This document shows positions 1 through 54,905 of a stretch of DNA of 54,905 bases, piece by piece. How positions within the stretch are numbered: position 1 is the stretch's first letter; each line of letters starts with the position of its first letter. The DNA lies in contig CAWDOY010000057.1 of assembly GCA_963803975.1 (NCBI GenBank), positions 1 through 54,905 on the forward strand, in the 5' to 3' direction. This DNA is from an uncultured delta proteobacterium. GTDB lineage: Bacteria; Desulfobacterota; WTBG01; CAIYCZ01. Both the position numbers and the translations under genes were made by a program. The notes under the pieces were generated by a model. That model did not search any database and was not told where the DNA came from. It saw only the letters and a program-made list of their open reading frames with translations.

Positions 1-1005
1 CTATTTCACCCTGCGCTTGATGGGTTACAGCCGCTGCTCAAATTATGACGGCTCGATTAGCGACTGGGGCGCGGATGCAGCACTTCCCATGGAAAAGATG
101 GAAAGTCTCCAGTCACTCGTCTATCCAGCCTGGGTTGCCGCCCTCATCAGCGGAGATAAGCCCCCGACCTATCAGAACAACGGCTATGTTATCGTCGAGA
201 CCTCATGGACGCCTGAATATACAACAGATCCCACTGACTATTCCATTGGCCATATACCGGGCGCCATCTTCTCATGGATACCTATGATGTTGAAAACGGT
301 CCGAGCCGCGAGCCCATGTACGAAAGTCCGCATGACGCGAATGTGAAGGCGATTCCAGAGCTGCAGCAGTTTCTGGGCGGGATCGGTATCTCGGCGGACA
401 AGACTGTGGTGGTTTCAGAAATGATATCATGAGCTGCGGACGGGTCGCCTGGGCGCTGCTGCTGGCCGGGGTAAAGGACGTGCGCGTTCTCAATGGCGGT
501 TATGACGCCTGGATTAAAAACGGCGGAGGGTCGCAGGGAACGGCAAACGTCTTAGCGCCGGTTGAGTTTGGAGAATCGGCGGGCAGACCAGATCTTCTTG
601 CCACCATGGAACAGGTTAAGGCAGTCTGCGCCGGGAGCACTACTGGCATCACGGTGACTGATGACCGCTCGAGGGATGAGTTTATCGGCGCTTCAAACTC
701 CTACTACGGCTACTTTGACGAGAAGGGCAGAATCCCCTGCGCCAAGTGGATTGGGGACTGGACCGAACTCATCGGCAGTGACATTAATACGGTCCAGAGC
801 ATGGGGGTGGTAAAGAAAAACTGGGAAGCCGCAGGGTTTTTTCCGGATAAGAAGATGTATTTCTACTGCGGCACCGGCTGGCGCTCCGGCCTCTATGCCT
901 ATTATGCGTATCTGCTGGGGTGGCCTGCAGCAAATTATGACGGCGGCTGGTACGAGTGGAGCACAAACCCGGATAACCCGAGGGAGACCAGGCGAGCCAA
1001 AATAA
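1..1005 (+). CDS. Multidomain rhodanese / thiosulfate sulfurtransferase, YnjE-like (5'-truncated, frameshifted)
   Basis: ORFs 17..346 and 429..1088 join. Motifs GHIPGA, VLNGG, GRIP, active-site loop YCGTGWRS and C-terminal YDGGWYEWS. Probable true stop is TAA at 1003-1005 after a frameshift. Confidence 0.85.
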
Positions 1006-1051
1006 TAGCAAAGAACCTGCTGGTTAAAACTTTAATGGAAGCCCTTACCCT

Positions 1052-2026
1052 ATGCGGACACTGTATGGTATATTTTTGTCAACAATAGTTTTCTGTGCCT
1101 CAGTCTCATACACCTGGGCCGGGGCCTGGAGCATGAACAAGGGTGGGCTGTACGCGAAACTGTCCTGCAACCATTATTATACCAACTATACATTCCATGG
1201 AGGCGGCATACAGCGATTGCCCAAAGGAACCACATTCACCGATAACAACACAACCCTGTATCTCGAGTACGGCATCACTGACCGGCTGACAATATCGGGC
1301 TCGCTTCCCTACAAATGGCTGCGCTCCACCTATCGGCAACAGGTAACAGTGGGCGACCAAATCAAGACACGCAAAGTGGAAAAACGCTGGAACGGATTCG
1401 GCGACATGGAACTAGGCCTGAATACTTTATCCCTACGGAGCAGGTAGTCACTTCCGTGCAGTTCCTGTATAAAAATGCGGGGCTGTACGACAAAAATGAA
1501 AACATACCTCCCGGCAATCATCAGGATGATTATGAGCTGCGGTTTCTGGTGGGAAAATCCCTATGGCCGTTTCCCCGGTTACTGCGGAGCAGAGATCGGC
1601 TACCGCTGGAGAACCCAGGCACCGTCTGATGAATTCCGGTATTTGCTCGAATTCGGAGTAAATGCCACCCAAGGGCTTTCCTTTACGAGAGTAAAGCTTG
1701 ACGGGACAAAGAGCATGCATAACGCAGACCTGCCTCACCAGCCAAAGCCGGTTAACACTGCGTATATTGATGAAGAAACCGGGCAGGTCATAAAAACCAG
1801 CAGCAGTGTATCTCCAGTCAGGCGGTCTCAGCAAATCCGTCTCTTGGCCTCCAGTATGACCTGGGCAAGTTTGAATTCACCACCAGCTATCAGGTTGCCA
1901 AGCGGTGGTTCTGTGAATTGTCATACACCAATTATCCCTACGGAAAAAATGTTTCACCCGGCGATCAATATTCCTGTGCCCTGGTCTATTATTTTGACAA
2001 TAAAAAAAGTCCGCCGGCACCGCTAA
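1052..2026 (+). CDS. Secreted putative outer-membrane beta-barrel protein (frameshifted)
   Basis: Signal peptide followed by AWSMNKGGLYAKLS. Amphipathic strands YLEYGITDRLTISGSLPY, GFGDMELG, EIGYRWR and LLEFGVN spread over several frames. Confidence 0.55.
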
Positions 2027-2071
2027 AAACAGATGATAGCAATTAGATAATGACAGGCAGTGGAGGTGTTA

Positions 2072-3557
2072 ATGAGTTTCCCTCACCTTATAGTCGGAGG
2101 ATATTTAACGGTACTGGTACTGCTGATGATATATGCAGTGCACCGGTACTGTATTCTGTTTCTCTACTTTAAATACAGGAGAAAAAATGATGTCGTTCCA
2201 ACGCTTCCTGATGAGCTGCCATGCGTAACGATTCAGCTTCCGCTGTATAATGAAGTATATGTAGTTGAGCGCCTGATTACTGCTGCGGCAAAGCTCCGGT
2301 ATCCCAAAAGCCTTTTAGATATCCAGGTTCTTGATGATTCCACTGACGAAACCACTGCTCGGGCGCGTAACCTGGTACGAAAGACTTCCGGGAAGCGGGG
2401 CACTCGATCCAATACCTCCATCGTGAACACCGACAAGGGTATAAAGCAGGGGCTCTTCAGGAAGGGCTGAAACAGGCCCAAGGAGAGTTAATTGCCATTT
2501 TTGATGCTGACTTTGTTCCGCAGGAGGATTTCCTTCTGCAGACCGTCCCATACTTTTCCAATCCTCATGTCGGGATGGTGCAGGGCAGGTGGGGACATAT
2601 TAACCGCAGCTACTCATTCCTTACGCGGGTTAACGGCAATGTTCCTGTGATGCACGTTTCTTACTGGAACACAGCGCGCGGTATCTATCGGGAAGGTTTT
2701 TTGAATTTTAACGGAACGGCCGGCATCTGGAGAACGGAATGTATCATTGCCGCGGGAGGCTGGCAGCATGACACGCTAACCGAAGACCTTGATTTGAGCT
2801 ATCGTGCGCAGCTGAGGGATGGAAATTTGTTTTCTTCCCCAGGCAATAACGCCGGGCAGAGGATCCGGTAGACATCCAATGCGTTCAAATCCCAGCAGCA
2901 CCGCTGGTCAAAGGGAGGAATTGAAACAGCGCGGGAAACTTTTCCCGGTAATAATCAGAAGCAATCAGACGTGGCTGGTGAAGCTTGAAGCCCTGTTTCA
3001 TCTGAGCTGCAACATAAATTATCTGCTGGTTTTTATGCTTGCAGTGCTGGCATATCCTGCTCTGGTCATCCGCATAAAGATGGGATGGAGAGGCCTGTTC
3101 ATTTTTGATCTCATGCTTTTCTGGGGCTCTACCGTTCCCATCGGCCTGTACTACCTTGTCTCGCAGAAAGAAGCGAGGGAACCATGGGTGCAAAAGATTC
3201 TGTACCTCCCGTTCATCATGGCAATGGGTATTGGTTTGTGTATTAATAACGGCAGGGGGGTGCTTGGTCGTTTTGGGGCTATAAATCTGCCTTTATAAGA
3301 ACGCCCAAATTTCGGATAGAAAACAAATCAGATCAGTGGAAATACAAAATATACCGCGGGGACAGCAAAAATATTGTGACGCTGATGAGCTTGGACTTGG
3401 GTTTTATTTCCTCTCCGCCATTATCTTTGCCGCGCTTTATGAAGTCTATGATGCCATTCCTTTTTTGACGCTCTTTGCCGGAGGTTTTTTTTATATTTCT
3501 CTTGTTTCCTTTTTTCAAAAATATGCTGCATGGCCAGATATAAAAACTGCTGTTTGA
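2072..3557 (+). CDS. Glycosyltransferase family 2, cellulose synthase-like membrane GT (frameshifted)
   Basis: VTIQLPLYNE, QVLDDSTDET, FDAD, NFNGTAGIWR, TLTEDLDLSYRAQL, QQHRW-type motif and C-terminal TM helices across ORFs 2060, 2575, 2819 and 3336. Confidence 0.85.
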
Positions 3558-3620
3558 CGGTTCTGCAGCCCGCTGGGCGGGACATTCCGGAGGTTAATCC
3601 ACAGGAACACAGGCTGTCGC

Positions 3621-4600
3621 ATGGACATAAAAAACATTCTGGACAAATAAACACATGCGAAAACAATCCGTCGATATTGTTCAGATAAATCTGGGCAACA
3701 TCTGCAATCAGGTTTGTTCTCATTGTCACATTGATGCGTCACCATCGGGCAATAAAAACATGGACTGGAATACGGCTCAAAAAATTGCTTACACGATTGC
3801 CCGCATCAGCCATCAAGCACGTAGAATTTACCGGCGGCGCCCCTGAACTGAATCCCAACTTGAAATGGTTTGTTAGAGAGCTTGCACAACATAATAAAAC
3901 CATAACCGTGAGAACAAATCTTGCCGTGATCGACATGCCGGAGCATGACTTTTACTTTGAGCTTTACCGGAACTGCAGGGTTACGATCATTGCATCACTG
4001 CCCTGCTATCTTCGGGAGAACGTCGACCGGCAGCGAGGCACGGGCGTTTATGACAAAAGCATTTCCGTGCTAAAAAAGCTTAATGCCCTGGGCTACGGAA
4101 CAAACGGCCTATCCCTTGATCTCGTCTACAGAATCCGTTAGGAGATTTTCTGCCGCCACAGCGAAAAAAGCTGCAGCTGGATTATACCCAGTTTCTAAAA
4201 GAGCACCATGATATTACCTTTAATGCGGTCATACCTATTACCAACGTCCCGGTCGGAAGATTCCGTACCATGCTTTGTAAAAAAAACAGGCTCACTACCT
4301 ATATGAGACTGTTGAAGAGTAACTATAATCCCGCAACACTTGATAAACTTATGTGCAGAACGCTGCTGTCATTAGACTATCAGGGATATATGTATGACTG
4401 CGATTTTAACCTTGCACTGGGCAAGCGACTCCCGAGGGTATGAAAATGTCAAGTTCTGGGAAGTTGATTTTGCAAGCTTTGCCACCGATATTACCTTTGG
4501 CGAACACTGCCATGCCTGCACGGCGGGGCGGTATGGACGCTGTCATGGAGCCCTAATCAACGTCAGTGAGGCCGGGGAAGTAAAAAAGCAGCTGTATGTA
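3621..4600 (+). CDS. arsS: ArsS-like radical SAM protein (arsenosugar/selenodomain-associated family), frameshifted; 3' end approximate
   Basis: QINLGNICNQVCSHCH (CxxxCxxC), TGGAPELNP, VRTNL, ASLPCY-ENVDRQRG-GV, LMC...YDCDFN and C-terminal HCHACTAG. Confidence 0.8.
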
Positions 4601-4607
4601 CGGACGG

Positions 4608-5965
4608 GTGAAACCAAAACAATTCATTTTCCTGTTACTGGCAGCGGGCCAGGGGCTTTGCTATCTGTTTCTTCTCTCTCTTGGCAATCTGAAGGAAAAT
4701 ATTGTTTTGTGTGAGGCTGGATTTTTTACCGCCTTTATTCTTTACGCTGCATCGTTAGCTCTTTTTAAAATCAATCAGGCGTCAGAATACCCGGCCCCGC
4801 GCGCCAGTCCAGCCGTTCATCAGACTCCGGCGTCATCTCCAGCGCAAAATTTCTCCTGGCAGGCATTCTTTTGTTCGCATGCTGCTTTCGCATTATACTA
4901 TGGCAGAGCCCGCCTTCAATATCAGACGATATTTACCGGTACGTCTGGGAAGGGAGGAAATTCCTGCAGCAGGAATCGATCCATTTTTACATGCACCTGC
5001 TGACCCGCAGTTAGAAAAGTACCGAGACCATGAAATCTTTCCTAACATAAACCACAAGGATTATACCACTATCTATCCCCCGGTAAGCCTTTTTATTTTC
5101 AGAATGTGCACGCAACTGAGCCCTACGATAAAAACCATGAATATGGTATTTATCATTTTTGACCTTTTAACCATGCTCGTTCTTTTATTCACTGTTAATT
5201 CTTTATCGCTGATTCAATCGAATCGTGATTTATGCCTGGAATCCGCTGGTTCTTTTGGAATTTGCCGGAAGCGGCCACCTAGACAGTGCGGGAATCTTTT
5301 TTTAATGCTCGCCCTATATCTTTTATTAAAAAGGCAGGAACGCGGTTCGATTGTTTCCCTTGCGCTGTCCTGTCTCAGTAAGTTTCTCCCCCTCATATTT
5401 CTCCCTTTTATACTCATAAAGAGAAGGTTCATTAATCTGACTATCTTTGTTCTCATTATGGGGATGTGCTATATCCCGTTTTAGGTGCCCGCGATAACCT
5501 GTTTCAAACTCTGACAACATATTTCCGGAAGTGGCGCTTCAATGCATCTCTGTTTGATATTATTTCCTGGATTGTGCGTTCAGAAGGAACTGCACGAATA
5601 ATATCAGCAGCAAGCGTTTTAAGCATGCTGATCGTGCTGGTAGCATCGTATAGACGGAATTTGCAGGAGGGGAGAACAGCGTCAATTTATCAGGCCGGGT
5701 TTATCCTTCTTGGCTGCATCATCATGCTTACCCCTGTGCTGCATCCGTGGTATTTATGTTGGATCATACCATTCCTGGTTATTATCCCAAACCGGGCATG
5801 GATTCTTTTCAGCGGCACTATTCTTCTGGGGCCTATCTGGTGCTCAAAGGTTTGGTAGAGGCCGGCAGCTGGAAAGAGAGCATGCTGGTTAGGGTGGTTG
5901 AGTATGTGCCGTTTTACGGCCTGTTACTATTTGACGGGCTGCGGAATTTTAGACAGAAGAGATAA
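4608..5965 (+). CDS. Polytopic membrane glycosyltransferase (GT87/GT-C-like), frameshifted
   Basis: SDDIYRY-W-G motif (frame-split), INH-DYTTIYPP, W-FNASLF, PVLHPWY and many TM helices. Confidence 0.7.
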
Positions 5966-5971
5966 CAGGTT

Positions 5972-6584
5972 ATGAGTGAAAATCTGCTGATTGTGTTTGT
6001 TAAATATCCGGCACCGGGGTCAGTGAAAAAGCGGCTTGCACAGCACATGGGTGATGAGAGAGCAGCAGAAATTTATAAAAAGACTGCTGAGCTGGTAGTT
6101 AAGAAAACTCGCTCCCCAGGGAGATGAAAACTATACGGTTGAAATATATTTTTCTCCGCAGGAGGATGAAAAGCTGGTGAGAAAATGGCTGATAGAGAAT
6201 GAGTATTTTTATCCGCAGCAGGGCAGCGATTTGGGGGAACGGATGCTTAATGCCTTCAAGCATGTCTTTGAAAAAGGGTGCAAAAGAGCTGTTCTTATTG
6301 GAAGCGACTGCCCGGATATATCAAGAGATATTATTACCCAAAGCTTTGATATGCTTAAAGCAAAGCACATTGTGATAGGACCTGCCTATGATGGCGGATA
6401 TTATCTCATTGGCGTACGTGAGCCTATACCAGAGCTTTTCAGCAATATCGAGTGGGGCACTGAAAAAGCAGTAAGCCAGACAATAGATAAGATTAATGCT
6501 GCAGGATTATCTCTGGGTTTGCTGCCGATGTTGCGTGATATAGATCGGGTGGAAGATCTGCAATACTATAACCTTGATTTGTAA
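5972..6584 (+). CDS. TIGR04282/DUF2064-type glycosyltransferase (rSAM/selenodomain-associated transferase 1), frameshifted
   Basis: N-terminus LIVFVKYPAPGSVKKRLA at ATG 5972. QQGSDLGERM, IGSDCP, GPAYDGGYYLIG and LRDID motifs. Confidence 0.85.
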
Positions 6585-7289
6585 CAACACCATTCCATGG
6601 GCAAAAACAAGACCAAAAATTTCCGTCATTATCCCGGCGCTCAACGAGCAGGATGCAATCGGCCTGGTGATCAGGGACATTCCAAAAGATGTGGCGGATG
6701 AGATCATCGTGGTTGATAACGGCTCCACAGACAATACGGTTATGGTGGCGCAGCGGGAGGCCGCGCTCGTGGTGCGCGAAAGCCAGCGTGGATACGGGGC
6801 CGCCTGCCTGAAGGGAATCGCCAGCGCCCATGAACCGGATATTATTGTATTTCTTGACGGTGATTACAGCGATTACCCTGAAGAGATGGCGCGTATTGTC
6901 GCGCCGATTGCGCAGGGCACGGCAGATCTTGTCATCGGCTCGCGGATCGCAGGCGCTGACGGAAAAGCAGTTCTTCCGCCGCAGGCATACTGCGGAAACA
7001 AATTGGCTACCTGGCTTATCAGACTTTTGTATCATCATTGCTTATACCGACCTGGGGCCGTTCCGCGCTATACGCTTGCGCGCACTCAAACCAGCTGAAT
7101 ATGCAGGACAGGAATTTCGGCTGGACCATAGAGATGCAGATCAAGGCGATAAAGCAGGGGCTCTCGATAAGGGAAGTGCCCGTGAGCTATCGAACGCGCA
7201 TCGGCACGTCAAAAATCAGCGGCACGGTCATTGGCTCCATTAAAGCAGGAGCAAAAATCCTCTACACAGTTTTTTCTCATATCTTCTGA
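6574..7289 (+). CDS. Glycosyltransferase family 2 (DPM synthase-like), frameshifted
   Basis: ISVIIPALNE, VVDNGSTD, RGYGAAC, FLDGDYSD, DLVIGSR, TDLGPFRAI and GWTIEMQ. Confidence 0.9.
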
Positions 7290-7727
7290 GACCAGCAGCA
7301 TACCTTCGGCTACCATGAATAATTAATAACATCAGGTGAAAAATATGTTTACAAGAGTGCTATAGGAGTGTTATAAGGATATTATAAGAGGCCATTTCTG
7401 ATGCCAATACTATTTAAATATAGAAACATTGCAGGGCCCGGCTCATTTATATGCTTGAAAAAAAGAATCGATATATAGTATAGCAGGTAAATAGTAACCA
7501 CAATATAGTGATTATTTTGCGGTTTCATGAGAAAAGAAAAATCGGTCAGTAATCAAAAAACAATAAAAGACCGGGGGAAAAAGTATAAGGATATCGGGAA
7601 GCTGTCGGGTCTGCCGAAGCTTTTCGCATTTTATTATATCTATTTTCCTAACCCGGACAAGAAGCCGGGATCAAAGTTAACCGCAAAGACAAAAAAAGAA
7701 ACAAAGAAGATTGAATTTGGAAGTCGA

Positions 7728-7792
7728 TTCGACTGAGCTCATCGCAGGCAGGAACTCACAAAAGGCACCCCTCAGCTGCGCTCGGGGCAGGC
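7728..7792. repeat. Pair of REP-like short palindromes
   Basis: ttcgactgagctcatcgcaggc and cccctcagctgcgctcggggcaggc in the intergenic region. Confidence 0.4.
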
Positions 7793-7924
7793 ACAAAAAT
7801 ATCCTGATTTCTTGAGTTCCAGATTTTTATTTTTTCTTCCATTTTTGCAAGAAAATTAGTCTTAAGAGACTAAATGTCATTTCAGGGGCAGCTGTAAAAT
7901 CGAATTAACAAAAGGGAGGGTACC

Positions 7925-9245
7925 ATGAGACAGAGAAAATTTTCATTAACAACCTTTGCCGCATGCTTAGCGGGATTAATAGCCGTGATTTTTATACTGA
8001 GTACATGCACGCCAATCATGGCGGGGGAGGTGGACATCCTGGTGCGCAAACTGGTGGAGAAGGGCATTCTTAACAAAGATGAGGGTGACAAAATTCTCCA
8101 GGAAACAAAGCAGGAAGCAGCTAAAGAGAAAGAACAGGCAGCCAAAGAAGTAAAGGCAGCGGTTGCAAAGGAAGCAAAGGAAGGGAAGTTTGGCATTATT
8201 CCCGACTGGGTAAGAAAGACCAAATTCTACGGTGATTTCAGGCTGCGCTATGAAAATATAGATATCAAGGACTCACGCTCACAAAGTCGCGGCAGGTTCA
8301 GGGTGCGGCTTAACCTGGAGACAGAGGTTGCCAAAAACCTTAAGTTCATATTTGGCATTGCCAGCGGCTCCAATGACCCGCGCTCCAATGACCAGTCATT
8401 CACCAACGACTCTGACAAAAAGCAGATTAATATCAACTACGCCTATGTGAACTTTACACCTTATAAGTGGCTGAACCTGCAGGGCGGGAAAATGCCTAAC
8501 CCCATCTATACAGTTTCCCAGCTGGTCTGGGATGAAGACATAAACCCTGAAGGCGTGGCAGCACAGATAAAATATCCGGTAAATCCGTGTATTGACCTGC
8601 TGATGAATGCGGGAGCTTTTCAGCTGAATGACAATAAGAATAACACGCCGGAAGATGCCTGGATGTGGGTCATACAGCCCGGGGTCATGTGGAGGCCGAA
8701 CGAAAAAACCCAGCTGAAAGTAGCCGCGGGTTTTACCTCATTTGAAAATTTCCAGGACAACCCGCAGCAGAAATACTCGAGCGGGACGAACACCTACGTA
8801 AAAGATGGAACTGACACGGTGTATAGATATAAATATAACCTGGTGAACATGGCGGGTGAACTGGGGTTCAAAAATCCGGTCCCCGCGTTTACGCCGATCC
8901 GCTATGCCGGGCTGTTTGCTGAATATACCAACAATGTGTCCACATCAAATGGCAAGAGCGGTTATTTGACCGGCCTCACGTTCGGGGATGAAAAAGTCGT
9001 GGAGAAGTGTCAGTGGAATTTCAGGGGATCGTGGCGGCGCCTGGAGAAAAATGCCGCGCCGGACATCCTGCCTGACTCGAACTTCTACTTTGGCTACACG
9101 GGTGTCACGGGCTACACGGCCCAGTTCAGATACGGGCTGCTTAAAAATGTCAACTTCACCACAACCTATTTTCGTGCGTTCCAGATCAGCGGGCCGGGCA
9201 AACCCTGCGAACCTGTTCCAGACGGATATGAATTTTAAATTCTAA
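7925..9245 (+). CDS. Putative porin (Porin_5-like outer-membrane beta-barrel), frameshift near 3' end
   Basis: Signal peptide, DILVRKLVEKGIL coil, FYGDFRLRYE, R-RFRVRL and LVWDEDINPEG. C-terminal FQTDMNFKF lies in the alternate frame. Confidence 0.8.
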
Positions 9246-9288
9246 CGCGCTGAATAGATAACGGCACGAAACGGTTCTTTCATTTTTC

Positions 9289-9317
9289 TTGACAGGAGGT
9301 TTGGTTACGTTTAAAAG
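9289..9317 (+). promoter_or_regulatory. Sigma70-type promoter upstream of riboswitch 1
   Basis: TTGACA at 9289 with a weak -10 (TAAAAG) 17 nt downstream. Confidence 0.5.
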
Positions 9318-9333
9318 TTAAGTAATAGCGAAG

Positions 9334-9431
9334 CTCTCCGAGCCACTATTTTCTAAAGCCTGCCGGCTATGAAAGGTGGCCGTCAAGGCAGCGGTTGAAA
9401 AGCTGCTGCCTCCCGTGTTTGGAAAGGAGAG
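9334..9431 (+). ncRNA. Moco-class riboswitch aptamer 1 (P3-less, Wco/Tuco-type variant)
   Basis: CTCTCCGAG...TCTAAAGCC-GGCTATGA (tetraloop receptor-like)...GGCC, GAAA-capped stem, then CCTCCCGTGTTTGGAAAGGAGAG. Matches the Moco RNA motif. Lies upstream of TOBE/mod genes. Confidence 0.9.
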
Positions 9432-9450
9432 ATACAGACATGTACATAAT

Positions 9451-9487
9451 AAAACCAGTACCTGCCAAACACGGTACTGGTTTTTTG
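9451..9487 (+). terminator. Riboswitch 1 expression-platform terminator
   Basis: AAAACCAGTACC/GGTACTGGTTTTTT stem. Contains CCAAACACGG, complementary to aptamer CCGTGTTTGG. Confidence 0.85.
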
Positions 9488-9512
9488 TTTAACCACAAAC
9501 AGGAGGCACATC

Positions 9513-9722
9513 ATGAAGTACGGGGCACGTAATCAACTGATGGGAACCGTCACCGACATTAAAAAGGGTTCGGTGATGTGCGAGGTGAAGGTGAAAATTG
9601 CATCCGGTGCATTCATGGAATCGGTTATGACCATGAATTCTCTGAAGGAGCTGGGAATCAAGAAGGGCGACACGGTAAAGATCGTGGTCAAGGCGGTGAA
9701 TGTTTTGCTGGTGAAGGAATAA
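9513..9722 (+). CDS. TOBE/Mop molybdate-binding domain protein
   Basis: GARNQLMGTV...SVMT-NS-KELGIKKGD-V---VKAVNV, with RBS AGGAGG. Confidence 0.9.
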   Translation: MKYGARNQLMGTVTDIKKGSVMCEVKVKIASGAFMESVMTMNSLKELGIKKGDTVKIVVKAVNVLLVKE

Positions 9723-9728
9723 GTCCTG

Positions 9729-10339
9729 ATGGATATCGATTTAATCAGGGCTATCAACAAACTCTGGCTCCCGGTGTATCCGGGCATTGCCAAACAAATT
9801 GCCGGGCACTGCACTAAGCAGCCCGGACATATACTTGAGGCGGGTGTTTTTCCGGGGGCATCGGCCTCACGCTCCTCAGGCAGTGCCCGCAAAGCACCCT
9901 GACGATTGCGTTGGAGATGGAAGAGCTGGTCGCGACCTTTTCTTCAGACTGGCAGGAGATGCTTGATACACAATGCGCGGATCGATACCGTGTTGTATCA
10001 ACCCCGCTTTCTCCTCTCACTATAACCGGCCAAACATTTGACCTGATCATTTGCCGCGGCGTCTTCTTTTTCCTTGATGAAAAGGGCGCGATTTTGTCTG
10101 AACTCTTTCGCCTGCTGTCACCCGGCGGCATTGTCTTCGCCGGAGGCGGATTCGGCACATACACTTCGCCTGAGGTAATCAAGCAGCTTGCTGATGAATC
10201 GCGAAGGCTCAATTATGCACTCGGCAGGAAACTTTTCTCCCGCCAGGAGTTTGAGCTGGCTTTGTCAACGACGGGCCTTGCAGAGCAGGCTGAAGTGATA
10301 GAAGAAGGCGGCTTATGGGCGGTGATCAGAAAAACATGA
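9729..10339 (+). CDS. Class I SAM-dependent methyltransferase-like protein (frameshifted)
   Basis: ATG 9729 MDIDLIRAINKLWLPVYP; ILEAGCFSGG-like motif I; FDLIICRG and RLLSPGG-VFAGGGFG. Confidence 0.7.
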
Positions 10340-10346
10340 TATAGTA

Positions 10347-10412
10347 TTCGCGCGCCATGCATCTGGATGTTTTTGACCAGCCTGGGAAAAACTACTTTTT
10401 CAACAAACTGCC
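10347..10412 (+). repeat. Truncated copy of the MITE-like element also at 34260 and 49270
   Basis: ttcgcgcgccatgcatctggatgtttttgaccagcctgg...actttttcaacaa matches the 3' part of 34495-34560. Confidence 0.75.
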
Positions 10413-10422
10413 AAGAGAATAA

Positions 10423-11451
10423 ATGATGAAAACGGTCCCTGTAGAAAATTCGGTGGGCATGGTGCTGTGCCATGACATCACCCGGATAACACCGGGCGAG
10501 TTCAAGGGCCGTGCCTTTAAAAAGGGGCATATCATTCAGCAGGAGGATATTCCAAAACTGCTGGACCTGGGTAAGCGGCAGATCTTTGTCTGGGAATTAA
10601 GTGAAGGCTTTGTCCATGAAAATGATGCTGCCATGAGAATGGCCGCTGCTGCTGCCGGGCCGGGCATCAGCTTATCAGAACCAAAAGAAGGAAAGGTTTC
10701 CCTCAGCGCTCAGGCTGCGGGCCTTTTAAAGGTCAATGTTGCCGCCCTTAATGCCATTAATGAAGTTGATCAGGCGATGTTTGCAACGCTGCATTCCAAT
10801 CAAAAAGTAACGGAAGGAAAAACAGTGGCCGGCACGCGCATTATCCCGCTGGTTATTGAAGAGGCTAAAATTAATCACATTGAGAGTATCTGCCGGCAGC
10901 ACTACCCGGTTATTGAAGTAAAGCCATTCAAACCCTGCAGCGCAGGCATTGTAACCACCGGCAGCGAAGTCTTTTACCGCCGCATCGAGGATAAATTCGG
11001 TCCCGTGCTGTTCAGCAAATTCGCTGAGTTTGGCTGCAGCGTGCTGAAACAGATTTTTGTACCTGACAGCATCGAGCTGATTGCAGAGTCAATCCGTACC
11101 CTGCTGGAGCGGGGAGCAGAAATCATCGCCGTGACCGGGGGCATGTCGGTTGATCCCGATGATGTGACGCCCGCGGGGATCAGGACAGCCGGTGGACGCA
11201 TTGTTACCTATGGCGCGCCCACGCTTCCCGGAGCAATGTTTCTGCTTGCTTATATCGGCGCGGTCCCGGTCCTGGGGCTTCCCGGCTGCGTTATGTATCA
11301 CAAAACAACCATCTTTGACCTGGTGCTGCCGCGCATCCTTGCCGGTGAAGCGCTCACCAGGCAGGATATAACCAGTTTAGGACATGGCGGTTTATGCGCT
11401 GATTGCCAGGAGTGCCGATATCCGGATTGCGGCTTTGGTAAAGGAATCTGA
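10423..11451 (+). CDS. Molybdopterin-binding protein (MoeA/MoaB-like)
   Basis: GMVLCHDIT-I-PGEFKG, TTGSEV, TGGMSVDPDDVTP, LGLPGC and C-terminal GHGGLC-DC-EC-YP-C. Confidence 0.9.
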   Translation: MMKTVPVENSVGMVLCHDITRITPGEFKGRAFKKGHIIQQEDIPKLLDLGKRQIFVWELSEGFVHENDAAMRMAAAAAGPGISLSEPKEGKVSLSAQAAGLLKVNVAALNAINEVDQAMFATLHSNQKVTEGKTVAGTRIIPLVIEEAKINHIESICRQHYPVIEVKPFKPCSAGIVTTGSEVFYRRIEDKFGPVLFSKFAEFGCSVLKQIFVPDSIELIAESIRTLLERGAEIIAVTGGMSVDPDDVTPAGIRTAGGRIVTYGAPTLPGAMFLLAYIGAVPVLGLPGCVMYHKTTIFDLVLPRILAGEALTRQDITSLGHGGLCADCQECRYPDCGFGKGI

Positions 11452-11470
11452 AAGAGTCCTGTGGTGAACA

Positions 11471-12195
11471 ATGGAAGTGCTTAATGCGCTGCTTGGCCAG
11501 GGTATTCCCGCGCTGCCATGCACTATTTCTCTCTACCCGTATGTTGTGTTTGCTGAGAGCGTCCGGCCCGGCCTGGCAACCAATGTGGCGGCAGGCACGG
11601 ATGAAGAGAACAGCGGATGCTGCAGCTTTCAAAAGCTCTCGCTGCCGCAGATCTTGCGCGATGATCCTGTCCACCGCGGGCCTTGAAGCTGCTATTGGCA
11701 TGGCAGCCCTTAATTCCGCGCTTGATCTATCTCCCCTCGAGGACCGGCTGCAGCAGGTGAACGCTTTTGACGTCCTGCTGCACAGGGGAAAAAATAAGAA
11801 CATATCAATTATAGGCCATTTCCCCTTTGTTGAGCTTCTGAAGCGGAAAAGAGATTGCCCGGAACCTGTGGGTATTTGAGCTGAAGCCGAAAACAGATGA
11901 TGACCTGCTGCCGGAACATATCCCTGAGTATGTGCCGGAATCAGATATTGTCCTCATGAGCGGCACCACCCTTATCCACCACACCTTTGATGCTATCAGT
12001 GGCTATTTTAATGCGAGCTATAATATAATGGCAGGCCCGAGCACGCCCCTGTCGCCAATACTGTTTGATTTCGGCATTCATATGATTTCAGGAACCGTAG
12101 TGACGGATAAAGAAAAAGCACGGGAGAGCTTTTCCCGCGGCGCGAAATTCAGGGAAGCGCAGGGGCTCCGGTTTGTTTCGTTTTTTAAAGAATAA
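11471..12195 (+). CDS. DUF364 Rossmann-like (putative metal-chelation) protein, frameshifted
   Basis: EAAIGMAALNS, IIGHFPF, SGTTLI--TFD and GPSTPLSP-LFDFG---ISG. Confidence 0.8.
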
Positions 12196-12210
12196 AAAAA
12201 GGACCTTATT

Positions 12211-12997
12211 ATGTTGAGAAAGATTAGCTTGAGGCTTGCTGTTACTGTGCTGGTATTGTTACTCCTCTGTTTTACCACCATGGTACGTGCTGAAGAGCAG
12301 CAGGAAATAACGGTTTCTGCCGCTATCAGCCTGAAAAATGCTTTTGAGGAGATCGGCAAACAGTTTGCCGCAAAGCATCGTGGTGTAAAAATCTATTTCA
12401 ACTTCGGAGCCTCGGGAGACCTTATGAAGCAGATAGAGGCAGGCGCTCCGGTAGACATCTTTGCTTCAGCAGCTATAAAAGAGATGGAGGAGATTAAGCA
12501 GAAAAAACTGCTGCTGAATGACTCGTTCCAGCGCTTTGCCGTCAATGAGGTGGTGCTCATTATGCCGCTCAAGGCATCACTATCCCTGAATTCATTTGAT
12601 GATCTGAAAAAAGAAGCAGTAAAAAGAGTCGCTGTAGGCAACCCGAAAACCGTTCCTGCCGGCAGATATGCGCAGGAGATATTGACATATTTTAAACTTT
12701 GGGACACTATCAAAGATAAATTCATCCTCGCTGAGAATGTCCGGCAGGTGGTTGACTATGTTGCCCGCGGCGAGGTGGATGCCGGTATCGTTTACGCAAC
12801 TGACGCGCTGGCTATGGCGCATAAAGTGCAGACGAGTCGCGACAGCACCGGTACAGAGTCACCAGCCGGTGGTCTATCCGCTGGCGGTTCTTAAGCAGAC
12901 ACAAAACAGCTCTCTGGCAAAACTTTTTATTGAGTTCGTTGCCTCACCTGAAGGCAAACGGATTCTGCAACAATGCGGGTTCAACCCGGTCAATTAA
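12211..12997 (+). CDS. modA: Molybdate ABC transporter periplasmic binding protein (frameshift near 3' end)
   Basis: SAAISL, FNFGASG-L--QIEAGAPVDIFASA, VPAGRYA, ENVRQV and GIVYATD. Confidence 0.95.
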
Positions 12998-13024
12998 TCG
13001 CCCTGGTAATTCCCTGATCAACCG

Positions 13025-13690
13025 ATGGAAACTTCAGTGCTCTTTTCTTTGCGTCTTTCCCTGCAGGTGGCATTGGCAGCAACGGTTCTTGTAATGCTTG
13101 CCGGCATTGGTCTCGCCTATGTGCTGGCGCTGAAAAAATTCCCCGGCAAAGACCTCCTCGATACACTGTTCACCCTTCCCCTGGTTCTGCCGCCGACCGT
13201 TATCGGCTACTACCTGATCATTCTGTTTGGAAGAAATGGGTTGCTCGGCAGCGCTCTTTACAACTGGACCGGTTTCAGCATCATGTTTACCTGGTATGCT
13301 GCGGTGCTTGCATCCTTTGTGGTGGCACTGCCGCTCATGATTAAAACTACCCGGGCGGCCATTGAATCTATCGACAAAAATCTCATCAATGCTTCATACA
13401 CATTAGGACATTCAGAAACTGCGACATTGTTTAACATAATCCTTCCGCTTGCAAAAAAAGGTATCATAGCAGGAACGGTCCTCTCCTTTGCACGGGCCAT
13501 GGGGGAATTCGGTGCCACGCTGATGCTTGCCGGCAACATCCCGGGAAAAACTGATACCATGCCCCTTGCCATTTACACCTCGGCAAGCAGCGGTGACTGG
13601 TCAAAAGCAAACGTAATGGTTATACTTTTTACCCTTATTTCAGGGAGCTTTCTGTATATAGCCAACCGCTTCAGCAAGAGGTTTGTGTAA
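13025..13690 (+). CDS. modB: Molybdate ABC transporter permease
   Basis: [12 protein letters not shown] and [29 protein letters not shown]. Confidence 0.95.
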   Translation: [221 protein letters not shown]

Positions 13691-14425
13691 TGGCCCTCTC
13701 GGTCAAACTGCGCAAAAAAGGTGAACGGCTTCAACCTCGATGCTGAATGGGAGGTGGGTGATGAGCTTGCGGTCATCTTCGGACCCTCGGGCTCCGGCAA
13801 ATCAATGACCCTGCAATTAATCGCGGGTCTTATACAGCCGGATGACGGTGTGGTCAGCTCGGGCGATAAAATCTTTTATGACGGCAAGCAAAAAATCTGG
13901 CTTCCTCCGCAGCAGCGAAGCATCGGCTATGTTTTTCAGGACCTGGCCCTGTTCCCCCACATGAATGTAACAAATAATATTCTGTTCGGTGCCACAGGAC
14001 TTGATAAACAGCTCAGAGATAAACGGCTGTATGACATCGTCACCATTTTTCACCTTGACGGGCTTGAGGATAAATTTCCTTCGGAGATTTCCGGCGGTCA
14101 GAAGCAGCGGGTCGCCCTCGCCCGGGCCCTCATCCGCGGCCCTGCCGTGCTTCTTCTGGATGAGCCATTCTCGTCTCTTGATGCCGAGCTGCGCTTTGAA
14201 ATGCGGAATTTTCTTCGGGATATACGCAAAGAATTCAAGGTGCCGGTCATCCTGGTAACGCACGATGTCTTTGAAGCCTATTCCATTGCGGACAAGGTCA
14301 TTGTTTATGAAGACGGGAAAGTGATTACTATTGGAACGCCGGGCGAGGTTTTCAATGCCCAGACAACCGGCGACAGCGAATTCCCCCTGTTTTTCTCGTA
14401 TATGTTCTCAAGGGGGTTCTTCTAA
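13690..14425 (+). CDS. modC: Molybdate ABC transporter ATP-binding protein
   Basis: GPSGSGKS, IGYVFQDLALFPH, ISGGQKQRVALARAL and LLDEPFS. Start ATG 13690 overlaps the modB stop; frameshift in an A-run. Confidence 0.9.
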
Positions 14426-14433
14426 CATTTTTC

Positions 14434-14462
14434 TTGACAACCATAGAGGATATCTATACCCT
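14434..14462 (+). promoter_or_regulatory. Sigma70-type promoter upstream of tandem riboswitches 2-3
   Basis: TTGACA-17 nt-TACCCT. Confidence 0.55.
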
Positions 14463-14490
14463 ACTCTGAAAATATAGATACTAATAATGA

Positions 14491-14587
14491 TCTCCGAGTC
14501 GCTCTCCTCTAAGGGCATAGCCTATGAGGATGCGGCCGAAAAGGGCGGCATTGAAAAATGGCGACCCTCCCGTGTTTGGAAAGGAGA
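14491..14587 (+). ncRNA. Moco-class riboswitch aptamer 2 (P3-less)
   Basis: TCTCCGAG...TCTAAGGGC-GCCTATGA...GGCC...GAAA stem...CCTCCCGTGTTTGGAAAGGAGA. Confidence 0.9.
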
Positions 14588-14605
14588 CCCTTGCTTTAGA
14601 TATTT

Positions 14606-14646
14606 AAAGCCAGTATTTACCAGACACGGTAGATACTGGCTTTTTT
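14606..14646 (+). terminator. Riboswitch 2 terminator
   Basis: AAAGCCAGTATTTACC/GGTAGATACTGGCTTTTTT, including CCAGACACGG (anti-P5). Confidence 0.85.
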
Positions 14647-14685
14647 GCTCTTTGGAATTAACATATTCAAAATAAAGGATGAAAT

Positions 14686-14780
14686 TCTCCGAGCCGCAGC
14701 TTCTACGGACGGTGTTCTATGAAGCATGGCCGATAGGGCGTAACTCGAAAGAGTTATACCTCCCGTGTTGGGAAAGGAGA
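14686..14780 (+). ncRNA. Moco-class riboswitch aptamer 3 (P3-less, tandem with 2)
   Basis: TCTCCGAGCC...TCTAC...CTATGA...GGCC...CTCGAAAGAG...CCTCCCGTGTTGGGAAAGGAGA. Confidence 0.88.
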
Positions 14781-14789
14781 GGAAAGGGT

Positions 14790-14824
14790 AAGCCAGTTCC
14801 TTAAAACACGGGACTGGCTTTTTT
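14790..14824 (+). terminator. Riboswitch 3 terminator
   Basis: AAGCCAGTTCC/GGGACTGGCTTTTTT, including AACACGGGA complementary to TCCCGTGTT. Confidence 0.85.
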
Positions 14825-15058
14825 AGTTTCCAGGGTTTAAGAGGGAAAAAATATTGTTGATGGAAGGAGGTGACGGGTATATATCGATTTACCCTTCGAT
14901 GGCGAGGGGTAAAAAGGGGTGACCGGGGAGAACCCGGAAAGGGTTCTATTGAAGGGGGGAACAAGCTGCATTTTTTTAGTAAACAGTGCTCATAAAAGAA
15001 TTCTACTTGTTTGTTCATGAGCATGAATGAAGGATTAACCCAGTGAGGAGGTAGTACT

Positions 15059-15925
15059 ATGAGCAGTAGTCGCATTATGCCCGAGTTTGAGCTGCTGATG
15101 CCTCAGAGTATTTCCGAAGCAGTGGAAATGCTCGCCAAACATAAGGCCCAGGCCGCGGTAATGTCCGGTGGAACGGATGTCATCGTGTCCATGACCAAGG
15201 GGTTTGTAGCGCCTTATGTCATCAGCCTGGCTGAAATTCCGGACCTGGACTATGTTACCTACGACAAGAAGGCGGGCCTCCGCATAGGAGCCATGGCCAC
15301 GCTGCAGCAGGTAGCAGACACTCCGGAAGTAAAAGAGAATTACCCGGCGCTGTGGAAATCAGCAGCCATAAACGGCACGCCCCAGACGCGCAATATGGGA
15401 ACCGTTGTTGGTAATGTCATGCGCGCTTCCCCCTCAGGGGACTGCTGCTGCGCGATTCTTGCCATTGGCGGGACCGTTGTGCTGGAAGGCCCCAAGGGAA
15501 AACGGGAGGTCAGCATTGATGACTTTTTCCTGAAGTATAAAGAAACGGCGCGCAAGAGCGACGAGCTTGCTATTGAAGTTAAGCTGCCCCCCATGGCAAG
15601 CGGTTCCTCCAATGCCTTTGCACGCATGACCCGCACCACGCTGGACCTCTCAAAGGTCAATGTCGCCGTGCGCCTGGATATGTCAGATAAAATATGTAAG
15701 CAGGCCCGTGTTGCCATCGGCGCAGTGGCCCCGACCACTATTCGGCTGAAAAAAGTCGAAGCGCTCCTGAACGGCAACCAGATTACCGACGCAGTGCTCC
15801 AGAAGGTTGTTGAAACAGTCCCCAGCGAAATCAAACCAATAGACGATGTGCGTTCCACTGCGGAGTATCGCCACGATGTGGCGGGCGTGATGGTCAAGCG
15901 CATAATTGTCGAGGCACGTGGCTAA
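15059..15925 (+). CDS. Xanthine dehydrogenase family FAD-binding subunit
   Basis: SGGTD, LRIGAMATL, QTRNMGTVVGN and PIDDVRSTAEYR. Confidence 0.92.
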   Translation: MSSSRIMPEFELLMPQSISEAVEMLAKHKAQAAVMSGGTDVIVSMTKGFVAPYVISLAEIPDLDYVTYDKKAGLRIGAMATLQQVADTPEVKENYPALWKSAAINGTPQTRNMGTVVGNVMRASPSGDCCCAILAIGGTVVLEGPKGKREVSIDDFFLKYKETARKSDELAIEVKLPPMASGSSNAFARMTRTTLDLSKVNVAVRLDMSDKICKQARVAIGAVAPTTIRLKKVEALLNGNQITDAVLQKVVETVPSEIKPIDDVRSTAEYRHDVAGVMVKRIIVEARG

Positions 15926-15973
15926 CGGTACTAAGGGACTAGTTCACAACAAAAACTTAAGGAGATATACATC

Positions 15974-16525
15974 ATGAAAAAACGTGCAATAACCCTTTAT
16001 ATAAATGGGGAGGAGTATAATCTGAACATACCCGTTCATTATACCCTTCTTCAGGTCATCAGGGACCAGCTGAACCTGACTGACGTTAAATACGGCTGCG
16101 GCCGGGGCGAGTGCGGCGCCTGCACGGTGCTGCTGGTGGAAGAAGGCGGCACGAAATGCAAACCGGTAGACGCAACCACAACATACTGCTCCACCGAAAA
16201 GGCAAAGAAGAAAGCTGTTCTTGCCTGCATAGCTCTTGCCGCCACCATGGATGGCAAACACATTACCACTGTTGCAGGTCTTTCCCAGGACGGCGAGCTG
16301 CATCCCGTTCAGAAGGCCTTTGTCGATGAAAGTGCTATTCAATGCGGCTTCTGCACGCCGGGCATGGTTCTCAAGGCTGTCTCCATGCTTGAGAAGAACC
16401 CAAAGCCCACGGAAGATGAAATTCGGCGTGGTCTGGAAGGCAATATCTGCCGCTGCACCGGATATGTAAAAATAATCAAAGCTGTTCAGGTGGCTAGTAA
16501 AATAACAGCCGCCGGCAAGCAATAA
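15974..16525 (+). CDS. Xanthine dehydrogenase family 2Fe-2S subunit
   Basis: KYGCGRGECGACTV, QCGFCTPG and GNICRCTGY. Confidence 0.95.
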   Translation: MKKRAITLYINGEEYNLNIPVHYTLLQVIRDQLNLTDVKYGCGRGECGACTVLLVEEGGTKCKPVDATTTYCSTEKAKKKAVLACIALAATMDGKHITTVAGLSQDGELHPVQKAFVDESAIQCGFCTPGMVLKAVSMLEKNPKPTEDEIRRGLEGNICRCTGYVKIIKAVQVASKITAAGKQ

Positions 16526-16540
16526 GAAAGGAGGAACAGC

Positions 16541-18925
16541 ATGGCAGAATCCGTTATTGGAAAACGAATCCCCAAGGTTGATTCCCGTGAAAAGGTAACC
16601 GGTCAGTCCGTCTATGCCGGCGATATACGCATGCCCGGCATGTATTACGGGAAAGTTGTCCGGTGCTGGGAACATGCCCACGCCAGAGTAAAGAAGCTCG
16701 ACTTCTCCGACGCGCTGAAGGTGCCCGGCGTCGTGAAAATCGTCGGCCCCGATGATGTCACGCAAAGGCCCTATAACACGACCGTTATGAAACTGCTGGT
16801 GCCCGAGCTTTTCGGCGAAGTATTCGGCGAAATCGCGGACCTGAACATCTTCAACAAAGTCGTGAAGCACCAGGGCGACGCCATCTGCGGCGTAATCGCA
16901 AAGACCGAAGAGGCAGCCGAGCGCGCAGCAGACAAGATCAAGGTCACCTATGAGCCCCTGCCGATTTTCATGACCGCGGAGGCTTCCAAGGCCGAGGGCA
17001 AGAAGAAGAACGGGTACCTGTTCACGCCGCTCAAGCCCGGCAACCTGGCCTTTGATCTGCCCGAATCATTTTTCCCGGGCAAGCGCTATGGCTGGAACGA
17101 CAAGAACGGCAAAACCGCCGAGCAGTTGTTCGCCGAGTGCGACTACATTATCGAAGACACCTTCTACGTTCCCAAGCAGAAGCAGTGCCAGATGGAGAAT
17201 CACTCCTACGTGGCCCACTATGATGAGCGCGGCCGGCTGAACATCTGGACCTCCACCCAGATGGCCAAGCCCGTGCAGGTGCTGATCGCTGAGCTGTTCG
17301 AGCTGCCCCTGACCCGCGTGCGCCTGGTGCAGACCACGGTGGGCGGCGGTTTCGGAGTTCGCCTGGGCATGATCGGCGAGCCCCATGCCTGCGCCATGGC
17401 CATGGCAGTAAAAGGCCATCCGGTGCGCATGGAGTTCCTGCGCGAGGAAGACTGGGTCGCCTCTGAAACCCGCTATCCCGGCCACATCTGGCTGAAGATG
17501 GGTTTCAAAAAGGACGGCACCCCGGTCGCGGTAGATGCTTTCTATCACGCCCGCAAAGGCGGCTATTATACCCATGGTTCCGGGCCGCCCTTCTGCGCAG
17601 CCGCGTTCCTCCACGGCATGTACAAGTGGCAGGCCCTGGGCATGCAGATGGATGGCTATTTCACCAATGAAGTGCCCACCGGCGCATACCGCGGCTACGG
17701 CAACCCGCAGATCACCTTCTGCCAGGAGCAGATGGTCACGAAGATGTGCAACGAGCTGGGCCTGGATGAGCTAGAGTGGCGCAAGAAGTGGCACAAGTCG
17801 ATCGGCGACGAGACCTGGCTGAAGGGCGTAACCTACGCTTCCGACGGTCTCAACGACTGCATCGATATGGCCGCAAAAGAGATCGGCTGGTATGAAAAGA
17901 AGAAGAAGTTTGCCAAGCAGACCGGCGTCAAGCGTCGCGGCATCGGCGTGGCCGTCATGAACCACACCTCCGGCGCGTTCCCCATGCTGCTTGAGCATTC
18001 CGTTTGCACGGCCAAGCTCAATGAAGACTGCACGGTCGAGCTGATTCAGCAGATTTCCGATCTCGGCACCGGCGGCCACACCGTCATCACCCAGATGGCG
18101 GCTGAAACCCTCGGCTTCCCGATGGAGGACATCCATCTGCGGTCCGGCGATTCCGACATGTGCGGATTCGACATCGGCGCCCATGCAAGCCGCACGATCT
18201 ACTGCGCAGCTCCAGCCACTATCGAGGCCTGCGAAAGCGTGAAGAAACAGCTGCTTGAGCGTGCTGCCCAGCTTCTGGAAGCCAATGTGGCTGATCTTGA
18301 GATGAAAGACAAGATCATTTCCGTGAAGGGCAATCCCCAGAAGTCGATCAGCGCGGTGAAGATCGCCAAGGAGGGCGTGTACAACTACATCGATGCGGCC
18401 ACCGGCAAGACCATCGGCATCCCGGGCCAGATCCAGGGCTACTCGAGCTACTTCGCCAAGCACTGCTCGCCGCCCTTCGGCGCCTGCTTCTCGGAAGTAG
18501 AAGTCGATACCGAGACCGGCGAAGTGAAGGTGATCAACCTGGTCAATGGTCATGATATCGGCAAAGCCATCCATCCGCCTTCGGTTGAAGGTCAGCTGGA
18601 AGGCGGCGCGCAGCAGGGCCTCGGTTTTGTTCTTACCGAAGAGTATGCGTATGATGACAAGGGCCGCGTAATCAATAATGATTTTACTGATTACAAGATG
18701 CTTGGCCCCTCGGACATGCCCAATGCCAAGATCATTCTTGTGGAAACAGCGCCTGATCCCATCGGTCCGATGGGGGTCAAGAGCTGCGGTGAATCAGCGC
18801 TGATGGGGCCGATCGGCTCGGTTGCTAATGCAATCTATGATGCCATCGGCATCCAGATTACAGAAGCGCCCATTACGCCGGAAAAGATACTGAAGGCGAT
18901 TAAGGAACAGGGCATCAAGAAGTAA
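16541..18925 (+). CDS. Xanthine dehydrogenase family molybdopterin-binding subunit
   Basis: VGGGFG, AYRGYG, GAHASR, GQLEGGAQQG and KSCGE (catalytic Glu position present). Confidence 0.95.
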   Translation: MAESVIGKRIPKVDSREKVTGQSVYAGDIRMPGMYYGKVVRCWEHAHARVKKLDFSDALKVPGVVKIVGPDDVTQRPYNTTVMKLLVPELFGEVFGEIADLNIFNKVVKHQGDAICGVIAKTEEAAERAADKIKVTYEPLPIFMTAEASKAEGKKKNGYLFTPLKPGNLAFDLPESFFPGKRYGWNDKNGKTAEQLFAECDYIIEDTFYVPKQKQCQMENHSYVAHYDERGRLNIWTSTQMAKPVQVLIAELFELPLTRVRLVQTTVGGGFGVRLGMIGEPHACAMAMAVKGHPVRMEFLREEDWVASETRYPGHIWLKMGFKKDGTPVAVDAFYHARKGGYYTHGSGPPFCAAAFLHGMYKWQALGMQMDGYFTNEVPTGAYRGYGNPQITFCQEQMVTKMCNELGLDELEWRKKWHKSIGDETWLKGVTYASDGLNDCIDMAAKEIGWYEKKKKFAKQTGVKRRGIGVAVMNHTSGAFPMLLEHSVCTAKLNEDCTVELIQQISDLGTGGHTVITQMAAETLGFPMEDIHLRSGDSDMCGFDIGAHASRTIYCAAPATIEACESVKKQLLERAAQLLEANVADLEMKDKIISVKGNPQKSISAVKIAKEGVYNYIDAATGKTIGIPGQIQGYSSYFAKHCSPPFGACFSEVEVDTETGEVKVINLVNGHDIGKAIHPPSVEGQLEGGAQQGLGFVLTEEYAYDDKGRVINNDFTDYKMLGPSDMPNAKIILVETAPDPIGPMGVKSCGESALMGPIGSVANAIYDAIGIQITEAPITPEKILKAIKEQGIKK

Positions 18926-18953
18926 TGGCCTTCAAGAATAATAGTTAGTATAT

Positions 18954-18990
18954 AAAGGGGAATGCCGCAGTTACTGCGGCATTCCCTTTT
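18954..18990 (+). terminator. Rho-independent terminator after the xdh genes
   Basis: AAAGGGGAATGCCGCAG-TTA-CTGCGGCATTCCCTTTT. Confidence 0.85.
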
Positions 18991-19038
18991 ACCTTAATAT
19001 CTAACCAAAGATATTTGGAATTTTGCAATCGCATGAGC

Positions 19039-19114
19039 GACCCCCTCTGACTCCCCCTTGGAATAAAGGGGGAGAACTTTTCCCCTCCTTAATAAGGAGG
19101 GGTTAGGGGAGGTC
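19039..19114. repeat. REP-like composite C-run/G-run palindrome
   Basis: tcccccttggaataaaggggga and cccctccttaataaggagggg hairpins; related to 34408-34452. Confidence 0.6.
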
Positions 19115-19218
19115 GGATGTAAAGCCAGAGTGATCTGAGAGGAAAATTCTCAGATTAAGCCATGTAAGAATCTACGCAAAGATGTTTGAAATTTTTGTAG
19201 CGCATTTTTGCGCGCCTG

Positions 19219-19239
19219 TCGCGGCTCAAGCCGCTCCTA
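19219..19239 (-). repeat. GTAG-family-like REP
   Basis: Reverse complement reads TAGGAGCGGCTTGAGCCGCGA. Confidence 0.5.
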
Positions 19240-19253
19240 AAGGTTAATAATTA

Positions 19254-20067
19254 ATGCAGATAGAAGACACCATAGTCGTTATACGCGGAGGAGGAGACCT
19301 GGGCAGCGGTGTCGCCCATAAGCTGCACCGATGCGGGTTTAAGATCCTCATCCTGGAAGTGCAGAATCCCCTGGTGGTGCGCCGGACTGTTGCCTTTGCC
19401 CAGGCAATAATCGATGGAGAGACCGTTGTAGAAGAGGTACGGGCAGTCAGGGTCCGGACCAAAGATGAAATAGAAAAAATATGGAATCAGGGGGATATCC
19501 CCATTATGGTTGATCCGGGAGGAGATATCCTGAAAGAAATAAAGCCTGCCGCTGTTGTTGACGCGACCCTTGCCAAACGCAACACCGGGATGCGCCGGGA
19601 CATGGCTCCCATCACGATTGCCCTGGGGCCCGGGTTTAAGGCAGGCGAACAGGTTGACGTCGTGATTGAAACAAACCGGGGGCACAACCTCGGCCGCCTC
19701 ATATTTGAAGGCTATGCTGAACCTGACACCGGCGTGCCGGCCCCGGTTAAAGGCTATGGTACAGAGCGGGTGCTCCGGGCGCCCTGCAGCGGCACAATCA
19801 AACACGTTGCAGATATCGGGCACATCGTAAAAACCGGCGACATTATCTGCTATGTTGATGAACCAGCCGGTCACGGCTCCATTTGATGGGATAGTGCGCG
19901 GTCTTATCATGGATGGACGGGAGGTAGTGAAAAACTTAAAGATTGGAGATGTTGACCCGCGGCCAATAAAAGAATCGTGCTATACCATTTCAGACAAGGC
20001 CCGGGCCTTGGGCGGTGCGGTGCTGGAAGCAGTTTTATACTTGAAGTGCCGGAAGGGAAAAACATAG
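19254..20067 (+). CDS. yqeB: Selenium-dependent molybdenum hydroxylase accessory protein YqeB (frameshifted)
   Basis: VIRGGGDLGSGVA, VRRTVAF, IALGPGF, ETNRGHNLG, KIGDVDPR and ISDKARALGG. Confidence 0.92.
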
Positions 20068-20268
20068 ACACTTACATGCAGCTTAAGAGAGGAGGACTGA
20101 CACGGCACTGCGTATCCAGCCCATCCGCAATGCCGTCTAACCAGTCTTTTCACTCTTTACGAAGGTATACCTGGCAATGGCTTTGAATTGTTCTCCCTTT
20201 TCACTATTGCCAGGTTACCTTTTTATATATGATAATAGATATATAATTCAAGCAATAAAGAGGCTTTC

Positions 20269-21154
20269 ATGAAAAAGTTCGACTCCATTGAGGACATTAA
20301 AAAAGAAATGAAGAAGGAAAACTATATCTGCGATGACCCCCTCGCGTTCACGCTGTATTTGTCGATGCAGATGGAAAAGCCGCTGTTGCTGGAAGGCGAG
20401 CCCGGCGTAGGCAAGACCGAGGTTGCCAAGGTCATGGCAGCGGTGCTCGGGCGGAAACTGATACGCCTGCAGTGCTATGAGGGGCTTGACGCCACCTCAA
20501 CCATATACGAGTGGAACTACGCCAAGCAGTTATTAAAAATAAAGTCTGTTGATGTCTCGCGGCCCCTCGGGTCATCTGGAAAATGTCTTTACCGAGGAGT
20601 TTCTCATCCCCCGCCCGCTGCTCATGGCCGTGCGCGGCGAAGAAAAGGTGGTGCTCCTGATCGATGAGATTGACCGGGCTGATGAGGAGTTCGAGGCATT
20701 TCTGCTCGAAATACTCTCCGATTTCCAGGTTACCATACCGGAAATGGGCACGGTGACGGCCAGACACAAGCCGCTGGTCATCATTACCTCAAACCGCGTT
20801 CGCGAGCTGCACGATGCGCTCAAGCGCCGCTGCCTGTACCATTTTATCGACTATCCGACCCCGGAGCGCGAACGGGAGATCATACTGGCGAAAATCCCCA
20901 ATATCGAAGCTACCCTTGCCAAGAAAATATCCCGCATCATGGCAACGCTCCGGGAGCAGGATTTTTACAAGCGGCCCGGTGTTGCGGAAACGCTTGACTG
21001 GTCTCAGGCGCTCACCATTCTTGATAAAGACGAAATAGACGAGGCCACCATGGATATGACCTCGGGCTGCCTGTTTAAATTCAAGGAGGATGTGAAAAAA
21101 TTCAAGGACCTGTCAACCACGGTGCTGATAGAAGCAGAGGCTAAGATCGAATGA
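20269..21154 (+). CDS. MoxR/CoxD family AAA+ ATPase (frameshifted)
   Basis: LLEGEPGVGKTE, RLQCYEGLD, LLIDEIDRADEEFEAFLLE and LHDALKRRCLY. Confidence 0.92.
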
Positions 21155-22383
21155 AAGTTCTTCTGGTACCGGTTGAAGCGCAGCGTGAACTCGAAGCGCA
21201 GAAAAAGAAGCGCGACAGCATCACTGCTGAGCAGCGCACGGAGTCCCTTATACAGCGCATTATCAAGTTTGCAAAACTGCTGCGCATAAATAAAATCCCG
21301 GTGCATACCGCAAATGAACGGGATGCCATAACAGCCCTTACCCATATCGATATTAACAGCCGCTTTGAGTTTTATATGGCGCTGCGGACCAATATGATCA
21401 TGAGCCAAAAGTACCGGGCGGCCTTTGATATCCTGTTTCTGCAGTTCTGGCGCACCGGGGTGAGCATTCCCAAGCAATACGGCGGAAGCAATGAGGAGCC
21501 CGATGACAAGGACTCCACCGTACAGAAGGAGAACAAATCACCCGAGGATGAAGAGGATGGCAATCCCAAAAAGGATTCTAAAAAGCTGAGCAATCAGTAC
21601 GAAGAGATCGCCATGCCGACCTATTCAGCCGGACAGTCCCTGCGGGAGAAGGACTTTGAGTTGATCGCGCCCTATGAGATTGCCCAGTTCGATGAGATTT
21701 TTCGCAACTTCAGGATTACGGTGAAAGAAAAGCTCGGGCGCCGGTTCAAACCCAGCACGAAGGGAAAAATGGTAGATCTGCGCCGCTCGATCCGGCAGTC
21801 GACACAGCGGGGCGGCGAGATCATGAATATACTCACCAAGAAGCGCAAGCCCCGGGAGTCAAAGCTTGTGCTGCTCGCTGACGTGAGCGGCTCCATGGAT
21901 ATCTACAGCCGCTTTCTCATCAAATTTACTTACAGCCTCCAGAAGTATTTGCGCGATACCGAAACCTTTGTCTTCGGCACCCAGCTCATGCGCATCAGCG
22001 ATATATTGAACAACCGTACGCTTGAATCGGCCATGACGATTCTGTCGAAAAAGGTGCGGTTCTGGTCGGGCGGCACGGACATCGGCGGCTGTTTTACCGA
22101 GTTCAATAAGCACTATGGCGGCAAGCTCCGCAAGCGCAACCGCATACTGGTGATTTTGAGCGACGGCTGGGACAAGGGCGATGCCGAACTGTTGAAAAAA
22201 CAGATGCTCCTTTTCAAGCGCGGCTTTCGCAAAATTGTCTGGCTCAATCCGAATCTGAAATACGACCGCTATGAGCCTTTGTGCCTGGGCATGTCGACGG
22301 CCATGCCGTATGTGGATCATTTTCTTCCCTGCCATAATCTGAAAACACTTGAGCAGTTTGTCGAGCTCGTGAAACATATTTGA
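21151..22383 (+). CDS. CoxE-like VWA domain protein
   Basis: DLRRSIR, LADVSGSM, WSGGTDIG, LSDGWD and WLNP. Confidence 0.92.
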   Translation: MKVLLVPVEAQRELEAQKKKRDSITAEQRTESLIQRIIKFAKLLRINKIPVHTANERDAITALTHIDINSRFEFYMALRTNMIMSQKYRAAFDILFLQFWRTGVSIPKQYGGSNEEPDDKDSTVQKENKSPEDEEDGNPKKDSKKLSNQYEEIAMPTYSAGQSLREKDFELIAPYEIAQFDEIFRNFRITVKEKLGRRFKPSTKGKMVDLRRSIRQSTQRGGEIMNILTKKRKPRESKLVLLADVSGSMDIYSRFLIKFTYSLQKYLRDTETFVFGTQLMRISDILNNRTLESAMTILSKKVRFWSGGTDIGGCFTEFNKHYGGKLRKRNRILVILSDGWDKGDAELLKKQMLLFKRGFRKIVWLNPNLKYDRYEPLCLGMSTAMPYVDHFLPCHNLKTLEQFVELVKHI

Positions 22384-22396
22384 GAGGAATATCCTT

Positions 22397-22852
22397 ATGG
22401 ATGATCCGTTTTATGAAGAAGTATGCGCCTGGGGAGGTGTTGAGGGCGCCCCCAAATTAGAAGATCCGGGTGTAAACTGCCCGGCCCTGGTGCGGGAGCA
22501 TGCTGTCCGGCCCCGCAATTTCGGCGACATGAGTGAAGGGCTTGCCGATGGGTATGCGCTGCTTGATGATCCCGCCTGCGGCGATAAAATTGAACTATGG
22601 ATCATGATCGAAGACGGCCGCGTTTTTGACATCCGCTTTAAATCAAACGGCTGCGCTTCTACCATTGCGGTCAACAGCATGCTCACCGAGCTGGCGCTCG
22701 GGAAAACCGTGGCTGAAGCAAAGCTTCTGAATAATGCCGATATAGAAAAAGCTTTTGAGGGCGGCATTGAGCTGCAGACCGAGTGCCCGCTCGCGGGCGT
22801 GCAGGCGCTGCACCAGGCGCTTGAGCAGTACGAAAAAAAGCTGCGCAGCTGA
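22397..22852 (+). CDS. IscU/NifU-N-like scaffold protein
   Basis: PRNFG, PACGDKI, IRFKSNGCASTIA and C-terminal TECP. Confidence 0.85.
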   Translation: MDDPFYEEVCAWGGVEGAPKLEDPGVNCPALVREHAVRPRNFGDMSEGLADGYALLDDPACGDKIELWIMIEDGRVFDIRFKSNGCASTIAVNSMLTELALGKTVAEAKLLNNADIEKAFEGGIELQTECPLAGVQALHQALEQYEKKLRS

Positions 22853-22977
22853 GAAAATACCAGTCTGCTACGTGAGCAGTCTTCGAGCGGTACTTAGATA
22901 CGCCAGCTAGATTCCGCGCTTGATCAGCTTTTGTGCTGGGATGCTTTCGACAACCTGAAGGTAATCAGCTGGGAGGA

Positions 22978-23769
22978 ATGGACATTTTTGAAGAAATTGT
23001 TGCGGCAAAAAAAGCCGGCACCCCGGTGGTGCTGGCGACGGTCATAGAATCACTGGGCTCTGCTCCCCGCGAGGAGGGCGCCCGCATGCTCGTGAGGCCG
23101 GACGGCTCCACCGCGGGAACCATCGGCGGCGGCGCCATAGAAAAAAAGATTGTTGATGAAGCCCTGCAGCTCATGAGCGCGGCAACGCCTAAATTTGTCC
23201 GCTATGAGCTGAAAGACATCGGCATGTCATGCGGCGGCGGCATGAGCGTATTCCTGGAGCCGCTGCTTCCCGCGGCGCAGTTAATTATATTCGGCGCCGG
23301 CCACATCGGCAGCGCGCTTTCTCAAATCGGCAAAATGCTTGATTTCAACGTCACCGTGGTTGATAACCGGAGTGAGTTCGCAAACAAGGAGCGCCTGCCC
23401 TGGGCTGACGCAATCATTGCCGAGGACTACCAGAAGGTGCTGGAGGGTTTTGTCTCCTCTGATAACACCTATATGATAATCGTGACCCACAAGCATGCCC
23501 ATGATTTTGAAATCCTTGAGCAGCTTATCCATAAGCCGTTCCGCTATCTCGGCATGATCGGCAGCCGCACCAAGGTTGCCAAGGCGTTTCAGCAGCTGCG
23601 GGACAAGGGGATCAGTGAGGACACGATTAAAAAGATATACTCTCCGGTCGGCATCAGCATCGGGGCCAGCACGCCGGCGGAAATCGCGGTCTCCATCGCA
23701 GCGGAGCTGGTGGCGGTGCGAAGCGGCGCCAAAGCAGCGAGCCTTACTCTCAGCAACCCCCGTGCCTGA
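22978..23769 (+). CDS. XdhC/CoxI family Moco chaperone
   Basis: GSAPRE-GARM, GTIGGGAIE, CGG, FGAGH and YLGMIGSR. Start placed at ATG 22978 after GGAGG. Confidence 0.9.
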   Translation: MDIFEEIVAAKKAGTPVVLATVIESLGSAPREEGARMLVRPDGSTAGTIGGGAIEKKIVDEALQLMSAATPKFVRYELKDIGMSCGGGMSVFLEPLLPAAQLIIFGAGHIGSALSQIGKMLDFNVTVVDNRSEFANKERLPWADAIIAEDYQKVLEGFVSSDNTYMIIVTHKHAHDFEILEQLIHKPFRYLGMIGSRTKVAKAFQQLRDKGISEDTIKKIYSPVGISIGASTPAEIAVSIAAELVAVRSGAKAASLTLSNPRA

Positions 23770-23795
23770 GAATCGGGTACCAGGAACCTTTCAGT

Positions 23796-24572
23796 ATGAA
23801 CATAATCAGCCGGATAAACGACCTGCTTGCGCAGGCACAGCTGTTCTGTCTTGCCACCGTTATATCATCAAACGATGCAGCAATCCCCCCCGGACATAAG
23901 GCAATAGTATTTCCCGACGGCGTGCTCGAATACGGCACCGGACAAGCTGATATTGATGAGCTGCTACGCAGCCAGGCCCGGATGTGCTTTGCGTCGCTTA
24001 AAAAACAGACCCGCGAGATACGCCCCGGCCTGCAGGTGTTTTTTGATATCATTTCCTCACAGGCGCATCTGGTCATCTGCGGGGCAGGCCACATCGCAAT
24101 CCCGCTGGCCCGGTTCGCACGGGAGGTCGGCTTCAGCGTGACCGTACTTGATGACCGGCCGGACTTTGCAGACCAGCAGCGCTTCCCCGGATGTGAAGTC
24201 ATTGCTGAAGATTTTATCCCTGCCCTGCGGCGAATTCCCCTGAACCGTGCTACCTTTATTGTTATCATCACCCGCGGGCACGAGCATGACACCGAGTGCC
24301 TGACGGAAATCATTCCGCATGAAACAGCCTATATCGGCCTCATCGGCAGCCGCCGCAGGGTGAGCTTTGTTCTTGAGCTGCTGGCAAAGAAGGGGATACC
24401 GGCGCAGCGGCTGGCGGATGTCTGCACACCGATCGGCATTCCCATCGGCGCTGAATCACCGGAAGAGATTGCCCTCTCGATTGCAGCAGAGCTTGTCTGC
24501 GTGCGGCGCAAGGGCGTGGGTGGCCAGGCAAAGGCATTGAAGCAGCAATGCAGGTCAGGACGGCTTTATTAG
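23796..24572 (+). CDS. XdhC family protein (degenerate N-domain, intact Rossmann C-domain)
   Basis: ICGAGHIA, ITRGHEHD, YIGLIGSRRR and PIGIPIGAESPEEIALSI. Confidence 0.88.
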   Translation: MNIISRINDLLAQAQLFCLATVISSNDAAIPPGHKAIVFPDGVLEYGTGQADIDELLRSQARMCFASLKKQTREIRPGLQVFFDIISSQAHLVICGAGHIAIPLARFAREVGFSVTVLDDRPDFADQQRFPGCEVIAEDFIPALRRIPLNRATFIVIITRGHEHDTECLTEIIPHETAYIGLIGSRRRVSFVLELLAKKGIPAQRLADVCTPIGIPIGAESPEEIALSIAAELVCVRRKGVGGQAKALKQQCRSGRLY

Positions 24573-24594
24573 TCGTTAGATTCACGGGCAAGCT

Positions 24595-24916
24595 GACCGA
24601 TAAAAACTAGTATTCGAGCAGCTGGCGGATTTTCAGAAAGCAGGGCATTCCGGTATGCCTTGCAACCATTGTCAATGCAGCGGGCTCCACCCCGCGGGAG
24701 ATCGGCGCTAAAATGATTATCAGCGCGGACGGCAAGACCTGGGGCTCTGTGGGCGGCGGCTGCGGGGAGAACCAGGTGCGCAGCGCGGCGCTTCGCTGTC
24801 TGCTCACCGAGAAGAAGCCGGCGCTTATCGAGGCAGACCTCACCGATGATCTCGGCACCCGCGGCGGGGATGTGTGCGGCGGGAAGATGTTGATTTTCGT
24901 GGAACCCTACTTCTGA
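24595..24916 (+). CDS. Stand-alone XdhC/CoxI N-terminal domain protein (5' end approximate, frameshifted)
   Basis: LATIVNAAGSTPREIGAKM, GSVGGGCGE and VCGGKMLIFVEP. Confidence 0.8.
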
Positions 24917-24922
24917 TGATGA

Positions 24923-25683
24923 ATGCCCATGAATATTGTTGATGCGTTTGATGTAGAGCCTTCTCAGCACGAGCTTATCTGCCTGGTGGGGGCCGGGGGG
25001 AAAACAACCACCATGTTTGCTTTGGCGCAGGAATTGAAATCCCGCGGCAAGAGCGTTCTCGTCACCACCACCACCAATATATACTATCCTTCTGCAAGCG
25101 AGTGTGATGAAGTCATCATTAGACGGCTCAGCGGATACCAACATCCTGAAGCATGCGGAACCGGGAAGAATTATCTGCCTTGGCGGCGATATTATTAAAG
25201 AGCGGAAGCTCTCTGGAATTGACCGGGAATGTATCGCGAAGCTGCACGAGGGAAAAAGGTTTGACTGCATACTGGTCGAGTGCGACGGCGCCAAGCACAA
25301 GCCCATAAAAGCTCCTGCCGCCTATGAGCCGGTTGTGCCGGACAATGCCACGAAGGCCATCGGCGTGATCGGCCTTGATGCTGTCGGAAATCCCATCACA
25401 GATGATTATGTGCACCGTCTGGAGCAGTTCTGCGACGTGGTGCAGCGCCGGCCGGGAGAAATGATTGATGAGGAAGCAGTGGTCGAGCTGATAGTGTCTG
25501 CGCAGGGGCTTTTCAAGGGTGTGCCGGATGGGTGCAAAAAATATGTGGTGCTTAATAAAGCGGAAGATGCCCGGCGGAAAGCCTAGTGCGGGAAATATCC
25601 TTATCAGTCTTCTGAAACGGGACAGCATTCCGGTCACAAAATGTGTGATAGCCGCCATGGCCCGTAACAGAATATATCCATAA
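24923..25683 (+). CDS. yqeC: Selenium cofactor biosynthesis protein YqeC (frameshifted)
   Basis: VGAGGKTT, VLVTTTT, LVECDGAKHKPIKAP--YEPVVP and VLNKAE. Confidence 0.9.
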
Positions 25684-25696
25684 CCCGGAAACCTTT

Positions 25697-26276
25697 ATGA
25701 TTTCAGGTATTATCCTGGCGTCCGGTTTCTCAAAGCGCATGGAGCAGGAAAAGCTCCTGCTGCCGGTTGGCGGCATTGCCCTGGTGGAGCGGGTTATCCG
25801 GGCTGCCCAGGCATCACGTCTTGACGAAGTTATCCTGATATATCAAAAGGAAGAAATAGAGAAAATCGGGAGAAAATACGGGATAAAAGCGGTGTATAAC
25901 AGCCGGGCGGATGAAGGGCAGAGCGCTGCCATAAAGCTGGGGATACATACGGCCCATCCGGAGACAGACGCGTTTATGTTCATGGTGGGAGACCAGCCCT
26001 TCTTAAACCCTTCCACCATAAATATATTAATAGACACCTTCCACCAGGACCCTCACTCAATCATCGTTCCCGTCTATAGCGGCATCCAGGGGAAACCCGG
26101 TACTATTCCCCGCAGTGATGAAAGAACTTCTCCTTACCTTAGAGGGAGACCGGGGCGGCCGGGTGCTCATTGATAGTATGCCGGAGCGGGTGAACCTGGT
26201 GAGCATCGATGAAGAGATGTCAGGCGCTGATATTGATACTGCAGAGGACTACTTGAGGATCAAGGATAACAATTGA
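25697..26276 (+). CDS. mocA: Molybdenum cofactor cytidylyltransferase (MocA/YgfJ family), frameshifted
   Basis: IILASGFSKRM--EKLLL, GQSAAIKLG, VGDQP, GDRGGR and DIDT-EDY. Confidence 0.88.
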
Positions 26277-26542
26277 TATTCTTAATTGGTAAAAGGCTGA
26301 TTTCGCCTTTACAACTCTCGAAGCTGGGTTTTAATTTTATCTGACAAGCGCAGATTACCAAATCGATCCTCGAAATGAGATGATCACGCTGGTGAGTTTC
26401 GTCAATGACAAGTAAGCTATATTTTTAGGAGTTTAATGCATTCATCTGGTAAGCAGTAAAAGAGAGGCAAGTGCGGAAGAAGATTATAGCAGCAAGTAGC
26501 AACTTTTTGTGAATAACCAGTAACCACAATATATCTATGCAG

Positions 26543-26575
26543 AAACGGCAGGGCCAGTGCTTACCCTGCCGTTTT
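26543..26575. terminator. Likely bidirectional terminator between convergent genes
   Basis: AAACGGCAGGG-N9-CCCTGCCGTTTT. Confidence 0.7.
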
Positions 26576-26599
26576 GTTTCAAATTTGATGACAATTACT

Positions 26600-28977
26600 C
26601 TATTTCACAAATATCCCGAAGAGCATCCTTGGTGTAGCATTCACTGGTCCATGCATGACTGACTTACCGTTCATGTCTATGTCTTCCAACTTATAATAGT
26701 AGGTCTTTCTATTTCTTACCTCTGTATCTATAAATTCGTATGATGCACCATTTGTGGGTGATCCTTTGGCTGGGATTAATGCAGTATTTATTTTAAAATA
26801 TTCCCCGTTCTTTTTATCAGAACGGTACATATTGAATTCGGCGTTGTCCAGTTCGCTTGCAGTGCCCCACTGTATAGAAACAGAGCGGTCACCGGGCACA
26901 GCAATAAATTCAGTAATGGTGACAAGAACTGGGGGCACGGTAGTGGTCGTCGTTGTCGTACCAGTAAACTCTACGATACCTTTCCATACGCCTTGATCTC
27001 CAGCACAGAAAATCGTGTGATCATCAGTAAATCTGTTTGATACTATAATTGAGCCTATATAAATATCTTGCCCTAAGCCTGTCGTGTCCAAGGTTTCCCA
27101 CGTTCGTCCTCCATCTCGTGACAGTGCGATAAGATGTGTGATCCTGTATAGGTACTAAGGAAAAGGGTTCGGTCTTGCTCAAACGATGGTGAAATTCCTA
27201 TCGCTGATGCATCGCGGGGATATATTTGCTGCCAGTTTGCTCCGGCATCTGTAGAACGATACGTACCTTGAGAATATACGCTTGCAATGATTGTCCTATC
27301 ATTTGCAAAGTCAGGAGAAACCGCCAGTGCAGAAATTGATGGTCCCAAATAGCCCGGGGTTACTGGCAGACCTTGTTTTGCAGCTACCCAGCTTGTGCCG
27401 CTATTGGTCGATTTAAAAACTCCTCGATTATTACAGCCGGCAAAAAGTGTCTGATCGTTTACATGGTCAGGTGATATTTCAATTTTATTTATTGCAGGAT
27501 CACGTAAGCCCTCACTCGATTGAATCCATGAAATACCAGCATCAGTGGATTTATGAACACCACTGTTACCAGCTATAAAAAGAGTCTGATCAATAGTATA
27601 ATTGGGAGAAATTGCAATGTCCCACCATGCTGTAAACGGTAGGCCATTATCAATCCTGAGCCATGAAATCCCGCCATCTGTTGATTTGTGTACATAATAT
27701 TCATTCCAGCTTGCGGCAAAGATGGTCCGATCACTACTATAATCAGGGGACAGAGCTATAATTCCACCCACATTGCCGCCCCGATTTGACCATTCTTGCT
27801 CATTGCTTGTGATCTGGAATACATCATTTCCGTCAGCACCCGCCAGAAGTTCATATGAACCACCGGTTTCCTGATATATCGCTAATGAGGATAAACGCCG
27901 AGGGATGTTCATGTTGCCATTCGCTATATGCCACGAGGTCCCGCCGTCTTTTGTTTTGAATAGTCCGGGACCGTCTTCGTTAACGCCAAAACCGGCAAAC
28001 ACTGTCCCATCAGTTGCGTACTCGGGTGAAATGCAAAGAGACTGCACCCATTCCCGCGGCAGTCCTCCCGCACATGGAAGCCAATTAGTGCCACCGTCTG
28101 TTGATTTCAGCACTTCTCCCGGGATCGTGCCGCCAAAGATGGTCTGGTCAGCAGAAAAAAGAGGAGAGATCGCAAAACTTGCGATACCGTAGCTGCCGAT
28201 GATATTCCAGGTTAGACCCCCATCTGTTGATTTATACGCCGGTCCATTCCATAATCCGAAGAGCACTGTTTTATCTGCAGCATAGTTCGGTGAAATCACT
28301 AAAGCCGTTGGATAGTCATTTCCGGGAAAGCTTAAAACACTTAGCCATCCCATCTCACTGTTTTCTGATTTAAAAATTCCTGAATCTGTTCCGGCAAACA
28401 GAGTATTGTCGTTTTTAAAATCCGGAGATACCGCAAGAGATACAACGCTTAAATCTGTAAGACCATTATTCTGTGCCGACCATGTCAACCCGCCATCAGT
28501 AGACACCGCAATTCCTTCATCCCACGTGCTCCCGCCAAACACCGTCAGGTCATCGGCATAATTGGGAGATACTGCAACAGATGAACATCTTATAGGTGCA
28601 TTGGCAGTGTGCCAAGCAATACCCCCATCAGTTGACTTTAACAGGCCATCGCTGTGTCCGGCAAAAATAGTCTGATCCGTCAGAAAGCTCTTTGTCATAG
28701 CAAGATCCTGGGCATAGTAAGGACCATATGAGAATAAATTTAGCCATGTTTCCCCACTGTTTGTGGATTTAAAGACACCAGCACTTGTTGCAATAAAAAT
28801 AGTATGATCAATCTTATATGCAGATGAGATTTGTATATCTATTATCTCTCCACCATAAAGGCCTTCTGTTGTCCATGCAACAGGGACAGTGGGTTCTGCT
28901 GACCATGCAGCAAAATTTAAAAACACCGGTACTATCAAACTAAGTATAATGATTGCAGAAATCATCCTGTTTTTCAT
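26600..28977 (-). CDS. Secreted Asp-box (BNR)/sortilin-like beta-propeller protein with Thr linker and C-terminal FN3-like domain (frameshift ~27100)
   Basis: Signal peptide and about 12 repeats of SP-Y--D-T-FAG...GVFKSTDGG-TW. ORF 26600..27091 supplies the C-terminal ...ATPRMLFGIFVK domain. Confidence 0.8.
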
Positions 28978-29149
28978 GGATGTATCTCCTTTATGGAAAT
29001 TAAAAAGCCCTCACCAGCAACAATTGCTGATTGAGAGCTTATCCTTGAACTACTTTATAATTTCCCTCTTTCATTTCAATCACCTTTTTTGCCCCTCTTA
29101 GTTTCTGCCTATGACTTCAACTAAGTGAGCGACTTACGAAATTATCATT

Positions 29150-29178
29150 ATTATGCGCTTATGGTTTTTGGCTGTCAA
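29150..29178 (-). promoter_or_regulatory. Sigma70 promoter for the beta-propeller gene
   Basis: Minus strand TTGACA-17 nt-CATAAT. Confidence 0.55.
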
Positions 29179-29378
29179 TCTATTAATCCGGCAAGAATCC
29201 TACATATTGTGGTGGGCATTAGAGGCAAAAAAGAGAAGCTTATGTATCAGCAGCGAAAGAAGTTTTGCAGCCAAAATCCATAGATGACTTCTTTTGCAAA
29301 GCATTACTGGCGGAAAAAAACCATAGCAGAAGTTTCGACTTTTTATAATTCAGGACACCGCATGGATTTTCATTTTTC

Positions 29379-29406
29379 TTGACAGGTGTAAGGAAACAAT
29401 TATATA
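29379..29406 (+). promoter_or_regulatory. Sigma70-type promoter upstream of riboswitch 4
   Basis: TTGACA at 29379 with TATATA 16 nt downstream. Confidence 0.5.
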
Positions 29407-29425
29407 TGGACAGAAGAAATAGAAC

Positions 29426-29522
29426 CTCTCCGAGCCATTTTATTCTAATGCATTACGCTATGAGCAATGGCCGATACGGCAGTATCTGAAAAGGTGCTGC
29501 CTCCCGTGTTTGGAAAGGAGAG
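29426..29522 (+). ncRNA. Moco-class riboswitch aptamer 4 (P3-less)
   Basis: CTCTCCGAGCC...TCTAATGC-GCTATGA...GGCC...CTGAAAAG...GCCTCCCGTGTTTGGAAAGGAGAG. Confidence 0.9.
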
Positions 29523-29544
29523 AAGAGAGACGAGATGTTTTCAG

Positions 29545-29577
29545 GCCAATATCCCAAACACGGTATTGGCTTTTTTT
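29545..29577 (+). terminator. Riboswitch 4 terminator
   Basis: GCCAATATC/GGTATTGGCTTTTTTT with CCAAACACGG anti-P5. Confidence 0.85.
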
Positions 29578-29629
29578 ATTTTCACCGACTTACCCTTATT
29601 ATCTCTCCCGTGCATGCGAAGGAATGACC

Positions 29630-31042
29630 ATGAAAAACCTGCTGCTCCGTATCGCTGTACTTATTTTTCTTGCCTCTCCAGCTCTGACTTTTGCCGGCCC
29701 GCTGGCAGACCAGAAACTCCTCGAATTTCTGAAAAAGAACGGGGCCCTGACCGAGGAGCAGGTGCGGGAAATCAAAGCGACCCTTGATGCAGAAGATAAG
29801 CAGGAGGTGAAAAAACAGGAGCAGAAAGATGCCAAGCAGGTAACCGCAGCCTATGACGACGGCCTGCATTTCCGCACCAATGATAAAAGTTTTGATATCA
29901 GCCTCGGCGGTTTAATACAAACAGATTTCACGCTGTTTGAGCGCCATTATCCCATAAAGAATGACTTTGATATCAGGCGGGCGCGCTTATTTATGGCGGG
30001 CAGGCTCTTCAGGGATTTTAATTTCAAATTCGAAGGCGAGTTTGAGGGCTCCAGCAACAACCGGCTGGTTGATGCGTACATGAATTATGAGTATTTCCCC
30101 TATATCAAATTTCAGGTTGGGCAGTTCAAGGAGCCCTACAGCCTGGAGCAGCTGGTCGCTGACAAAAACCTTTTCTTCAACGAGCGGTCCTTCGGCTACT
30201 ACCTTACCCCGGGCAGGGATGTGGGGTTTATGATATACGGCAACCTGCTGAAAGATTCAGTCCTGTACAGCGCCGGGGTGTTTAATGGTGACGGCACTGA
30301 CGCGTACCGCCGGGGCCAGGCCAATGATAAGCAGGTAACCGGACGTGTGGTCATTGTACCATTTAAAAATTTCGGCCCCGCGCTGCTTAACGGGCTGCAG
30401 CTCGGCGGAAGCTTTCTCTACTCCAACCCCGACACCTCGGATTTTAAAATTAACATTAAGACACCCGCCCAGACCACCTTCTTTTCCGTGGCAGCTCAGA
30501 CCAAGTTCAATGTCCTGCAGGATATCGGCAAGCTACACGGAATGAATTTTGATGTAGCCTATACGTACGGCCCGTTTGCGATCACGGGCGAGTTCTTCAA
30601 AAACAATTACACGCGGCTCAAATATACTGACACCGAGCCGTTCAATTTTTCTCTCAGGGCCTGGTATGTAAACATGTTTTACATGCTCACCGGCGAACAC
30701 CCGGTATTCAAAAACGGCCTTCTGCAGGGGATAACGCCGAAATGCAATTTTGATGTGCGGCAGCGCAGGTGGGGAGCGCTGGGCATCGGTTTTCAATATC
30801 AGCAGTTCAGCGGGTCCCCGATTGTCTATTCATACCTGGTTGAGCCGGGTGACAGCGTCAGAAGAGCTACTTCCTTTACCGTGGCTTTGAACTGGTATTT
30901 GAACCAGCTGATGCGGTTTTCACTTGATTACAGCAGAACGTGGTTCAGCCAGCCGCTCTATTACGGAACAGACCCTGAGGGAATCGCTTATTATGATGAC
31001 ATGGAAAACGCATGGGTAATGAGATTTCAGCTGGCATTCTGA
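29630..31042 (+). CDS. OprO/OprP-like anion-selective porin
   Basis: Signal peptide from ATG 29630; FDIRRARL, LVDAY, GQFKEPYSLE, PGRDVG, ALNWYLN and C-terminal RFQLAF. Confidence 0.85.
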   Translation: MKNLLLRIAVLIFLASPALTFAGPLADQKLLEFLKKNGALTEEQVREIKATLDAEDKQEVKKQEQKDAKQVTAAYDDGLHFRTNDKSFDISLGGLIQTDFTLFERHYPIKNDFDIRRARLFMAGRLFRDFNFKFEGEFEGSSNNRLVDAYMNYEYFPYIKFQVGQFKEPYSLEQLVADKNLFFNERSFGYYLTPGRDVGFMIYGNLLKDSVLYSAGVFNGDGTDAYRRGQANDKQVTGRVVIVPFKNFGPALLNGLQLGGSFLYSNPDTSDFKINIKTPAQTTFFSVAAQTKFNVLQDIGKLHGMNFDVAYTYGPFAITGEFFKNNYTRLKYTDTEPFNFSLRAWYVNMFYMLTGEHPVFKNGLLQGITPKCNFDVRQRRWGALGIGFQYQQFSGSPIVYSYLVEPGDSVRRATSFTVALNWYLNQLMRFSLDYSRTWFSQPLYYGTDPEGIAYYDDMENAWVMRFQLAF

Positions 31043-31065
31043 CAAAACAATTGAAAGGAGTTTTC

Positions 31066-32856
31066 ATGAAAAAGAAACTGGTTGTACTGAGCATGTTCTT
31101 CCTGGTTATCTGTGGCAATGGCGCCTATGCCGCCTATTTTCACATGGGAGAGGCGGATGCGCCCAAGTTCCAGCAAGCCTACCCAGATTTAAAGGATTCA
31201 AAACTTGACGACTGCACCCTGTGTCACCAGGGAGGTTCCTATGTGGATACCGGCAATAAAACCAGGACCCTGGGTACCTGCCAGTGGTGTCATTACACCT
31301 ATGGCTATGATGCATCAGGCGATATTACAAAAACCATAAACCCTTATGGAAAGGATTATTTAAATGCCGGAAGAAGCGTAAGCGCTTTTGCCTCAATCGA
31401 GAGCAAAGATTCGGATGGCGATACCTACACCAACAAGCAGGAGATTGCAGCGCTGGCTTTTCCCGGTGATCCGGAGGACAATCCCGGCAAGGTCCCCGCG
31501 CCCCGGATAACCTACAGCCTGGATGAAATAAAAAATAATCTGCCCCGCCACAAGCAATTTCTCCTCATGAACACCAACCGGGCGGGTGACTGGTATGCAG
31601 AGTATGAAGGTGTGCCCCTGTATGATCTTCTTATAGATGCAGGCATGGATGAGGCAACCACCACCGGCGTAGCGGTATTTTCGCCGGACGGGTTTTCCTA
31701 TGTCTATGATTTAAAACCCGGAGGAGCGTCCTATTATGTCAAGGGCACCTATCCGCCGGCCTCATTTTACTATGATGTTGAGGCAGATAAAGCAAATGGC
31801 GGGTGGTGTAATTATACAGCGCCATCATGCAGGGGAAGACAGCAGGGTGACAAGATCACCGTAGACGGGGAGCTGCAGCTTATCCTTGCGTATCTCAGGG
31901 ATGGCGCGGATCTGGTGCCGGGCTATCTTGATGAAGAGAACAAATTAGGTCTTGACAGTGAGGGCCCGTTCAGAACCGTGGTGCCGCAGATAATTCCCGG
32001 CCCGCCTGACCAGCTGTCAACCGCGGCCACCCAGGATGTTGTCTGGCCCTATGACCGGGACGCTGACCATAACGCCGGATTTTCAGAGCGAGCCGTTGTG
32101 GCAATACGCGTTGAGCCGCTGCCGGAAGGCACGGCAGATTTCAACTGGTATGAAGGCGGATGGGGTTATGTTGATGACAAACAGGTCATCATCTACGGAA
32201 ACCTTGCTCATGGCACCATCTCCGGCACGGTGAAGGATGCTGCCACCCAGAACCCGATTGAAAAAGCCACCGTTACTGCTGATAAAGGCGGCTACTCTGC
32301 GCGCACCGACGCTGCCGGAACCTTCAGTATCCCCGGCGTTGTTGTCGGCTCTTACACCCTGACGGTTTCAGCCAGCGGCTATCAGACAAAAACAGCGTCT
32401 GTGACCGTGGCTAAAGATGAGACTGAGATTGCTGACTTCAGCCTCAGCGCGGGGAGCGACACAACCTGCCCGGCTGAATCAGTTGCCGGTGCGGACAAGG
32501 GGCTGCTTGCGCTGCTGCGCTCATACCGCGACCGGGTTCTCTCGCGGAACAGTTTAGGTAAACAGTACACTACGATTTATTATATTCATGCCGCAGAGAT
32601 GACCTCGCTGGCGATTTTCAACAAGGCCGTCAGGGAAAAGATGGCTGCAGCACTCTATGCTGTAGCGCCGTCGATTAGAGCCAGCCTGCAGGGAGGCGGT
32701 CTGACGGTGAACGCAGCGCAGCGGCAAAAAATAATTGATTGTATTCAGGCAATTAAAAAGGCGGCCAGCCCGAAGCTGAAGGCAGCCCTTGCCCTGCTTG
32801 AGAAAAATCTGGGCGACGGAACTCTTGCGGCAGGGCTTGGTATCGCTTTTAAATAA
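31066..32856 (+). CDS. Secreted diheme cytochrome c protein (GEGP-motif diheme type) with carboxypeptidase-regulatory-like and CFI-box-CTERM-like domains
   Basis: Signal peptide; CTLCH and CQWCH; NPYG-DY; DSDGD; SEGPFRTVVPQ; GTISGTVKD...GSYTLTVSASGY; CPAE...LRSYRD-VL---LG-----YY. Confidence 0.75.
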   Translation: MKKKLVVLSMFFLVICGNGAYAAYFHMGEADAPKFQQAYPDLKDSKLDDCTLCHQGGSYVDTGNKTRTLGTCQWCHYTYGYDASGDITKTINPYGKDYLNAGRSVSAFASIESKDSDGDTYTNKQEIAALAFPGDPEDNPGKVPAPRITYSLDEIKNNLPRHKQFLLMNTNRAGDWYAEYEGVPLYDLLIDAGMDEATTTGVAVFSPDGFSYVYDLKPGGASYYVKGTYPPASFYYDVEADKANGGWCNYTAPSCRGRQQGDKITVDGELQLILAYLRDGADLVPGYLDEENKLGLDSEGPFRTVVPQIIPGPPDQLSTAATQDVVWPYDRDADHNAGFSERAVVAIRVEPLPEGTADFNWYEGGWGYVDDKQVIIYGNLAHGTISGTVKDAATQNPIEKATVTADKGGYSARTDAAGTFSIPGVVVGSYTLTVSASGYQTKTASVTVAKDETEIADFSLSAGSDTTCPAESVAGADKGLLALLRSYRDRVLSRNSLGKQYTTIYYIHAAEMTSLAIFNKAVREKMAAALYAVAPSIRASLQGGGLTVNAAQRQKIIDCIQAIKKAASPKLKAALALLEKNLGDGTLAAGLGIAFK

Positions 32857-32881
32857 CCGGCAATAATGCACGGAGGCAGCT

Positions 32882-33286
32882 ATGAAACCTTTTTTCAGGA
32901 TCAATAAAAAAGCGATGATTGTTTTCGCCTTCATGCTGCTCTTGATGAACAGCAGCGCAGGGGCAGCTGATGAAGACGGCTCAGTTGTGGGAAAGAAATT
33001 CAAAGCATTCATTTATTCGCCTCAGGCTGACAAAGTATCAATCAGCATTACCTTTCAGGAAAATTTGGCGCTGCTCATTGATGTCTATGACGGCTTTGGC
33101 GTATATGTTCCGGCAGGCCCGGCATTTGCCGGCATCTTTTCGGCGCCACGCTATCAAAAGGAGGATAATCTGTTGCTTCTTTTGAGCGGTGTCCGGGTGA
33201 CGGATTTTCTGGGCGGCGTTGGCGTGAGCCTGGTAAATTTCGAATTTGCCGGAACATTCGTGGTATTCGGCTATACAGATACATGA
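32882..33286 (+). CDS. Hypothetical secreted/membrane protein
   Basis: RBS GGAGG, signal-peptide-like N-terminus, sits within the operon. Confidence 0.6.
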   Translation: MKPFFRINKKAMIVFAFMLLLMNSSAGAADEDGSVVGKKFKAFIYSPQADKVSISITFQENLALLIDVYDGFGVYVPAGPAFAGIFSAPRYQKEDNLLLLLSGVRVTDFLGGVGVSLVNFEFAGTFVVFGYTDT

Positions 33287-33407
33287 TGCGGCAATGAAGA
33301 ACCCTGAAGTAGGGGTGCAAACCACGGGCGCCTGCCCGTGCGTTAAAAAACATTGACAGTCAAACCGGCTGTCATCTATACAAACATAGTAAGAGGAGAA
33401 ACCAGCT

Positions 33408-34262
33408 ATGAAGAAAGCTCAATGTACGACCAGGCTCTGTTGTTTTATAGCGCTGACATTCAGCATCATGTTGTGTGGGTTTGTATCTCCGGGACATGCG
33501 GCCGGAGAGAAAACCATCATCCTGGCCACAACCACCAGCACCCAGGACTCGGGGCTTCTGGATGTGCTCATCCCCCTGTTTGAGAAAAAGGCCGGCTTTA
33601 TGGTAAAAACCATTGCCGTGGGTTCAGGCCAGGCCATGGCCATGGGCGAGCGCGGCGAGGCGGATGTGCTGCTGGTGCACTCCCCAGACGCGGAGAAAAA
33701 ATTCATGGATAAGGGTTTTGGCGGCAGCCGCCTGATCGTCATGCACAATGATTTTATAATTGTCGGTCCCGCTGCTGACCCGGCAAAAATAAAAGGAGTG
33801 ACGTCTGCTGCAGACGCCTTTAAAAAGATAGCTGAAACACAATCTCTTTTCATGTCCCGCGGCGATAATTCCGGCACCCACGCAAAAGAAAAGGCCATCT
33901 GGAAGGCAAGCGGCGTAACCTGTGCGGGGCAGAAGTGGTACCAGGAGACCGGCCTCGGCATGGGCCAGACCCTTGGCGTGGCTGCGGAGAAAAAGGGCTA
34001 TACCCTGGCAGACCGGGGAACGTATTTGTCCCTCAAAAACAAACTGGGGCTTGAGATACTCTGCGAGGGCGACAAGGCACTGCTGAATGTGTATCATGTC
34101 ATTGTGGTCAATCCCGCCAAATGGCCAAAGGTGAATACTGCCGGGGCCAGGGCATTTGCGAATTTTATGGTTTCTAAAGAAGCGCAGACAGTCATTAAGG
34201 AATTCGGCGTTGACCGGTTCGGCCAGCCTTTGTTTTTCCCTGATGCAGGTAAAAAAGAATAG
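33408..34262 (+). CDS. tupA: Tungstate ABC transporter substrate-binding protein
   Basis: Diagnostic ATTTSTQDSGLL motif, GSGQA, SRGDNSGTH and GMGQTL. Confidence 0.93.
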   Translation: MKKAQCTTRLCCFIALTFSIMLCGFVSPGHAAGEKTIILATTTSTQDSGLLDVLIPLFEKKAGFMVKTIAVGSGQAMAMGERGEADVLLVHSPDAEKKFMDKGFGGSRLIVMHNDFIIVGPAADPAKIKGVTSAADAFKKIAETQSLFMSRGDNSGTHAKEKAIWKASGVTCAGQKWYQETGLGMGQTLGVAAEKKGYTLADRGTYLSLKNKLGLEILCEGDKALLNVYHVIVVNPAKWPKVNTAGARAFANFMVSKEAQTVIKEFGVDRFGQPLFFPDAGKKE

Positions 34263-34563
34263 CAGGCTGTTGACCGGTTTCATGCCTCGCAATTCACGCT
34301 TTGTAAGCGGGGGAAGAGGCATGTAATTAAAAAAGAATAATTAAACTCCGGGAAGCCCCGCCTCGCAGGCGGGGAGCTTCAAAAATACCCATCTGCTCCG
34401 CTGTGCTACCCCCCCCTGCGTCCCCCCTTGGCAAGGGGGGATGAAGGGGGGGGTCATTGCGACGTACGGCATAGTACGCCTCATTCCTCAGGATTTCGCG
34501 CGCCTTGCATCCGGATATTTTTGACCAGCCTGGGGGAAGACTACTTTTTCAACAACCTGTTAG
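34260..34563 (+). mobile_element. MITE-like element with two nested insertions
   Basis: TIRs TAGCAGGCTGTTGA.../...TTTTTCAACAACCTGTTA. Colinear with the uninterrupted copy at 49270-49427 except for inserts at 34274-34381 and 34408-34452. Confidence 0.75.
34274..34381 (+). mobile_element. Non-autonomous IS200/IS605-like mini-element (PATE-like)
   Basis: Inserted 3' of TTGA with no target duplication. Two subterminal hairpins (cgctttgtaagcg; ccccgcctcgcaggcgggg); ends GGGGAGCTTCA. Confidence 0.55.
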
Positions 34564-34578
34564 CGGTGCATAATACTA

Positions 34579-35277
34579 GTGGACCTTATTGCTGAGGGCA
34601 TTCTCAAGGCGTTACTACTTCTCTTCACCCTGGACCCTGAAGTCCTGCGCATAACACTGCTCTCTCTTGCTGTGTCAGGGGCGGCAACGCTTATCAGTCT
34701 TGTCCTGGGGGTATCCCTGGGTTTCGCGATAGCCTTGTCGGAGTTTCGCGGTAAAAAGTTTGTCATCAGCACCATTAACACGGGCATGGGGCTGCCGCCC
34801 GTGGTTGTGGGCCTGTTTGTAACCATCTTTCTCTGGAGAAACGGGCCTTTCGGGTTTCTCGGGATTCTCTACACGCCGCTTGCAATGGTCATCGCCCAGA
34901 CCATCATCGCAGCGCCGCTGGTCATGGGTATAACCGTAGCCGCCATACAGCACCTGCCCCGAAACCTCCGCTATCAGATTCTCGCACTCGGCGCCACGCG
35001 CCTGCAGATGATGCGGCTGCTTGTGCGGGAGGCGCGGCTGCCGCTGCTTGCCGCGGTGATGGCCGGGTTCGGCGGCGTGATCTCCGAAGTCGGCGCCTCG
35101 ATCATGGTGGGCGGTAACATAAAAGGCTACACCCGGGTGCTCACCACCGCAACCGTCATGGAGACCAGCCGCGGCAACTTTGACATTGCCATAGCCCTGG
35201 GCATCATCCTCCTTGTCCTTTCATTTATCATCAATGCAATGCTCACCCATGTGCAGCAGCGGGAGCGGCCGCGATGA
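34579..35277 (+). CDS. tupB: Tungstate ABC transporter permease
   Basis: NTGMGLPPVVVGL and AGFGGVISEVGA-IMVGGNI-G-TRVLTTA. Confidence 0.93.
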   Translation: MDLIAEGILKALLLLFTLDPEVLRITLLSLAVSGAATLISLVLGVSLGFAIALSEFRGKKFVISTINTGMGLPPVVVGLFVTIFLWRNGPFGFLGILYTPLAMVIAQTIIAAPLVMGITVAAIQHLPRNLRYQILALGATRLQMMRLLVREARLPLLAAVMAGFGGVISEVGASIMVGGNIKGYTRVLTTATVMETSRGNFDIAIALGIILLVLSFIINAMLTHVQQRERPR

Positions 35278-36374
35278 ACAGCATAGAGGCCGATGCCGTA
35301 CTTCTGCAAGCCCGGGATATTCTGATACGCAGAGGCGGGGTTCCGGTTATAGATATTCCAGAGCTTGCCATAGAGCGCGGCAGGGTTGTTTCGCTCATCG
35401 GGCCCAATGGCGCGGGAAAGTCAACGCTGATGCTGGCGCTGGCATCTCTTCTGAAGCCGCACCAGGGCACTATCTATTTTCATGGACAGCCGGTTGACTC
35501 AGGAAATTCCCGGGCCGCATACCGCAGAAAGCTTGCCATGGTGTTCCAGGAGCCGCTTCTGTTTGACGCAACGGTTTTTGAGAATGTGGCGTCGGGGTTA
35601 AAAATCCGGGGCAGGAGCAGGGGAGAAATTAACCTGACCGTAGAGGAACAGCTGGCGCGGTTCGGCATCGGTCACCTTGCCCAGCGCTCAGCCCGCAAGC
35701 TGTCCGGCGGAGAAGCCCAGCGCACCAGCCTGGCGCGGGCCTTTGCCATCCGGCCGGAGATTATTTTTCTTGATGAGCCGTTTGCCTCACTTGACCCTCC
35801 CACCCGCGAGGCGCTGGTTGATGATCTGCACGCAATTTTGCGCCAGACCAGGACAACGGCGGTCATTGCGACCCATGACCGGATGGAGGCTTTGCGGCTA
35901 TCGGATATACTGGCGGTTATGTTCGGAGGAACTATCGTTCAGACCGGCACACCCGAGGAGGTAATGAATCGCCCCGCGGATGAGCAGGTGGCATCGTTTG
36001 TCGGGACAGAGACCATCCTGTCCGGCATCGTGACGCATGTTTATGACGGGACATTTGCGGTATCAATTGCAGGTACACTACCTTGAAGCGGTCGGTGTGT
36101 TAGAGAAGGTGAAGAGGTGGTGTGCTGCATACGGCCTGAACAGGTGACTATCTCCACTGATATGCCGACCGGCCACTCCAGCGCCCGCAACACCTTTACG
36201 GGCACCATCGTGAAGATTTCTCCCATGGGGCTGTTCTACCGGGTGTATCTTGACTGCGGATTTCCCCTGGTCTCTTATGTAACAACCCAGTCTTTGGAGA
36301 ACCTTGATCTGGGCGAGGGCAAAACAGTTGCTGCCTCTATCAAGGCAACGGCAGTCCATGTCATAAGAAAATAA
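35274..36374 (+). CDS. tupC: Tungstate ABC transporter ATP-binding protein with C-terminal TOBE domain (frameshift ~36080)
   Basis: GPNGAGKST, LSGGEAQR, LDEPF; SARN...IKATAVHV TOBE in ORF 36117..36374. Confidence 0.88.
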
Positions 36375-36481
36375 ACAGCCAGCTCGTAAGTTCGCTTATA
36401 ATAGCCTGCCGCTACGCCGGGGAGCGTACAAGGCAATTCATAGCATATTATGGTATTTTTTTAATTTTAGATAAAAAACAT

Positions 36482-36509
36482 TTGACAAGAAGATTTTTAT
36501 TTATATGAT
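36482..36509 (+). promoter_or_regulatory. Sigma70 promoter upstream of tandem riboswitches 5-6
   Basis: TTGACA-16 nt-TATGAT. Confidence 0.6.
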
Positions 36510-36534
36510 GTTACACAAATTATTATTAATATTG

Positions 36535-36625
36535 TTCCCGAGCCGTATTTTCTAAAGCTTCTGCTATGAAAAGCGGCCGATGGGTATAAGTCGAAAGATT
36601 TAAGCCTCCCGTGTTTGGAAAGGGA
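36535..36625 (+). ncRNA. Moco-class riboswitch aptamer 5 (P3-less)
   Basis: TCCCGAGCC...TCTAAAGC-GCTATGA...GGCC...TCGAAAGA...GCCTCCCGTGTTTGGAAAGGGA. P1 covaries (TCCC/GGGA versus CTCC/GGAG). Confidence 0.88.
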
Positions 36626-36642
36626 TTATAGAATATAATTAT

Positions 36643-36685
36643 AAAGGCCAGCTTTCCACATGCGGAGGTTGCCTTTTTGTTTTTT
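36643..36685 (+). terminator. Riboswitch 5 terminator
   Basis: AAAGGCCAGCTTTCC/GGAGGTTGCCTTTTT imperfect stem plus U-tract. Confidence 0.7.
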
Positions 36686-36734
36686 AAAAAATGGTTACAT
36701 TATGAACTGCGTATAGCCAGATACCAGTATAAAT

Positions 36735-36823
36735 TCCCGAGTCGTATCTTCTACAGCTTCGCTATGAAAAGCGGCCAAAGGGTTTAAGTCGAAAGATTTA
36801 AGCCTCCCGTGTTCGGAAAGGGA
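36735..36823 (+). ncRNA. Moco-class riboswitch aptamer 6 (P3-less, tandem with 5)
   Basis: Near-duplicate of aptamer 5: TCCCGAG...GCTATGAAAAGCGGCC...TCGAAAGATTTAAGCCTCCCGTGTTCGGAAAGGGA. Confidence 0.88.
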
Positions 36824-36838
36824 TCACCGGCAATTGAT

Positions 36839-36877
36839 AAAGGCCAGCCTTTCCTTTGTGGAGGTTGGCCTTTTTTA
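36839..36877 (+). terminator. Riboswitch 6 terminator
   Basis: AAGGCCAGCCTTT/GGAGGTTGGCCTTTTTT. Confidence 0.8.
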
Positions 36878-37004
36878 TTACGTTAAAGGCAGGTTTATAA
36901 AACTTATTTTCGTTTTTCAATTAACAGAGAGGAGGTGCTTTTCAATTAACGGGGAGTATAAAAAAACACACAAAAAATGGTTTTTTAACAGGAGGGAACT
37001 ATTT

Positions 37005-38711
37005 ATGAAAAAAAGACTTTTACTGGGAAATTGTTTATTGCTTCTGGCATTGATGTTCGTGCCATTTGTCACTGCTCAAGCTGCCATCTTGCAGGTCGGA
37101 CCCAGCTGGCGGGAACCCCGTATGCAGATATTCAGAGCGCAATTACTGCAGCTGCTGACAATGATGAGATATGGGTGGAACAGGGAACCTATGCGCTTAC
37201 CGCCATGATAAATGTAAATAAAAAGGTGGCTATCTATGGCGGCTTTTACAGGTTCAGAAACAGCAAGGATCACAGAGGAACTGGGTAACCAACGTGACCA
37301 CGGTGGATGGCCAGAATACGGTCGGCTGTTTCTATACCACGGCAGATGCAACCATAGACGGGTTTACCATCACCAGAGGCTATAAAAAACTGGCAGGCGG
37401 TGATGAGGACAAGGGTGCCGGCATTCTGAACGGCGATCCTTCTCTCAGCTGCTCCTCCTGCTGATGCACCTGATCTCACGGTGGCAAACTGCATTTTCTA
37501 TCGCAACGAGTCCTTTCTGAAATCAGGCGGCGCATCTGTAACTTCACGAGCGCCGGGAACCTCACGATAACCGCAAGCACCTTTACTGAGAATTTTGGCG
37601 ATGAACAGGGCGGAGCAATCAGGGTGCAAAAGGGCACTACAACCATAACGGATTGCATCTTTACCGGTAACAAAATCAAAAAGGATACCGGCGGGGTTGG
37701 AGGTGCTATTGCTATCAGTAACACTGCCGGTGCAGCCGTCATTGAAAGATGCACATTTACCGGCAATAAATGCCGGGATGCCGGCGCAGTGAGCGCTGAT
37801 GTCAATGCTACTTTTACACGATGCATCTTTGCAAATAATAATCCAGTCATCGCAGCACCCCGCTACGGCACTATTGGATCCCGTGGAGACCTGCCCTGTC
37901 ACCGTAACAAACTGTCTCTTTTACGGCAACAGGGTTCAGTATGGCGGCGGCATTGCCATCAACGGCAGCGGCACCAATGAAAACTTAAATGTCATTAACT
38001 GCACATTTGCAGACAATATCCTTGTGGGTACCGGCGCTACCGGTGGTGCAATCTATTCCCTAAAGACCGGAGGAACAGCCTTCAATGTAACAAACTGTAT
38101 TCTGTGGGGAAATACTAACACAAATGAAATTGCCGGTGCTACCGGCTTTCTGGCTCCAACAGTAAGCTATACTGATACTGACCAGACCGGCTATGCCGGC
38201 AGCAATGGAAACATCAATCAGGATCCGCTGTTTGTCGATCCTATCAACTCTGATTTTCATATTCAGGGAATCTCGCCGTGCATCAGTAGCCGCAACCAGC
38301 ACCGGGGCACCCATTAATGACTTGGAAGGCACGCTGCGGCCCCAGGGTGTAGCCTTTGACATGGGCGCTTTTGAATATATTCTGGACCCGACCGCTATCA
38401 CCCTTTCCTCCTTTGATGCGAAGCCGGGCAATCACAGTGTAACGCTGATATGGGTAACCGAGACTGAGATTGACAATGCCGGGTTTAACATCTACCGGGC
38501 GGGTGCTGATGGCGAATTCGTGAAGATAAATGCTGAGATAATCCCTGCACAGGGAACCGCAGCAAGCGGAGCAGCCTATCAGTTTGTGGACAGCGACGTG
38601 CAGAACCGGCAGACCTATTCCTACAAGCTGGAGGATGTGGATCTGAACGGCACAGCAACCCAGTACGGGCCGAAAACGGCGACCCCACGGTTTATCTATT
38701 TATTTAAATAA
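37005..38711 (+). CDS. Secreted right-handed beta-helix (pectin lyase-like, choice-of-anchor Q-like) protein with C-terminal FN3-like domain; multiple frameshifts
   Basis: Signal peptide; YADIQSAI...WVEQGTY; repeated C-F--N...GGAI; NCILWGN; NINQDPLFVD...SPCI; DLEG--RPQG-AFDMGAFEY; C-terminal ...ATPRFIYLFK. Confidence 0.8.
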
Positions 38712-38772
38712 ACCGGGGCCGTTTCGCATTAATGTCCTATTCACGACTATTGACAGATAAGGAGATCATGCC

Positions 38773-38892
38773 ATGGAGCGAAAACATGAATACGAAGCAC
38801 CAAAAGTAATCACCTATTCAGAGGATGAGATAGTTGACATGCTCGGACCGGCGCAGACCTGTTCACCAAGCCCGTGTCCGACCTATCAGTAA
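38773..38892 (+). CDS. 39-aa RiPP-precursor-like peptide MERKHEYEAPKVITYSEDEIVDMLGPAQTCSPSPCPTYQ
   Basis: AAGGAG RBS 8 nt upstream, YxxPxV leader motif, Cys/Pro/Ser C-terminal segment, downstream hairpin. Below the ORF-track size cutoff. Confidence 0.7.
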   Translation: MERKHEYEAPKVITYSEDEIVDMLGPAQTCSPSPCPTYQ

Positions 38893-38924
38893 CATATACG
38901 ATTGACACATCGGGGAAACTACAT

Positions 38925-38974
38925 TAGTTAGAGTTATGCCCTATTCGCACATGGGTATAACTCTAACTATTTTT
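38925..38974 (+). terminator. Long hairpin/terminator after the peptide gene
   Basis: TAGTTAGAGTTATGCCC/GGGTATAACTCTAACTA 17-bp stem (one G-U) followed by TTTTT. Confidence 0.75.
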
Positions 38975-39019
38975 ATTGCAGAGGCATTTCTGTAATTAAT
39001 TCTCAAGACAGGGGGTTTT

Positions 39020-39990
39020 ATGAAGAAATATATACTACTATTGCTCATGCTATGTGCCGTGCTCTTTGCAGCACATAATGCTGCGGCTGAAACAATCAGC
39101 TGCAACGACCACCGCTGATGTTTTTATTGATCAGTACGAACCAACTATGAACTTCAATGATAAAACCAGATTGCTTATCTCATACCATCCTACAAAAGGC
39201 ATAGCACGGGGGCTTTTGAAATTCGACATCCCGTCTTGCATCACCGCTTCACAGATTCAAAGTGCCAATCTGTATCTGTCGAGCTCTGCTCATACTGGCA
39301 GTGGTAATGCTATTAATATTAGCATCCATGCACTCAATGCCTCCTTTAATGAGGCAACAGATACATGGAATAGCCTCAGCGGGGGTAACTATGATGCCAG
39401 CGTCTTCTCCTCAGGCTCTCTTCCTTCTGGCAATGCCTGGAAAACCACTATTAATGTAACAACACTTCTCGCGGGAAATCTGCATAAAGCACGAACTAAT
39501 GGTGTGCTCATTAAGCTGACTACGGAAGGACCGATAAATTATACCAGCATATTGCATCACGGGAATGCGATGATGCTTCTAACCCGAATTATGTTGCAGC
39601 TGACGAACCCCCACGTCTGGAGATTAGCCTGAAAACTGATTCTGATTCTGATGGGGATGGCGTTCTTGATTCACAGGATAATTGTCCCAATAAATGTAAT
39701 AGTGAGCAGCATGATTCAGATAATGATGGTTATGGGGATGTTTGTGACCCAACCCCCGGTTGTGCTTCTCCACCAAATTGCGGAGGATGTGGCTCACCAC
39801 AATGTTGTGAGGTAGAGTGCTCATTAACAGATTCTGATAGTGATGGTATTCCTGACTGTGCGGATAACTGCCCGTGCTAATTGCAACGTTAATCAAGCTT
39901 GATGCAGACGGCGATGGCATAGGTGATGTGTGCGATACAACACCAGGCTGCGGTGGATGCGGCGCACCGCAGTGTGAGCAGCAGTGTTAA
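39020..39990 (+). CDS. Secreted DNRLRE-like domain protein with thrombospondin type-3 repeats and Cys-rich tail (frameshifted)
   Basis: ATG 39020 signal peptide; ADVFID...ARGLLKFDIP...ASRE; DSDGDGVLDSQDNCP, DGIGDVCD; ends PGCGGCGAPQCEQQC. Confidence 0.75.
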
Positions 39991-40033
39991 TAGATAAACG
40001 AGGAGTAATTAATAAAGATAGTGAACAGATGAC

Positions 40034-43000
40034 ATGAAAAAATTGCTATCAATGCTGCTGTTTATTGCAGGGCTTTTGTTGCATAACGTTGCTGCAGCGG
40101 AAACGTATAACTGTGCTGCAACGGCTGATGTGTATATTGATCAGAAGACACCCGCGACAAATTTAAATGATAAAACCCGACTGGTTATTTCCTATCATCC
40201 CACGTATGGCATCGCCCGGGGGCTGTGGAAGTTTAACATCCCCGGCACCATCGACGCAGCGCAGATTGAGAGCGCAACGCTGCATGTATCCGGCTCTATT
40301 CATACCGGCGGGGGCAATGCCATTTCTGTATATTGTTATGCTCTCAATTCCCCGTTTGATGAAAATGCCGAAACCTGGAACACCCACAGTGGCGGAGACT
40401 ATGATGCCGGCGTGTTTTCTTCCGGTTCTCTTCCATCGGGCAATGACTGGGAAGCCGCCATCGATGTAACCACGCTGGCGAAAGGCAATCTGGCCAAACT
40501 GCGTGATAACGGCATGCTCATGAGGATACAGCAGGAAGGTCCGACCAAGGAATACCAGAACATAGCTTCCCGGGAATCTACTGACCCGGAAGATTTTGCC
40601 GCGTATCTTGAAATTGTGTATTCTGTCCCATCATCAACCACTACCACAATGCCGGTGAGCAGTTCCAGCTCGTCAAGCAGTTCGAGCTCATCTACCACAA
40701 CGGTGCAGCCAACTACGTCCAGCAGCACGTCATCGCTGATACCGACAACCACGACCACATTGCAGCCGACGACCTCAAGCAGCACCACGTCGATGATACC
40801 GACAACCACGACCACGGTGCAGCCGACAACGTCCAGCAGCACCACGTCGATCATGCCGACAACCACGACCACGGTGCAGCCGACAACATCCAGCAGCACC
40901 ACGTCGCTGATGCCGACAACCACGACCACGGTGCAGCCAACAACGTCCAGCAGCACCACGTCGATCATGCCGACAACCACGACCACGTTGCAACCGACAA
41001 CATCAAGCAGCACGTCGTCACTGGTGCCGACAACCACAACCACGGTGCAGCCGACTACGTCCAGCAGCTCAAGCTCGTCCAGCACTACAACGACCGCCAT
41101 CATCACGACAACCAGTTCAACTTCATCCACCACGACTATTGTTTATCAGTCGTATACGTGTGACTGTAACGGCTGATGTGTATATTGATGAGATTGATCC
41201 CGCACTAAATTTCAATGACAAGACGAGATTGCTTTTCTCATTCCATCCCACAAAGGGGAAAGCCAGGACGCTTTTGAAGTTTGATATCCCTATCAGCATC
41301 GAAGCACCGCAAATTCAAAGTGCAGTGCTGCATCTCTCAAGCTCCGGACATACTGGCGGAGGTAATGCTGTTTCTGTTAATAGCCATGCACTCAACTCGC
41401 CATTTGGTGAAAATGCTGAAACCTGGAACACCCACAATGGCGGCGATTATGATAGTTCCTTGTTTTCAACCGGCGCGTTGCCCGCAGGCAATGCCTGGAA
41501 AACTACCATTGATGTAACAACACTTCTCACGGTGAATCTGAACAAAATAAGGGATAATGGTATTCTTATTAAGCTGGCGGCTGAAGGGCCGGATAAATTA
41601 TACCAGAATATTGCATCACGGGAGTGCGATGATACTTCAAACCCCAATTATGTTGAAGCAGACGAACCTCCGCGTCTTGAAATTTACCTGTGCGGTTCCG
41701 GCATCTACGACAACTACGGGGCTGCCGATCAGCAGCTCAAGCTCTTCCAGCAGCTCAAGTTCATCAACCACAACGGTGCAGCCGGTAAGCAGTTCCAGTT
41801 CGTCCAGTAGTTCAAGCTCATCAACCACCACGGTGCAGCCGGTGAGCAGCTCAAGCTCGTCCAGCACTACAACGACCACCATCATCACGACGACCAGTTC
41901 AACTTCATCCACTACGACTATTGTTTATCAGTCCTATACGTGCGACACGACCGCTGATGTTTATATTGATCAGGAGTCACCGACGACAAATTTCAATGAT
42001 AAAACCCGACTGCTTATTTCCTATCATCCGACAAAAGGCGCGGCCCGGGGGCTGTGGAAGTTTAACATTCCCGGCACCATCAACGCAGCACAGATCCAGA
42101 GCGCAACGCTGCATGTGTCAGGCTCTATCCATACCGGCGGGGGTACGGCCCTTTCTGTATATTGTTATGCTCTTAATTCCCCGTTTGCTGAAAATGCCGA
42201 AACCTGGAATACCCACAGTGGCGGAGACTATGATACCGGCGTATTTTCTTCCGGGTCCCTTCCATCTGGCAATGACTGGGAAGCGGCCGTTGATGTAACC
42301 ACGCTGGCGAAAGGCAATCTGGCCAAACTGCGGAATAACGGCATGCTCATGAAGAAACAGCAGGAGGGCCCGACCAAGGAATACCAGAACATAGCCTCCC
42401 GGGAAACTACTGACCCGGAAGATTTTGTCGCGTATCTGAAGATTGTCATTGCCTCAGCCGGAACCACGACAACAACGGCTACAAGCACAACATCGACGAT
42501 ATCGGTAACAACCAGCACAACCTCTGTTCCGGCAGTCACCACAACCACGATTCCGTTGCCTCCACCAGAATGTAATGCTGACGCTGACTGTGATGATGAG
42601 AAGTTTTGCAATGGGGCGGAACGATGTGTTCTGGGGCAGTGCCTTGCAGGAGATAGCCCCTGCAGCGAGGGGCAGGTATGCCGCGAAGATCTTAAACAGT
42701 GCCTCAGCATACTGAGAGTATCAGCTCGTTGTATTCCGCAAAGGGTCTTAAGGCCCTGGCTGCGCGATACCCGGTGTTTTTGGTTGCTGGTGTATTGTCC
42801 TGTAGGAAGCCATGTCAATTCACAGAGCACAATAATGATAACCGGGCCGGAAACACAGGCCGCAGGGGTAAAAGTGAATGAACAGCGGCAGTTGGTGAAT
42901 ATGGCCGGAATGCTCTGGGTGCCGGTGTGCGTGAAGTCTGATGCAACTACTGGCGCATGGAAGTTAAGTATTTCTACCGATGCAGATATCAGCGGAACGA

Positions 43001-43041
43001 TGGTTAATGAGGTGATTGAAGCTGATTTTACCGTGAGATAG
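40034..43041 (+). CDS. Secreted protein with three DNRLRE-like domains, Ser/Thr-rich linkers and a Cys-rich C-terminal module (two frameshifts)
   Basis: ORFs 40034, 41139 and 41557 join. Domains 1 and 3 are nearly identical. CNADADCDDEKFCNGAERC module. Confidence 0.8.
40695..41075 (+). repeat. 57-bp coding tandem repeat (about 6-7 copies; PTTTTTVQPTTSSSTTSIM)
   Basis: Visible 3-nt shift per 60-nt line gives period 57. Confidence 0.9.
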
Positions 43042-43080
43042 TATTAGTAAATAATATTATCAACATAAAGGACCTCTCAG

Positions 43081-44822
43081 ATGAAAAGAAAAATAATACT
43101 TGGACTTTGCCTTCTCTTTTTGTTGTTACTTCCTTACACAGTGAAGGCAGAAACAATTATTCTTTCCACTGATAAGGATACCTATATAGATAAGTATTAC
43201 CCTGCTCAGAACTTTGGACAGAAATGGAATGTGCTGGTCAGCGGCTCTCCAGTTTCAAAACTGGCTAATGGGTTATTCCACTTTGATTTTACTGCTCTTC
43301 CTGATACCGCGGTCATTAAAAATGCGAAATTAACGTTTCTTGTCCATGCCAATCATTCAACAACAAAGTATTTTATCCACCCTTGACAACTTTCTGGCAG
43401 GAAGATGCTGCTACATGGAATCTGTCTGAAACCGGAATAAATTGGGGGACACCCGGCGGAGATTATGACCCGGCTCTTTTTTGTGAAACCGCTCTGCCGG
43501 GAACAACGCCACAGTGGAGTGTGACGGACGTTACCTCCCTTGTCAGTGACCAGCAGGGTTATCTAAGACAAGGCATTGCTGATAATGGACTTTTGATACG
43601 GGGAGACGCAGGATACAATAAAATTCTCTCGTCCGAGTTCAGCACCTATGACAACGCCATGACCTGCCACTCCTGCCATGGAACAAATGACCCTTCGCGC
43701 GACGTGGGCAAGTCAACAAACTGCGCTCAGTGCCACTCGCAGGGTGATATTCGACTTGCAGGAGAGCCGACACTGATCGTCGACTATGAGCCCATGCTGT
43801 TTGAGTTTGTGCAGGTATCGGATACTCATATAGGGAAATCACCTCAGCAGACAACTAATCTTATCAATGCAGTAACGCAGATAAATACCATAAACCCCGC
43901 ATTTGTGCTTTTCAGCGGAGACCTGACCGACAGCGGAAGCATTGAACAATATACCACCTTTAAAACAACGGTCTCTAATCTCTCAATGCCCTATTACTGT
44001 GTGCCGGGAGATAATGATATTGTTGACGGCGAGGGTGACTTGCAGCGCTACCGTGACCAATTGGGTAATGATTATTTTGCTCTTGATTACCAGGGTTTTA
44101 AATTTATCGGGCTCAATAACAACCTGTACCTTTCCCTTGATCAGACTCAGCGTCAATGGTTTGAGCAAGAGCTTCAGAAGGGGAAACCTGAAATTATTTT
44201 TGCCCATAAGCCGCTTCTGGATTATGAAAACAACTTTGTGCCTTTTGCCGACGCACAACAGTTGTTAAATCTTTTTGATGCTTATGATGTGGTTATGTAT
44301 ATGAGTGGTCATTGGCATGAGTCAGCAGAATATACCAGCAATAACACGCACCATATCTGGTGCGATAATTTAAGTTTTGCCCACCTGGGAGACCGGTATA
44401 ACCTTTACCGGGTATATGCAGACCACATCGCGCTCTATCATGTGGACTTGCGCGATGGTTCTGAGACTTTTGCAGGTAGTTTTCCCATAAACCGGGCATC
44501 TACCCTTGTTACATTATCATCTTTGCAGGCAATACCTTCAAATCGCAACGTTACCATACGCTGGGTTACCGAGTCTGAGATAGATAATGCAGGCTTTAAT
44601 ATTTACCGCACCACAACGAATGGTGAGACCGTCAAATTAAATAAAAATATGATTGCGGCACAGGGATCCGCAGCAGCCGGGGTGGTATATGAATTTGCGG
44701 ATACCACGGTTGAAAACCGCAAGACATATTCATACCAGCTGGAAGACATTGACATAAACGGTATGGCGCGATTACATGGGCCGGTAACAGCGACGCCGCG
44801 GCTTCTGTACATATTTAAATGA
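43081..44822 (+). CDS. Secreted DNRLRE-like + diheme + calcineurin-like metallophosphoesterase + FN3-like C-terminal domain protein (frameshift ~43383)
   Basis: DKDTYID; CHSCH and CAQCH; SDTH, GDLT, PGDND, AHKP and SGHWH; ...ATPRLLYIFK. Confidence 0.8.
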
Positions 44823-44832
44823 GAGGGTACCA

Positions 44833-46414
44833 GTGAAAAATAATTGCTGCTGGCGCGGCAAAACAGTGACGGGAACTGCGCTGCTGCTCTCTCTCTTGTT
44901 TCTCTCTGGATTTTTCGGCTGTACGCCATTTTCAGATGATGCTCAGGTTCAGGTAGCTACTGCTGTTAATGAGTTTAAGCCCTTTTCTTCGCCGCCCCGC
45001 GCTGTTGCCTGCGGCCCCTATTCGCTGAACGTGAAGACTGACAGCGCGGTTATCGCCTGGGAAGAAAAAATCTTGGGTGATACCCTGCGGCATGTAGAGG
45101 TGTCCGGTTTCCGGGCTTTCAGCGGGGACAGAATATGTTTACCGGGTTAATGGCGCTAAAAAAGATGGCCGCCTGGTAACCGCCCCCGCAGACGCTACAC
45201 CCTTCAGTTTTTTTATTGTGAGTGATACGCGCGGCGGTGCCGCAATAGCCAGCCAAATCTCAGAACAGATGATTGCCCTTGATCCTGAGGCCGCATTTGT
45301 TATCCATGCCGGGGACATGGTAATGGATCAGGACAGCCAGGAAAGCTGGCAGGCTGACTGGTGGATCCCGCTGTCAGACCTTCTGCTTAATTTTTCAGTG
45401 TATCCTGTCATGGGTAATCACGAGGAGGGCTCTGCCTGGTATCCCCGCTACTTTTCAAGCCTTGGCGGGAAAGGAATTAACTATTCATTTAACCGGGGGC
45501 GGGTCCATGTCGTGGTCCTGGACGTAAATCAGGAAAGCTTCATCACCGGGGAATTTCTGGAGTGGCTTACCAATGACCTGCAAGAACACCGGGATGCTGA
45601 TTTCATTGTGGTCTGCCATCATCTGCCGGCGTATGCGGCTAATCCGGACGGTGATAGCGGCACCGGTTATATTCAGGACAAACTGGTGCCGCTCTATGAG
45701 CAGTACGGGGTCAAACTGGTGCTGAGCGGCGACGTGCACTGCTATCAGCATAACCTGAAAAATAATATCCACTACCTCATTTCCGCAGGCGGCGGCTCAC
45801 GGCTCTATGACCACGGGCTCCCGCTTGAAGGCATGACCCTGGGCTTGTCTAAGAGCTACAACTTCATCCGTTGCCGGGTGCAGGATAGATTGATGCAGGT
45901 CACTGCCCATGATATTGCCGGTGATGTGCTTGATAACTTTGAGCTTGCTGCAGACAGTTCCTCCGAGATTACCGCCCGGATCATCGCTCAGTCAGACAAG
46001 TCCGAGGTGCAGCGGGGTGAGCAATTCAGGACTGATTTTTTTATCGAAGGCGCGGCTGACCTGGATACGGTTTCTTTCACCCTGGAATACTATAAAGACA
46101 CACCGCCCAATGCCCTGCTTACGGTCGTGGATGCAGAGCCCCTGACTGAAGGAGTGCAGATCGAGGAAGGATTGCTGGGCGGCGTGGTGACCGCCAATAG
46201 TGCGGATAACACCAAAGGAATAATTACCTATGGAGAAGACAGAATAGGCGGCCTTTCCGCTTCTAAAGTAAAGGTTGCCTCAATACTGTTTACCGTGCCG
46301 GAAGATGAACCGATCACAGCATTCTATCTTGTTCCAAAATTTTTTCTGCATGACACATCCGGCAGAGAAATTCCCAGCTTTATGGGTGGAGTCAAGGTCA
46401 CCATAAAAAAGTAA
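44833..46414 (+). CDS. Purple acid phosphatase-like metallophosphoesterase lipoprotein with cohesin-like C-terminal domain (frameshifted)
   Basis: Lipoprotein-like signal (LSGFFGC); GPY...VIAWE; SDTR, HAGDMV, MGNHE, CHHLP, SGDVHCYQ and SAGGG. Confidence 0.75.
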
Positions 46415-46432
46415 ATAATCCGGATCAGCGCA

Positions 46433-48115
46433 ATGATTGACATAATGAGATCTAAAAACAGCTGGAAACATATTGCCGGCAGCCTGCTGCTCGCAGGATG
46501 TCTGCTTCTGAGCTTCGCCGGTCTTCCCGGCGCTGCAACCTATCAGTGTGTCCAGGATACCTATATTGACACCGCATACCCGGATGATAATTTCGGCGGC
46601 GGCGACCGCCTGCTTATCTCCAACACCGCCAATCCTACCCGCGTATTGATGAAATTCGCCATTCCCTCGTGGGTCGATACCGCAAACATCAGGCAGGGAT
46701 CACTGGTTTTCTACAGTGCGCCGTGGACCGGCGGCGCAGGCGGCACCGTTGATTTTGACGTGTATGCTCTGACCCGTATATGGACGGAAGGGTTTCCTGA
46801 TAACGGCGCTACCTGGAACCAGTATACTTTTGATACGGACCGAAGAAAAAACCAGTGGACCAGCCCGGGCGGAGATTATGATGAAAGCCTGCATGCAGCG
46901 GGCACGTTTCCCTCAGGCAATGACTGGGGACCTTTTTCCATTGATGTAACTGAATTGTTAAAAAAACGGCTGAGCAATCTGCGCGACTATGGTTTTCTGG
47001 TCAGGCACCCGCGTGAAGATGCGGCGGGAGGCTGGCAGAATTTTGCGAGCAGGGATTCAACCGGGTATGACCCGCCCCGGTATCCGCAACTGGAAATAGA
47101 GTTTATTGAGCCCCCGCCGAACACACCGCCTGATGCACCAGCAAGTCCCGCGCCGGGTAACAATGAAACCGGCGTGCTGCTGACCCCGACGCTAAGCTGG
47201 AGCGGAGGCGACCCGGACCCGGACAATACCCTGACCTATGATGTGTACTTCGGCCTTAAGGGAGCGCTGACCCTTGTCTCTTCCGGCCAGGTAGCGGCCA
47301 CATATCTGCCCGGCGCGCTGCAGCTTGCTGCCACCTATGAATGGAAGGTGGTTGCCCGGGATAATTACGGCGCTGAAACTTCCGGCCCGATGTGGAGCTT
47401 CAGTACCATTACGAGCGGCATAGCATCAGTTTCCCCGGCAAGCGGGTCGCCTTTCTATTTTCAGGATAAAAACTATTTTCCCCGTCCTGTTCTGATGAAT
47501 ATCAAGGGCGCAGGGACCGCCTTCCGGTTTTCGCAGTCAAAAGTTTCATTCAATGATGAAGGTATCAGGGTCCTGTTCTGCCTGCCGGTTTCGCCGACCG
47601 AGCTGTGGGCAGCAGTAATTATTGAGGAAACAGCACTACTCGGCCTGCATGATGTTATTGTTACCACCGGAGAAGAAACAGCAGTCGGCATCGCGCTCTT
47701 CGAGGTTAAAAAATGCTGGCGCGGTACTGAACAGATAACCGTGAAGCACAATGCTGATTCTGCGGCAGTGCAGCTGCGCGGGCTGCCCATGTACAGCTTC
47801 AAGAACAAGGAATCGATTCGTTTTTCGGACATCGTTGAAAAAGCCGGCATCCCCGCCCATCCTGAAAACTATTTTTACAACCTCATATCAAATGATAATT
47901 ATTCCCTGGAACGGGGTATAATCCTCGGCGGCTGGTCAACAGGACTGCCTACCTGGGCGGACATGCAAAAAGGGTATCTCTATCTCACAAAATCGTCCGG
48001 TCTGCTTGCCGGATGGGACCCTGAGACGGTACCGGGACGAATCGGGAGCAGTTACAATGCGAAATTCATGGAAGGAGGCATAATTGAAGTTCGGGAACAG
48101 GATATCATCAAGTAA
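46433..48115 (+). CDS. Secreted DNRLRE-like + FN3-like multidomain protein
   Basis: Signal peptide; QDTYID...GGDYD...NFASRD...PQLEI; PTLSWSGGDPD...YDVYFG...YEWKVVARD. Confidence 0.8.
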   Translation: MIDIMRSKNSWKHIAGSLLLAGCLLLSFAGLPGAATYQCVQDTYIDTAYPDDNFGGGDRLLISNTANPTRVLMKFAIPSWVDTANIRQGSLVFYSAPWTGGAGGTVDFDVYALTRIWTEGFPDNGATWNQYTFDTDRRKNQWTSPGGDYDESLHAAGTFPSGNDWGPFSIDVTELLKKRLSNLRDYGFLVRHPREDAAGGWQNFASRDSTGYDPPRYPQLEIEFIEPPPNTPPDAPASPAPGNNETGVLLTPTLSWSGGDPDPDNTLTYDVYFGLKGALTLVSSGQVAATYLPGALQLAATYEWKVVARDNYGAETSGPMWSFSTITSGIASVSPASGSPFYFQDKNYFPRPVLMNIKGAGTAFRFSQSKVSFNDEGIRVLFCLPVSPTELWAAVIIEETALLGLHDVIVTTGEETAVGIALFEVKKCWRGTEQITVKHNADSAAVQLRGLPMYSFKNKESIRFSDIVEKAGIPAHPENYFYNLISNDNYSLERGIILGGWSTGLPTWADMQKGYLYLTKSSGLLAGWDPETVPGRIGSSYNAKFMEGGIIEVREQDIIK

Positions 48116-49148
48116 AGAGCTGAGAAAAAATACCCGGCGCACGGGAGGTTTTTTATTAATCCTCGTCACGCTGTGCGTACTGTTGCACAGCGGCGCTGCA
48201 CAGGCGGAAAAGATAATCTGCCCGGCTGCGGCTGATGTATATATCGATGAATGGTACCCGGATGAGAATTTTAATTATAAGACACGGGTGGTGGTTGCAA
48301 CCAACAAGAATATCCACCATGGAATAGCACGGGGGCTATATTATTTTGATATTCCTGCCGACCTGGCGGCCGCCCGGATCAAGAGCGCAGCTATCTATCT
48401 TGCTTCATGCACAAACTGCGGCGGCGGCAACGGCGGAGTGGTGGGCTTTTATGCCCTGAATAAGCCGTTTGATGAGGCAGCTGATACCTGGAGCTCGCTG
48501 GAAGGAGGGGATTGGGATAATTCCATATATACACAGGCAACTCTCCCCAAGGGAAATGACTGGAACCAGGGGGTGAGTGGTCAACTTCCCCCGGATGCAA
48601 AGGGCTTTGATATTACCGTCCTCCTCCGGGACAACCTGAACAAGGTACGGACTAACGGCATCATGATGCGGTTTGTTGACGAGCACCAGGAACCATTCAC
48701 CCACCAGAACGTTGCCTCACGGGAGTCGCAGGACCCGCTTGATTTCCCTCCCCAGATAATAATTCAAACAGAGGAGCCGCTCTGCCCGGCAGAGGTCATG
48801 CTCGGAGAGGACCGGCAGGCACTTTCCCTGCTGCGGAAGTTCCGCGACCAAGAGCTCGCAAAAACTCCTGCGGGCAGAAAGTGCATTGCGCTCTATTACC
48901 GCCATGCTGCTGAAATCTCTACCCTGCTGGTCACTGATGAGGATTTAAGAAGGAAGACCTCCGCGGCGCTGCCGGTTCTGCTGGCAGCTGTCAGGTGCAG
49001 ACTTGAAAAGCGCCCGGCCGGTAATCTCCGCGATATGGATACTGCCCTCCATAATCTAATTAATTCGTTTATGGTAAAAGCCGGCCCGCAGCTGCGAAAG
49101 GATATTGCTGCCATAAACGCCGCCCTTTTTGCTGCAAAGGGACCGTGA
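48084..49148 (+). CDS. Secreted DNRLRE-like protein with CFI-box-CTERM-like C-terminal domain (start approximate)
   Basis: ADVYID...ARGLYYFDIP...QNVASRE; CPAE...LRKFRD-EL--TPAG--CI-LYY. Confidence 0.75.
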   Translation: MKFGNRISSSKELRKNTRRTGGFLLILVTLCVLLHSGAAQAEKIICPAAADVYIDEWYPDENFNYKTRVVVATNKNIHHGIARGLYYFDIPADLAAARIKSAAIYLASCTNCGGGNGGVVGFYALNKPFDEAADTWSSLEGGDWDNSIYTQATLPKGNDWNQGVSGQLPPDAKGFDITVLLRDNLNKVRTNGIMMRFVDEHQEPFTHQNVASRESQDPLDFPPQIIIQTEEPLCPAEVMLGEDRQALSLLRKFRDQELAKTPAGRKCIALYYRHAAEISTLLVTDEDLRRKTSAALPVLLAAVRCRLEKRPAGNLRDMDTALHNLINSFMVKAGPQLRKDIAAINAALFAAKGP

Positions 49149-49186
49149 GAATTCCGGTTCTCCCGGCGGGCCGCCTGCAGCAATAA

Positions 49187-49215
49187 TTGACTCCGGGTTT
49201 TAAATAGTATATAAA
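49187..49215 (+). promoter_or_regulatory. Sigma70-type promoter
   Basis: TTGACT-17 nt-TATAAA. Confidence 0.5.
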
Positions 49216-49228
49216 AGAATCAGAACAC

Positions 49229-49260
49229 AGCCAGTTTGAAATTTACGACTGGCTTTTTTT
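49229..49260 (+). terminator. Rho-independent terminator
   Basis: AGCCAGT-loop-ACTGGCTTTTTTT. Confidence 0.7.
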
Positions 49261-49269
49261 GATTGTAGC

Positions 49270-49427
49270 CTAACAGGTTGTTGAAAAAGTAATCTTTTAC
49301 AGGCTGGTCAAAAACATCCAGATGCAAGGCACGCGAAATCCTGAGGAATGAGTCGTACTTTCTGGTACGTCGCAATGACGAAGGATGAGCGCAACGCAGC
49401 AGATGGGTGTTTTTCAACAGCCTGATA
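49270..49427 (-). mobile_element. MITE-like element, uninterrupted copy
   Basis: TIRs TAACAGGTTGTTGAAAAA / TTTTTCAACAGCCTGATA; homologous to the 34260-34563 and 10347-10412 copies. Confidence 0.75.
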
Positions 49428-49448
49428 ATGTAAAAGGAATGTACTGCC

Positions 49449-50174
49449 ATGCGCGTTTACGTTGGTTTTGATGATACGGACACGGTTGATGCTGACCGCG
49501 GCACCGGAAAACTGGCCCGCTGGTTTGAACAAGAACTCCCCGAAGGCTGCACCCTTTGGGGCGTGGTGCGCCAGCAGCTTCTGGTGGACCCGGCCATTCC
49601 CTACACCTCCCACAACAGTTCAGCCTGCGCCGTGGTAGAAGTACCCGATTCTTCCTACACTAAAATACTTATTGGGAAGGCCGCTGAACACATTAAGCGG
49701 TTTTTTATTTCCGGCAGCGATCCGGGGCTTTGTGTTGCCGCAGATGGTAACGGGTCTTTTGCAAGGCTCATTTCATTCGGCAAACTGTGCGCAACCAGTA
49801 TCGTTTCGCAGAAAGCTGCTCTGCAGGCTGCCGCCGGAGTACATCTTTCCGGTCATGGCGGCACCAATGACGGTATTATCGGTGCTGCAGCAGGAGTTGG
49901 ATTGACTGCTTCGGGCTGGAGCGGCAGGTTTATTGAGTTTAAACGGCTGCGTGATTTGCCCGAGCTGGTCCGTGTCGCTGATTTAGAGCAGGCAGGCATC
50001 GTCGTGGTATCAGTCGACCGCGATGCGCCAATGCCGGGGCCGGACGACATGGTGGAAACCAAGGGGATGGCTGCGGCCGCGGCTCTGGGGCGCTCGTCCG
50101 ACTTTGCCGGTGACGGCTGCAGAAAAGAACCTGTGGCACGCGCTGGCCCAAGAAAAACGCAGGGACAAAAATAA
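49449..50174 (+). CDS. TiaS-N/DUF1743-like protein (3' end approximate, frameshifted)
   Basis: VGFDDTD...RGTGKLAR, RQQLLVDP-IPYTSHNSSAC, SDPGLC and GTNDGIIGAAAGVGL. Confidence 0.7.
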   Translation: MRVYVGFDDTDTVDADRGTGKLARWFEQELPEGCTLWGVVRQQLLVDPAIPYTSHNSSACAVVEVPDSSYTKILIGKAAEHIKRFFISGSDPGLCVAADGNGSFARLISFGKLCATSIVSQKAALQAAAGVHLSGHGGTNDGIIGAAAGVGLTASGWSGRFIEFKRLRDLPELVRVADLEQAGIVVVSVDRDAPMPGPDDMVETKGMAAAAALGRSSDFAGDGCRKEPVARAGPRKTQGQK

Positions 50175-50189
50175 ACAGGAGGACTATCC

Positions 50190-50411
50190 ATGGCAGCAAA
50201 AATATTTTACCGGGAACGAGTGAAAATCGGCGAAGGTGATAAGCAGCCCCGATTTAAACTGGTTGCCATTGCAGGCATTGATATGAAACTCTACGGCAAG
50301 CATTTACGCAAGAGCGAACTTAAGCAGATTGCAGATGCAATCGGCGCTGAACTGGTTTTGCTTAAGGGTGGGGACAAGAAAAAGGGCGAAGACGTTTCTG
50401 TGGGTGATTGA
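50190..50411 (+). CDS. Small hypothetical protein
   Basis: Strong RBS AGGAGG, 73 aa, operon context. Confidence 0.7.
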   Translation: MAAKIFYRERVKIGEGDKQPRFKLVAIAGIDMKLYGKHLRKSELKQIADAIGAELVLLKGGDKKKGEDVSVGD

Positions 50412-50467
50412 GCGGGCGCAGGCATCGTATAGTTTATACATAACCCGTATATAGAGAGACATACTGT

Positions 50468-51297
50468 ATGGCACTGCTTCGGGACCGTGACGGTCGTCGT
50501 TTACATGTAAAAAGCAGGCTGATGGGGGAAAGCCTGGTCAGCAGGAAGCTCATCGAAACCCTCGAAATAGCGCCGCAGCAGCGGCTTTTCCCGGATGTGA
50601 CAATTTTAAAGATCGGCGGTCAGTCTATCTGCGACCGCGGGAAAAAAGCGCTGCCGGGTGTCATCAGGGAAATAGCTGCGAACAAGAAAAAGCACAAGAT
50701 GCTGCTGGTGACCGGAGGCGGGACGCGCAGCCGTCACATCTATGCCATAGGCTTAGAGCTTGGCATGCCCACCGGGGTCATCGCCAAGTTCGGCAGTTCC
50801 ATCTCTGAACAGAACGCGCTTTTGGTTTCCATGCTGCTTTCACCCTGGGGCGGGATCAAGATCGGCCATGACGAGATAGTTAAGCTACCGACATATTTTA
50901 CTCAAGGGTGCATTCCGGTCATGCACGGCATGCCGCCCTATGACTATTTTGCCATCCCTCCTGCAAAAGGACGGATACCTATCCACCGGACAGACGTGGG
51001 TACCATTATCCTTGCCGACCTGATCGGCGCAAAGAATTGTATATTTGTTAAAGATGAAAAGGGGCTGTACACCGATGACCCCAAGAAAAACCCTAAAGCT
51101 GTGTTTATTCCCCGGATCGGGGTAAAAGAGCTTTTAAAAAAGATCTGGACGATCTCATCATAGAGCGGCCCTGCCTTGAAATTTTACAGAACAGTGAAGT
51201 TATAAAACAGATTCAAATCATTAACGGTCTTGAGAAAGGAGCCATAACAAAAGCTCTCAACGGAGAGAAGGTGGGAACTGTTATTTATAAGGAATAA
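50468..51297 (+). CDS. Molybdenum storage protein (MosA/MosB)-like, amino-acid kinase fold (frameshift near 3' end)
   Basis: LMGESL, KIGGQSICDRG, TGGGTRSRH, EQNA, GMPPY, IP-HRTD, KDEKGLYT-DP, DLIIER and INGL--G...GE-VGT-I. Confidence 0.8.
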
Positions 51298-51337
51298 CCA
51301 ATTTCTAACCGTTGCTATAAAAATTTTCCAGCCTGAA

Positions 51338-51460
51338 CTATCCCTCCTCACCTTCAGCCAGTATTTCATCCTTCATATCTTCAGGTGCCGGCATAAAATA
51401 GCGCTGCGCAATGATGGTCGGCACTACTGCGGAAAGAATAAATGTTGCTGTGACGCACCA
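51338..51460 (-). pseudogene. Possible C-terminal remnant of a cation:proton antiporter
   Basis: ...ILSAVVPTIIAQRYFMP...EGEEG* resembles the C-terminus of CPA-family antiporters. No upstream body before corA. Confidence 0.35.
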
Positions 51461-51474
51461 GGTCGACCGTACAA

Positions 51475-52544
51475 TCACAACCATTTCCGTTTTCTGAAAA
51501 AATAGAGCATGAAGCAAGCGACTGATATCATTATGGTAAGAACAAACGGATACCCCCATTGCCATTCCAGCTCAGGCATATATTTGAAATTCATCCCATA
51601 GAGGCCGGCGAGAAAGGTGAGGGGGATAAAAATAGTGGCGATAATGGTCAAAACTTTCATCACCTGGTTCAGCCGGTTGCTGAGCGATGAAAGATAGATA
51701 TCAAGCATGCTGGAAAGCATTTCCCTGAACGTCTCAATGGTATCTATGATCTGCACCACATGATCATAAATATCCCGCAGATAAATCTCTGTTGACTCTT
51801 TTATCAAGTCTGATTCCCGCTTCGCGAGCGCGGCAACGACTTCGCGCAGGGGCCAGATGCAGCGTCTGTATATAGAGCATCTCCCGTTTGAAATAGTGTA
51901 TTTTTTGCAGGGTTTCCGGTTTGGGGTCGGTAACAACTTCTTCTTCAAGAAGCTCGATCTGCTCCCCCAGCTTCTCAAGAACGGCAAAGTAATTATCCAC
52001 TATGCCGTCCAGCATTGGAATAGGCAAGATAATCAGCCCCCATTTTGCGTATCTTTCCCTTGCTGCCCCTGATGCGCTGCCGCAGCGGCTCAAACACATC
52101 ACCCTTGATCCCCTCCTGGAACGAAAAAACAAAGTTGTTCCCGAGGATGAGGCTCACCTGCTCGGACACGATATCAGTGCCCTGGTCGTTGTAGTGGAGC
52201 ATTTTGAGAACTATAAAGATATAATTCTCCATGTCATCAATTTTGGGACGCTGGTCACTGTTCAGGATATCTTCCAGGGTCAGCGGATGAATTTCATAAC
52301 ATGCCCCCAGCTTTTCAATGAGATGTATATCATGAATGCCCTCAAGATTAATCCAGGTGACCGTGGGCTTGTCTTTTAATAAAAAGCATTCTTCGATCTT
52401 GTGCAGCGTTTCTTCCCGCAGCTCAGTTTCACTGTAGTCAATGACCGTGACCCCGGTGATATCCACGGTCTTTTCCCCGATGTGCACGAGCGTGCCCGGC
52501 GCCATCCAGGCCTTTTTTGAGCGCTTTTTGGTATATCGTTTCAT
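51475..52544 (-). CDS. corA: Magnesium/cobalt transporter CorA (frameshifted)
   Basis: HPLTLEDI--QRPK, EQVS, YLRDIYDH and LYGMNFKYMPEL-W-WGYP. Confidence 0.93.
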
Positions 52545-52606
52545 AGAATCCTCACTGAACTATCCGGCATTGTAAAAGAGCGGAAAAACTGTTAGCTGCA
52601 GCTTCA

Positions 52607-52690
52607 TCCGTGACCCGTGCTCGAGGCCGTGGCTCGTGAGTTCGTGGTTCGTGGTTCGAGTCACGGGTCGCTGGCCACTGGTCACGACCT
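52607..52690. repeat. Degenerate heptamer tandem repeat with inverted symmetry
   Basis: ccgtgac ccgtgct ... cgtggtt cgtggtt cgagtca cgggtcg ... ctggtca cg. Confidence 0.55.
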
Positions 52691-52907
52691 TCAATCTGCA
52701 ATTTCTTTGTGCTTTTTCCCCGGTTCGCCAATTATACTATATCCGCTGTCCCGGCACTAAAGAAATATTTTCAGAAACGCGACCAGGCTCTGTTACTGTT
52801 TGAAAATATGAGTTGCACCATGATATATTGTCCGGGCAGCCGCCTATGCTACATCTGCCGGCATAGCACTATACTGACAATAAATAAATCAAATTATTTT
52901 TGCATTC

Positions 52908-53990
52908 ATGCTTCGAAAAGCAGCCACCACCGTACTCTCTATGCAACCTGCCGGGAGATCCAGCTGGCAGCAGCTGGCAGCAAACGCGGTAACAACAGCT
53001 GAGCAGCTTGCCCGCTGCTTCCCGATTGACAGGGAAGCCATGCAAAAGGTCATTGACTGCTACCCCCTGCGGATCAACCCCTACTATCTCAGCCTGATAC
53101 AAGAGCCGGGAGATCCTTTGTGGAAACAGGTGGTGCCTGATGAAGCGGAGCTCATGGATACTGCAGGAATGGAGGACCCGCTCGCAGAAGAGGAATATTC
53201 TCCGGTTCCGAATGTAACCCATCGCTATCCTGACCGGGTGCTGTTCCTGGTATCCAATCAGTGCGCGGTGCACTGCCGCTTCTGCACGCGCAAGCGAAAA
53301 ATCGGCAAACAGTTTGCGGTGACCGATAAAACCTTGAGCGATGGACTTGCCTATATCCGCTTTCACCGGGAAGTGCGGGACGTGCTCATCTCCGGGGGTG
53401 ACCCGCTGATGCTCGCGGATGAACAGCTTGCGGATATTCTTGCCGCGGTGCGGGCCATTCCGCACGTTGAAATCATCCGCATCGGCACGCGGGTGCCCTG
53501 CGTGCTGCCGCAGCGCGTAACAAAGCGCCTGGTAAAGACCCTGCAGCGGTTCCACCCGCTGTACGTTAACACCCACTTTAACCATCCGGCGGAGATTACT
53601 CCTGAGGCCGCACAGGCATGCGCCCTGCTGAGCGATGCGGGAATTCCCCTTGGCTGTCAGACCGTGCTGCTGAAGGGGGTAAACGATAATGCCGCGGTCA
53701 TGCAGCAGCTGATGCAGAAGCTGCTCTGCATACGGGTGAAGCCCTACTACATCCACCAGATGGATCTCGCGCGCGGCACCGGCCATTTCCGCACCGCGCT
53801 GGCCATTGGACTCAGCATTATGCAAGCACTGCGCGAACATACTTCGGGGATGTGCGTTCCGCACTTTGTCATTGACCTGCCGGGCGGCGGCGGCAAAATC
53901 CCGCTGCTTCCGGAATATGTGGTGGGGGAGGAGAATGGAACACTGCTGGTAAGGAATTTTCAGGGACAGATATTCAAATATCCAGATTAA
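52908..53990 (+). CDS. KamA family radical SAM protein (lysine 2,3-aminomutase-like)
   Basis: HRYPDRVL, CAVHCRFCTRKR, SGGDPL, IRIGTR, NHP-E, QTVLLKGVND and DLPGGGGKIP. Confidence 0.92.
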   Translation: MLRKAATTVLSMQPAGRSSWQQLAANAVTTAEQLARCFPIDREAMQKVIDCYPLRINPYYLSLIQEPGDPLWKQVVPDEAELMDTAGMEDPLAEEEYSPVPNVTHRYPDRVLFLVSNQCAVHCRFCTRKRKIGKQFAVTDKTLSDGLAYIRFHREVRDVLISGGDPLMLADEQLADILAAVRAIPHVEIIRIGTRVPCVLPQRVTKRLVKTLQRFHPLYVNTHFNHPAEITPEAAQACALLSDAGIPLGCQTVLLKGVNDNAAVMQQLMQKLLCIRVKPYYIHQMDLARGTGHFRTALAIGLSIMQALREHTSGMCVPHFVIDLPGGGGKIPLLPEYVVGEENGTLLVRNFQGQIFKYPD

Positions 53991-53997
53991 TTATGTT

Positions 53998-54034
53998 TCC
54001 CTGCCCATGTTTTCAACCGCTGCATGGGCAGGGA
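53998..54034. terminator. Hairpin between convergent genes
   Basis: TCCCTGCCCATG/CATGGGCAGGGA 12-bp stem. Confidence 0.65.
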
Positions 54035-54048
54035 TATGAAACAGCCTG

Positions 54049-54905
54049 TTAAAATTTATACCCGATCCCGGCCCCGATGATGTAGGCATCTCCGTCGTGG
54101 AGCCTGCTTTTTGGCACCCCGTCAACCGGTGCGCGCTTCGAAGTTGCGGTTTTTACTGCGCAGGTAGGTATAGGAGAAATCCGTTGACCAGTGCCCCCAG
54201 TGAAGGCCGAAGCCGCAGCTGAAGAGCTGCCGGTCGTAGGACGACACCAGGTAGTCAACCCCGCCCGCGGGAATGGGCTCATTGTCATAGGTGTAGCCCA
54301 GGCGCAGGTCAATCATCTCTGTCAGCGCGTACTCGACGCCGATCTGATAGCGCCACACATCCCGCCAGTCTTTCTTCTTGGTTACCTCATCCATGCCGGC
54401 AATGCCGTCGTCGAAGTTGATCGTCATGTGGTCAAAGCGTGCGCCACCGGGTCAGGATGGCATCAAATTCAACGCTCAGCCGTTTGATCGGCTTGAAGGC
54501 GACGCCGAAGAAATATTCGTCCGGCAGCATTACATCGGCCTGGATCGGGCCGTCAGGGAACAGCCCGCGCGAGAAGCTTAGGCTTGATGAAATCGGCATG
54601 GCCCCCGAGGTTATGTTTCACCTTGCTCCGGTATAAAAAGCCGAAGGAGACCCAGTCGCGGGGTTTGTAATGGGCGGCGAGATTAAATCCCCAGCCGTAG
54701 GAATGGCCCTCCAGGCTCGAATCCACGTTGAAGAGGGGATCATCTGCTCGAGCTTTACATCAAGGCGCATCACGCTCAGCCCGCCGGCTATTGAAAAGCA
54801 GTCGTTAACCTTCCACGCCACGTTGGGGTTTATTTCCACGCCCTTCACCACCGCGTTGATAGCTGTTGTAGCGTCCCGGCCAGCTTTCCGGGTACTCGGT
54901 ACCGA
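54049..54905 (-). CDS. FadL/OmpP1 outer-membrane transporter (5'-truncated, frameshifted)
   Basis: EINPNVAWKVND-FSIAGG, W-DVWRYQIGVEY, LRLGY-YD--PIP and C-terminal GIGYKF. Confidence 0.8.

Follow-up and report, generated by a model that had tools for sequence, protein, structure and literature searches.

The window, the whole 54,905-nt stretch of contig CAWDOY010000057.1 (assembly GCA_963803975.1, forward strand), comes from an uncultured delta proteobacterium (GTDB lineage Bacteria; Desulfobacterota; WTBG01; CAIYCZ01). We analyzed positions 36482 to 49148, where two riboswitches are followed by a cassette of eight genes, g1 to g8, all co-oriented on the plus strand as originally predicted, and compared them with genomes of the same uncultured Desulfobacterota class (n = 42; G-numbers, G000 being the window's genome) and with metagenome loci carrying cassette homologues (n = 22; L-numbers). 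Several of the metagenome loci are near-duplicates of each other.

The tandem aptamers of the Moco class that had been claimed from the sequence were recovered with the Rfam covariance model RF01055 (gathering score, 36 bits) at 36524 to 36641 (72.9 bits) and 36723 to 36839 (60.8 bits), both spanning model positions 1 to 135. The columns of stem P3 are gapped in both alignments, and the absence of P3 is the criterion for the tungsten (Tuco) subtype (PMC2408646), to which both aptamers are assigned. Their description as near-duplicates with terminators also held: the two aptamer-terminator units share 137 of 159 aligned bases, and computed folding places intrinsic terminators at 36643 to 36679 and 36839 to 36876, each with an alternative, antiterminating pairing, which in the first unit involves the 3' core of the aptamer. 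The antiterminator duplexes reach -24.6 kcal/mol (0 of 1,000 shuffles as strong) and -21.5 kcal/mol (11 of 1,000). Both switches have an OFF-type architecture, with mutually exclusive terminator and antiterminator predicted. The tandem arrangement is neither W specific nor special to the cassette, since a second pair lies in the window at 14480/14675 and L102 has a single aptamer at the cassette position. Upstream, the putative sigma70-like promoter TTGACA-16-TATGAT (36482 to 36509) agrees with the consensus at 11 of 12 positions and is the best of 18 sites, but 20.1 such sites are expected by chance; a TTGACA or -35 box also lies 5' of the aptamer in L102 and L105.

Across the class, the first gene behind 105 of 121 aptamers is one for Mo/W synthesis, uptake, or enzymes. 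Terminator and antiterminator occur together in all four cassette aptamers, in 21 of 25 before the porin, 20 of 24 before moaA, 6 of 9 before tupA, 7 of 9 before modA, and none of 9 before AOR. OFF-type platforms also precede 13 of 16 xanthine dehydrogenase family enzymes, so an OFF architecture alone need not mean uptake. In E. limosum, terminator-type P3-less switches reportedly increased under W limitation (PMC11725836).

Five of the cassette genes (g1, g3, g4, g5, and g6) are not intact open reading frames in this assembly owing to indels, which look like assembly errors: contigs of run X1 have one base fewer at 39107, 41163, and 45103; one of the two frame breaks in g4 is supported by X1 and the other inferred; g5 is broken once, near 43383, and g6 once, at 45103; and relatives of g5 at 89 to 94% identity are whole proteins of 577 to 579 aa. 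RNA runs X19 and X20 gave scattered contigs only. Signal peptides were assigned by visual inspection of the translated sequences. The first gene, g1 (37005 to 38711, several indels), encodes an exported right-handed beta-helix with a choice-of-anchor-Q-like segment and, at its C terminus, a generic FN3-like tail; close orthologues occur in G002, G014, G018, and G020, and a whole protein of 566 aa is encoded in L102. It is followed by g2 (38773 to 38892), a 39-aa peptide resembling a RiPP precursor, which has eight near-identical copies genome-wide and is not W specific. RRE-dependent RiPP precursors are accompanied by adjacent PqqD/RRE and maturase genes, and a lasso ring needs an acidic core residue; a lasso or other RRE-dependent precursor was rejected for g2, as no PqqD/RRE is adjacent and the core contains no Asp or Glu; all five genomic PqqD matches are on other contigs, and none comes closer than about 76 kb to a copy of the peptide. 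Both g1 and g2 are accessory, because neither turned up in the operons that begin with a riboswitch in G022, G030, and G036, three genomes of one genus.

The seven DNRLRE domains in five genes that had been read from the translations were borne out by NF033679 together with a profile search (one each in g3, g5, g7, and g8 and three in g4), six of them scoring 39.1 to 75.6 bits against a cutoff of 34 and the split g5 fragment scoring 31.3. The single domain of g3 (39020 to 39990, with indels) precedes an Asp/Cys-rich TSP3-like tail, and g4 (40034 to 43041), read as one gene across its two frame breaks, joins its three domains with Thr/Ser linkers and ends in a Cys-rich tail. In g5 (43081 to 44822), two CxxCH motifs are inserted near the C-terminal end of the DNRLRE domain, ahead of a metallophosphoesterase domain and an FN3-like tail, in agreement with the diheme metallophosphoesterase foreseen; both motifs, putative heme sites, are conserved without exception in the nine sequences aligned. 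In all of the 29 close homologues compared, the phosphoesterase has PGDND where GNH(D/E) is usual, and a GpdQ/CpdA-type phosphodiesterase was rejected on the missing catalytic motif; this makes hydrolysis by the g5 domain doubtful. The lipoprotein g6 (44833 to 46414), which has a lipobox Cys, carries the expected PAP-like phosphoesterase domain, in which GNHE is intact and the Tyr ligand is missing, together with a putative cohesin-like domain. Purple acid phosphatases are marked by GNH(D/E), VxxH, a Tyr ligand in GDxxY, and GHxH. Of these, g6 has GNH(D/E) and VxxH-type motifs, GNH and H141 being invariant in eight of eight aligned orthologues (GNHE in six, GNHD in two); the full ligand set was rejected, with Tyr missing in all eight and GDxH in six and GHxH in two. 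Two of 14 members match cohesin (PF00963; best E, 0.0045), and the scaffoldin match in the PDB has an E value of 0.85; dockerin (PF00404) scores 26.6 bits against 22.9 on the G036 orthologues, and a dockerin motif scan found 3 of 20 sequences, none of them in the window. In g7 (46433 to 48115), a DNRLRE domain is followed by FN3-like and Ig-like domains and by a 134-aa domain, g7C (47711 to 48112), whose homologues elsewhere lie beside modA, tupA, or a TonB-dependent receptor; those outside the cassette adjoin modA (G034 and G022) or tupA (G006). The last gene, g8 (48084 to 49148), has a DNRLRE variant with conserved HHG (49 of 51 sequences) and CxxCGG (CxxC in 47 of 51) motifs and a CFI-box-like tail.

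Modeled on the G001 orthologue, the g5 DNRLRE domain superimposes on 8WAB (Z, 9.8; root mean square deviation, 3.5; 144 aligned residues) and 7VBO (9.4, 3.4, and 143); by sequence, 7VBO was not matched at an E value of ≤1. The structure model of g5 has a mean pLDDT of 58, falling below 50 in the heme insert. The matched modules bind chondroitin sulfate and alginate, respectively (PMC9971899), and the sole characterized DNRLRE relatives bind glycans, so that cofactor shortage might be a cue only and the proteins glycan-binding adhesins or matrix foragers for a switch of lifestyle or substrate, with no handling of metal. The C-terminal tails, which are generic and not W specific (47 FN3-like and 27 CFI-like tblastn matches in the genome), fit such a role, as do the class aptamers located before genes without an evident function in Mo/W metabolism, namely a hydrogenase small subunit (3 of 121) or beta-propeller arrays (3 of 121). 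We nevertheless consider it distinctly unlikely: none of the eight genes gave a match to a glycoside hydrolase or lyase domain; the diheme insert, HHG/CxxC motifs, and altered dimetal sites are foreign to solved glycan-binding modules; and the cassette can be interleaved between tupA and tupBC, with a Mo storage gene following it.

The location between tupABC and a Mo storage-like gene was confirmed. Upstream, also on the plus strand (29416 to 36374), lies a unit comprising RF01055, a phosphate-porin-family porin, a diheme protein (GEGP), a 134-aa protein, and tupA-like, tupB, and tupC genes, which in relatives forms one operon with the cassette; downstream (49449 to 51163, plus strand) lies a trio encoding a TiaS-N-like protein (weak match), a 73-aa protein, and a homologue of the molybdenum storage protein MosB (E, 7.7e-53), and this trio is also 3' of the cassette in G001, G002, G030, G036, and L102. 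The C-terminal region of GEGP gives a sulfite oxidase-type match (90% probability; E, 1.4e-6; reversed control, 0.13%) without the Mo-ligand Cys, and pterins are bound by Cys-less members of this fold such as PruR (PMC11194511). W/Mo-pterin, or fragments of it, could thus be salvaged from lysed cells, with sulfite oxidase folds holding the pterin, phosphoesterases (g6 retains its GNHE or GNHD) stripping nucleotide or phosphate, and the metal or pterin being imported; in G014, G018, G020, and L099, a TonB-dependent receptor leads into the cassette. Such salvage is unlikely in our estimation, given that G000 encodes its own moaA and moaC, that the inner-membrane transporter of the operon is the oxyanion importer TupABC, that GEGP lies outside the cassette and is present without it in many genomes of the phylum, and that g7C matches the sulfite oxidase fold PF00174 with hhalign probabilities of only 11% and 4% (four-sequence profile). 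In 72 homologues, no PF00174 was found.

A core cassette, consisting of the DNRLRE-diheme protein, the phosphatase/cohesin-like lipoprotein, the His/Cys DNRLRE protein, and one unnamed domain, is present in 11 of the 42 class genomes, the same 11 being found by DNRLRE profile and by g6 orthologue (E < 1e-85). W/Mo genes adjoin it in 8 of the 10 other genomes, one copy being unlinked and one genome too fragmented to decide. In G030 and G036, a single contig reads riboswitch-tupA-riboswitch-porin-GEGP-cassette-Mos-tupB-tupC; tupBC directly follows g8 in L079, L114, and L116; and in L105 and L106, a promoter, aptamer, and terminator lie directly 5' of the diheme gene g5. Among the metagenome loci, 7 of 22 have an aptamer, tup, porin, GEGP, or Mos, 3 have an HTH-PBP regulator gene, and 12 end within the cassette. 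At least four gene orders retain the W/Mo link, and the co-occurrence of cassette homologues with tup, mod, GEGP-diheme, Mos, and RF01055 asked of the original prediction was thus found in several arrangements. G000 has 31 AFOR_N matches, the most among the 42 class genomes, and with up to 31 AOR family genes the lineage probably has a high demand for W; 31 of the 42 genomes are without the cassette, yet all have AOR family genes, and the counts vary little with cassette presence (median, 21 versus 15; P = 0.12) among kin that are not independent.

Between g2 and g3, at 38925 to 38977 on the plus strand, folding predicts a 17-bp hairpin followed by a T-run (-27.4 kcal/mol for a 75-nt fold), a possible partial terminator or mRNA stabilizer that is kept in L102 and could end transcription before g3 in the window's genome. 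The riboswitches might then control only g1 and g2 here, the rest being ordinary surface proteins with their own promoter, passengers in a Mo/W island; G012, with no aptamer or W/Mo marker on the 33-kb contig that carries its cassette, and the fetched G014 and G020 loci, in which no aptamer was found, are in keeping with this. We judge it highly improbable in view of the link retained through the gene orders above, the aptamer directly 5' of g5 in L105, a scan of the plus strand from 38384 to 43026 in which nothing promoter-like was found, and the failure to find the cassette DNRLRE subfamily anywhere else in G000.

Membership of the cassette in the W/Mo riboswitch regulon is well supported by these sequence comparisons. 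We suggest, with a probability of roughly 0.55, that in these sediment bacteria it encodes conserved exported proteins behind two W-type switches that form a surface capture stage delivering tungstate or molybdate to the porin and TupABC. Of the starvation-induced surface apparatus originally envisaged, the association with W/Mo acquisition and the OFF-type switch stood; that the domains would bind or free metal or cofactor is a hypothesis. A more specific version, which we offer tentatively and hold less probable, is an extracellular tungsten-mining complex, lipoprotein anchored, in which glycan-binding folds, one with a diheme, have turned into oxyanion binders that free W from particles or cofactor debris for the dedicated porin and TupABC. 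When W-cofactor is scarce, the aptamer core would pair with the terminator and the unit be transcribed; with plentiful cofactor, the cassette is predicted to be off. The proteins would be exposed on the outside of the cell, perhaps anchored there by lipoprotein g6. The CBM96-fold domains, whose relatives of solved structure bind polyanionic glycans, may hold an anionic matrix or particles, and the variants with His, Arg, and Cys may be direct binders of the oxyanion; sorbed metal might be reduced or loosened by the diheme insert, the dimetal site of g5, which lacks the catalytic His, might trap the oxyanion with no substrate hydrolysis, and g6 might cleave phosphate esters. These holding and releasing steps are the weakest of the scheme. 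Freed tungstate would then pass through the porin to TupA, any surplus going to the MosB homologue.

Little has been described of how anaerobes acquire W ahead of TupA, and in our literature searches we found neither an outer-surface W capture stage nor this cassette described. The DNRLRE-diheme, His/Cys DNRLRE, GDND phosphoesterase, and g7C domains are small, soluble, and open to assay; if they bind tungstate, the RF01055 regulon would be extended, the DNRLRE family would gain a nonglycan role, and candidate W/Mo-selective binders would be at hand.

In score, P3-less subtype, and terminator platform, the switches resemble the RF01055 class of Regulski et al. (2008; PMC2408646), in which tandem copies were already reported; there, the class controls cofactor synthesis, transport, and Mo/W enzymes, whereas here the genes behind it encode exported proteins of the DNRLRE, diheme, and phosphoesterase kinds. 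The tupABC, porin, and MosB-homologue genes lie in one operon or locus with the cassette, but TupABC/ModABC and Azotobacter MoSto (PDB 2OGX) import or store free oxyanion, and our literature searches found no extracellular capture proteins described for them. The beta-sandwich fold is shared with CBM96 (7VBO, alginate) and the 8WAB chondroitin sulfate module (Z, 9.4 to 9.8); unlike these, the cassette proteins have no lyase or hydrolase partner domain, and their subfamilies bear a diheme insert and HHG/CxxC or HP[TSG]/HTGGG motifs. GEGP, like PruR (PMC11194511), has an exported Cys-less region of the sulfite oxidase fold family, but it is also diheme and outside the cassette. The calcineurin-like dimetal fold of the purple acid phosphatases (1KBP family) and GpdQ (2ZO9) recurs in g6 and g5 (best PDB matches, E of 8e-5 and 6.7e-6). 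Unlike the former, g6 has no Tyr ligand and mostly GDxH; where GpdQ has GNHD, g5 carries GDND. Tungstate binds the dimetal sites of purple acid phosphatases. Finally, BtuG is a riboswitch-controlled surface capture protein for vitamin B12 in Bacteroides, and the cassette would parallel it, by analogy with no homology implied, in that surface proteins repressed by a cofactor are encoded next to a transporter of the outer membrane, although the nutrient, the domains, and the transporter are different.

The cassette of exported-protein genes is preceded by two matches to the Moco/Tuco riboswitch family RF01055, at 36524-36641 (72.9 bits) and 36723-36839 (60.8 bits), each followed by a hairpin and a T-run, which bears out the two Moco-class aptamers with terminators of the original prediction. 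P3, whose absence marks the tungsten subtype according to PMC2408646, is missing from both. By Rfam, 6 such aptamers lie in the window, which is the entire 54.9-kb contig, and 10 in the source genome (4.25 Mb; completeness rating, 98%). In each cassette leader an alternative duplex is available between the terminator and the conserved 3' core of the aptamer, at -24.6 kcal/mol for aptamer 1 and -21.5 kcal/mol for aptamer 2, a pairing equalled by 0/1000 and 11/1000 shuffles, respectively, and by 1/1000 shuffles in each of the orthologous leaders of two fetched loci, L102 and L105. This layout of aptamer, terminator, and antiterminator suggests a switch that would terminate on ligand binding. A promoter-like site lies upstream of aptamer 1 (36482-36509), although across the region such sites were not enriched overall (18 observed versus 20.1 expected). 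The tandem arrangement was rejected as a special feature, since tandems are already reported in PMC2408646, a second tandem occurs in the window, and L102 has a single aptamer. Two metatranscriptome contig sets gave thin cover of 26 to 27 of 30 bins, mostly at 90 to 95% identity, and one raw DNA run contributed 0 aligned reads.

As a control, the DNA behind class aptamers was fetched (from an aptamer listing that scored about 60 candidates per genome), and the first gene was labelled by blastx with a marker set that we assembled ourselves, partly from these same loci. On these labels, 105 of 121 aptamers precede a gene for Mo/W cofactor synthesis or uptake or a Mo/W enzyme: moaA (24), porin (22), xanthine-dehydrogenase-family (16), tupA, modA, and AOR (9 each), moeA-like (7), and formate dehydrogenase and a methyltransferase-moeA pair (2 each), with 5 preceding a molybdo-aldehyde oxidoreductase-like gene. 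Among the remaining 16, beta-propeller genes come first in 3 and hydrogenase subunits in 3, and 2 are the cassette aptamers themselves; the hydrogenase genes encode [NiFe]-hydrogenase small subunits directly 3' of RF01055 aptamers in three genomes (L202, L213, and L223). A survey of expression platforms at 126 aptamers, four metagenome loci included and with a motif filter that passed over some leaders, found a terminator plus antiterminator in 4/4 cassette leaders, 21/25 porin, 20/24 moaA, 6/9 tupA, 7/9 modA, 13/16 xdh, and 0/9 AOR leaders. According to PMC11725836, tungsten limitation in E. limosum up-regulates terminator-type P3-less switches, two of which control iron transporters, and riboswitch control of genes beyond the textbook set is thus not unprecedented. 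Three more aptamers in the window, one tandem among them, lie within 9324-26173, ahead of methyltransferase, moeA-like, and modABC genes and of a cluster in which yqeB, yqeC, and xdhC accompany xanthine-dehydrogenase-family genes; the P3-less switches here appear to be OFF-type, hinting at a Mo enzyme used under W shortage.

The DNRLRE-domain profile matches 11 of the 42 class genomes, and an orthologue of g6, the PAP-like phosphoesterase (E<1e-85), occurs in the identical 11. The expectation that homologues would co-occur with Mo/W genes or riboswitches held: 8 of the 10 other cassette genomes are linked to tup, Mos (a MosB homologue), or RF01055, with 1 uninformative because its locus is too fragmented to judge (G018) and 1 unlinked. 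In two genomes (G030 and G036) a single contig carries, in order, aptamer, tupA, aptamer, porin, the diheme protein GEGP, a small protein, the cassette, a TiaS-like gene, a small protein, Mos, tupB, and tupC, and no opposite-strand gene was seen at the G036 locus. G022, of the same genus as these two, is split over two contigs here, one with a single aptamer, tupA, porin, GEGP, and the cassette, the other with g8, tupB, and tupC. The cassette ends in the Mos trio in G001 and G002, is abutted by tupA in G024, and in G014 and G020, which share a genus with G018, lies behind a TonB-dependent receptor, the g7C domain, and TonB; there GEGP and tupABC run divergently from it, and an HTH-PBP regulator gene stands at its far end. 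In the unlinked G012, whose cassette is on a 33-kb contig, no W/Mo marker was found by Rfam on 20 kb or by the aptamer profile and tblastn throughout.

Scanning metagenomes with an alignment of the DNRLRE-diheme form yielded 22 loci, some of them near-duplicates; an aptamer, tup, porin, GEGP, or Mos is present in 7 and the HTH-PBP gene in 3, and 12 end inside the cassette. Rfam confirmed aptamers in 5 of 9 loci submitted. L102 repeats the gene order of the window with a single aptamer, and in L105 and L106 a promoter, aptamer, and terminator precede the start of g5 by about 160 bases, and neither the beta-helix gene nor the peptide gene intervenes. We consider it very probable that the cassette belongs to the W/Mo regulon, and that its genes are passengers there very unlikely. 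In a 401-genome phylum sample (7 candidates per genome scored), full DNRLRE-diheme matches were confined to the genome under study and G022, both class members, with none outside the class. The former also has the class maximum of AFOR_N matches (31; 42 genomes), and AOR gene count proved a weak predictor of the cassette (median of 21 in carriers versus 15 in noncarriers; P = 0.12). The HTH_17 plus PBP_like regulator gene (L051:1417-2325 and L105:365-1279) flanks the cassette in G014, G020, L097, L099, L100, L105, and L106, where it may replace or supplement the riboswitch.

The eight genes, with seven DNRLRE domains in five of them, are as originally described. In the window g1, g3, g4, g5, and g6 are interrupted by indels; contigs of sequencing run X1 have one base fewer at 39107, 41163, and 45103, with further indel differences in tupC (among 12 of 44 indels listed), proteins near-identical to g5 are whole, and orthologues in G022 and G036 are intact. 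We read the frame breaks as assembly errors, which for the second break in g4 we only infer. Since the hairpin at 38925 is real and conserved in L102, g3 to g8 need read-through here, barring an undetected promoter.

A predicted fold of the DNRLRE domain from the G001 orthologue of g5 (mean pLDDT, 58) matches 8WAB at Z 9.8 and 7VBO at Z 9.4, and Foldseek gave no match at E<=0.001. These structures are chondroitin-sulfate and alginate binding modules, respectively (PMC9971899), and the cassette could accordingly be read as a glycan-binding lifestyle response, which we consider quite unlikely. Two invariant CxxCH motifs are inserted in g5 directly before the last strand of the domain, a low-confidence region of the model; g8-type domains carry HHG in 49/51 homologues and CxxCGG in 47/51, and HP[TSG] and H[TS]GGG are conserved in g3/g4-type domains. 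The g5 phosphoesterase has lost the catalytic His, because PGDND, found in 29/29 close homologues, replaces the PGNHD of GpdQ. Compared with PAP, g6 retains GNH but lacks the PAP tyrosine; its C-terminal domain bears a weak likeness to cohesin, and dockerins are present on G036 orthologues, although none was found in the window. The sole profile match of the g1 beta-helix, to a PL6 lyase (E 4.4e-4, 83 positions), was too weak for it to be taken as a lyase. We infer the putative chemistry of the cassette from fold, conserved His/Cys/heme motifs, and altered dimetal sites.

The C-terminal tails of the exported proteins differ from one orthologue to another and recur often throughout the genome; an exported BNR-repeat protein on the minus strand (26600-28977), divergent from the porin aptamer, has the same FN3-like tail. 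The RiPP-precursor-like 39-aa peptide g2 has eight near-identical copies (window 38773-38892, four on C20, and one each on C38, C3, and C15), five of them directly after genes with an FN3-like tail and none with an adjacent maturase. It was rejected as a W-specific product: it occurs in 14/42 genomes, at up to 10 copies per genome, and was not found in 6/10 other cassette genomes. A second RF01055-led exported set (G000:C38:21650-28100, and L237 in G008:C31) has arrays of beta-propeller-like repeat proteins that share these tails and the peptide; the G008 aptamer leads straight into the peptide and three such genes, and the GEGP operon of G005 includes a related gene behind a TonB-dependent receptor. 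A near-duplicate block of corA and a KamA-like gene adjoins both riboswitch-led loci (window 51475-53990 and G000:C38:19500-21523), and a multicopy intergenic element (window 49274-49430, 34453-34559, and 10347-10410) has 96 blastn matches in the genome.

We favor, with a probability of roughly 0.55, a reading in which low cofactor would relieve termination at the cassette leader and the exported proteins would capture or free tungstate for the porin and TupABC. Salvage of cofactor or pterin by the cassette is unlikely, and the moaA and moaC that the genome encodes would make it less necessary. The 134-aa C-terminal domain of g7, g7C (47711-48112), bears an ambiguous likeness to sulfite-oxidase-type domains. 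A match to these, without the Mo-ligand Cys, is present in GEGP (NF041762; 31012-32856), which scores above the cut-off in 25/401 phylum genomes, often adjoining a phosphate-porin-family porin or tupA. By hhalign g7C scored 0.2% against GEGP, its best profile match in the PDB was at chance level (E 0.15), and the best in the Atlas (0.88) was unnamed. A search of 1.84 billion representatives returned 72 relatives of g7C at E<=0.001, exported repeat proteins in many cases; no curated family covers the domain, and Pfam revealed nothing about its fold. Apart from the cassette, the domain adjoins modA (G034 and G022) or tupA (G006).

Literature searches, with most subscription papers and supplements outside their coverage, found no description of the cassette, and PMC2996986, PMC13260240, and PMC13119186 added nothing on it; the gene-context table in the supplement to PMC2408646 could bear on its novelty. 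The switch is an ordinary member of RF01055, and known kinds of gene serve transport and storage. We regard the cassette as a real and conserved module, accessory to the W/Mo regulon and probably not described before, that would behave like a capture system at the cell surface, induced by starvation and acting on a putative ligand.

Follow-up and report, generated by a model that had tools for sequence, protein, structure and literature searches.

A family of probable RiPP precursor peptides paired with exported proteins in Desulfobacterota: a possible sorting tag ligated by a PorU-like protease

In a stretch of 54,905 nucleotides from an uncultured delta proteobacterium (hereafter the window), a 39-codon open reading frame lies 61 nt after the stop of a gene led by tandem Moco/W riboswitches. 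The question raised by this locus is whether so short a frame is a gene at all and, if it is, what its product serves. A sequence-only reading had proposed a RiPP precursor with a YxxPxV leader, modified by maturases encoded elsewhere and possibly acting as a metallophore under W/Mo limitation, and had looked to homologs, coding-type conservation and maturase genes beside the homologs as the evidence to seek. The features on which the present analysis builds are collected in Table 1.

Table 1. Features of the window around the precursor gene, including all three copies of the C-terminal domain (CTD). Comparisons are with linear polyphosphorylated peptides (LPPs; Popov et al. 2026, PMC13381572, as far as the accessible portions of that source extend).
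Feature	Position	Strand	Basis or remark
Third window CTD, end of frame-broken BNR-repeat gene, no peptide after it	26600..26935	-	
Moco/W riboswitch pair in tandem, with a terminator-like site after each	36524..36873	+	riboswitches at 36524-36641 and 36723-36839
Upstream gene for exported beta-helix / choice-of-anchor-Q protein, at least 3 frameshifts here	37005..38711	+	L080 comparison
CTD, 108 aa, FnIII-like, starts PTAITLSSF, end of the upstream exported protein	38385..38711	+	profile and model
Ribosome-binding site AAGGAG	38759..38764	+	8 nt 5′ of ATG; sequence
Precursor peptide gene, 39 aa	38773..38892	+	translation, copies, coding pattern
YEAPKV, predicted RRE-binding-type leader motif YxxPxV	38791..38808	+	role from PMC13381572
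GPAQT, predicted leader end	38845..38859	+	cut site predicted from LppS cutting after T-1
Predicted core CSPSPCPTYQ	38860..38889	+	modifications predicted
17-pair hairpin and T-rich tail, likely intrinsic terminator	38925..38977	+	stem computation
Second window CTD, on metallophosphoesterase ORF, no peptide after it	44502..44822	+	

The frame translates exactly as first described and has a good ribosome-binding site, and its copies establish it as a real gene. The source genome of the window (G000; other G numbers denote related genomes) holds nine matches, seven of them full-length with the identical core, one truncated at its 5′ end, and one divergent and frameshifted. In 77 distinct near-identical coding sequences 32 of the 33 third positions are variable, against 8 first and 3 second positions, and pairwise codon differences are 38,738 synonymous versus 5,729 non-synonymous; the pattern that selected these sequences demanded core residues, so that the invariance of the core among them is partly by construction. 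At the syntenic locus of a relative (L080) the peptide is 100% identical within flanking DNA of 77-93% identity. The notion that the frame is a repeat or a regulatory leader could appeal to the lack of any Pfam or NCBIfam match to the window peptide, yet it is refuted in practice by the strong third-position bias, the ribosome-binding sites at the copies in G000, the number of cluster representatives and the operon context and cargo fusions described below, and we regard its chance as negligible. Both the homologs and the coding-type conservation that had been sought were found.

Profile searches recovered 437 proteins, with 393 representatives at 50% clustering, and the named members include Acidobacteriota, Myxococcota, Ca. 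Brocadia and Ca. Entotheonella. The peptide is present in 14 of 61 related genomes, which are Desulfobacterota / Thermodesulfobacteriota by their record titles, and in 12 of 401 genomes sampled from the phylum. Nine ordinary relatives of the window peptide had no match in NCBIfam, a PDB sequence search with the peptide profile gave no significant match, and no plasmid match was found. The leader residues Y, P, T, Y, G, P and A are each at least 90% conserved, as are Y7 and P10 across 93 family members. Of the 140 parsed members, a count that excludes two S74-repeat proteins and eight unparsed sequences, 133 have Ala at position -3 of the predicted cut site and 136 have Thr or Ala at position -1. 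The core that follows is variable, ranging in length from 4 to 49 aa; it opens with Cys in 74 of the 140 and lacks this Cys1 in 66, and only 53 have a second Cys as well.

Several family members depart from the common arrangement. Tandem precursor pairs with unlike cores occur in L137, L148, L151 and L152, upstream of the rSAM gene in L137, L148 and L151, and may mean that one operon processes two cores. Orphan members with leaders ending in GPANT, GPAHT or GPATT (G000 C53:108424, corresponding to L037:8308-8535 and frameshifted; L217:1998-2276; L212, L213 and L214) have long His/Gly-rich cores, lie apart from operons and CTD genes, and are better candidates for metal binding than the window peptide. 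Two proteins of 171 aa (P0064 and P0106) repeat YxxPxV-like leader motifs three times, in P0106 alternating with Peptidase_S74 (tail-fibre chaperone) segments. In Ca. Brocadia sinica a precursor copy appears at every third accession number (GAN32214, GAN32217, GAN32220), which suggests an alternating peptide/gene array like that on contig C20 of G000.

Co-transcription of the peptide with the riboswitch-led gene upstream is plausible from the layout of the locus, because the gap is short and a terminator scanner found no terminator within it. The tandem riboswitches appear to control the upstream cargo gene, with the peptide riding along. This cargo gene is intact in L080, where it encodes an exported beta-helix protein of 566 aa. 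Frame breaks are common throughout G000 (recBCD, the operon kinase, the 3′ end of the C25 protease and CTD genes among them), a pattern consistent with indel errors in the assembly.

Downstream of the peptide, the hairpin that had been noticed earlier is indeed present, its 17-pair stem with an 11-nt loop spanning 38925-38969 before TTTTTATT (z = -5.76; 0 of 200 shuffles as stable). Its arms are similar to those of the hairpin that follows the peptide's operon copy in relatives, where a related hairpin stands 3′ of the peptide in 8 of 14 operons. Within G000, hairpins of 10-17 pairs follow five of the eight peptide copies; for the three internal copies on C20 such a hairpin is not convincing. 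It had been suggested that the hairpin yields an excess of precursor over downstream genes. This fits the operon copies of relatives, in which a similar hairpin separates peptide and maturases, but at the present locus the hairpin more likely terminates the unit, since no maturase follows it within the window.

The maturases are encoded elsewhere, as had been supposed: the PqqD, SPASM and lasso cyclase families had no match among the 42 window proteins scanned, and contig C3 of G000 carries a row of genes for PqqD, RRE-rSAM-SPASM protein, HprK-like kinase, secreted C25 protease and SipW-like (S26-like) peptidase. In relatives the operon comprises the peptide, PqqD/RRE, an optional RRE-rSAM-SPASM gene, the HprK-like kinase, the PorU-like C25 protease and the SipW-like peptidase. 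The C3 operon is without the approximately 240 nt that hold the promoter and peptide in G001, with the hairpin kept, and the dispersed copies of G000 would consequently be processed in trans. The peptide gene adjoins PqqD, rSAM or kinase genes in G001, G003, G006, G007, G009, G010, G011, G012, G015, G016 and G023 and, in three other families, in G197, G212, G268 and G294; PqqD and RRE-rSAM-SPASM genes are thus among the neighbours of homologs in relatives. That the frame encodes a RiPP precursor of this operon can be stated with high confidence.

The C25 protease follows the peptide closely, being encoded in 12 of the 14 peptide-positive genomes, with a fragment in G011, and in one of the 47 others. 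An exception is G008, where nine peptides and 30 CTDs occur and no kinase, C25 protease or close rSAM was found in a genome 93% complete. One cluster in G015 has peptides, kinase, NTP transferase, peptidase and an MsbA-like ABC transporter without the C25 protease. The exporter varies, with ABC-2 pairs in G000, G003 and G023, the MsbA-like type in G197 and G015, and none universal; the NTP transferase PF14907 occurs only within or close to the clusters of G023, G212 and G015, with sub-cut-off pieces in G000. The peptidase has the Ser/His/Asp motifs in 11 of 12 sequences, and its matches to TIGR02228 and SipW are weak. The kinase gene of the G000 operon is frameshifted near its 5′ end. A scan of genome contigs for the kinase returned the same lineage and a single weak match, and all gene contexts read are from that lineage (Desulfobacterota / Thermodesulfobacteriota). 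A 292-aa gene before the C3 PqqD travels with efp/epmA and is probably outside the system; neither it nor this PqqD had a significant match in a PDB sequence search. Standalone PqqD genes without maturase neighbours lie at C19:38630, C19:48128 and C25:80044 of G000, the last being close to the operon PqqD (E 1e-24), and it could serve the dispersed precursors.

The first residue of the core is linked to the optional enzyme of the operon. A SPASM rSAM gene is adjacent at all 13 maturase-linked loci with a Cys1 core and at none of the six without Cys1, a match that amounts to about two to three changes on a C25 protease tree built without G268 and G011 (two changes; bootstrap two to three; one possible). 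G015 and G010 each have one Cys1 copy for which no close rSAM was found. Because the presence of the rSAM covaries with Cys at core position 1, Cys1, including that of the window core, is likely to be the target of the rSAM-SPASM enzyme. The best solved relatives of this enzyme are anSME, 5WGG and SkfB, its matches to ScmD/ScmE are weak, and its NCBIfam scores are far under cut-off (at best 141 bits vs 265). Ser2 or Ser4 of the window core is likewise the likely target of the kinase. Of 17 operon cores, 15 have Ser at +2 to +4, and Ser is at +3 in 38 of the 140 family members; in the window core position +3 is Pro.

The function first suggested for the peptide was that of a Cys-based metallophore produced when W/Mo is limiting. 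Two of the eight copies in G000 do lie behind Moco/W riboswitches, the predicted core has a free Cys in first position and another further on, and tupB/tupC-like tungstate ABC genes, the sole further hint of W/Mo besides the riboswitches, are directly upstream of the operon PqqD in three relatives (L056:12327-14046 in G006, L053:2200-3222 in G012 and L060:7458-9180 in G016). Against this, six copies with the identical core are without a riboswitch, and only 3 of the 28 metagenome copies with at least 2.5 kb of upstream sequence have one; the linkage is thus a matter of particular loci and not of the family, nearly half of which is without Cys1. To our knowledge tungstate and molybdate oxyanions are not typically bound by thiols, which also counts against the proposal, and we hold it to be very improbable. 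Six riboswitches of this class, including two tandem pairs, lie between 9324 and 36839 of the window, and G000 as a whole has 11 matches (C38 and C37 included), several before porin-like or exported proteins. Pro5, Cys6 and Tyr9 of the core stand at what we take to be the same positions as in the nickel hook of NiSOD, and the G003 peptidase weakly matches a model of the NiSOD maturation protease; the likeness of the core is probably a coincidence.

Outside the operon, the dispersed peptide genes lie beside genes for exported CTD proteins. The CTD had no match in Pfam or NCBIfam and nothing significant in a PDB sequence search. It starts with the motif P-T-(L/A/V)-(I/V)-x-L-x-x-F and is modelled as a seven-strand sandwich (pLDDT 91.8) with the PT just before strand 1, the best fold matches being FnIII domains; the surface-type residues W, T, E, F, Y, D, Y and G are invariant. 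By a crude signal-peptide heuristic, 78 of 87 CTD ORFs from loci other than those of G000 look exported, against 27 of 97 controls. Six of the eight peptide copies in G000 touch a CTD gene, compared with 0.75% of random positions, and among independent loci the contact is seen in three of five (p about 4e-6). Of 88 metagenome copies at 80 loci, which like the fusions below are kin and non-independent, 41 lie at most 400 bp after a CTD and 21 have a CTD at most 4.5 kb downstream, the others being in an operon (11), contig-limited (14) or without a CTD (1). In G197, G212 and G294 a CTD gene is in or beside the operon itself. The association is asymmetric, as G000 has about 40 CTD copies against eight peptide copies and most CTD genes are without a peptide neighbour; CTDs also occur, at one to six copies each, in 9 of 61 genomes without detected peptide or C25 protease. 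Further along the window (39020-49148) exported proteins with DNRLRE/CBM96 domains are encoded in succession, one of them ending in a CFI-box-CTERM tail; in L080 the first is a protein of 1138 aa with a Hint domain.

In some proteins precursor and cargo are one. An earlier search for long fusions with a broad profile, a weak test, gave none, and a targeted search gave seven, three ORFs of G212 and four further database proteins. Each runs from exported cargo through CTD, a Cys-led membrane helix and a basic stretch to an entire precursor. The cargo domains differ, the core is the same as or near-identical to that of the G212 operon peptide, and as far as can be told the fusions are from one lineage. 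Two of the three G212 junctions have no internal ATG. In the same genome several CTDs are followed by Cys/membrane tails of their own, from which the CTD itself may not be the cleaved signal. The pairing of genes together with the fusions makes it probable, in our judgement, that the peptide is functionally tied to the export of CTD proteins.

How this tie might work is suggested by the protease. The best solved relative of the C25 profile is PorU (E 2e-42 vs 1e-25 for gingipains), and its dyad is conserved, the His in all sequences and the Cys in at least 90%. According to the portions of the literature at hand, PorU cuts X/(GSA)(VLI), accepts peptides as nucleophiles if A-LPS is absent (PMC4560394), and makes its cut where a C-terminal sandwich domain begins (PMC4560394, PMC11285876). 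The residue after Thr in the CTD motif is Ala in 16 of 67 cases, Leu in 30 and Val in 15, and such a Leu/Val-rich position would seem a weaker fit to the small-residue rule of PorU.

A mechanism can be sketched from the observed gene family, its place in the operons of relatives, and its adjacency to and fusion with CTD genes. By LPP precedent, an RRE would bind the YxxPxV leader, the HprK-like kinase would phosphorylate Ser2 or Ser4 near the start of the core, and the Ser-His-Asp SipW-like peptidase would cut after A-x-T to free CSPSPCPTYQ. The rSAM-SPASM enzyme would, to judge from the covariation, modify Cys1, probably by a thioether. After a putative export of the matured core, the PorU-like C25 protease would cleave the cargo at the CTD boundary PT|(A/L/V)I, and the new N-terminal amine of the core could resolve the acyl-enzyme and thereby give a tagged or anchored surface protein. 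Pairing of a peptide gene with a cargo gene would supply roughly one core per cargo. Ligation of a trans-matured core onto cleaved CTD cargo is favoured because the C25 protease is closest to PorU, its dyad is conserved and PorU can ligate peptides; we rank it first among the readings considered, though with slightly less than an even chance. The covalent bond taken by itself deserves about the same or a shade less credence. More tentative still is the general proposition that a phosphorylated, rSAM-modified RiPP of ten residues might serve dozens of exported proteins as a sorting anchor, through a PorU-like transpeptidase outside Bacteroidota and a new FnIII-like sorting domain, and we are similarly guarded about a coupled supply of the core and its cargo, whether by gene neighbourhood or by C-terminal fusion.

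The same observations may be read without ligation. The matured core could be a free LPP-like peptide (a signal, or a component of matrix or biofilm) made alongside surface proteins, while the C25 protease either processes CTD cargo with a different nucleophile (a glycan or a lipid, for instance) or does no more than remove propeptides. According to the accessible part of PMC13381572, capsule loci contain the LPP genes and the cores are set free as linear phosphopeptides, and the G015 cluster without C25, the many CTD genes without a peptide neighbour and the nine genomes with CTDs and no detected peptide all accord with such a role. It leaves unexplained why unrelated exported cargo proteins should end in an in-frame precursor, and why C25 is retained in the maturase operon over four or more families, and on balance we find a free peptide rather unlikely. 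Gene pairing and fusions speak for coupling and are silent on chemistry, so that the modified core might also bind the CTD or C25 non-covalently, as chaperone, activator or export ticket, or report secretion load to a regulator. The invariant surface-type residues of the CTD could form a ligand site for it; the operons read are without a conserved regulator gene, and this role appears to us improbable, albeit less so than the metallophore.

The ligation reading, if true, would reveal a new route of tagging or anchoring surface proteins in Gram-negative anaerobes, a function of PorU-like C25 proteases beyond type IX secretion, and a candidate for a peptide ligase. Should ligation prove absent, the analysis still supplies a precursor family and its genetic context for LPP-like RiPPs and, through the natural fusions of cargo and precursor, connects the maturation of RiPPs with protein sorting. 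It also adds a multi-phylum precursor family that includes the anammox Ca. Brocadia, an unmodelled domain of sorting type and an optional Cys-directed rSAM. The sequence-only reading missed the tie to the kinase, the SipW-like peptidase, the C25 protease and the CTD of exported proteins. In the literature searched, which took in few subscription journals, no account of the precursor family or of a RiPP-C25 coupling was found, and there is a real chance that the system embodies a new principle.

Of the systems compared, lasso peptides of the paeninodin type share the YxxPxV leader, the discrete RRE, the HprK kinase and the NTP transferase, but the operons read are without a cyclase or B2 peptidase and the core is without Asp/Glu at positions 7-9. 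A lasso peptide was accordingly rejected: the G000 operon has no macrolactam cyclase or B2 peptidase, the sole PF13471 match in that genome being a 504-aa frame about 145 kb away, and the core has no Asp/Glu. Sactipeptides, ranthipeptides and anSME-type systems are alike in that an RRE-rSAM-SPASM enzyme tracks a Cys-containing core, a defining feature found here too, and the weak ScmD/ScmE matches recall the SynChlorMet cassette; they differ in that the scores here are under NCBIfam cut-offs, the rSAM is optional and a single Cys is conserved.

PorU and the T9SS (PDB 6ZA2), within the portions of the sources covered, resemble the present system in a C25 protease with a His/Cys dyad and in many exported proteins with a common C-terminal seven-strand beta-sandwich and a boundary motif of Thr followed by small/hydrophobic residues. 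The present protease is nevertheless under the PorU cut-offs (NF033707, 285 < 420 bits; NF052324, 223 < 450), the CTD matches FnIII with no T9SS CTD among the top fold hits, the natural acceptor of PorU is A-LPS and not a RiPP, and the host is a member of Desulfobacterota. The T9SS translocon SprA had no match in any of five genomes, and control genomes were also without a match.

LPPs are the closest known class, and what follows is confined to the accessible portions of the report and its supplement (PMC13381572). There the SipW homolog LppS makes an RRE-dependent cut after T-1 for which its Ser-His-Asp triad is essential, LppK phosphorylates S3, and the discussion states the biological role of LPPs to be unknown. 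In the supplement, peptidases from Brocadia form an outlying cluster to which no precursor is assigned, and Peptidase_C25 and Radical_SAM are column heads of the neighbour matrix; its file 2 contains no GPAQ or GPAH precursor. Shared with LPPs are the YxxP leader, the discrete RRE and HprK-like kinase in the cluster, the SipW-like (archaeal-type SpI) leader peptidase with Ser-His-Asp motifs, Thr at -1, a variable core with Ser near its start and, in some loci, an NTP transferase and MsbA-like ABC transporter. These last two are not core genes here, and the leader consensus is TY...GPA[QH][TA], unlike LxHQxIxFET in LPPs; of the full LPP pattern YxxPxVLxHQxIxFETxxS with Ser at +3, only YxxP and T-1 are in common. 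The present system further adds the SPASM rSAM and secreted C25, which are not core genes of LPPs, has dispersed copies beside cargo genes and fusions to cargo, and is found outside Bacillota. It may thus be described as LPP-like in its maturation and, by its leader consensus, Ser3 and NTP-transferase/MsbA genes, as distinct from LPPs.
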